This document shows, in pieces, positions 1-34,832 of a DNA stretch of 34,832 nucleotides. A program made the translations under genes and the position numbers. Every line of letters begins with the position of its first letter. The first letter of the stretch is position 1. The stretch lies in sequence record DRR378314_837. One strand, given 5' to 3'. The notes beneath the pieces were generated by a model. It was not told the origin of the DNA and did not search any database. It was given only the letters and a program-made list of their open reading frames with translations.

Positions 1-396
1 GCCGTACCACATGCCGAAGACGCCTTCGACTTGCCGCTCAGGATCTGTCTCTACCTGTTGGCAACCAAGCATCATGGTAGCGGCCAGGTCTTCGTTGATC
101 GCAGGAACAAAATCGATGTGATGCGCTTCCATAGCGGCTTTCGCCCGCCAAATTTCTTGGTCTACACCGCCTAAGGGCGAGCCACGATAGCCACTGATAA
201 GACCTGCCGTTTGGCGGCCATTGTGGCGATCAAGCTCGGCCTGACGTAAGGCGATCCGTACCAAGGCTTGGGTGCCAGTAAGAAAAATACGGCCTTCGCC
301 GCGGCTATAGCGGTCGGCCAGCTGATAATTATCGAGTGCGATCTCGAGAGGCTGGGTAATAGAACCCGCCTGCTCAGCAATTGAGGGGGTTGTCAT
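1..396 (-). CDS. Indolepyruvate:ferredoxin oxidoreductase family protein (fused type); only the N-terminal 132 aa are in the window
   Basis: Not in the ORF track. Manual translation from ATG at 396 gives MTTPSIAEQ...DRYSRGEGRIFLTGTQALVR...TAGLISGYRGSPLGGVDQ...FVPAINEDLAATMMLGCQQ...VEGVFGMWYG, open to the window edge. These are hallmark N-terminal motifs of proteobacterial fused IOR. Confidence 0.93.
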   Translation of the reverse strand, partial: MTTPSIAEQAGSITQPLEIALDNYQLADRYSRGEGRIFLTGTQALVRIALRQAELDRHNGRQTAGLISGYRGSPLGGVDQEIWRAKAAMEAHHIDFVPAINEDLAATMMLGCQQVETDPERQVEGVFGMWYG

Positions 397-573
397 GAGA
401 GTTCACCAGTACGGTTGAAGAGTTATGGTTGTAATACATTTGAGTCTAGCCAAGAGCGCACTAAAGGTGCTTGCTAATTAACTCTTCAAACGTCTGGTTA
501 TTAATCATTACTTTCATTTTTTTAGTTTTGACGCAATGATATTCAACAAACCACAAATAAATGAAATGGCACC

Positions 574-1056
574 ATGAAAGAAGCAATCAAAGAAATCACC
601 TTAGACAGACATGATCAGCGCATTCTCACCCTGCTTCAGCAACAGGGGCGTATTACCAACAATGAGCTCGCCGAACAGATCGGGCTCTCCCCCGCTGCCT
701 GCTGGCGACGCGTAAAAGCCCTGGAGGAGAGTGGCGTTATCCGCCGCTTTGCGGCGTTGGTGGAACCCAGCCTAGTGGGCCAACCACTATCAGCACTGGT
801 CATGGTGACGTTGGTTCGCCACCACATCGACAATACCGTCGAGTTCGAAAATCGCATTCTGCAATATCCAGAAGTGCTGCAGTGCTATGCCACCACCGGC
901 AACGCCGATTTCGTACTGCGGGTAGTGATCGAGGACATGGCGGCTTATGACCGATTTCTGAATGAAAAACTCTTCACCTTGGACGGTATCTCACAGGTCA
1001 GCTCCAATTTCGTGCTGCGTAATATCAAAGAAGAGACCGCTATCCCGATTCGTTGA
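574..1056 (+). CDS. Lrp/AsnC family transcriptional regulator, divergent from the IOR gene
   Basis: LDRHDQRILTLLQQQGRITNNELAEQIGLSPAACWRRVKALEESGVI HTH; C-terminal RAM domain (CYATTGNADFVLRV). Confidence 0.95.
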   Translation: MKEAIKEITLDRHDQRILTLLQQQGRITNNELAEQIGLSPAACWRRVKALEESGVIRRFAALVEPSLVGQPLSALVMVTLVRHHIDNTVEFENRILQYPEVLQCYATTGNADFVLRVVIEDMAAYDRFLNEKLFTLDGISQVSSNFVLRNIKEETAIPIR

Positions 1057-1287
1057 ATCAGCCGATTGAAACCACTAAGCCTTACTGTCCGTTAGAGCGA
1101 ACCTCCAAAACTTTAAAAATTAAGACTTAAGTATCAATTCAATCAACTTTAAATTAGTTGCTATTGAAACTATCCAAAGGCAAGGTAAGCGTTGTAACTT
1201 ACGCCACCTGAGAAGGCGCCACTTGCTCGGTGTTAGGCGTTACCAATAACAACACAGACGTTAATAACGTCGTTTTGGAGTTTCCGC

Positions 1288-2343
1288 ATGAAACAACCAG
1301 CTCGCTTACTCGTGGGAGCTATCGCGCTTTCCAGCATGGCGTTCAGCATGTCTTCATTTGCTCAGGCAACGATCACCGTGAGCACGTGGGGTGGGCCGAA
1401 TCACGGTATTAATACCATTGTTTGGCCGACCTGGAAGGCGTGGATAGAGGAAGCCACGGATGACCGTGTTACGGTAGAAGTGGTGCATGACATGGGGCCT
1501 CCTCCCGCACAAATGGAGATCGTTGCTGATGGCATTGCAGACGCCAGCTGGATTTTTCACGCCCATATGGCGGGTCGTTTTCTAGCCACGCAGCTACCTG
1601 AGTTCCCCACCTTTGAGGAGTTCTCTTCAGAAGATGCTTCGGCTGCCTATTGGCACACCCACCAAGAGTATTTGCAGCAAGCCAATGAGCACCGTGGTGT
1701 TGATGTCGTTGCGATGGGCGTACACGGGCCAGGGCAAATATTTACCCGTGACCAAATAAGCTCCATCGATGAGCTTGCTGGCAAACGGCTGCGCGTGGGC
1801 GGCGGAGTGATGAGTGGCTTAGCCGAGGCAATGTCAGTGACCGGGGTTTCCATTCCTCCGACAGGCACCTACGAAGCGGCCTCCCAGGGCGTTGTCGACG
1901 GTGCGATGCTAACGCTTGAGAGCTTGCGCAGCTTCCGCGTGGCTGAAGTGGCTCCGCACACCCTTACCGTAGACGGCGGTTTCTATCGCGGCAGCTTTGC
2001 GATTGTTATGAACCCGATGTTCTGGGACCAAGTGTCGGACGAAGACCGCGCGGCGATTGAAAGCGTATCGGGTGAGCGACTTTCACGCTTGTTTGGCTAC
2101 ATGATGGATGTTTCCGACCAGCGCGGCGTTGAATTTGGTGAAGAGAATGGCGCCACCTTTACCCAAGCATCGGAACAAGACATTGATTACCTGAGGGGCG
2201 TTGCTAGCAACTTACAAGATGCCTGGAGTGAGTCGATAAAGAGTCGTGGTGTTGACGCGCCTGCAGCACTTGCCTTCTTTCATGAACAGTTAGTCAATGC
2301 AGCGGCCGAAGAGCGTATCGAAGCGAGTGTTGTCAGTCACTGA
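1288..2343 (+). CDS. dctP: TRAP transporter substrate-binding protein (DctP family), no adjacent membrane subunits
   Basis: Signal peptide ending SFAQA; WIEEATDDRVTVEV; LAGKRLRVGGG with the carboxylate-binding Arg; YEAASQGVVDG; IVMNPMFWDQVS. GGAG RBS upstream. Confidence 0.9.
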   Translation: MKQPARLLVGAIALSSMAFSMSSFAQATITVSTWGGPNHGINTIVWPTWKAWIEEATDDRVTVEVVHDMGPPPAQMEIVADGIADASWIFHAHMAGRFLATQLPEFPTFEEFSSEDASAAYWHTHQEYLQQANEHRGVDVVAMGVHGPGQIFTRDQISSIDELAGKRLRVGGGVMSGLAEAMSVTGVSIPPTGTYEAASQGVVDGAMLTLESLRSFRVAEVAPHTLTVDGGFYRGSFAIVMNPMFWDQVSDEDRAAIESVSGERLSRLFGYMMDVSDQRGVEFGEENGATFTQASEQDIDYLRGVASNLQDAWSESIKSRGVDAPAALAFFHEQLVNAAAEERIEASVVSH

Positions 2344-2357
2344 GCCGCTTGATTAGA

Positions 2358-2394
2358 TGCTCTCGCCGCGGCCGTATAATAGGCGGCGAGAGCA
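2358..2394 (+). terminator. Hairpin after dctP, probable intrinsic terminator
   Basis: TGCTCTCGCCGC-N13-GCGGCGAGAGCA, a 12-bp perfect stem 14 nt after the stop; no clear U-tract. Confidence 0.6.
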
Positions 2395-2488
2395 GCACTC
2401 ACATTCTGATGACGCCCTATAAGCAGCTACTTTTCTATCACTTCCCTCCACTCCCTCCTCCCGCATCTCTGTTTCACTTGAAACCAAC

Positions 2489-2502
2489 TTGATCCGCGTC
2501 AA
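2489..2502 (+). promoter_or_regulatory. FNR/ANR-type box upstream of the DUF6455-like gene
   Basis: TTGATCCGCGTCAA versus consensus TTGAT-N4-ATCAA (1 mismatch), centred about 70 bp before the start codon. Confidence 0.65.
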
Positions 2503-2566
2503 GATAGTTTATCTCTCGTCGGTTGATACTGATGTCATCATCAAGAACCGCCGAGGGAGAATGACC

Positions 2567-3013
2567 ATGGATACTGCCCAACATACAGATACCACCTCTT
2601 GGTGGGGCCGCCTCACAGAGCGCTGCTATACAGCATCAACCGCGACGTTAGCCCGCAACATAAAGCAGCAAGCAGGCGCTAGCTATGATGCACTTATCAA
2701 CGACCTGGAAAGACCGCTAGAGCCACGCTTTGAGCAGGCAGTGGCAAGGCAGCTAGCAGCAGGCCAACCCGCTCATTTCAGCCCAGCCAAAACCTTAATG
2801 CCAGTTATGATGCAGCGCTTTGGGCTTAACGAGAGTGCGCTTGAAGAAGGCGGAGTGATCAATCATGCCGACTATGTTGCACTGCGTGACACCTGCAACG
2901 CCTGCGCAGCCGTTGGCGATTGTTGGAAAGCGATGCGGGCAAGTGCCGAGCTTGATGAGTGCCGTCGCTTATGCCCTAACGCCAATGCCTTTGATGCCTT
3001 AGCGGCACGCTAA
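2567..3013 (+). CDS. DUF6455-like Cys-rich hypothetical protein
   Basis: C-terminal MMQRFGL...CNACAAVGDCW...CRRLCPNANAF (CxxC-x5-C...CPN). GAGGGAG RBS favours ATG 2567 (alternative 2561) over the track start at 2489. Confidence 0.7.
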   Translation: MDTAQHTDTTSWWGRLTERCYTASTATLARNIKQQAGASYDALINDLERPLEPRFEQAVARQLAAGQPAHFSPAKTLMPVMMQRFGLNESALEEGGVINHADYVALRDTCNACAAVGDCWKAMRASAELDECRRLCPNANAFDALAAR

Positions 3014-3017
3014 TGCA

Positions 3018-3050
3018 AAGCGCTCCCATCGACTAGCGATGGGAGCGCTT
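3018..3050. terminator. Bidirectional terminator between convergent genes
   Basis: AAGCGCTCCCATCG-ACTAG-CGATGGGAGCGCTT, a 14-bp perfect stem between stops at 3013 and 3058. Confidence 0.85.
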
Positions 3051-3057
3051 AGGTAGC

Positions 3058-4518
3058 TTACGACGCTTGGTGACGCAGGCGCGGGCTAGCTAACTCTCCC
3101 ACCACGGTAATAACCACCAGCAGGGCTAGCAGCCACGGCCACTGAGTGCCTACTTGAAGGGTGGCAAGACCCAGCGCATCGATGAAAATTAACACGATGC
3201 CTAACGGGCTGACGTAACGCACCATAAACAGCCACAGCGTGTGTTGGGTACGGGAGAGCCCTAGCTCCTCTCTAAATAGCTCAGTACGCAGCAGGAAGCC
3301 TGCCATCAGCGCCGTACCTAAACCACCGAGCGGCATCATCCAACGGGAGGTCAGGTAATCCAGCCAATCGAAGAAAGTGCGGCCTGCCACCGTCCAATCC
3401 GCGCCCATATTGAACGACAGCATTGCCAAGGTGCTCACCAACCACAGCACGATGCCCACACCCCAGGATGCCCGTTTGCGCGTCATCCCTTTGCTGGCAA
3501 CGAGCCAAGCCACTGTCGCTTCGATCATTGAGATCGACGACGTAAGCGCGGCCATCGACAACATCACGAAGAACAGGACGCCAAACAGCGTACCAAACGG
3601 CATTGCTTGGAAGGCCAGGGGCAAGCTCATAAAGATCAACCCTGGCCCTTGGCCGGGATTCATTCCGTTAGCGAAAATAATCGGGAAAATAGCCAAGCCA
3701 GCCATCAGCGCGACAACGGTATCAGCAATGGCCACACTGAATGTCGTGCGTGCAATGGAGTGCCCTGCTGGCAGGTAAGAGCCGTAGGTAAGAATGGCAC
3801 CAGACGCGAGCGACAAGGTAAAGAAGGCATGCCCCAGTGCTGCTAAGAGCCCTTCACTGCTTAACCCTTCGGCATTGAAAGAAAACAGAAAAGACCAAGC
3901 TTCGGCAAAGCCACCAGAAAAAGCACCGTAGCCAATCAGTATGCCCAGCATGATCACCATGCCTGGCATCATCCAACTGACACTCTTTTCAATACCTGCT
4001 TGTACGCCCTTACCGACGATGAACATGGTTAGGACCGTCACTAGCGTGCTCCAGGCGCCTAACGTGAAAGGGTTGGCATTATTAGCGGCAAAAATTGCTG
4101 CCATATCATCGACGCTATTACCGGCCAGTCCGCCGCTCAGCAGTTTCCACAGATAGGAAAATGACCAGCCAGCGACGACCACATAGAACGATAGAATCAT
4201 GAAACCACACAGCATGGCCATCCAGCCAAATATCGACCAGAAACTGCCGCGCCCCGACTCATGCACCACTCGACGGATAGCATCAATCGGGCTGCCCCTG
4301 CCACGACGCCCGAAGCTGATTTCAGCCATCATGATAGGCACACCTACCGCCAATATGCAGGCCAAGTAGACCAGCACAAAAGCGCCACCTCCGAATTCGC
4401 CAGTAATGTAGGGAAATTTCCAGATATTACCCAGACCCACTGCAGAGCCAGTGGCTGCTAGCACAAACCCCCAGCGGCCCAGCCACAATGTTTTGGGGGG
4501 CGTATTTGTCGTTGTCAT
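3058..4518 (-). CDS. Sodium-dependent transporter, NSS/SNF family (probable amino acid symporter)
   Basis: GFVLAATGSAVGLGNIWKFPYITGEFGGGAFVLVY signature; AFFTLSLASGAILTYGSYL; GPGLIFMSLP; many TM segments. Confidence 0.95.
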   Translation of the reverse strand: MTTTNTPPKTLWLGRWGFVLAATGSAVGLGNIWKFPYITGEFGGGAFVLVYLACILAVGVPIMMAEISFGRRGRGSPIDAIRRVVHESGRGSFWSIFGWMAMLCGFMILSFYVVVAGWSFSYLWKLLSGGLAGNSVDDMAAIFAANNANPFTLGAWSTLVTVLTMFIVGKGVQAGIEKSVSWMMPGMVIMLGILIGYGAFSGGFAEAWSFLFSFNAEGLSSEGLLAALGHAFFTLSLASGAILTYGSYLPAGHSIARTTFSVAIADTVVALMAGLAIFPIIFANGMNPGQGPGLIFMSLPLAFQAMPFGTLFGVLFFVMLSMAALTSSISMIEATVAWLVASKGMTRKRASWGVGIVLWLVSTLAMLSFNMGADWTVAGRTFFDWLDYLTSRWMMPLGGLGTALMAGFLLRTELFREELGLSRTQHTLWLFMVRYVSPLGIVLIFIDALGLATLQVGTQWPWLLALLVVITVVGELASPRLRHQAS

Positions 4519-4733
4519 TGGGAAACCTTATAAATTTATATTGTTTTTTAGGCTATTTATTATGAGCAGCTAGAACAGCTACTTAAGAGCGATTAACTGC
4601 CTATAAAAGCCAACCAACTGCGGTCAATCAGTCATAAAGAGCAATCTATAAAGAGTCTATGGAGATAGCCATAGGGCAGGAATGGGGTTAAATCGCATTC
4701 GGCGAGGTGTTACCCGTAGAAGTGGCATAAAAC

Positions 4734-4751
4734 TGTAAAGAAATCGTTACA
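4734..4751. promoter_or_regulatory. PhhR/TyrR box 1
   Basis: TGTAAA-GAAATC-GTTACA versus TyrR consensus TGTAAA-N6-TTTACA (1 mismatch); lies beside phhR and upstream of the NSS gene. Confidence 0.75.
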
Positions 4752-4784
4752 CTCATAAAAAAATGCCGAAGCGTGGTGCCTCGC

Positions 4785-4823
4785 TGTTGTATTTTTCTGA
4801 CAAACTGTAAATAAATCGTGACA
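4785..4823. promoter_or_regulatory. PhhR/TyrR box 2 (4806-4823) with an adjacent weak box (4785-4802)
   Basis: TGTAAA-TAAATC-GTGACA, 16/18 identical to box 1, preceded by degenerate TGTTGT-ATTTTT-CTGACA. Confidence 0.65.
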
Positions 4824-4910
4824 GTTAATTTGCTTGCTACACGGCCTTTTTTAAGATTTTGCTTAAGTAGAGTCTTGAATACGGCTTCACGTGCTGTTCC
4901 AAGTACGCTT

Positions 4911-6473
4911 TCAAGTGCCGTCTTGAGCACCAATACCGTAACGCTTGAGTTTATTGGCAATGGTTGTGTGGGAAACACCCAGCCGCTTGCCTAACTGGCG
5001 GCTGGAGGGGTACTGCTGATACAGCGTACTCAAGATATTCTTTTCCACCTCGCCTAGCATGTCGCTCAAGCTTCCCTCTAATGGAATACCAGCAAGCTCA
5101 GGCGATACTTCACTGTGAGGAAGACGCAAATGCACCGGCTGAATGGCTTTCTCTTCACATAGCGACACCGCCTGGAACAACACATTTTCCAACTGACGCA
5201 CGTTGCCTGGCCAGTCGTAGCGGGTGATTTTTTCCAACGCAGCAGGTGAAAGCTCGGGCAAAGGGCAGCCTATCTGGCGCGCCGCACGATCAAGCACATA
5301 GCTCGCCAACTCTTCGATGCCGTCCAAACATTCACGTAAGGGAGGGACCTGCAGCAACAGCACATTAAGACGATGATAAAGATCCAGCCGAAACAGCCCG
5401 TCACTACACAGCTGCGGCAGGTTCTGTTGAGTGGCACAGATCACTCGGACATCCAGGAAGGTTTCCTCGTCGCTCCCCACTCGCCGGAAGCCGCCATCTT
5501 GAAGAAAACGCAACAGCTTTGTCTGCAGCCGTGGGCTCATTTCACCAACTTCATCGAGAAACACGGTGCCGCCTTCGTTAAGCTCCAAAAGGCCAAGCTT
5601 GCCTTCTGGCCGGGCGCCTTCAAAAGCACCGGGTGCGTAACCGAAAAGCTCTGTCTCGGCCATTGATTCTGGCAGCCCAGCACAGTTGAGCACCACAAAC
5701 GGCGCTTGCCCGCGGTGGCTTGCCAAATGACAGGCTCTGGCGACCAGTTCTTTCCCTGTCCCCGTTTCCCCTACAATCAGCAACGGGGCATCCAGTGGCG
5801 CCATGCGCCGCGCCTCATTGACCACGGCGGCCAATCGCGAACTCGACTGAAAGATAGCCTCAAAGCCACGCAGTTCCTGGCGCTGCACTTGATAAATACG
5901 TGCCCCGATACGGTCGGCACGGTGCAATGTCACCACCGCACCGGCTAATGAATCTACCTTAGTATCTTCGGTGTGCAGTGGCGCAATATCAGCGAGATAG
6001 GTATCGCCTTTCAGCTTGATCCGCAGCCCATTGATACGTGAGTTGTTGCGGCGAATCACCTCGGGAAGGTCGACTTCGTCAAGGTAACGGTCCAGCGATA
6101 GCCCTGGCACTTCTTGAACGCGCACCCCCAATACCTGAACGGCGATACGGTTGGCCGCTACAATGCGACCCTGCATATCTATCGACATAACGGGGTCAGA
6201 CAGCGAAGACAGCAATGCATCCAACTCCAAATGACGACGCTCGCTGGGCATCAAGCTCGCGCGTTTGACGCCAAAAACGCCCGGGATAGCTTCCAGTGCC
6301 GGCTTAAGCGTACTCAGTTGGGCATTAAGTAACTTCGGGACATGCAAATAGATGGTATTGCCCTGCTCGCCGCCAACTTCGCCCCGCGCGACATTTATGC
6401 GGTAGTCAGCAAACTGGGCCACTATATCGCGAAGAATGCCGATACGATTCTGACAATAAAATTTAAGACGCAT
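4911..6473 (-). CDS. phhR: PhhR/TyrR family aromatic amino acid-responsive regulator (ACT-PAS-AAA+-HTH)
   Basis: MRLKFYCQNRIGILRDI ACT start; GETGTGKE Walker A; ELFGYAPGAFEGA; FLDEVGE; WPGNVRQLEN; TyrR-type C-terminus YPSSRQLGKRLGVSHTTIANKLKRYGI. Start taken at ATG 6473. Confidence 0.92.
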   Translation of the reverse strand: MRLKFYCQNRIGILRDIVAQFADYRINVARGEVGGEQGNTIYLHVPKLLNAQLSTLKPALEAIPGVFGVKRASLMPSERRHLELDALLSSLSDPVMSIDMQGRIVAANRIAVQVLGVRVQEVPGLSLDRYLDEVDLPEVIRRNNSRINGLRIKLKGDTYLADIAPLHTEDTKVDSLAGAVVTLHRADRIGARIYQVQRQELRGFEAIFQSSSRLAAVVNEARRMAPLDAPLLIVGETGTGKELVARACHLASHRGQAPFVVLNCAGLPESMAETELFGYAPGAFEGARPEGKLGLLELNEGGTVFLDEVGEMSPRLQTKLLRFLQDGGFRRVGSDEETFLDVRVICATQQNLPQLCSDGLFRLDLYHRLNVLLLQVPPLRECLDGIEELASYVLDRAARQIGCPLPELSPAALEKITRYDWPGNVRQLENVLFQAVSLCEEKAIQPVHLRLPHSEVSPELAGIPLEGSLSDMLGEVEKNILSTLYQQYPSSRQLGKRLGVSHTTIANKLKRYGIGAQDGT

Positions 6474-6545
6474 AGAACCCTCACCGCACAAAACTAACGT
6501 AGCTACTTAGGCTTTGCCTGAAAAATCAGTGATTTCGGACATCGC

Positions 6546-7022
6546 CTAGCCACCACTCACCGGCAGCCCCTGCTCCTCTTTCATACTACGCAGTATGATT
6601 TCAGAGCGAACCTGGGTGACATTAGGATGAGGTAATAAATGGTGGTGAATAAAGTCTGAAAACTCGGTGAGGTCCTTGGCGATAACGTGCAATACATAGT
6701 CCGCATCCCCCGACACAGAATAAGCCTCACGCACCATGGCGTGCTTCGTCAGTAACGTTACAAAATCATCATCCATGCTCTCACCATGCGCTTTGAGATT
6801 AACGCGGGTGATCGCACGCAAGCCAAACCCCAGGCTGGAGGCATCAAGCCTCGCCGAATATCCCTTAATCACCCCTTCGGCTTCTAGCCGCGCTTTACGC
6901 CGGGAGCACTGAGAGGGAGACAAGCTAACCCGTTCTCCCAACTCTGAATTGGTGAGGGCTGAGTTCTTCTGCAACACTGATAAAATTGCAAGATCATATC
7001 GATCCAAAGAAATCCCGTGCAT
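6546..7022 (-). CDS. Lrp/AsnC family regulator divergent from hppD (HpdR-like)
   Basis: LDRYDLAILSVLQKNSALTNSELGERVSLSPSQCSRRKARLEAEGVI; AYSVSGDADYVLHV. Confidence 0.93.
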   Translation of the reverse strand: MHGISLDRYDLAILSVLQKNSALTNSELGERVSLSPSQCSRRKARLEAEGVIKGYSARLDASSLGFGLRAITRVNLKAHGESMDDDFVTLLTKHAMVREAYSVSGDADYVLHVIAKDLTEFSDFIHHHLLPHPNVTQVRSEIILRSMKEEQGLPVSGG

Positions 7023-7036
7023 AGAACACTCCAGTT

Positions 7037-7088
7037 GCGCACAAGCTGTGCGCTATTTGGCGATATCTTAGGTTAGTTTGCAACCTAA
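7037..7088. promoter_or_regulatory. Two perfect inverted repeats in the lrp/hppD divergent promoter (candidate operators)
   Basis: GCGCACA-AGC-TGTGCGC (7037-7053) and TTAGGTT-N7-AACCTAA (7068-7088). Confidence 0.4.
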
Positions 7089-7151
7089 TTGCACCGCCTC
7101 TTCCCTATACTGAGCTTGTTCACTTACAAGACAATAATAGGAGAGACAGCG

Positions 7152-8258
7152 ATGGGACCTTTTCCTCATGACGCGCCAAAAGTAACCATAAGCGATGCAA
7201 ACCCAGCGGGCACCGATGGTTTTGAATTTGTTGAATTTGCCCATCCTGAGCCGGAAAAATTAGACAGCCTGTTTCGGCAAATGGGCTTCGTCCCCGTTGC
7301 CAAGCACCGTGACAAGTCAATCACCGTTTATCGTCAGGGTGATATTAACTATCTGCTTAACAGCGAGCCTAACTCCCACGCGTCAGCGTTTATTGAGGCG
7401 CACGGCCCCTGTGCACCGGCCATGGCTTGGCGCGTTGTTGATGCTCAGCACGCCCTAAAACGTGCCGTTGAGTTAGGGGCTGAAGAGTTCACTGGCAATA
7501 AATCCATCGATGCGCCTGCAGTTGTTGGTATTGGCGGCTCGCTGCTTTACTTTATTGACACGTATGGCGAAAAAGGCAGCTGTTATTCAAATGAGTTTGA
7601 ATGGTTAGATGAGGTAAACCCTAAGCCTAAAGGGTTTGGCTTTTACTATCTTGACCACCTCACTCATAACGTTATTCGCGGCAATATGGACACGTGGTAT
7701 AAGTTTTATCACGACACCTTTAACTTCCGTGAAATACGCTACTTCGATATCACCGGTAAAGTAACCGGCCTTACTAGCCGCGCATTAACCTCTCCCGATG
7801 GCAAAATCCGTATTCCGATTAACGAGAGTGCCGACGATCACAGCCAAATTGAAGAGTACTTGCGCGAGTATAATGGCGAAGGTATTCAGCACATCGCCAT
7901 TGCAACGAACGATATTTATACCGGCACTGACTTAATCGCTGACGCGGGGCTTGAATTCATGCCTGGTCCGCCGAGCATCTATTATGAAAAATCGCTTGAG
8001 CGCGTAAAAGATCACCAGGAGCCTCTCGATAAACTCCGTAACCGTGGCATTTTGATTGATGGTGAAGGCGTTGTGGGCGGTGGCGAAACCAGAATTTTGC
8101 TACAGATTTTCTCAAAAACGGTGATTGGCCCGATCTTCTTCGAGTTTATCCAGCGTAAGGGCGATGATGGTTTTGGAGAGGGCAATTTTAAAGCTCTGTT
8201 CGAATCCATCGAAGAGGATCAAATTAACCGAGGCGTGTTGCAGAGTACTGCAGAATAG
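7152..8258 (+). CDS. hppD: 4-hydroxyphenylpyruvate dioxygenase
   Basis: NPAGTDGFEFVEF; LDHLTHNV; IRIPINE; GEGIQHIA; LLQIF...FFEFIQRKGDDGFGEGNFKALFESIE (His/His/Glu Fe triad). AGGAG RBS before ATG 7152. Confidence 0.97.
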   Translation: MGPFPHDAPKVTISDANPAGTDGFEFVEFAHPEPEKLDSLFRQMGFVPVAKHRDKSITVYRQGDINYLLNSEPNSHASAFIEAHGPCAPAMAWRVVDAQHALKRAVELGAEEFTGNKSIDAPAVVGIGGSLLYFIDTYGEKGSCYSNEFEWLDEVNPKPKGFGFYYLDHLTHNVIRGNMDTWYKFYHDTFNFREIRYFDITGKVTGLTSRALTSPDGKIRIPINESADDHSQIEEYLREYNGEGIQHIAIATNDIYTGTDLIADAGLEFMPGPPSIYYEKSLERVKDHQEPLDKLRNRGILIDGEGVVGGGETRILLQIFSKTVIGPIFFEFIQRKGDDGFGEGNFKALFESIEEDQINRGVLQSTAE

Positions 8259-8304
8259 CAAAAATGCTTAATAACATAATTAGCGCTGACGAAAAGGAAA
8301 CACT

Positions 8305-8670
8305 GTGCAAGACGCTTGGCGTAACTATGCAAATGCCCCCCAAGAGGGGGCAATTATTTGCCCTTCTAATCTTATAGAAGAAGGCAATGCACACTGCATA
8401 GAAGTTATTAGTAACGACACACCTTTCCCTATCATTTTAACGCGCATAGAGGGTGTCATTTATTGCTACGTTAATGCCTGCCCCCACCAATACTTACCAT
8501 TAAATTACCGGTCGGACAGTATTATTTCGTCAGATAGAAGCCGTTTACTATGCAGCGCCCATGGCGCAGCATTCGATATTAAAACAGGCAACTGCTTAGC
8601 AGGTGCTTTTGATAACCTTGACGCAATACCGGTGTTTGAAGACCCGCAAGGCAATGTTTGCATTGGCTGA
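8305..8670 (+). CDS. Rieske [2Fe-2S] ferredoxin
   Basis: NACPHQ and LCSAHGAAFDIKTGNCLAG (CxH...CxxH); AAGGA RBS, GTG start. Confidence 0.9.
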   Translation: MQDAWRNYANAPQEGAIICPSNLIEEGNAHCIEVISNDTPFPIILTRIEGVIYCYVNACPHQYLPLNYRSDSIISSDRSRLLCSAHGAAFDIKTGNCLAGAFDNLDAIPVFEDPQGNVCIG

Positions 8671-8678
8671 TGCTAGAT

Positions 8679-8722
8679 TAAGCCCTGCGATAATGGCCTC
8701 AGGCGGCCTACCGCAGGGCTTA
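8679..8722. terminator. Hairpin between the convergent Rieske and NhaC genes
   Basis: TAAGCCCTGCG...CGCAGGGCTTA 11-bp stem with an inner GGCC/GGCC stem. Confidence 0.7.
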
Positions 8723-8726
8723 TCGC

Positions 8727-10139
8727 TTACAGCGTGAGGCCGAGCAACAGGTAAGCAGCCAAGGAGAGTGTCGCAACGGCAAGCGCAAAGGGAATTTGCG
8801 TCTTGATATGGTCGATATGGTCAGAAGCAGCCCCTGTTGAGGCAAGCACTGAGGTATCCGACAACGGCGAACAGTGGTCCCCGAACACACCGCCACCCGC
8901 TACGGCTGCCACCGTGGCATATACCAGCGGTGTCAGCATATCGCCGCTAAAGTTGAACGCGAGCGGCACGGCCAGCGGCATCATGATCGCGAAGGTGCCC
9001 CAAGAGGTGCCGGTCGAAAAGGCGATAACGGCAGCGATAAGAAATGTCATCGCTGGCAGTAATGCCGGCGTCAGCCATCCACCGGTGGCTTCAACGATAT
9101 AGCTCGCTGTGCCCATGTCTTTGGAAAGCTGATTCAGCGAATAGGCTAACGCCAGGATAATAATGGCTGGCATTACTCCTTTCATCCCGGCCATTGAGGT
9201 TTTCATAATGTCGTTGAAGGGAATGCCCTGAAGGCGCATAACGATACCGAGAAACACAGAAGCCGCCAGAAATGCTTCCATGGTCTTAGCCGAGTCCATC
9301 ACGATAAAGGTGCCTACAGCAACGCTGATCACCACCAGTACCGGGGCGAAAAAATTCCAGAATAGGTTGGTACGCGCACCGTCATAAGGCGGAATCTCTG
9401 TCAGCTCCTCGCCCACCAGCGGCTCTGCCCCATCACGCAGTACTTTGCCCTCTTCTTGAGCGCGACGCTCGGCTTCGCGCATCGGTCCAAACAATGGAAT
9501 AACACCGACAATGACCAGCCCCACGACCAGCACCGAGAGCCATGCATAGAGGTTAAAGGGAACCGCATGTAGAAACACGCCCATCGCCTGAGCAGCATTT
9601 TCAATGGGTCCCATGCCAATCAGTAAGCCAGAAATAAACACTGCCCAGCCAGTGATCGGAACCATCACACTCACCGGGGCGGAAGTGGAGTCCGCTATAT
9701 ACGCCAGCTTTTCCCGCGACACCCGATAGCGATCCGTCAGGCCACGCATGGTGCTACCAACAAACAAGGGGCTGAAATAGTCGCTGAAGAAAACGAACAT
9801 GCCCATCACCCAGGCGATCAACTGAACCCGCACTCGCGATAAAGCACGGCGTTCCACCCAAGCGGTAAAGTTCTGAATCGCCCCTGTGCGTTGGAAGAAC
9901 GCGATCACTGTGCCGATGAAAAGCTCCAACAGCAGTATCCAGGAGAAGCTGGTGGTGCCGAGGGTTTCCTTTAATAGCGTGGGAAAGCCCATCAAGCCAT
10001 TGCCCAGGGTAATCACCCCAACGAAACAGGCGACTGCCAGCGAGAAAACGGTGTTGCGGGTAATAAATGCCAGCACAATAGCCAACGCCGCCGGCATGAT
10101 GGACAGCAGTCCAATATGATCTTGAGGATCCATTGTCAT
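8727..10139 (-). CDS. NhaC-family (Na+/H+ antiporter-like) transporter, probably carrying an amino acid or amine
   Basis: FFSDYFSPLFVG; SREKLAYIADSTSAP; AFSTGTSWGTFAI; GGGVFGDHCSPLSDTSVLASTGAASDHIDHIKTQIPFA. Confidence 0.9.
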   Translation of the reverse strand: MTMDPQDHIGLLSIMPAALAIVLAFITRNTVFSLAVACFVGVITLGNGLMGFPTLLKETLGTTSFSWILLLELFIGTVIAFFQRTGAIQNFTAWVERRALSRVRVQLIAWVMGMFVFFSDYFSPLFVGSTMRGLTDRYRVSREKLAYIADSTSAPVSVMVPITGWAVFISGLLIGMGPIENAAQAMGVFLHAVPFNLYAWLSVLVVGLVIVGVIPLFGPMREAERRAQEEGKVLRDGAEPLVGEELTEIPPYDGARTNLFWNFFAPVLVVISVAVGTFIVMDSAKTMEAFLAASVFLGIVMRLQGIPFNDIMKTSMAGMKGVMPAIIILALAYSLNQLSKDMGTASYIVEATGGWLTPALLPAMTFLIAAVIAFSTGTSWGTFAIMMPLAVPLAFNFSGDMLTPLVYATVAAVAGGGVFGDHCSPLSDTSVLASTGAASDHIDHIKTQIPFALAVATLSLAAYLLLGLTL

Positions 10140-10166
10140 CTCTCTTTTTATAATGGTGAGTGGGGA

Positions 10167-11456
10167 TCAAGTTTCTTGCTTTGCCTTACGGCGCTCCATT
10201 TCACTGGTCAGGTAGAAACCCAACCGACGCACGGGATCGGGCGGCATCCAACTTGCCTTGCCGAATAACGACGCAATACTTTCGACCGGCTGGCCCATGG
10301 CATGGCGCGCCAAGGCATCGCCAAGGAAAGTACCCTTGACGATACCGCCGCCATTGCACCCCGCTGACACATACAAACCGGGCTGGATCTCTCCCCAGAG
10401 TGGCGCGCCGTTATAGGTCAGCCCGGTGGTCCCTCCCCAGACCTTATCGAAGCGCACTGGGGTGAGTTCGGGATAGCGCGCCTCAAGGCTCGCTTTCAGT
10501 TCAGCCTCAATACGGGCGTTATCGGCTTCGCGTTCATAGCTGTAACGCGAACGAATCATCAAGCGCCCATCGGCGGTGGTGCGTAGCGTACAACCCAAGC
10601 GATGTGCGGGTAGCAGCCCCCAGGTCGTCGCAGCAATGCGCTGTCGTTCCAGCTCCGGCAACGGCTCGGTAATAGCGGCATAGGTATAAATAGCGGTTAG
10701 CCGCGAAGGGTCTGCGCCCAAGGCCCGAGAAAAGGCGTTATTGGCCAGGATTACCTGTCCAGCCGTTACTTCACCTTCGGGTGTAGTGACACGCCACTTT
10801 TTGCCATCAGGCTTGATTTGAGTCGCGGGCGAGTGCTCATGCAGTTCGATTCCGGCTTCCAATGAATCCGCTAAACCAACAATCAATGCTGCAGGCTGCA
10901 CCAGATAACAGTCCGGTGAATAAATACCCTGTGTGTAGTAGCGCGTACCAATTCGCTCAGCCAGTTGGCTACCGCTCAAAGTCTGGTAAGAAAGGCCTGC
11001 AGCGTTAAGAAAAGCTTCATACTGGGCCAAGGCGCGCTGGCCTATCGCACTGCGGGCAGCTCGATAAGTGCCGCTATGTTCGAGTTGGCAGTCAATTCCC
11101 AGCCGTTCGACCCGCTCGCGCAGTAGCGCCATGGTTTGTCGGCTTAATGCGTTCAGTTTCTCCATGCGCTCAAGTTCTTCGGGGCGAGCATCATTGGCTA
11201 AAGCAATTTCCAGCATGAAACCAGAGTTACGCCCTGGACTACCTTCACCTACTTGGTCGGCTTCAAGAATTTTGATGCGGTCTTCCGGCCGCGCCTGCTG
11301 CCAGGCCGTAGCTGCCGCGAAGCCGGTGTAACCGGCCCCGATGATGACCACATCCGCCTCAGTTTGGCCACGCAAGGCGGGGCTCGGCTGGCGCTCTGGA
11401 AGCCAAGCGTTCCAGCCGCACAGCCGCTGATGGGATGGATGCGTGGGTTGTGACAT
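10167..11456 (-). CDS. FAD-dependent oxidoreductase, DAO/DadA/PuuB-like family
   Basis: ADVVIIGAGYTG dinucleotide motif; GEGSPGRNSGF; VQPAALIVGLA; WGG; GCNGGGIVKGT. Confidence 0.9.
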   Translation of the reverse strand: MSQPTHPSHQRLCGWNAWLPERQPSPALRGQTEADVVIIGAGYTGFAAATAWQQARPEDRIKILEADQVGEGSPGRNSGFMLEIALANDARPEELERMEKLNALSRQTMALLRERVERLGIDCQLEHSGTYRAARSAIGQRALAQYEAFLNAAGLSYQTLSGSQLAERIGTRYYTQGIYSPDCYLVQPAALIVGLADSLEAGIELHEHSPATQIKPDGKKWRVTTPEGEVTAGQVILANNAFSRALGADPSRLTAIYTYAAITEPLPELERQRIAATTWGLLPAHRLGCTLRTTADGRLMIRSRYSYEREADNARIEAELKASLEARYPELTPVRFDKVWGGTTGLTYNGAPLWGEIQPGLYVSAGCNGGGIVKGTFLGDALARHAMGQPVESIASLFGKASWMPPDPVRRLGFYLTSEMERRKAKQET

Positions 11457-11462
11457 GACGAT

Positions 11463-12260
11463 TTAATCCAGATACAGCAGGCCGTGGGCCTGGTTAACCA
11501 TAGCGGCGACTTCGTCTTGCATGCCTTGGAGCACCTCCAACTTATGGGCCGTCGTCATGCGAGATTTGAGCATTGAGCAACTCATGGCCCCCAAGGGGTG
11601 GCCACTATGGTCGAGGATGGGAATGGCTAAGCCGCAGTATTCCGGGAGTAGAGAACCTTCAACGCCCCGGGCGTAGCCATGTGTTAGTAGATGGTTAATT
11701 TCGGCTTCGACATCGGCGGTGGCGATCGCGTAATCATCCCGCAGTCGTGTCGCGTTGTGGTCGAGAATCTCGCCTCGTTCATCCGCACCGAGATACGCGA
11801 GCAAGGCAATCGATGCTTGGCCGACACCGAGCGGCAAGCGCCCTCCCGTCGCCCTAACGAAACTGCCCACCGGATAAGCACCGTTCTGTACTTCCAGGCA
11901 GACCGCGTAGATACCATCGCGGGCGAACAGATAGAAACTGTCTCCCCAGCGTTGTGCCAACGCCAGCAACCTCGGTCGAGCCAAGTCTCGCAATCCAGCG
12001 CCATTGCCCGCCTGAGCACCAAGCACTAGCAACTCATAACCCAGCAGGTAACGCCCACGAATGGGAGAAGAGCGTAAAAAACCTTGCTGCTTGAGACCTT
12101 TTAACAACCGATAGAGCGTAGGACGGCTGAAGCTCAACTCATTCAGATAATCGTCGACACTCGCACCGCGGTGGCCACCACGCGCGGTAACTTGCAGTAT
12201 CTGCATGGCATGAACGAGCGTGGTGGGGCCTGATGAGGTGATGTTTTCATTTACCGGCAT
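11463..12260 (-). CDS. IclR family transcriptional regulator
   Basis: SRPTLYRLLKGLKQQGFL HTH; GGRLPLGVGQASIALLA; GYA...GLAIPILDHSGHPLGAMS. Start uncertain; ATG 12260 chosen, track start 12302. Confidence 0.9.
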   Translation of the reverse strand: MPVNENITSSGPTTLVHAMQILQVTARGGHRGASVDDYLNELSFSRPTLYRLLKGLKQQGFLRSSPIRGRYLLGYELLVLGAQAGNGAGLRDLARPRLLALAQRWGDSFYLFARDGIYAVCLEVQNGAYPVGSFVRATGGRLPLGVGQASIALLAYLGADERGEILDHNATRLRDDYAIATADVEAEINHLLTHGYARGVEGSLLPEYCGLAIPILDHSGHPLGAMSCSMLKSRMTTAHKLEVLQGMQDEVAAMVNQAHGLLYLD

Positions 12261-12320
12261 TATGTTTATCGTTATCTGTCTAGGTGAGCTAGAACATAGC
12301 AAGACAAATTCACGAGTTCA

Positions 12321-12335
12321 TCTCACTAAATGAGA
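12321..12335. promoter_or_regulatory. Short inverted repeat upstream of the IclR gene (candidate operator)
   Basis: TCTCA-CTAAA-TGAGA; arms are only 5 bp. Confidence 0.35.
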
Positions 12336-12509
12336 CACAACCATTTTCACGCGATAAAGCGGGTGTGGGGCAATGGGTTCTGCCGGGCAACGCCAATCAT
12401 TGGCTATCATTTTGCCGGTCTGTGCGTCAGTCTATCCACTGACGCTTGTTGTCGCTGAACAGTCACACCGCCAAGGCATAGTGTTGGCACACAAGGAGGA
12501 TGGCAAACG

Positions 12510-13436
12510 ATGGGGCGCAACCAAACAGCACTCAATGCCTTACTTCTACTGCTGCCACGGCTGGCTCATTTTGCCTGGCGTGTCGTATGTCACTTCCTGA
12601 AGAATCGCGGCATCCTGCTTGCCGGTGGGGTGGGTTACAACATTTTGCTCTCCATCGTGCCGCTATTTGCAGTATTGGTTGTACTGTTGACCAAAGTGGT
12701 GGATCAACAACATTTACTCAGCGTTCTTGCTGTACAAGCGCGCCACCTAGCACCGGCCCATGCCGAAGTGTTGATGGACGCCGTGCGCAGTCTGCTGGAG
12801 TCTCGCGGCGTCATCGGCATTCTTAGCTTACCCATTCTGCTGCTCTTTAGCTCCTTCGCCTTTCGCATGCTCGAAGATGCCTTGGCGATTATCTTCCATG
12901 CGCCAGAAAGCCCCCACATCAAGCGTAGTGTGTGGGTATCGGTGATGCTGCCGTACGCTTTCATGTTAGTGCTAGGGGCGGGGCTGCTGGCCTTAACGCT
13001 GGTCGTCACCCTGGCCAGCTCGCTCAATACGCTGATGATGGCGCTTTTTGAGCGGCAACTGCCGTTTGCAGGATTTTCCGAACCAGTCCTTAACTTATTC
13101 AGTTTTGCTGGGGTTTTCTTATTGTTTAGCGCTATCTATAAGGTGCTACCGGTGGTGCGTATCGCGTTACGCCGGGCAATCATCGGCGGCTTTGTCGCGG
13201 CACTGCTGTGGGAAGGCGTGCGGCTGCTACTGGTCTACTATTTCACCCACCTCTCGTTCGTCAACGCCGTTTACGGGTCCTTAGCAACGCTGGTGATTGT
13301 GCTGATCAGCCTGGAAGTCGGTGCCATCATTTTGCTGCTGGGCGCACAGGTCATTGCTGAGCTAGAGCGCAGCACGCGCCTCGGCCTGCCTTGGCATATT
13401 GACCCCGACCGACAACCCATCACCCACGTTGATTAA
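12510..13436 (+). CDS. YihY/virulence factor BrkB family membrane protein
   Basis: AGGVGYNILLSIVPL; LFSAIYKVLP; AIIGGFVAALLWE; VYGSLATLVIVL...IILLLGAQVIAE. AAGGAGG RBS. Confidence 0.9.
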   Translation: MGRNQTALNALLLLLPRLAHFAWRVVCHFLKNRGILLAGGVGYNILLSIVPLFAVLVVLLTKVVDQQHLLSVLAVQARHLAPAHAEVLMDAVRSLLESRGVIGILSLPILLLFSSFAFRMLEDALAIIFHAPESPHIKRSVWVSVMLPYAFMLVLGAGLLALTLVVTLASSLNTLMMALFERQLPFAGFSEPVLNLFSFAGVFLLFSAIYKVLPVVRIALRRAIIGGFVAALLWEGVRLLLVYYFTHLSFVNAVYGSLATLVIVLISLEVGAIILLLGAQVIAELERSTRLGLPWHIDPDRQPITHVD

Positions 13437-13448
13437 GACGTTACATTG

Positions 13449-13478
13449 AAATGCCGCCATCAAAAGATGGCGGCATTT
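13449..13478. terminator. Bidirectional intrinsic terminator
   Basis: AAATGCCGCCATC-AAAA-GATGGCGGCATTT, a 13-bp perfect stem between convergent genes. Confidence 0.9.
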
Positions 13479-13527
13479 ATTTGAGCGCTATTGATAAGAG
13501 GGCTGCCCCCTTTATGCTCGCCTAGTG

Positions 13528-15660
13528 TCAGGCCATTGTATGTGCCATCTGGCGGTCACGTCTGGCACTCCACACCAGCGTCATCAGAAACAGTGCCAAG
13601 CCCACGAAATCCAACAGCAAGTTTCCATGGGGCCACAGCATTAAAGCACCAATGGGGAACATGGCTAGGCGCAACCACCAGGGCAACTCGCTTTCCAGAT
13701 AGCCTTCCAGCCCTGCGATAATGGCGTAAATACCGAATAACGCGAAGGCAAACACCACCAGCATCTCGGTCGGTGTCCCGGTGATCATTGGCGACCACAC
13801 AAACAGCAAGGGAATGATGTAGAGGCCCTTGGCGATTTTCCAAGCGGTGAAACCGGTACGCATAGGTGGCGTTTTGGCGATAGCCGCCGCAGCGAAGGCG
13901 GTAAGGCATACTGGCGGAGTCACGTTGGAGTCCTGAGATAGCCAGAAAATCACCATGTGCGCCGCCACCAGCATCATCGATATCGTGTGCGGCGAAAGCG
14001 CTTGTTCGTAAAGCTGTGTACGGAAATCGTCCGGCACCAAGGCCAGTAGTTGTTGAGCACTGGCAGCGTCCATCGGGGCATTCAGCGCTTCTAAGGCATC
14101 TGGCGCGGCAAGCATAAAGATCGCCCGTGCCTGCTCGGGCAAATCACCGGCCATAATCAGTTCTAACAGCTGACTTTGTGCCATCAGACCATACAACGCA
14201 GGTGCCGATAGCGTGCCCAATACGATGTAAGCGGCCGTCACCGGCAACCCCATCCCCAGAATAAGAGAGGCCAGCGCGATCAACACGATGGTGATTAACA
14301 GGCTGCCGCCCGCCCAGTCTGAGATCATCAACGAGAAGATGTTACCAATGCCGGTCGTCGACACCACATTGACGATCAAGCCAACTGTCAGCAGTAGAAT
14401 GGCGGTGGAAACCATGTTGCGGGTGCCCAGTACCAAAGCGTCGATAATTGCCTGAAGCTTCATGGGTGAACGTGATAGCCAGGAAGCAACGACCACCGAC
14501 ACGATAGCGATACCGGCAGCATAGGTGGGAGTGAAGCCATTGATAAGGGCGACGACCAGCACCACGAGTGGCAGCAGGTAGTGCCAACCGCCCTTCAGTA
14601 CATCAATCAGTTTTGGAGCTTGTTCTGTTTCTACCTGATGAGTACCGCTACGCTTGGCTTCGATGCGCACGAACATGGCCACCGAGAGGAAGTACAGCAG
14701 TGCAGGAAGCGCAGCGACCCCGATAATGGTGAGATATGACACCTGGGTGTAAGAGGCCATGATAAAAGCCCCCGCCCCCATGACGGGAGGCATAAGCTGG
14801 CCCCCGGTTGAAGCAGCGGCTTCAACGCCAGCCGCAAAACGCGGCGGAAAGCCCGCTTTACGCATTAAGGGAATAGTGATCACACCGGTAGAGACCGTAT
14901 TGGCTACGCTGGAGCCAGAGACTGACCCCATAAGCCCTGAAGCGAATACCGCGACAAACCCCGGGCCACCAACAAAGCGACCCGCGGCACAACGCGCTAG
15001 CTCGATGATGAACTCTCCAGCACCCGAACGTACTAGGAAGGCACCAAAGAGAATGAACATGAAAACGTAAGACCAGGAAATCCGAGCAATCGAGCCCAGC
15101 ATGCCGTCACCGCCGAGGAAGCTGCGAAACAGAACGGTTTCCCAGTTCAGCCCGGGGAAATTGAACACCCCACCTACATAGCGCCCCCACCAGGCAACAT
15201 ACGTCAGTGCGATGATACATAGCAGCGGGATAAACCAGCCGGTAGTCCGGCGGGCAAATTCTAGTACCAACGCCAAAGCGGTAATCGACACGATCCAGTC
15301 AGCCAGGGAAAAGCGTACCCCACGGGCATAAAGCGCATCCTCAAAGCCGATTAAATAGAACGCACAGCCTAGGGCGGCTAGACCAAGACACACATCAACG
15401 GCGAGTAATAGGCGCTGACCGCTAGCCGAGCGCGCTTTGAACATCGGCACGGAAAGCGCGCACAACAGGCCGAACATACCGAAGTGTAATGCACTAACCC
15501 AAATTTCTGAGACAGTGCCCAGGGTATTGAAATAGATATGTGAGAAAGCAACGATGATGGCGAGCAAGCTCAGAATCCGCCCAAGCCAGGGGTGCTCAAG
15601 GCGCTCTGAAGCGCTGCTTGCGGATTCATCGCGCACCGTATCAGGTGTCGAATGACTCAT
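13528..15660 (-). CDS. TAXI-TRAP fused 4TM/12TM permease
   Basis: FMFILFGAFL; GSVSGSSVANTVSTGVITIPLM; EAAASTGGQLMPPVMGAGAFIMA; LILGMGLPVTAAYI; SNVTPPVCLTAFAAAAIA. GAGGT RBS before ATG 15660. Confidence 0.95.
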   Translation of the reverse strand: MSHSTPDTVRDESASSASERLEHPWLGRILSLLAIIVAFSHIYFNTLGTVSEIWVSALHFGMFGLLCALSVPMFKARSASGQRLLLAVDVCLGLAALGCAFYLIGFEDALYARGVRFSLADWIVSITALALVLEFARRTTGWFIPLLCIIALTYVAWWGRYVGGVFNFPGLNWETVLFRSFLGGDGMLGSIARISWSYVFMFILFGAFLVRSGAGEFIIELARCAAGRFVGGPGFVAVFASGLMGSVSGSSVANTVSTGVITIPLMRKAGFPPRFAAGVEAAASTGGQLMPPVMGAGAFIMASYTQVSYLTIIGVAALPALLYFLSVAMFVRIEAKRSGTHQVETEQAPKLIDVLKGGWHYLLPLVVLVVALINGFTPTYAAGIAIVSVVVASWLSRSPMKLQAIIDALVLGTRNMVSTAILLLTVGLIVNVVSTTGIGNIFSLMISDWAGGSLLITIVLIALASLILGMGLPVTAAYIVLGTLSAPALYGLMAQSQLLELIMAGDLPEQARAIFMLAAPDALEALNAPMDAASAQQLLALVPDDFRTQLYEQALSPHTISMMLVAAHMVIFWLSQDSNVTPPVCLTAFAAAAIAKTPPMRTGFTAWKIAKGLYIIPLLFVWSPMITGTPTEMLVVFAFALFGIYAIIAGLEGYLESELPWWLRLAMFPIGALMLWPHGNLLLDFVGLALFLMTLVWSARRDRQMAHTMA

Positions 15661-15697
15661 GGTGTACCTCATAACACTAAGTAAGGCATAGGGAGGC

Positions 15698-15725
15698 CAT
15701 CCGCCCGGCTTATGCCAGGCAGATG
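15698..15725 (-). other. Intercistronic mRNA hairpin after the TAXI binding-protein gene
   Basis: On the - strand CATCTGCCTGGC-ATAA-GCCGGGCGGATG pairs over 12 bp using two G:U wobbles; full pairing works only on the transcribed strand. Confidence 0.6.
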
Positions 15726-15740
15726 CAGGGCGATAGGCCT

Positions 15741-16766
15741 TCAGCCTTCGAGAAGATGCTCGGGAATTTCAATGCCTTGTTCACGGAAATAGCGCGCAGC
15801 ACCGGCATGCAGTGGAATCGGCAGACCGTCGAGCGCTTTTTCCAGAGCCATATCACGCGTTGCCGGGTGAATGTTGTTTAGAAACGGCAGGTTCTCGAAC
15901 ATGGCTTTGGTGATCTGGTACACATGCTCTTCAGGAACATCGGCGTTAACCACCAAAATATTGGGCTGGGAAATGGTATTGATCGGGGAGTCCTGACCAG
16001 GGTAAGTGTCGGCGGGAATTTCGAAAGCGCTCCACACTGGGTACTGGCTGTTAATGCGCTCAAGTTGCTCAGCGGTCACGTTCAGCGTGGTAATGTCATC
16101 GCCCATATTGGCATAGGCGCTGGTCACGGCAGAGGCCGGAACGCCTGCCGGTATGTTCATGCCGTCTATATTGCCGTTCTGCATGGAATCAGCGCTGGCA
16201 CTGTAGCCCAGGTAGGCAATATCCATCTGCTCCGGATCAATGCCCAGACCGGCAAGAATTTGCCGACCAGAACCTTCGGTACCGGAATTACGCGCCCCAA
16301 TGGAGAAACCGCGCCCGTAGAGCTGGGTCAAGTCATCAATGGTGCCAGTATCGACCAGTGCGTCACGCATCACAAAGTGTTCGACGTTCTGCCACAGCAT
16401 AGAAACTGAGCGTACGTTGTCATAGGCTTTGGGCACTGGCCCCTCACCGGACCATGCCCAGGCGCCGTAGAGCGCTTGCAGAATGCCGAATTGAGCCTGG
16501 TCGTCATCCATCAGGCGCAAGTTTTCCGCAGAACCCGCCGAGCTGATGGCGGAAACGGAGATGCCGTGGGTAGGCTCGAGCTTGACACGTATCAGTGTAG
16601 AAAGCGCGACGCCTACTGGATAGAACGTGCCACCGGTGGTGGCAGTGCCCATGATGTATTGTCCGCCCTCGGTAGGTTCCTGGGCGGTAACAGCGGAGGC
16701 ACTGACGCCGAATGCAGCGGCGGTAGCGAGACAAAGAGCGGTTTTAAGAAATTGGCGTTTCAGCAT
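15741..16766 (-). CDS. TAXI family TRAP substrate-binding protein
   Basis: Signal peptide; MGTATTGGTFYPVG; SAGSAENL; SIGARNSGTE; IPADTYPGQ; EEHVYQITKAMFENL; IPLHAGAARYFRE. Confidence 0.95.
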   Translation of the reverse strand: MLKRQFLKTALCLATAAAFGVSASAVTAQEPTEGGQYIMGTATTGGTFYPVGVALSTLIRVKLEPTHGISVSAISSAGSAENLRLMDDDQAQFGILQALYGAWAWSGEGPVPKAYDNVRSVSMLWQNVEHFVMRDALVDTGTIDDLTQLYGRGFSIGARNSGTEGSGRQILAGLGIDPEQMDIAYLGYSASADSMQNGNIDGMNIPAGVPASAVTSAYANMGDDITTLNVTAEQLERINSQYPVWSAFEIPADTYPGQDSPINTISQPNILVVNADVPEEHVYQITKAMFENLPFLNNIHPATRDMALEKALDGLPIPLHAGAARYFREQGIEIPEHLLEG

Positions 16767-16823
16767 GGTGTTGCTCCCAGCTTATTGGAATTGTTGGAGT
16801 AATCACTACTCCTTCCCCAATAG

Positions 16824-16840
16824 AGCGAGAAGCTAGCCAA
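16824..16840 (-). promoter_or_regulatory. sigma54 (-24/-12) promoter of the TAXI operon
   Basis: - strand TTGGCTAGCTTCTCGCT with exact GG-N10-GC spacing, about 60 bp upstream of the start codon, next to a GAFTGA activator gene. Confidence 0.75.
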
Positions 16841-16859
16841 CTTTAAACAAAGCCATAAA

Positions 16860-16872
16860 AATCAATAAATTA
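16860..16872. promoter_or_regulatory. IHF binding site
   Basis: AATCAA-TAAA-TTA is an exact match to WATCAANNNNTTR and lies between the sigma54 promoter and the enhancer boxes. Confidence 0.7.
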
Positions 16873-16912
16873 TGATTTCACCTCTACGACAAAAGGCGAA
16901 GGCGCCTGAACG

Positions 16913-16970
16913 ACCATCGGCCATTTTTCGCCGATGGTTTTTGCCCTCATCGGCAAAAAATGGCCGATGA
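16913..16970. promoter_or_regulatory. Paired enhancer (UAS) boxes for the DctD-type activator
   Basis: CATCGGC-N8-GCCGATG occurs at 16915-16936 and 16948-16969, 33 bp apart. The two boxes are 21/22 reverse complements of each other. Confidence 0.7.
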
Positions 16971-17005
16971 ATCAGCCCTAGCGCATTAACTCTTGAATCA
17001 ATCGT

Positions 17006-18388
17006 TTAGGTCGCGAGAAAGTCTTCGCGGCGTAACTGGTGACGCTGCATTTTCTGATTGAGTGTACGGCGAGGCAGGTCGAGTTCATCGAGTACCGCTT
17101 GAATATTGCCATTATGGCGCTGTAGCGCTTCTTTCAAGACGGTAGCCTCAAATACTTCCATACGCACAGAGAGTGCAGACGCTTGATGTGGCGGCATAGG
17201 CGAGCTTTGCCAGGGCAGATCCAGCCCAAGAATAAAGCGCGTGGCAATATTGCGCAGCTCGCGGAGGTTTCCAGGCCACCGATGATTGCCGAGGGCAGTC
17301 AGCAGTTCTGTGGAGGGTTCGCGTAGCGGCCTTTCGTGAACATCAGCGGCTTGATGGCAGAAGTGACGAAACAGTAAGGGAATATCTTCGCGGCGCTCAC
17401 GCAAGGGAGGAATCGCCAGCTCAGCAATCGCCAGACGATAATAAAGATCCTCGCGAAAATCTCCTTGCGAGACCATTTCCAGCAAGTTCTCTTTACTGGC
17501 CGCCACGACCCGAAGATGGAGGTGAATAACCTGGTTGCTGCCTAGCCGGGTAATTTCACCTTCCTGCAGTGCGCGCAATAGCTTAACCTGGGCAGACAGT
17601 GGCAGTGACTCTATTTCATCCAAAAAGAGGGTGCCGTGGCTAGCGGTTTCCAGCAGGCCTATACGTCGCTCTCCCGCCCCGGTAAAGGCACCTTTTTCAT
17701 GCCCGAACAGCTCTGATTCAATTAATTCACTGTTCATGGCGCCACAGTTCAACGCCACAAAAGCGCCTTGGCTACCGCTGCCAAAGTCATGCAAGGCGCG
17801 AGCCACGACTTCCTTGCCGCTGCCCGTTTCACCATTGATAACCACGTTGGCGCGGCTAGCAGCTAAGTTTTCCACTTGGCGCCGCAGTAGTTGCATCAGT
17901 GCAGAATCGCCAAGCAGGCGCGTGCTTAAATAGTTATTCCGTAATGCCTGCTGTAACTGCAAGTTTTCCAGCGCCAGGGCCCGATGCTCTAGTGCTCGTC
18001 GTACACACTCCTCAAGGCGTTCAGGATCGAAGGGCTTTTGCACAAAGTCCCAGGCCCCCTGCTGAATCGCAGCAACCGCCATGGGGACATCACCGTGGCC
18101 CGTGATCAGAATCACCGGGGGCGGCGTATCGAGTGCTTGCACGGCGGCAAACAAGGCCAAGCCATCCATCTCGGGCATCTTGATATCACTGACGACGACA
18201 CCGCACGGCTGGCCGTTTTGAAGTGCATTCAGCGCCTTACCGGCGCGTGAAAACGTGTGAACCTCTAATCCCGACACCTCCAGCCATTGGCTAAGAGAGT
18301 CACGGACATCGGCTTCATCGTCCACTAGCCAGACGGGCAGAGAAGCAGCCGATAGTCGAGCTAAGGTGCTAGAAGATGCGTGCGTCAT
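17006..18388 (-). CDS. dctD: sigma54-dependent response regulator, DctD/MifR type
   Basis: Receiver domain (LVDDE, VVSDIKMPEMDG, ITGHGDVPMAV, KPF); GETGSGKE; ESELFGHEKGAFTGA; WPGNLRELRN; Fis-type HTH. Confidence 0.9.
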   Translation of the reverse strand: MTHASSSTLARLSAASLPVWLVDDEADVRDSLSQWLEVSGLEVHTFSRAGKALNALQNGQPCGVVVSDIKMPEMDGLALFAAVQALDTPPPVILITGHGDVPMAVAAIQQGAWDFVQKPFDPERLEECVRRALEHRALALENLQLQQALRNNYLSTRLLGDSALMQLLRRQVENLAASRANVVINGETGSGKEVVARALHDFGSGSQGAFVALNCGAMNSELIESELFGHEKGAFTGAGERRIGLLETASHGTLFLDEIESLPLSAQVKLLRALQEGEITRLGSNQVIHLHLRVVAASKENLLEMVSQGDFREDLYYRLAIAELAIPPLRERREDIPLLFRHFCHQAADVHERPLREPSTELLTALGNHRWPGNLRELRNIATRFILGLDLPWQSSPMPPHQASALSVRMEVFEATVLKEALQRHNGNIQAVLDELDLPRRTLNQKMQRHQLRREDFLAT

Positions 18389-20151
18389 GAAGGTGTCTCC
18401 TCACCATGCGGTAATGTCAGACAAAACCAAGCGCCCCCAGCGGGGTGATTACCAGCGCTGAGTTTACCGCCAAGATCCTGAGCAATGCCGTAGCTAATAA
18501 ACAGCCCCAGCCCTAAGCCTTCCCCAACCGGTTTAGTCGTAAAGAATGGGTCGAACATCTGCTCGATCACTTCTTGGGGCAAGCCTGGGCCATTGTCATG
18601 GATCGTCAACTGCACTTGTTCCGTAGTGACCTCAACGTGAAGACGAATGACCCCATTGGCTATGTCGTTCAACGCATCCAGCGCATTACGCAGCAGGTTG
18701 GTAAGCAACTGCTCAAGGCGAACGTCATCGCCGCGTACCCAGAGTGACTGCGGCCAATCGCCGTCACGCTCCAAACGCACTTTTTGCTGCTGGAAACGCT
18801 CCTCGAGTAGTTCTAGTACGAAGTTCAGGCTGGCCGGAAGATCCACGCTCTCGCGGCTCTCGCCCTTGCGAGCAAACAACTTTAGCTGCTCGATTAACCG
18901 AGCGAGGCGTTTGCTCAATACCTGAATACGTTGGAAGTTGTCGCCTGCCATTTCCTGACGGCCGAGCGCCAACAACCGCTCACCGTTGGCAGCATAAGTG
19001 CGGATGCCTGAAAGGGGTTGATTAAGCTCATGGGCAATGCCTGCCGCCATGGTCCCCAAGGCGGCCAATTTACCCGCTTGGACCAGTTCAGCTTGCGCAT
19101 CCTCTAAGGCCTGGGTGCGTTCCTGGACACGCTCTTCCAAGCGAATATTGGTTTGCTGGATGATTTTCGCCTGAGCATCGCGCATATGTTGGCGTTTTTG
19201 GCGTTCACGCAACCACAAGCCAAACAACAAAAGAGCGGACAGCGTGACTAAGCCCGCCAGAAGTACATTGCGAGCACTGATATAAAGTGGCCGCACCGGG
19301 CTGAGATAATGCATCGACCAACCCAGTGTAGAAAGCGGCAGGGAAGCGACCAGAAAACGCTCGCCTCCTCCTTGTGCTTGGTTGCCTATTACCAGCGTAT
19401 CGTCATGTAGCCGCTGGCCGAGCGGGGAAAGCGACTTATCGAGAAATTGACGTTGGGCATTAATCTGCGCCAATGCATCATCAGAAAGCCCATCAATGTG
19501 CTGAAACCGCCACTGCTCACGGCTAGAAAGTATCACAACGCCATTGGCATCTGACAAAATGACGTTCTCTTGTGCTCGACGCCAATCCTCTTGAAGCGCT
19601 TCCAGTGAGACCTTAACCACCAGGACTCCCGCAGAGGCAGTGTCGTCGCCAAGCGTAACGACATAAGAGGTGAAATAACCCGGCTGTCCGGTTGTGTCAC
19701 CGATCGCAAAGAATTCACCGCTACCGCTCTGCATGGCATCGTAAAAATAGGGGCGGAAGTGATAATCGTGGCCAATGAAACTTTGCTCGAGTGCATAGTT
19801 GCTGCTGGCCAGGGTGACGCCTTGCTCATTCATCAGAAAAATGGCGTCAGCGCCCGAACGCTCAGCGACCTCTGCCAAGTGCTGATTAACAGGCGACAGA
19901 AATAACTCACTGGGTTCGCGCAGGGCAGCCTGGACTAAAGGCTGCTGGGCCAGTAAGTCAGGCAGGTAGGTAAAGCGCTCAAGCGCGCCTTGCAGGCTGC
20001 TGGTGTAGAGCGCTAGACGCGTATTCGCGTGACGCTGGGCATCCGCTTCGGCGTGGCTGTATTGCCAATGCCATAACCACCATAACCCTAAAAGGCTCAG
20101 CACGATTAAAGAGGCCAGAACCAGCGCATACAGCCAAATCTTTCTGCTCAC
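18385..20151 (-). CDS. dctB: Sensor histidine kinase, DctB/MifS type (dCache)
   Basis: TM; ASSNY...SFIGHDYHFRPYF; AIGDTTGQPGYF; H-box GIAHELNQPL; NLLRNALDA; DNGPG; FDPFFTTKPVGEGLGLGL. Overlaps the dctD start by 4 nt. Confidence 0.9.
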   Translation of the reverse strand: MSRKIWLYALVLASLIVLSLLGLWWLWHWQYSHAEADAQRHANTRLALYTSSLQGALERFTYLPDLLAQQPLVQAALREPSELFLSPVNQHLAEVAERSGADAIFLMNEQGVTLASSNYALEQSFIGHDYHFRPYFYDAMQSGSGEFFAIGDTTGQPGYFTSYVVTLGDDTASAGVLVVKVSLEALQEDWRRAQENVILSDANGVVILSSREQWRFQHIDGLSDDALAQINAQRQFLDKSLSPLGQRLHDDTLVIGNQAQGGGERFLVASLPLSTLGWSMHYLSPVRPLYISARNVLLAGLVTLSALLLFGLWLRERQKRQHMRDAQAKIIQQTNIRLEERVQERTQALEDAQAELVQAGKLAALGTMAAGIAHELNQPLSGIRTYAANGERLLALGRQEMAGDNFQRIQVLSKRLARLIEQLKLFARKGESRESVDLPASLNFVLELLEERFQQQKVRLERDGDWPQSLWVRGDDVRLEQLLTNLLRNALDALNDIANGVIRLHVEVTTEQVQLTIHDNGPGLPQEVIEQMFDPFFTTKPVGEGLGLGLFISYGIAQDLGGKLSAGNHPAGGAWFCLTLPHGEETPS

Positions 20152-20267
20152 TGTGAGTTTGCCTTAACGGTCGAATTGATCAGACCTAAGAGCTTATCAC
20201 CCAGGCGTAAGCACTCCCATTGTCGAAGGTATCTCTAACGCCCTCCAGCGTAGCGGCAAACTCATCA

Positions 20268-21296
20268 CTATACGGTTGCCACTGGAGTCACCGGCGAGCC
20301 AATGGCGCCTGGCAGCCGAAGTGGTGGCGCCGTCAGCAAGAACCGGTTGCGCTGGCGGCTATGCAACCATTCTGCTAAATCTTTCAGATACCATAACTCC
20401 GCCAGCGGCAATCCGAGTTTGAACAGGCAATGATGGTGCAATGGAAGTTTAGAGCAACAGCTCGACGCCAACTCACGGTCTAAGTTTTCCACCGCATAAT
20501 TATCCGCACAGATCGCCGCAATGCCGCTGTCAGTGATCCACTCCAGCAAGGCTGAATCACTGCCATCAAGCACTGCCCCGGTGTTTTTCAGCACCTCTGG
20601 CTGTGGCGTACCCTGCATATCCAACAACGCCTCGGCGAACCCTGTGCGCAATACCAGCATATCGCCACGCTCCACCACCACGTTCAGTTGTTTCAGCGCT
20701 TCCATCAACTCCAGGTGCCCTACCAGCGTTCTTCCCGCACCGAAAACTCTCACCAAATCGACCAATACGGCCCGGCCCTGCATGCCATGTGTCGCCAGTG
20801 TCTCGATTCCCAGGCGTCTAGCATAGGAGTCGTGCCACTGGGCCGATTCTCCGCTCAGATCGAGCACATCCTGCTCGGCCAGGTAGCCGTTGTAGTAGCG
20901 GCGTTCTGGCGTGCCATCACCATCGCCATCGAACAGAGCGCCCACGTGAGCCAGGGAGTCCCACTGCGTGGAGTACTGCAACGATAGCTGAACCTGGTCA
21001 TCACTAATAACGTCATGCAGCGCGGGGCTATGAGTCGCCAGGGGAAAGTTGATGTACTGGTCATCACCCAGAGCTGTCGGGGTTAGCTTCGGAGGCGAAC
21101 GACGGGGGTTCAACACCTTTCCGCCGGGGATATCCAGAGGTAGCGACAAGCAGAATGTCACCCCTTCGTGGACTTCCTTCACACCTTTGAGCACCTGCTC
21201 GGTGCCGATCAGGTTGACTCGCCCCAGTTGATCTTCAGGGCCAAACTCGCCCCAGTTGCTACCTTCAGGACGTTTCTTCCAGCGAGGCTGATTCAT
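20268..21296 (-). CDS. Cyclase-family (KynB-fold) putative metal-dependent hydrolase
   Basis: NWGEFGPEDQLGRVNLI; QYSTQWDSLAH; GRAVLVD; GDMLVLRTG; ADNYAVE; LHHHCLFKLGLPLAELWYL; APPLRLPGAIGSPVTPVA. Confidence 0.9.
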   Translation of the reverse strand: MNQPRWKKRPEGSNWGEFGPEDQLGRVNLIGTEQVLKGVKEVHEGVTFCLSLPLDIPGGKVLNPRRSPPKLTPTALGDDQYINFPLATHSPALHDVISDDQVQLSLQYSTQWDSLAHVGALFDGDGDGTPERRYYNGYLAEQDVLDLSGESAQWHDSYARRLGIETLATHGMQGRAVLVDLVRVFGAGRTLVGHLELMEALKQLNVVVERGDMLVLRTGFAEALLDMQGTPQPEVLKNTGAVLDGSDSALLEWITDSGIAAICADNYAVENLDRELASSCCSKLPLHHHCLFKLGLPLAELWYLKDLAEWLHSRQRNRFLLTAPPLRLPGAIGSPVTPVATV

Positions 21297-22198
21297 AACT
21301 TGTCTCCACCGGCATGTTGGGTAGCGATTTCAATGATACGCTGCAGGTTTTCCCGCTCCCGGGCCTGGTGCTGGGTCCGCGTCTCATCGCTCCACTGGTA
21401 GAAACCTTGCCCAGCCTTGGCACCTAGGCGACCTTGAGCCACGTACTCTTCAAGCAGAGCGGCAGGTTGCTGACGTGCTTCGAGATCCGCATAGAGGTAA
21501 TGGGCGATATTCAGATGGGTGTCCAACCCGTTAAGGTCGCGCTGACATAAGGGGCCGTTCAACGCCATACGCACACCAATAGAGTACTGCACGATATCAT
21601 CCAGCGCTTCGGCCCCCACTACCCCTTTTTCCAACAGGGAGAGGCATTCACGCATCACCGCATGCTGGATCCGGTTAGCGACGAAACCAGGTACACAGGT
21701 ATTCAGTACCGCAGGGCGTTTCCCCCAACGCTTTAGCCAACCGCACACCTTTTCCACTACTGCTGCCTCGGTATGGCTGCCTGGCACCACTTCCACGGCA
21801 GGTATGATATCCGCCGGATTAAAGAAGTGCGTCCCCAGGAACCGTTGCGACACACGCATGGCACTTCCGATGTCATCAATCGGAATACCCGATGTATTGG
21901 TCACGATGATACAAGTATCGGCCACTTCAGACTCGATTTGCGCCACGACCTTTCGCTTAATCGCGACGTCTTCTGTCACGCTCTCAATGACAAAATCAGC
22001 ACTCTTCGCCACTTCCAAATCCGTGGTAAAGCAAATAACTGCAGCACTCTCCCCCACACTCAAGCGACTGGCTTCCAATACCTTCGGGTTGGTATCAACC
22101 ACAGTGACCTTGACACCATGCGTCGCCATTAACTTGGCCAGCGTGGTGCCCATGGTTCCCGCACCTACCACAGCAGCTTGCAATGAATCGTCCTGCAT
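21293..22198 (-). CDS. 3-hydroxyacyl-CoA dehydrogenase family protein (short form)
   Basis: VVGAGTMG Rossmann motif; VIESVTE...K; NTSG; HFFNPA...VEVV; PGFVANRIQ; GRLGAKAGQGFY. Confidence 0.92.
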   Translation of the reverse strand: MQDDSLQAAVVGAGTMGTTLAKLMATHGVKVTVVDTNPKVLEASRLSVGESAAVICFTTDLEVAKSADFVIESVTEDVAIKRKVVAQIESEVADTCIIVTNTSGIPIDDIGSAMRVSQRFLGTHFFNPADIIPAVEVVPGSHTEAAVVEKVCGWLKRWGKRPAVLNTCVPGFVANRIQHAVMRECLSLLEKGVVGAEALDDIVQYSIGVRMALNGPLCQRDLNGLDTHLNIAHYLYADLEARQQPAALLEEYVAQGRLGAKAGQGFYQWSDETRTQHQARERENLQRIIEIATQHAGGDKL

Positions 22199-22272
22199 CA
22201 GTCCTTCCTCCTTCGTCTGGCTCGGAGATCATTCACGTGAACCTAGACAAATGTCGCATTGAATAAAACTAG

Positions 22273-22296
22273 TCGTGAGTCAAAGATCACTCACGA
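22273..22296. promoter_or_regulatory. Perfect inverted repeat in the divergent promoter (candidate operator)
   Basis: TCGTGAGT-CAAAGATC-ACTCACGA. Confidence 0.45.
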
Positions 22297-22306
22297 AAAA
22301 CGAACT

Positions 22307-22327
22307 TATGTACGCTATGCGTACATA
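22307..22327. promoter_or_regulatory. IclR/PcaR-type operator palindrome
   Basis: TATGTACGC-TAT-GCGTACATA, same architecture as 34001-34021. Confidence 0.6.
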
Positions 22328-22367
22328 GTAGACAATGACAGGCACGCCGACAATAAGAGGGCTTCCT

Positions 22368-23702
22368 ATGAATGCGCTGGCAAATTTCTTCACCCGGCTC
22401 GTTAACCGCTACATGCCCGATCCTCTCGTCATCGCGATCCTCCTAACCATGCTCACAATGCTCCTGGCAGTGTTAATGCAGGGCACCAGCCCTTTGAATG
22501 CAGTGCGTTATTGGGGCGATGGTTTCTGGGACTTACTGGCCTTCAGCATGCAAATGACGGTCATCCTCCTAGCGGGCTATATCCTGGCCAAAACGCCCTT
22601 GGTTGACGGCATACTCAATCGCGTCGCAGCACGCGTCACAACGCCCTTCGTCGCGATTGTTGTTGCCACTCTGGTGGGAGGTATCGGTAGCTGGCTAAAC
22701 TGGGGTTTCGGCTTGGTCATCGGCGGTATAGTCGCCCAGAAGTTGGCGCTTAACGTGAAAGGCTTACATTACCCACTAGTGATCGCTGCGGCGTATTCTG
22801 GCTTTGCTCTTTATGGTATCGGCCTGTCTGGCAGCGTGCCGCTACTGATCGCCACCGAAGGGCACTTTCTTCAGGATACGATTGGATTAATCCCACTGAG
22901 CGAAACAATTTTCTCGCCCATTCTTTTGATCACCAGCGCCCTTATTCTTCTCACTCTTCCTTTCTTCAATGCCTGGCTGCATCCCAAGCAAGCCGAAGAT
23001 ATCGTCGAAATCGATCCAGCCACGGTAGCCAAGCCCTCCGCAGCCCCGCTGCCCAACGACACAAAAACCACCATCGCCGAACGCTTGAATCGCAGCAAAG
23101 TGGTGGGCATTGGCATCGGCGCGCTAGGCATGCTGTATATTGCACTGTATGCATTCGATGGCGGTTCGCTGAACCTTAATACCATCAATTTCGCCTTCCT
23201 GTTTTTGGGTATATTGCTATTTGCCTCGCCTGCCAACTACCTAGCCGCCTTGGCGGATGGGATTCGTATCGTCTCTGGCATTATCGTGCAGTACCCTTTC
23301 TACGCCGGGATCATGGGAATTCTCGTGGGGTCAGGGCTGGTGGTTTCGTTCGCCAATACCTTCGTTGATATATCCAGTGCGCAAACCTTGCCTATCTGGT
23401 CATTTATCAGCGGCGCCATCATCAACCTGCTGGCACCATCCGGTGGCGGCCAATGGGCTGTCCAAGGTCCTGTTATGGTTCAAGCCGCCACAGAACTTGG
23501 TGCTTCCCAGGCAGCCACGGCGCTGGCCGTCCAAATTGGTGACCAATGGAGCAACATGGTTCAGCCGTTCTGGATCCTCCCGGTGTTAGCCATCTCCGGC
23601 TTGAAGTTACGTGATGTGATGGGCTACATGGTGCTGATCCTAATCTACCTCGGGGTCATCTACGCCAGCGCGATGCTGATCTGGGGCTACCTCGGCGCCT
23701 AA
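22368..23702 (+). CDS. Short-chain fatty acid transporter, AtoE family
   Basis: RYMPDPLVIAILLT; WGDGFWDLLAFSMQM; NWGFGLVIGG; HYPLVIAAAYSG; QYPFYAGIMG; PSGGGQWAVQGP; GDQWSNMVQPFW. AAGAGG RBS before ATG 22368. Confidence 0.92.
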   Translation: MNALANFFTRLVNRYMPDPLVIAILLTMLTMLLAVLMQGTSPLNAVRYWGDGFWDLLAFSMQMTVILLAGYILAKTPLVDGILNRVAARVTTPFVAIVVATLVGGIGSWLNWGFGLVIGGIVAQKLALNVKGLHYPLVIAAAYSGFALYGIGLSGSVPLLIATEGHFLQDTIGLIPLSETIFSPILLITSALILLTLPFFNAWLHPKQAEDIVEIDPATVAKPSAAPLPNDTKTTIAERLNRSKVVGIGIGALGMLYIALYAFDGGSLNLNTINFAFLFLGILLFASPANYLAALADGIRIVSGIIVQYPFYAGIMGILVGSGLVVSFANTFVDISSAQTLPIWSFISGAIINLLAPSGGGQWAVQGPVMVQAATELGASQAATALAVQIGDQWSNMVQPFWILPVLAISGLKLRDVMGYMVLILIYLGVIYASAMLIWGYLGA

Positions 23703-23748
23703 CCATTCTTATCTACGCTTAACCACTCTTGACTTACGGGACTGCCCC

Positions 23749-24045
23749 ATGCCTTTTTTGATCGAAACTTTCGACAAGCCCGCCCAGCAGGCACTACGCC
23801 TGGAGGTACGCCAAGCCCACCTGGAGTATCTGGATGCCAACGTAGTGACCTTATTGGCCTGTGGCGCCAAGCTTTCCGATGATGGCGAAACGGCGTCTGG
23901 CGGTATCTACCTAGTCGACTTGGATAGCCGTGAGGAGGCCGAGCACTTCATCGAGTCCGACCCATTCCACCAAGCGGGGCTATTCGCCGAGGTTAAAATC
24001 GTGCGCTGGCGACAAGCCTATTTAAATCGAAAAAACACTCTGTAG
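23749..24045 (+). CDS. YciI family protein
   Basis: R...RQAHLEYL; GAKLSDDG; GGIYLVD; EEAEHFIESDPF (conserved His and DPF motif). Confidence 0.9.
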   Translation: MPFLIETFDKPAQQALRLEVRQAHLEYLDANVVTLLACGAKLSDDGETASGGIYLVDLDSREEAEHFIESDPFHQAGLFAEVKIVRWRQAYLNRKNTL

Positions 24046-24084
24046 CGCGAATACCTGTAGCAAAACTACCCATGGAGAAGTGCA

Positions 24085-24375
24085 ATGCTGTTTCATGTAG
24101 AAATGGTCGTAAAACTGCCGGCGGATATGCCCGCCGAGCAAGTGGCTGACATCAAAGCAAAGGAGAAAGCCTACTCTCAGGAGCTACAACGGCAAGGCAA
24201 ATGGCGCCACCTATGGCGGATCGCTGGCAGCTACGCCAACGTCAGCATCTTCGACGTCAGTGACAATGCTGAACTCCACGATCTTATTAGCGGTTTGCCG
24301 CTGTTTCCCTATATGGATATCCATGTGAAGCCATTATGCGGTCATCCTTCATCTATACACGAAGGTGACGCATAA
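24085..24375 (+). CDS. catC: Muconolactone Delta-isomerase
   Basis: MLFHVEM...EKAYSQELQRQGKWRHLWRIAGSYANVSIFDV...LPLFPYM...HPSSI, 96 aa. Confidence 0.97.
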   Translation: MLFHVEMVVKLPADMPAEQVADIKAKEKAYSQELQRQGKWRHLWRIAGSYANVSIFDVSDNAELHDLISGLPLFPYMDIHVKPLCGHPSSIHEGDA

Positions 24376-24466
24376 CAGCTCTGCTCTATCGACTCCGCCG
24401 CGTTTTCTTACAGGCTCTTAATAGCTAACGAGCGCGGCATATCGTCGAATCTATAGAAACGCTAAT

Positions 24467-24525
24467 GTCATGCCCACCAAACGCTAGCGTATCGTAGTGT
24501 GTCTCTAGCGCTTAGTGGGCATGAC
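24467..24525. terminator. Long interrupted hairpin between convergent catC and pcaD
   Basis: GTCATGCCCAC-caaa-CGCTAG...CTAGCG-ctta-GTGGGCATGAC. Confidence 0.55.
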
Positions 24526-24590
24526 GGTTATGCGGTTATAGAAATACTTCTCTCTGCCTATACCTGTTTGCGATCCTCCAGTCCGGAGGC

Positions 24591-25409
24591 TTACGCCACA
24601 CCGTCACCTAAATCGGCGGAAAGCACAGCAATAAGCTTTTGCGCAAACAGCACCGGAGCTTCTACCGACGGCACATGACCCACACCGTCAAATATCTCCA
24701 ACGGTGCGCCGTCGAGTTCCGCAGCCAAGGCTTCCAACGTTGCGGGCGGCGTGGCCATATCTTCACTGCCGCCAAACAGCTGTACCCTGAACTCATGAGG
24801 GGCGTTCTTACCAGAAAGCTTTCCAGAGAACGTATTACGACCAAGCATTTCGCATAGCTGGGCGTAGGACTCATCGTCGCCACGGCCCATTTGTACGCAC
24901 CATCCTGCTTTCAGCGCCGGACTTGCCTCAAAGGCCTGTGGTGCAAACCAGCGCGGCACGATTTCTTCAGACATCGCTGCCAGGCCTTCCTGGCGCACTC
25001 GGCCTGCGCGGGTGTTCCAGAGATCAGGATTGCCGATCACTGCGCCAGTATTGGTCAGCGTAGCGGAGAGCAACCGGTCGCTATGTTCAGCGATCAACTG
25101 CTGGCCGACGACACCGCCAATGGACGTACCGGCAAAGTGAAAGCGCTCAGCAGCCGCCAGCTCTGCCAATGCCAGAGCCTCAGCGGCTAAATCAGCGGGA
25201 GTGATTTGTGCACCGCTGGCTGCCTGACTAGCTCCGTGGCCGGGAAGATCCCAGGTCAGCACCCGGTAGCGAGGTAGCAGCGCGGGAATGATGTCGTCCC
25301 ACACGGCTTGGCTCATGCCCAGTGGATGCGCTAGCACGATAAGTGGATTCACATCCGAGCCGAGCAATCGGTAAGCGACGCTGCGGCCATTGATAGTATG
25401 AAAGGCCAT
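24591..25409 (-). CDS. pcaD: 3-oxoadipate enol-lactonase (alpha/beta hydrolase)
   Basis: LAHPLG...WD; DLPGHG; GTSIGG nucleophile elbow; WNTRAGRVRQEGL; PRWF; GHVPSVE. GGAGG RBS before ATG 25409; follows pcaF. Confidence 0.85.
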   Translation of the reverse strand: MAFHTINGRSVAYRLLGSDVNPLIVLAHPLGMSQAVWDDIIPALLPRYRVLTWDLPGHGASQAASGAQITPADLAAEALALAELAAAERFHFAGTSIGGVVGQQLIAEHSDRLLSATLTNTGAVIGNPDLWNTRAGRVRQEGLAAMSEEIVPRWFAPQAFEASPALKAGWCVQMGRGDDESYAQLCEMLGRNTFSGKLSGKNAPHEFRVQLFGGSEDMATPPATLEALAAELDGAPLEIFDGVGHVPSVEAPVLFAQKLIAVLSADLGDGVA

Positions 25410-25419
25410 GCTACCTCCG

Positions 25420-26622
25420 TTAAACGCGTTCAATCAGCGTGGCGATACCCTGACCCACGCCTACACACATGGTGCACAATGCATAGCGCTTGCCGCTGTT
25501 TTGCAGCTCATGAGCAGCGGTCATTAACAGGCGCGCACCGGACATACCCAGCGGGTGACCCAGGGCAATCGCGCCGCCGTTAGGGTTGACGCGTGGATCG
25601 TCGTCTTTAAGGCCCAAGTCACGCATGCAGGCCAGTGCCTGGGCAGCGAACGCTTCGTTGAACTCAAACACATCGATATCATCCATGGTGATACCAGTGC
25701 GTTTAAGCAGTTTTTGCACAGCAGGTACCGGACCATATCCCATGATGCGCGGCTCAACGCCGGCCGTGGCCATGCCAATAATTTTCGCCATCGGTGTCAG
25801 ACCATGCTGTTTAACCGCCGCGTCACTGGCCACCAGCATCGCCGCCGCACCGTCGTTAACGCCCGACGCATTGCCTGCGGTCACGCTACCGCCTTCACGG
25901 AACGGCGTAGGCAACCCTGCCAGTTTTTCCAGGGAGGTTTCCCGCAGATGCTCATCCTGATCAAAGATTAGCGGCGCCTGCTTGCGGCGGGGAATCTCGA
26001 TGGCGGTGATCTCTTGGGCAAAGCGCCCCGCTTTTTGGGCGGCAGCGGCTTTCTGCTGGGAGCGCAGAGCAAAAGCGTCCTGGTCTTCACGAGAGATAGC
26101 GAACTGCTCGGCGACGTTTTCGGCGGTTTCCGGCATCGAATCCACCCCAAACGCTTTCTTCATCAGCGGGTTGATAAAGCGCCAGCCGATGGTGGTATCT
26201 TCGATCTTTTGCCCGCGCGCAAAAGCGCCTTCAGCCTTGCCCATCACGTAGGGCGCTCGCGACATGGACTCCACGCCGCCTGCCAGTGCCAGCTCCATTT
26301 CGCCCGCTTTAATCGCGCGAAACGCGGTACCGACCGCGTCCATGCCCGAACCACACAGGCGGTTCATGGTTGTGCCGGGTACCGAGGTCGGGATGCCCGC
26401 CAGCAGCGACGACATACGTGCCACGTTGCGGTTGTCTTCACCGGCCTGGTTGGCGCAGCCCATAAACACTTCGTCAATGGCAGCAGGGTCAAGATCCGGC
26501 ACTTCCGCCAGTACGGCTTTAAAAATCGTCGCGGCGAAATCATCGGGGCGCACGCTGGCCAAGGTACCAGCGAAGCGGCCAACGGCAGTGCGGCGCGGGT
26601 GGCATAAATAGACATCACTCAT
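25420..26622 (-). CDS. pcaF: 3-oxoadipyl-CoA thiolase
   Basis: GCANQAGEDNRNVARM; NRLCGSG; DTTIGWRFINP; NEAFA; GHPLGMSG; TMCVGVGQG. Start ATG 26622 (400 aa). Confidence 0.96.
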   Translation of the reverse strand: MSDVYLCHPRRTAVGRFAGTLASVRPDDFAATIFKAVLAEVPDLDPAAIDEVFMGCANQAGEDNRNVARMSSLLAGIPTSVPGTTMNRLCGSGMDAVGTAFRAIKAGEMELALAGGVESMSRAPYVMGKAEGAFARGQKIEDTTIGWRFINPLMKKAFGVDSMPETAENVAEQFAISREDQDAFALRSQQKAAAAQKAGRFAQEITAIEIPRRKQAPLIFDQDEHLRETSLEKLAGLPTPFREGGSVTAGNASGVNDGAAAMLVASDAAVKQHGLTPMAKIIGMATAGVEPRIMGYGPVPAVQKLLKRTGITMDDIDVFEFNEAFAAQALACMRDLGLKDDDPRVNPNGGAIALGHPLGMSGARLLMTAAHELQNSGKRYALCTMCVGVGQGIATLIERV

Positions 26623-26632
26623 ACAAAGCTCC

Positions 26633-27406
26633 TTATTCACCCGCGTGGGCACGCTCGGTGCGTGCTTTCAGTTCGCGCAATATTTCAAGCTCGTTGGGGT
26701 TCGGTTCCGGCGTGCTCTCCAGCTGTTCGGCAAAGCGAATATCCCAACCGGTTGCGTCAATCACGTCTTCACGGGTGACGCCGGGGTGTAGCGAGACGAC
26801 GACCAGCTCTTTGGTGTCCGGGTCGGGCTTCATCACGCATAGGTCGGTAATGACCCGCGTGGGACCCTTGCCAATATTGGGAACGTTATCGCGTCCTTTG
26901 CCATCACGGCCAAAGCCTAGCGTGGTGACGAAGTCGACATCTTTCACAAACGCGCGCTTTGAGTGCTTCAGGGTAATAAACACTTCACCAGCGTTGGTGG
27001 CGATTTCCGGCGCACCGCCGCCGCCCGGCAAACGAACCTTGGGCGCTTTGTAATCACCGATCAACGTGGTGTTAAGGTTGGCAAAGCGGTCGATTTGCGC
27101 AGTGCCTAAAAAGCCCACGTTCACTTTGCCACCTTGTAACCAGTAACGGAACATCTCTGGCACGGCCACCGTGGTCAACGCTGATTCGCACAGCTCACCG
27201 TCACCAATAGAGAGCGGCAGAACCTCAGGCTTGGTTTGCAGGGTGCCGGACTCATAAATCAGCACGACCTCAGGCGCATGGGTTAGGCGTGCCAGGTTGG
27301 CGGCTTCAGAAGGTAGACCAATACCCACAAAGCAGGTCATGCCATTTTCTAACGCACGGGCAGCGGTCACAGTCATCATTTCAGAAGAGGTGTATTCCTG
27401 ACTCAT
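26633..27406 (-). CDS. pcaJ: 3-oxoadipate CoA-transferase subunit B (CatJ, glutaconate CoA-transferase type)
   Basis: CFVGIGLPSEAANLARLTHAPEVVLIYESG; RLPGGGGAPEIA. Start ATG 27406 overlaps the upstream stop (TAATG). Confidence 0.92.
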   Translation of the reverse strand: MSQEYTSSEMMTVTAARALENGMTCFVGIGLPSEAANLARLTHAPEVVLIYESGTLQTKPEVLPLSIGDGELCESALTTVAVPEMFRYWLQGGKVNVGFLGTAQIDRFANLNTTLIGDYKAPKVRLPGGGGAPEIATNAGEVFITLKHSKRAFVKDVDFVTTLGFGRDGKGRDNVPNIGKGPTRVITDLCVMKPDPDTKELVVVSLHPGVTREDVIDATGWDIRFAEQLESTPEPNPNELEILRELKARTERAHAGE

Positions 27407-28224
27407 TAGGCATGCTCCTCTGCACCGTAGATATTCTTGTCGATCCATTGCGTAAAGGTATCGCGGTCACGAGCAATGGCATCCCACTCTTTATAGAAGC
27501 GGTTGCTGCGACCGTAGTAGCCATGGGTATACGAAGGCAGCGCGCCCTTTTCTGCCACGGCAACAGCACTAATCGCCCAGCCAGGAATCACACAAGCATT
27601 GGGATGAGCGTTCAGGTCATCGACAATCTCTTCCACGGTGACAATGCTGTGCTTAGCAGCCAACACCGCCTCTTTCTGTACGCCAACAATACCTTCCACC
27701 AGCACATTACCTTGTCGATCCGCCCGCTGGGCGTGAATGATCGACACATCCGGCCGCACAGAAGGAACCGCCGCTAGGCGTTCACCGGTAAACGGGCACT
27801 CAATAAATTTGATTTGATCATTCACGCTCGGCAGCTCGCTACCGACATAGCCACGCAGCACAGCCATTGGCAGGCCAGCAGCCCCAGCCTCAAAGGCGCA
27901 GGCCATCGCGGCATGACTGTGCTCAAGAATCTCAATTTTGCACGGCCAGCCTTTCTCAACCGCATCGCGCAGTCGATGCAGCGAGCCCACGCCGGGATTA
28001 CCGCCCCAGGAGAAGATCACCTTTTTAGCACAGCCCGCGCCAATCATTTGGTCGTAGATGATATCGGGGGTCATACGGATCAGCGTCAGGTCGCGCTTTT
28101 TCTGACGGATCACTTCGTGACCCGCGGCAAACGGAATCAGGTGGGTAAAGCCCTCCATGGCAACGGTGGCGCCATCTTCGACGTAGCGCGCTACCGCGTC
28201 ATGCAAGCTCAAGAACTCAGCCAT
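27406..28224 (-). CDS. pcaI: 3-oxoadipate CoA-transferase subunit A (CatI type)
   Basis: EGFTHLIPFAAGHE; RMTPD; FSWGGNPGVGSLHRLRDA; CPFTGE; HAQRADRQGN. AGGAG RBS before ATG 28224. Confidence 0.92.
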   Translation of the reverse strand: MAEFLSLHDAVARYVEDGATVAMEGFTHLIPFAAGHEVIRQKKRDLTLIRMTPDIIYDQMIGAGCAKKVIFSWGGNPGVGSLHRLRDAVEKGWPCKIEILEHSHAAMACAFEAGAAGLPMAVLRGYVGSELPSVNDQIKFIECPFTGERLAAVPSVRPDVSIIHAQRADRQGNVLVEGIVGVQKEAVLAAKHSIVTVEEIVDDLNAHPNACVIPGWAISAVAVAEKGALPSYTHGYYGRSNRFYKEWDAIARDRDTFTQWIDKNIYGAEEHA

Positions 28225-28252
28225 AGGTCTCCTCCTGGCAGTGACTCTCGAC

Positions 28253-28290
28253 AAGTTCGAATAACGAACTTTGTTTTGTATTGCGAACAA
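28253..28290. promoter_or_regulatory. Tandem PcaR-type boxes in the pcaI promoter
   Basis: Perfect AAGTTCG-AATAA-CGAACTT (28253-28271) abutting degenerate TTGTTTTGTATTGCGAACAA; matches the GTTCG-N5-CGAAC core of PcaR/PobR/PcaU operators. Confidence 0.75.
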
Positions 28291-28337
28291 TTTACTCCCG
28301 TCATATTCACTCGTCAAACCCCACCAAGCACGCATAC

Positions 28338-28361
28338 AAAAGGGGAGGCTAAGCCTCCCCT
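28338..28361 (-). terminator. Intrinsic terminator (- strand) upstream of the pcaI promoter
   Basis: - strand AGGGGAGGC-TTA-GCCTCCCCT-TTT. Confidence 0.8.
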
Positions 28362-28555
28362 CTCATTAATATCGGTAAAAACCCTATTATTTCAGATAAT
28401 TATTCATTCTTAAGCCAGGCAGATGCACGCGCTACTTGGCGTAAGCTACTACCAAGGTATAGCGTCGGGTCACAAGCGTTACGCAGCTTTTCATGAAGGA
28501 GATATCTTTATGGTCTTTGCACTGCTTTTTGCCCTCGTACGGCTTCGCGTACCGT

Positions 28556-28999
28556 TTAAACGCAGGATTTTATAATGGCGTTTAAAGCGGCCTCGTAACC
28601 CTCTGTCCCAAGCCCCGCAATGACCCCATCTGCCCGCTGCGAGACATAGGAGTGATGACGGAAGCTTTCGCGTTTATGGACATTTGAGATATGCACCTCA
28701 ATGACCCTACCCTCAAAGGCATTAAGCGCATCCAGGATAGCGACAGATGTATGGGTATAGGCGGCCGGGTTTATGATGATAGCCAGCGTGCCATCGAGAC
28801 GCGCCGCATGAATGGCGTCAATCAATTCGCCCTCGTGATTGCTTTGAAAACAGCTGATATCCCAGCCCTGTCTCTCAGCTGTTTCAGCCAAAGCGTTATT
28901 AACATCGTCTAGCGTCTCATAGCCGTAAACGTCTGGTTGGCGAACGCCTAAAAGATTTAAATTAGGTCCGTGAAGGACCGTTACTTTTGGTTGTCCCAC
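28556..28999 (-). CDS. aroQ: Type II 3-dehydroquinate dehydratase
   Basis: [77 protein letters not shown] start. Confidence 0.97.
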
Positions 29000-29106
29000 T
29001 GCTTGTCTCCTTTCGTGGCATTACGTCACCGTCGGAAGTCGTTATGCCTATAATAACGTGTCGTTGAGTGCTTAATCTGTCTTTATAATGTCTAAAAATC
29101 GTTCAA

Positions 29107-29125
29107 TTGGTCGCTATTTGAACAA
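29107..29125. promoter_or_regulatory. Degenerate PcaR-type box between aroQ and the pcaR-like remnant
   Basis: TTGGTCG-CTATT-TGAACAA, 2 mismatches to TTGTTCG-N5-CGAACAA. Confidence 0.5.
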
Positions 29126-29176
29126 CATACTATATTGGCTATGTGCTAGTAAGGTTATTTCAGCGAGGGGGCACTG

Positions 29177-29248
29177 ATGGAGGAAAAAGGCTAAAATGAG
29201 ATGCTAAAACCTGATGACCGCGGCTTCGTAACGGCGATCATCCGTTAA
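29177..29248 (+). pseudogene. pcaR: 5' remnant of a PcaR/PobR-like IclR regulator
   Basis: GAGGGG RBS, then in frame MEEKG*NEMLKPDDRGFVTAIIR*. DRxFVTA is the N-terminal motif of PcaR-type IclRs (compare DRQFVTALARGL in the gene at 34100). It has an internal stop and is truncated. Confidence 0.6.
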
Positions 29249-29384
29249 ACCAGCCAAGCAAGCCGCCTGTGTCAAACGCTCAACTAGACGGCTCGCCATA
29301 AACAGCTGGATATAAGCTTGTATCAAACAGCCAGCCACACAAAAGAGTGGCGATAGACTGTCTATTAGATCTGAAAACTATTCC

Positions 29385-30116
29385 TCACTTCATTTCAAAG
29401 CCTTTATCAATAAGAAATTCTTGCATATGCGAACGCAGCTTTTGATTAAAAAGTGGGGCTAAACTCTGAGACCAGTCTGAAACTTTATTTCCCCCTTTGC
29501 GGGTCTGGTAATAGTGATGCATGGTGAGATTAAAAGCATTCACATGCTCTGAATCATCACTGTATCTGTTCTTTTTAACGATAGCTTCAACGGGTAACCG
29601 CGGCTTAATATCCGGATCTTGTGCAGGATAACCAATACACATACCAAAGACAGGGTATACATGGTGTGGCAAACTTAGCAGTTCGCTCACGGCTTGTGGA
29701 TTATTGCGTATACCTCCTATGTAGCAAATTCCTAGCCCTTCTGACTCCGCCGCAATCGCGATGTTTTGTGCTACCAGTGAAACGTCTACCGTAGCAACCA
29801 AAAGCTGCTCGGTCATACCACTAACGACGTTTTCTCCTGTGCTTTTCGCCGCTTCAAGTGGGCGCTTCATATCGGCACAAAAAACTAGGAAATCACTGCT
29901 GCTCGCTACGTATTTTTGCCCACCTGTCAGCTCGACTAACTGGTCGCGTAAATGCATATCGGTGACATGTATTATGCTATATGCCTGTATATGGCTGGAG
30001 GTTGCTGCTGCTTGCCCTGTACGAATCAGCTCTATCAATAACTCCGGCGAAATTTCCCGCTCTTCAAACTTTCTAATTGAGCGATGAGATTTCAATAACT
30101 TAATCGTGTCGTTCAT
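29385..30116 (-). CDS. nfsA: Oxygen-insensitive NADPH nitroreductase / flavin reductase (NfsA/Frp family)
   Basis: MNDTIKLLKSHRSIRKF; AATSSHIQAYSII; GGQKYV; LVFCAD; AESEGLGICYIGGIRN; KPRLP. Start ATG 30116 (243 aa). Confidence 0.93.
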   Translation of the reverse strand: MNDTIKLLKSHRSIRKFEEREISPELLIELIRTGQAAATSSHIQAYSIIHVTDMHLRDQLVELTGGQKYVASSSDFLVFCADMKRPLEAAKSTGENVVSGMTEQLLVATVDVSLVAQNIAIAAESEGLGICYIGGIRNNPQAVSELLSLPHHVYPVFGMCIGYPAQDPDIKPRLPVEAIVKKNRYSDDSEHVNAFNLTMHHYYQTRKGGNKVSDWSQSLAPLFNQKLRSHMQEFLIDKGFEMK

Positions 30117-30156
30117 TATGCACGCCCATCTAATAATATTTAATTGGTGTTTAACA

Positions 30157-30234
30157 TTACAGCTTACCCTTGAGCCCTGGCAGAACCTCGCAAAGATCAC
30201 CCACCAAGCCGTCGTCGGCGACTTGGAGGCATGG
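30157..30234 (-). pseudogene. etfA: 3' remnant of electron transfer flavoprotein alpha subunit
   Basis: - strand reads PCLQVADDGLVGDLCEVLPGLKGKL*, matching the EtfA C-terminus pattern [21 protein letters not shown]. There is no start codon, and it abuts the CoA-transferase stop. Confidence 0.8.
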
Positions 30235-30235
30235 G

Positions 30236-31459
30236 TTACCCTAGTACGCCGTCATTTTTCAACTGCGATAACTGCTCTGGCGAAAGACCAAGATACTCGG
30301 CGAGTACATCGTTAGTATCTTGTCCCAGCAGTGGTGCTGGTCTTCGGTACTCTACGGGCGTGTCGGAAAGGTGAATTGGGCTACCCACCATCTTGAAGTC
30401 AGGATTCAGAGAATGGGGGATATTGACCAGCATGCCACGGGCATCCACCTGGGGCTCTGCTAGTGCGTCGGCAATGTCGTTAATTAGCCCGACCGGTACC
30501 CTGGCGTTGCTGATTTTTTTTACCCACGCTTCCGCTGTATCGCGTTTAAAATGTTCTGAGAGAATCTGGGTGATCGCATCTCTATTTCTGACCCGACTTT
30601 CATTTTTTGAAAACCGAGGATCAGCAGAAAGCTCTGGCAACCCAATAGCGCTGGACAGCGCGGCAAACTGAGAATCGTTGCCACAAGCAATAATGAAGTC
30701 CTTATCACTGGCACGAAAGGAGTTGTAAGGCACAATGTTGGCATGCGCATTACCATAGCGCCCAGGTGAAACGCCTGTGCTTAAATAGTTCTGGCTCTGG
30801 TTGCCTAATGCCGCCACCTGCACATCCAGCAGCGCCATGTCGCAATGCTGGCCGCGACCAGATTTTTCACGTGCCAGTAGCGCAGCCTGAATGGCAATAA
30901 CCGAGTAAAGCCCTGTCATCACATCGGTGACAGCCACCCCTACTTTCTGCGCGCCGCCACCCTGAACGCCATCACGCTCCCCGGTGATGCTCATGAGCCC
31001 ACCCATTCCCTGGATAATGAAATCATAGCCAGGTTCCTGCGCGCGAGGCCCTGTCTGGCCAAACCCCGTAATGGAGCAGTAGATTAATCTCGGATTGAGA
31101 TTGGAGAGTGATTCATAATCCAACCCATACTTCTTTAGGGAGCCCGCTTTGAAGTTCTCGACCAGCACGTCGCTCTCAGCCGCCAGTGCACGAACAACTT
31201 CCTGCCCTTTTTCGGTGGTAATATCGACAGCCACCGAGCGCTTATTGCGATTGGAGGATTGGTAATACGAGGTTTCCGGAGTCTCGTTACCCTGAGTATC
31301 TTTCATGTATGGCGGGCCCCAAGCACGCGTGTCATCGCCTCGCCCTACGCGCTCTACCTTGACGACATCCGCGCCAAGATCGGCCAATACTTGGCTGCAC
31401 CAGGGGCCAGCCAATACTCGGCTTAGGTCAAGCACACGAATTCCCGTCAGTGCTCCCAT
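30236..31459 (-). CDS. CaiB/BaiF (family III) CoA-transferase
   Basis: LTGIRVLDLSRVLAGPWCSQVLADLGADVVKVE; GDDTRAWGPP; NRNKRS; DVLVENF; PGYDFIIQGMGGLMSITG; VTDVMTG (catalytic Asp). Confidence 0.95.
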   Translation of the reverse strand: MGALTGIRVLDLSRVLAGPWCSQVLADLGADVVKVERVGRGDDTRAWGPPYMKDTQGNETPETSYYQSSNRNKRSVAVDITTEKGQEVVRALAAESDVLVENFKAGSLKKYGLDYESLSNLNPRLIYCSITGFGQTGPRAQEPGYDFIIQGMGGLMSITGERDGVQGGGAQKVGVAVTDVMTGLYSVIAIQAALLAREKSGRGQHCDMALLDVQVAALGNQSQNYLSTGVSPGRYGNAHANIVPYNSFRASDKDFIIACGNDSQFAALSSAIGLPELSADPRFSKNESRVRNRDAITQILSEHFKRDTAEAWVKKISNARVPVGLINDIADALAEPQVDARGMLVNIPHSLNPDFKMVGSPIHLSDTPVEYRRPAPLLGQDTNDVLAEYLGLSPEQLSQLKNDGVLG

Positions 31460-31499
31460 GACACCCACCTCGTTTCAACTAACATAATCAACCTCAACA

Positions 31500-33029
31500 T
31501 CACCGAACACTCGGTGCTTCATGTAACAGTGATAGGCCAAGCGTTGCTCGACGCCGCAGCCACGGGCTTGGCCTATAGCGAGGATCTCCCGTTAAGGCAG
31601 TGATGCGCTCAAGAATGGCAAGCAACCTCTTCGGGCCTAACGCATCTCCCCATGCCAACGGTCCATAGGGATAATTAAGTCCCAATCTAACGGCATTATC
31701 GATATCGGTAGGCGTGGCAATCCCACGCTGAGCAATATCACAGGCTAGATTAACCACTGCGGCCAGCACACGTTGAGAGACAAACCCCACGCTGTCACGA
31801 ATCACGGTCACTGCGGTTCCATCAGAGGCCAATAATGCGTGAGCAGCGTCGCACATCTGCTGTCGCGTGACGGGTGTCATCATCAGTGTGCGATGCCGCT
31901 CCAGCCCCATAAATGCGTCGAGGCAGAGTGTGCGTTCAGGGTCGACACCGAAATACGCACTCGCACTCACCGCATCATCACCAAAGGGCAGTAGTAAACA
32001 GAGCGCTTCTTCCGATGGTGAATCTGTCCTTTCCACTCGTCCGCCAAGCGACACCAGCAGTGACACGACCTGCTCACGTAGGTCGATGTCCTCGCATCCC
32101 ACCCAGAACGGCGGGAAATCACTGATCGTGGGCACAGACTGTGGCGCCAGCGCGGCGATTTTTTGTCCACCTTCATAGCGATAAAAGCCCACTCCCGTCT
32201 TGCGGCCCAGGCGATTCCCTTTCAGCATTTGCCGGGATATATAAGAAGGCCTATAACGCGGGTCGTGATAGAACTGCGTGAAAATCGACTCCATTGCAGG
32301 ATGCGAAACATCGAGGCCAGTCAAATCAAAAAGTTCGAGTGGCCCCATTCGGAAACCAGCCTCCTCGCGAAGAATCCGGTCGATATCGTCAACCGGCGCC
32401 ACCTGCTCTTCTAAAATCTTCAGGCCTTCCGTGCTGTAGGCACGTCCAGCATGATTGACAATAAAGCCAGGGGAGTCCTGGGCACGCACACCTGCATGTC
32501 CAAGTTGGCTTGCCAGCTCCAGCAGTGTATTAACGACAGCTTCATCGGTATTGACTCCCCCGATCACCTCGACGACCTTCATCAGCGGAACAGGATTGAA
32601 GAAGTGGAAACCAGCCATCCGACCAGGATAAGTTAGCTCCGCAGCAATAGCGGTGACCGACAGTGAAGAGGTATTGGTAGCGAGGATACAATCTCGCGAA
32701 ACGATCGCTTCGAGGTCGCCAAATAAGCGTTGCTTGATTCCCAGATCCTCGATGATTGCCTCAATAACCACATCGCAATCCGCAAAAGACTTCATCGATT
32801 CGGCGATGGTAAGAAGCGACAAAGCGGCTCCAGCAGACTCCCGCGATACTTTGCCCTTGCTAACCAATTTATCGAACGTTCCTTGCAAACCATCACGTGC
32901 AGCACGGGCTTCCCCATCGCGGCTATCAAACAGCACGACCTCCAGCCCTGCCTGCGCAGCGATCTGGGCTATTCCAGCCCCCATCACTCCTGTGCCGACA
33001 ATCCCCAGCCGGTTCACTTTTCTCGCCAT
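31500..33029 (-). CDS. 3-hydroxyacyl-CoA dehydrogenase, long PaaH/DcaH type
   Basis: GTGVMGAGIAQ; EAIIEDL; NTSSLS; HFFNPVPLMKVVEV; PGFIVNHAGR; duplicated C-domain ending RYRPSPWLRRRA; 509 aa. Confidence 0.93.
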   Translation of the reverse strand: MARKVNRLGIVGTGVMGAGIAQIAAQAGLEVVLFDSRDGEARAARDGLQGTFDKLVSKGKVSRESAGAALSLLTIAESMKSFADCDVVIEAIIEDLGIKQRLFGDLEAIVSRDCILATNTSSLSVTAIAAELTYPGRMAGFHFFNPVPLMKVVEVIGGVNTDEAVVNTLLELASQLGHAGVRAQDSPGFIVNHAGRAYSTEGLKILEEQVAPVDDIDRILREEAGFRMGPLELFDLTGLDVSHPAMESIFTQFYHDPRYRPSYISRQMLKGNRLGRKTGVGFYRYEGGQKIAALAPQSVPTISDFPPFWVGCEDIDLREQVVSLLVSLGGRVERTDSPSEEALCLLLPFGDDAVSASAYFGVDPERTLCLDAFMGLERHRTLMMTPVTRQQMCDAAHALLASDGTAVTVIRDSVGFVSQRVLAAVVNLACDIAQRGIATPTDIDNAVRLGLNYPYGPLAWGDALGPKRLLAILERITALTGDPRYRPSPWLRRRATLGLSLLHEAPSVR

Positions 33030-33820
33030 TAGGGTTCTCCTCGGTAGCTCGGTTTGCGCTTCTCGATAAAGGCAGCAGCCCCCTCTTTCTGATCCACAGT
33101 GTCAAAAAGCAGCTGAAAAGCTTTACGTTCAAGAACCAAAGCGCTCTCTATGGGCAGATCAGCCCCCATGAGCACCGTTTCTTTGATGTGCTCTAGCGCT
33201 AGAGCAGGCAAATGCGCGATTTCTTGTGCCAGTACTGTGGCGCGTTCCAGTGTCCGATCATCACTCACCACTTCGCTAACCAGTCCCATGGCCAACGCCT
33301 CTGCCGCTGATACCATGCAGCCGGTCATCAGCATGCGCATGGCCTGAAATTTCCCCACTGCTCGTACTAGCCGTTGTGTCCCACCTGCGCCAGGCATTAG
33401 ACCCAGCTTGACCTCTGGCTGCCCAAACCGTGCCGACTCCCCCGCGATGATGATGTCGCAGTGCATGGCAAGCTCACAGCCACCTCCCAGAGCAAACCCA
33501 TTAACTGCGGCGATCACTGGCTTAGGACAGCGTGCCACCGGCTCCCAGAAACGCTCATTGTGGCGTAGATGCATTTCGGTCGGAGAGGCTTCAGCAAACT
33601 CCTTTACATCAGCACCTGCAACAAACACCTGCTCGCCCCCGGTCAGTACAATGACTCTCACCTCATCCTGCCGAGTTAGAGACGAAAAAAGCTCGGCTAA
33701 CTGGCACCTCACCGTTCCATTGAGAGCATTCTTGGCATGCGGCCGATCAATACGAACCACCGCCACCCCATCATCAAGCGAGGCAAGATAGACCTCGGAA
33801 GAGCGCTGTTTGTTTATCAT
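33029..33820 (-). CDS. Enoyl-CoA hydratase (crotonase; DcaE/PaaF-like)
   Basis: RPHAKNALN; FVAGADV; KPVIAAVNGFALGGGCELAMHCD; FGQPEVKLGLMPGAGGTQRL (both catalytic Glu). Start taken at ATG 33820. Confidence 0.95.
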   Translation of the reverse strand: MINKQRSSEVYLASLDDGVAVVRIDRPHAKNALNGTVRCQLAELFSSLTRQDEVRVIVLTGGEQVFVAGADVKEFAEASPTEMHLRHNERFWEPVARCPKPVIAAVNGFALGGGCELAMHCDIIIAGESARFGQPEVKLGLMPGAGGTQRLVRAVGKFQAMRMLMTGCMVSAAEALAMGLVSEVVSDDRTLERATVLAQEIAHLPALALEHIKETVLMGADLPIESALVLERKAFQLLFDTVDQKEGAAAFIEKRKPSYRGEP

Positions 33821-33839
33821 GCAAAATTTCGCCACCAAT

Positions 33840-33860
33840 AATGTCCGCATTACGGACAAA
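33840..33860. promoter_or_regulatory. IclR-type operator 1
   Basis: AATGTCCG-CATTA-CGGACAAA (TGTCCG-N5-CGGACA), about 20 bp before the hydratase start. Confidence 0.7.
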
Positions 33861-34000
33861 TGTTTTGATAATAGATAAAACTTACACAGCTTTTGGAATA
33901 ACTGTCAATCTGTCGAAAAACAACCATAGTAAAAATACATACTTATCAAATATTTATAATCAATACGTAATTTCTAAAACGCTCTATATTGCAACATAAA

Positions 34001-34021
34001 AATGTCCGCCTTGCGGACATT
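34001..34021. promoter_or_regulatory. IclR-type operator 2
   Basis: AATGTCCGC-CTT-GCGGACATT, perfect 9-bp arms, 12 bp before a TTGACA hexamer (34034-34039) facing the IclR gene. Confidence 0.75.
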
Positions 34022-34099
34022 AAGACTGCATGATTGACATTTATCGACAGCAAGCTGCAAAATCAATCTGTCCAAAAACCTCGAACGAGGCAGAAATCG

Positions 34100-34832
34100 G
34101 TGAAGACAACAGACAATCAGGGCGATTTTCAGATCGTAATAGACCCGATGAATGCGGCGGGCGAGCAGGAGAAGGACCGGCAGTTTGTAACTGCGTTGGC
34201 GAGAGGGCTTGAACTACTACGCTGCTTCACTCCAAGCGAGAGTGCCCTAAGCAACCTCGATCTGGCTAGGAAGTCGGGGCTGCCACGCCCCACTGTTAGT
34301 CGGCTCACGCATACTCTCGCCCGGCTGGGCTATCTGCGCCCTCTATCACGAGGGAAGTATCAATTGGATGTGGGCGTTATGGCCTTTGGCTATTCCATGC
34401 TATCCAACCTGCCGATTCGTGCGATTGCCCAACCTTTGATGGTAAATCTCGCCGACGAAGTCGGTGCGACAGTGGCCATGTCTGCCCGAGATCGCCTAGA
34501 TATGGTTTATCTAGATGTGGTTCAGAGTTCTCTACGTTCCACCATCCGTCGCCAAACTGGTACGCGTCTTCCCCTTCACCAAAGCTCGGCGGGACGTGCC
34601 TATTTGGCTGCTCTACCTCCACAAGAGGCAGACACGCTAATGGACCACCTGCGGGAGTCTTATCCCGGCGACTGGCCTGTTATTCGCAAAGCACTAGAAC
34701 GTGCTTTTCGAGACTACGCCGATTACGGCTACTGTTTGTCGATTGGAGAATGGCAACGAAAAGTGAATGCCGTTGCGGTGCCCCTCCATCACCCGCAGTT
34801 GGGAATTCTGTCGTTCAACTGTGGTGGCCCTG
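34100..34832 (+). CDS. IclR family transcriptional regulator; C-terminus lies outside the window
   Basis: Not in the ORF track. From GTG 34100 (GAGG RBS; alternative ATG 34148): ...DPMNAAGEQEKDRQFVTALARGLELLRCF...LARKSGLPRPTVSRLTHTLARLGYL...GTRLPLHQSSAGRAYLA...GYCLSIGEW...NAVAVP, open to the edge. Confidence 0.94.
   Translation, partial: MKTTDNQGDFQIVIDPMNAAGEQEKDRQFVTALARGLELLRCFTPSESALSNLDLARKSGLPRPTVSRLTHTLARLGYLRPLSRGKYQLDVGVMAFGYSMLSNLPIRAIAQPLMVNLADEVGATVAMSARDRLDMVYLDVVQSSLRSTIRRQTGTRLPLHQSSAGRAYLAALPPQEADTLMDHLRESYPGDWPVIRKALERAFRDYADYGYCLSIGEWQRKVNAVAVPLHHPQLGILSFNCGGP

Follow-up and report, generated by a model that had tools for sequence, protein, structure and literature searches.

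A six-gene set containing catC, conserved across four bacterial classes, as a candidate accessory route to 3-oxoadipate

The window, i.e. the whole stretch of 34,832 nucleotides analysed here (sequence record DRR378314_837), carries at positions 20268-24375 a divergon in which genes for an HACD-family dehydrogenase and a cyclase-family protein on the minus strand lie opposite a plus-strand AtoE-YciI-CatC arm. The latter is convergent with pcaD-like, pcaF and CoA-transferase genes. All the genes that the original prediction had assigned to the divergon were found, each at the coordinates it had given. The features of the locus are the following:

20268..21296, minus strand: cyclase-family (PF04199) metal-dependent ester/lactone hydrolase, 342 aa (Pfam E 1.7e-10)
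21293..22198, minus strand: HACD-family NAD-dependent dehydrogenase, 301 aa (PF02737 E 1.2e-45, PF00725 E 4.7e-20)
22199..22368, no strand assigned: divergent control region; two inverted repeats, preceded by a conserved box
22369..23702, plus strand: AtoE/TIGR00366-family carboxylate transporter (PF02667 E 3.5e-132), with an ORF readable from 22335
23749..24045, plus strand: YciI-family protein, TftG-like, 98 aa (PF03795 E 3.1e-20)
24085..24375, plus strand: muconolactone delta-isomerase CatC, 96 aa (TIGR03221 157.2 bits vs cut-off 130.6)
24591..25433, minus strand: PcaD-like alpha/beta hydrolase, probable enol-lactonase (TIGR02427 181.5 bits, under the cut-off of 255.85)
25420..26652, minus strand: 3-oxoadipyl-CoA thiolase PcaF (TIGR02430 677.8 bits vs cut-off 597)
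26633..28335, minus strand: two-subunit class I CoA-transferase (subunit B 26633-27448, subunit A 27406-28335; PF01144 in both subunits)
29385..34831, no strand assigned: neighbouring dicarboxyl-CoA beta-oxidation-like set (Pfam matches)

The control region had been predicted to contain two palindromes, and both exist. Specifically, the first inverted repeat has arms of 8 nt (22273-22280/22289-22296) and the second has arms of 9 nt (22307-22315/22319-22327). In a comparison of four Halomonadaceae loci, the conserved elements of this region are the box TAGACAAATGTCGCATTGAATAAA and one half of the second repeat; of the two palindromes, only the second is kept, in part, in other Halomonadaceae, the first being poorly conserved. 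Taken as hairpin-plus-T-run shapes, the palindromes are no commoner than chance (3 observed vs 3.2 expected). No Rfam family matched the region 22199..22368, and no regulator gene adjoins the divergon in the window. On the minus strand, the stop codon of the HACD gene and the start codon of the hydrolase gene share the sequence ATGA, preceded by GGAGA; this overlap is real, and the translational coupling proposed for the two genes held. On the plus strand, 22369 (MNALANFF..., with AAGAGGG before it) is the likely start of the transporter in preference to 22335, since the N-terminus MNALANFF is kept in its relatives.

The identities of the plus-strand genes could be assigned as follows. The transporter scores 440 bits against TIGR00366, under the cut-off of 575.75. 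The YciI protein passes the NF009503 cut-off (148 bits vs 145), and its best PDB match is the dehydrochlorinase TftG (4LBH, E 1e-10), which is also its nearest relative of solved structure, HI0828 being matched only at E 0.024; the AHLEYL and SDPF segments align to AHLAYL and NDPF of TftG. The assignment to YciI held and was narrowed to a specifically TftG-like protein. CatC is 70-76% identical to the CatCs adjoining true catB in two other genomes.

On the minus strand, the hydrolase is matched by no NCBIfam model, and its sole PDB relative is 5IBZ (E 1.9e-40), which is the esterase MGS0169, a Mn-stimulated carboxylesterase (PMC5341072). Its translation carries the motif QYSTQWDSLAH, placing it in the Q-x3-Q-x-D-x3-H (Gln-x3-Gln-x-Asp-x3-His) subfamily of the trans-dienelactone hydrolase/MGS0169 type. 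The link to trans-dienelactone hydrolase rests on the published statement that the modified motif of MGS0169 is common to the Pseudomonas reinekei enzyme (PMC5341072). MGS0169 activity requires Q127, Q131, D133, R87, H286 and E299 (PMC5341072), and the counterparts of these residues are unchanged in 13 relatives, in which Q107, Q111, D113, H117, R65/R66, H287-289 and E300 are invariant. An amide-opening enzyme of the formamidase type was considered and rejected, as the motif and the 5IBZ match indicate the ester/lactone hydrolase subfamily; the earlier description of a cyclase acting on an amide or ring bond is refined accordingly to a metal-dependent ester/lactone hydrolase.

The HACD protein reaches no NCBIfam equivalog, its best match being FHMPC dehydrogenase (219.6 bits vs cut-off 500), and its best PDB match is 4OM8 (E 1.4e-47). 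Two different subfamilies occupy this slot of the gene set: FHMPC-dehydrogenase-like in this locus, and PRK06129 in Paraburkholderia, where the second matches are carnitine-dehydrogenase-like. The FHMPC-dehydrogenase and carnitine-dehydrogenase models are named after characterised enzymes that use free acids. We infer that the HACD protein probably acts on a free 3-hydroxy acid, an activity for which there are no assay data.

Comparison with other genomes showed that the conserved core comprises six genes: the AtoE-family transporter, the TftG-like YciI, CatC, the metal hydrolase, the HACD dehydrogenase and one SDR, which corrects the five genes of the original prediction. Counting genes at ≤9 kb of the seed, all six were present in 23 of 80 cyclase-seeded loci (AtoE 33, YciI 33, CatC 32, SDR 48, HACD 28) and in 24 of 56 YciI-seeded loci (AtoE 37, CatC 35, cyclase 33, SDR 30, HACD 30). 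The set spans Gamma-, Beta- and Alphaproteobacteria and Actinomycetota, with hosts that include Halomonadaceae, Alcaligenaceae, Burkholderiaceae, Rhodobacterales and Xanthobacter and, among the Actinomycetota, Arthrobacter, Citricoccus, Kocuria, Georgenia and Saccharopolyspora. The order of the genes and their regulators (LysR, IclR) vary by lineage. The proposed co-occurrence of the genes is borne out across four classes, in shuffled orders and with different regulators. In addition, on the hydrolase tree the module label changes 6 times, compared to a shuffled mean of 36.8 (0 of 500 shuffles as low). Counting against the module reading, YciI stands alone in 17 of the 56 YciI-seeded loci, the stand-alone copies of the Pseudomonas oryzihabitans group being 61-64% identical, and the module is rare within its family, occurring in 3 of the 101 Halomonadaceae genomes searched.

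For the SDR, the profile matched is PF13561 (enoyl-reductase type); its score falls far under the 3-hydroxybutyrate dehydrogenase cut-offs (114.7 bits vs 307). The SDR gene is some 12 kb away from catC in this lineage and, by extrapolation, just beyond the right end of the window; it is thus outside the operon here, which counts against a reading of the genes as one module. The SDR and the hydrolase are also paired in paralogous contexts with a carboxylate-binding TctC and an acyl-CoA ligase, a pairing that, by inference, would fit a lactonase and a hydroxy-acid dehydrogenase.

The gene set is tied to enzymes that consume 3-oxoadipate, as it usually adjoins PcaD together with PcaIJ or BKACE. 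True PcaD occurs in many modules. True PcaI, PcaJ and PcaD are found in the Achromobacter operon (377.7 bits vs 128.5, 300.1 bits vs 243.55 and 300.2 bits vs 255.85, respectively), and in the Sulfitobacter plasmid form a BKACE matches 3-oxoadipate:acetyl-CoA acetyltransferase (468.4 bits vs 350); the role of BKACE for beta-ketoadipate is discussed in PMC8963497. Both PcaD and BKACE handle free 3-oxoadipate. On account of these ties, we take 3-oxoadipate to be the output of the module. In the window, the CoA-transferase is of the large-subunit type and not of the PcaIJ subfamily (TIGR02428 45.5 bits, TIGR02429 42.4 bits, far under the cut-offs), and such genes adjoin the module in 7 of the 56 YciI-seeded loci, all Halomonadaceae. 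The set at 29385..34831 comprises a nitroreductase-family protein, a family III CoA-transferase, a PaaH-like 509-aa HACD, an enoyl-CoA hydratase-like ORF and a PcaR-like IclR, which is cut by the window end and scores a sub-cut-off 114.9 bits against TIGR02431. The same set also adjoins the module in Vreelandella arctica (L001).

The nearest genome (G001; 99% complete) is syntenic, with 95% identity over 19.9 kb; there, an acyl-CoA-dehydrogenase-sized ORF and the SDR of the module come after the beta-oxidation-like set. This genome has a single CatC and a sole PcaD-like gene, that convergent on catC. Searches of it found no catA and no intradiol dioxygenase match, no true catB (best match 223 bits vs cut-off 335), no pcaC and no pcaB (best match 84 bits vs 356); the prediction that catC stands without catA, catB and catR held for the window and for the whole of this genome. 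True catB was not found in a second genome (G005) either. Two others (G003 and G006) have a catB-linked CatC in addition to that of the module, and in G002 and G004 the module CatC is the only one and true catB lies elsewhere in the genome, so that it may serve the ordinary catechol route as well. Since the host lineage is without the enzymes that usually open aromatic rings, the gene set suggests an undescribed breakdown route.

Taken together, these data support the idea that a small acid or lactone is imported and converted to 3-oxoadipate, the substrate and individual reactions remaining inferred. We propose, with the case finely balanced, that a conserved accessory module for uptake and conversion, leading from a C6 lactone or hydroxy acid to 3-oxoadipate, is represented here by the divergon. 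In this scheme, AtoE would import a non-aromatic C6 carboxylate in gamma-lactone or hydroxy-acid form, candidates being muconolactone and its reduced or substituted congeners, e.g. 3-hydroxyadipate 3,6-lactone. CatC, possibly with help from YciI acting as an isomerase that shuffles protons, would convert an unsaturated lactone to the enol-lactone, which a PcaD-type hydrolase would open to 3-oxoadipate. Where PcaD cannot open a lactone, the metal hydrolase would hydrolyse it to a hydroxy-dicarboxylate, and the NAD-dependent HACD and the SDR would oxidise this to the same 3-oxoadipate. Here, the neighbouring CoA-transferase and PcaF would then convert 3-oxoadipate to succinyl-CoA and acetyl-CoA, a step carried out by PcaIJ or a BKACE in other genomes.

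The observations establish which genes are present, that the set is conserved, that it is tied to enzymes consuming 3-oxoadipate and that the host lineage has no ring-cleavage source. Sequence does not reveal the chemistry at this level, and the proposed substrate, inducer and activities are inferences only, as are the direction and order of the steps, the free-acid specificity of HACD and the role of YciI. Against the module reading, muconolactone needs just CatC and PcaD, and the second hydrolase, the two dehydrogenases and YciI make sense only if there are several related substrates; the PcaD-like protein of the window, moreover, scores under the PcaD cut-off. In addition, the nearest characterised hydrolases give maleylacetate (trans-dienelactone hydrolase) or cleave acetyl esters (MGS0169), and neither gives 3-hydroxyadipate.

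A less likely alternative is a maleylacetate-type route, in which maleylacetate arises when the hydrolase opens a compound resembling a dienelactone or a 4-substituted muconolactone, YciI is a TftG-like tautomerase or eliminase, the SDR or HACD (NAD(P)-dependent) replaces the iron-type maleylacetate reductase to give 3-oxoadipate, and CatC and PcaD take a parallel unsubstituted lactone. It is favoured by the hydrolase motif, by TftG as best solved relative of YciI and by the PF13561 match of the SDR. Trans-dienelactone hydrolase, which yields maleylacetate, and TftG come from chloroaromatic routes ending in maleylacetate and then 3-oxoadipate. However, iron-type maleylacetate reductase is absent from every module examined, and no SDR or HACD is known to us to reduce maleylacetate. 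Its substrate would again need to be imported, because the nearest genome has no intradiol dioxygenase match, and to our knowledge there is no natural source of dienelactones.

A route resembling the mml (methylmuconolactone) pathway, whose steps are described in PMC6449761, appears unlikely. Here the transporter would bring in a substituted muconolactone that other organisms produce as a dead end, YciI would be an MmlI-like rearranging isomerase, CatC would play the MmlJ role, the metal hydrolase would stand in for MmlL, a non-alpha/beta enol-lactone hydrolase, and the dehydrogenases would treat the substituent. The inventory of parts agrees: besides the transporter, the CoA-transferase and the thiolase, it includes a metal hydrolase and two small proteins with a ferredoxin fold. 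However, YciI matches PF03795 and no other small-isomerase family, the CatCs are ordinary (with the identity to catB-linked CatCs given above, and over the equivalog cut-off), the model matched by the BKACE variant is the one for unsubstituted 3-oxoadipate, and many modules carry true PcaD.

That nothing is new, i.e. that catC, pcaD, pcaF and the CoA-transferase form an ordinary lower beta-ketoadipate pathway beside unrelated neighbours (transporter, HACD, SDR, cyclase and YciI) of, for instance, short-chain or ketone-body acid metabolism, is likewise unlikely: the AtoE, HACD, SDR and 3-oxoacid CoA-transferase families do serve acetoacetate and 3-hydroxybutyrate metabolism, and G002 and G004 rely on a sole CatC distant from catB, but the six genes are kept together in four classes despite reshuffling, such a pathway would lack input as the nearest genome has no catA, catB, pcaB or pcaC, two genomes hold a second, catB-linked CatC, and the SDR misses the 3-hydroxybutyrate dehydrogenase cut-off.

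As regards the accessory-module reading, neither a published description of the six-gene module nor a match to an already characterised pathway was found in the literature searched. If this reading is true, the module would represent an undescribed breakdown route for a non-aromatic six-carbon acid or lactone in many unrelated bacteria.

The region 20268-24375 of the window is organised as two divergent transcription units, and further catabolic genes converge on its catC side.

Features of the divergent units and of the genes converging on them
20268-21296, minus strand: PF04199 cyclase-family gene (Pfam), here called the hydrolase
21293-22198, minus strand: HACD-family dehydrogenase (PF02737, E 1.2e-45; PF00725, E 4.7e-20)
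start at 22369, plus strand: AtoE/TIGR00366-family transporter (PF02667, E 3.5e-132)
plus-strand arm, plus strand: YciI (NF009503, 148 bits against a cut-off of 145; PF03795, 72.9 bits)
plus-strand arm, plus strand: CatC (TIGR03221, 157.2 bits against a cut-off of 130.6)
converging on catC, opposite strand: PcaD-like hydrolase (181.5 bits against the PcaD cut-off of 255.85)
converging on the catC side: PcaF (677.8 bits against a cut-off of 597)
26633-28335, beside pcaF: two-subunit CoA-transferase of the large-subunit type

The original prediction had proposed that the HACD and hydrolase genes are translationally coupled and that two palindromes lie in the promoter region. Both claims held: the two genes share an ATGA overlap with a GGAGA ribosome-binding site upstream, and two perfect inverted repeats were found. 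The conserved start of the transporter is at 22369 and not at 22335, and therefore the control region measures 170 bp. Comparison of four Halomonadaceae loci shows conservation of an upstream box and of one half of the second repeat, but not of the first repeat. A search of the control region against Rfam returned no family, and a sigma-70 scan of the intergenic region detected no promoter.

The match of CatC to TIGR03221 covers the full length of the model (positions 1-90 of 90), and the protein is 76% identical to a Halomonas CatC and 70% to a Paraburkholderia CatC, each of which adjoins a true catB. The equivalog score shows that it is an ordinary CatC, its activity being inferred from sequence alone. 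Among solved structures, YciI is nearest to the dehydrochlorinase TftG (4LBH, E 1e-10), with HI0828 second at E 0.024. His and Asp form the catalytic dyad of TftG, and the stretches of YciI containing a His and an Asp align with that enzyme; with its PF03795 domain and an NF009503 score above cut-off, the protein qualifies as TftG-like. As to HACD, its score falls far under the cut-off of every NCBIfam model, the CoA-specific equivalogs included. FHMPC dehydrogenase is its best match both among these models (219.6 bits against 500) and among PDB structures (4OM8). The alpha/beta hydrolase next to catC fails the TIGR02427 equivalog cut-off, and for this reason we call it PcaD-like. The subunits of the CoA-transferase (26633-28335) are unusually long, at 271 and 309 aa; their scores with the PcaIJ/ScoAB subfamily models do not exceed 42-46 bits, and the 3-oxoadipate-activating enzyme of the window therefore belongs to another class I subtype.

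The hydrolase passes the PF04199 gathering score (41.7 bits against 23.1); none of the NCBIfam models matches it, and a protein atlas search returned only 'cyclase' clusters without a functional lead. Its sole solved relative is 5IBZ (E 1.9e-40), the metagenomic esterase MGS0169, a Mn-stimulated carboxylesterase in which Gln-x3-Gln-x-Asp-x3-His stands in for the classical His-x3-His-x-Asp-x3-His motif and whose activity is abolished by mutation of Q127, Q131, D133, R87, H286 or E299 (PMC5341072). According to the same authors, the modified motif is also present in the trans-dienelactone hydrolase of Pseudomonas reinekei MT1 (PMC5341072). The translated hydrolase carries QYSTQWDSLAH, aligned to LQGSTQWDALSH of 5IBZ. 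This metal motif is invariant in 13 aligned relatives, from Halomonas to Bordetella, as are R65/R66, H287-289 and E300, the counterparts of R87, H286 and E299 of MGS0169. The match to 5IBZ, the motif and the invariant counterparts together point to a metal-dependent ester or lactone hydrolase and not to a formamidase. Thus the original prediction, which had the cyclase family opening amide or ring bonds, is narrowed to esters and lactones. CcaC of P. reinekei MT1 and MGS0169 share with the window protein the PF04199 domain, the Q-x3-Q-x-D-x3-H motif, the conserved Arg, His and Glu and, by analogy for the window protein, the metal-dependent cleavage of an ester or lactone bond. We place the hydrolase in the MGS0169/trans-dienelactone hydrolase subfamily, an assignment resting on sequence only, with its activity inferred and its link to CcaC based on the published statement about the motif. 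For MGS0169 itself, neither a physiological substrate nor a context is known.

Conservation of the gene set was assessed by tblastn with defined query proteins within 9 kb of a seed gene; this replaced a crude ORF clustering, which failed in high-GC genomes and found the cyclase at no more than 36 of the 80 loci. With the hydrolase as seed, a relative was encoded in 590 of 600 matched genome_contigs stretches, and the best 80 were used. Among these, AtoE was found in 33, YciI in 33, CatC in 32, one particular SDR in 48 and an HACD in 28, and the full six-gene set in 23; the hydrolase stood without partners in 26, some of them on short contigs. Seeding independently with YciI gave 56 loci, of which 37 had AtoE, 35 had CatC, 33 had the hydrolase, and 30 each had the SDR and an HACD, with all six genes in 24. 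YciI was alone in 17 loci, mainly stand-alone copies of the Pseudomonas oryzihabitans group, whose neighbours gave no clues, and short MAG contigs. The two seeded sets share a few genomes. Mapped onto a tree built from 114 hydrolase sequences, the label 'module' requires 6 changes, against a mean of 36.8 after shuffling (0 of 500 shuffles as low), and one group of 40 rows is wholly module-linked; close relatives on the tree inflate this clustering.

Module hosts include Halomonadaceae, Alcaligenaceae, Burkholderiaceae, Rhodobacterales, Stappiaceae, Xanthobacter and several Actinomycetota. Achromobacter has a single ten-gene operon (HACD-AtoE-SDR-unknown-PcaI-PcaJ-CatC-YciI-PcaD-hydrolase), Paraburkholderia the order IclR-hydrolase-SDR-HACD-AtoE-CatC-YciI, and Burkholderia a minimal form, IclR-hydrolase-AtoE-YciI; the Rhodobacterales modules have a LysR regulator. 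None of the module regulators reaches a named equivalog, and so no inducer can be inferred. Within the Halomonadaceae the module is sporadic: the hydrolase (E 1e-60 or better) occurs in 3 of 101 genomes of at least 90% completeness, and in Vreelandella alkaliphila DSM 16354, a type strain, the module copy is 97-99% identical by protein. Distant plasmid paralogues of 50-55% identity (Sphingobium, Cupriavidus oxalaticus, Variovorax) lie in unrelated contexts and were set aside.

Some side observations were made on these loci. The unknown protein between the SDR and pcaI of the Achromobacter operon (locus L004, 6172-7098; 308 aa) has no Pfam or NCBIfam match and is 47-83% identical in other Alcaligenaceae copies. 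A second, paralogous hydrolase is found in Achromobacter (loci L013-L025, e.g. L015 8157-13392) in a different fixed context, where it lies between genes for an SDR and TctC and genes for an AMP-forming acyl-CoA ligase and a GntR regulator. Finally, a 14.2-kb MAG contig (L070) reads as a near-perfect inverted duplication, with ORF lengths mirrored around its centre and the hydrolase present twice, which is most likely an assembly artefact.

The absence of catA, catB and catR beside catC, as originally predicted, also held in the window, which has no CatR/CatM-type regulator either. The nearest genome, G001, which stands in for the host lineage, is 99% complete, collinear with the window and 95% identical to it over 19.9 kb. 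It carries a single CatC, and its only PcaD-like gene is the one adjacent to the module. Searches of this genome gave no match for catA or pcaC and no true catB (best 223 bits against a cut-off of 335) or pcaB (best 83.8 against 355.75). Therefore neither the window nor G001 has a canonical cat operon (catR/M-catB-catC-catA), and G001 lacks the pcaB and pcaC pair by which a protocatechuate branch would be recognised, pcaGH being outside the search. Among five other module-bearing genomes, true catB is missing in one, a second CatC lies beside catB in two, and in the remaining two the module CatC is the only one and catB lies elsewhere; in these last two it is possible that the module also serves the ordinary route.

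Several loci link the module to 3-oxoadipate. In the Achromobacter operon PcaI, PcaJ and PcaD all score above their curated cut-offs (PcaD, 300.2 bits). On a Sulfitobacter plasmid (L085) the hydrolase is followed by a BKACE, an alternative 3-oxoadipate-consuming enzyme, and by pcaD. This BKACE passes the 3-oxoadipate:acetyl-CoA acetyltransferase model (468.4 bits, cut-off 350), and a Roseibacterium locus (L113) encodes a homologue 79% identical to it (tblastn). A BKACE exit step has been proposed for pca clusters (PMC8963497); it is absent from the window, where the CoA-transferase and PcaF take its place. In the Halomonadaceae the block of pcaD-like, pcaF and CoA-transferase genes adjoins the module, although the side on which it lies varies between genomes. 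From these gene identities and linkages we infer that the output of the module is 3-oxoadipate.

The orthologue of the module SDR lies, in this lineage, about 12 kb from catC and, by extrapolation, about 1.4 kb past the end of the window; an IclR gene and an ORF of acyl-CoA-dehydrogenase size come before it, and TctABC-sized ORFs adjoin it. It is 77% identical to the SDR of Vreelandella arctica. The window also contains family III CoA-transferase, PaaH-like, hydratase-like and IclR genes, and the same set lies beside the V. arctica module. Judging from gene content, the region resembles an island for C6 dicarboxylates and lactones meeting at 3-oxoadipyl-CoA. A conserved ORF of 483-494 aa (V. 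arctica locus L001, 14456-15907; locus L149, 7648-9132) lies beside TctABC and the module in V. arctica, and G001 has an ORF of like size; the V. arctica copy, the only one searched, matches nothing in Pfam or NCBIfam.

Directly downstream of the hydrolase, and on its strand, the window carries a sensor kinase, an activator and a TAXI-type TRAP transporter (13528-20151).

Features downstream of the hydrolase
18385-20151, hydrolase strand: dCache sensor kinase
17006-18388, hydrolase strand: NtrC-type sigma-54 activator
15741-16766, hydrolase strand: TRAP binding protein
13528-15672, hydrolase strand: TRAP fused 714-aa membrane protein

Since V. arctica lacks these genes at that place, they are likely a unit separate from the module. 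Upstream of the TRAP system, on the minus strand (8727-12302), are genes for a Na+/H+ antiporter-family protein, a DAO-type FAD oxidoreductase and an IclR-type regulator, the last without a match in NCBIfam. Short contigs from two metatranscriptome-type runs (X14, X19), 95-97% alike, cover and bridge HACD/hydrolase and the AtoE end/YciI/CatC; they are no evidence of transcription, strand or level and were not counted as support. Two runs labelled 'RNA-Seq' (X15, X17) contain contigs of 6-34 kb, of even depth and collinear with window 17000-29000, which resemble DNA from the genome of a relative more than transcripts.

We propose an uptake-and-conversion module, in which a lactone-acid would be imported and then converted to 3-oxoadipate by two converging branches. 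In the first, an unsaturated lactone would pass through CatC, perhaps with YciI, to the PcaD-type hydrolase. In the second, the metal hydrolase would act ahead of NAD-dependent dehydrogenases on lactones needing both opening and oxidation, 3-hydroxyadipate 3,6-lactone being a candidate. The hydrolase-SDR pair recurs in paralogous contexts beside a carboxylate-binding protein and an acyl-CoA ligase, which is consistent with a lactonase plus hydroxy-acid dehydrogenase. Two different HACD subfamilies occupy the same module slot, which, with the free-acid exit enzymes, argues for free-acid substrates. The whole scheme is inferred, and we consider it as likely to be right as wrong.

Of the alternatives, the one that survives best, although unlikely, is a maleylacetate-type route. 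TftG, a YciI-family protein like that of the module, is a 5-chloro-2-hydroxyhydroquinone dehydrochlorinase; it acts on a chlorinated hydroxyquinol and has hydroxyquinol dioxygenase and maleylacetate reductase as neighbours. The module has no dioxygenase, and a chlorinated substrate is not expected. The cca cluster combines its hydrolase with chlorocatechol dioxygenase, chloromuconate cycloisomerase and maleylacetate reductase, and none of the three was found with the window hydrolase.

A route for substituted muconolactones, built like the mml pathway of Cupriavidus (MmlH, I, J, L, F, G, C; PMC6449761), is very unlikely. Both systems would salvage or import a muconolactone unusable by the ordinary route, with two small isomerases, a non-canonical lactone hydrolase and a CoA-transferase followed by a thiolase as last steps (PMC6449761). 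However, the transporter, first-isomerase and hydrolase slots are filled by other protein families, the module has two dehydrogenases absent from mml, and its exit enzymes match unsubstituted 3-oxoadipate. The mml enzymes belong to families other than PF03795 and PF04199 (in part from PMC6449761), and neither an MmlI-type methylisomerase nor an MmlL-type hydrolase was recognised here, the small protein matching only PF03795 and the hydrolase only PF04199 in Pfam. Also very unlikely is a set of unrelated neighbours around an ordinary lower pathway; the genes recur together in both independently seeded sets, as the original prediction required.

The proposed module resembles the catechol branch (catA, catB, catC; pcaD, pcaIJ, pcaF), sharing with it the CatC equivalog, the adjacent PcaD-type hydrolase, PcaF, the CoA-transferase and 3-oxoadipate as end product, which then yields succinyl-CoA and acetyl-CoA; in contrast to that branch, CatC is here accompanied by four extra conserved genes and a dedicated transporter. 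The gene set was not described in the literature searched, most subscription papers and supplements lying outside its scope, and the NetSyn BKACE preprint does not mention the module genes. What would be new is the proposed feeder joined to the beta-ketoadipate funnel, the funnel itself being already known.

The lower half of the textbook beta-ketoadipate route stands alone in a genome without detected catA, true catB, pcaB or pcaC, and is tied to a dedicated transporter and to four conserved genes whose role is unknown. Should the module degrade a natural C6 lactone or hydroxy-acid, a central catabolic funnel would gain a further point of entry. The finding would also account for the commonness of trans-dienelactone-hydrolase-type and TftG-like proteins in bacteria that never meet chloroaromatics, and would provide new lactonases and free-acid 3-hydroxy-dicarboxylate dehydrogenases useful in adipate or muconate production. 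A bolder reading, which we regard as no more than possible, is that the module represents a natural pathway, widespread but so far undescribed, for lactones that other microbes, algae or plants release as exometabolites (muconolactone-like compounds or their reduced forms). At the same time it would be the natural reservoir from which two orphan enzymes of chloroaromatic degradation were recruited, TftG (the YciI-family dehydrochlorinase) and type I trans-dienelactone hydrolase. If true, this would be the first physiological role outside xenobiotic breakdown for both families, and for the large YciI family in general.
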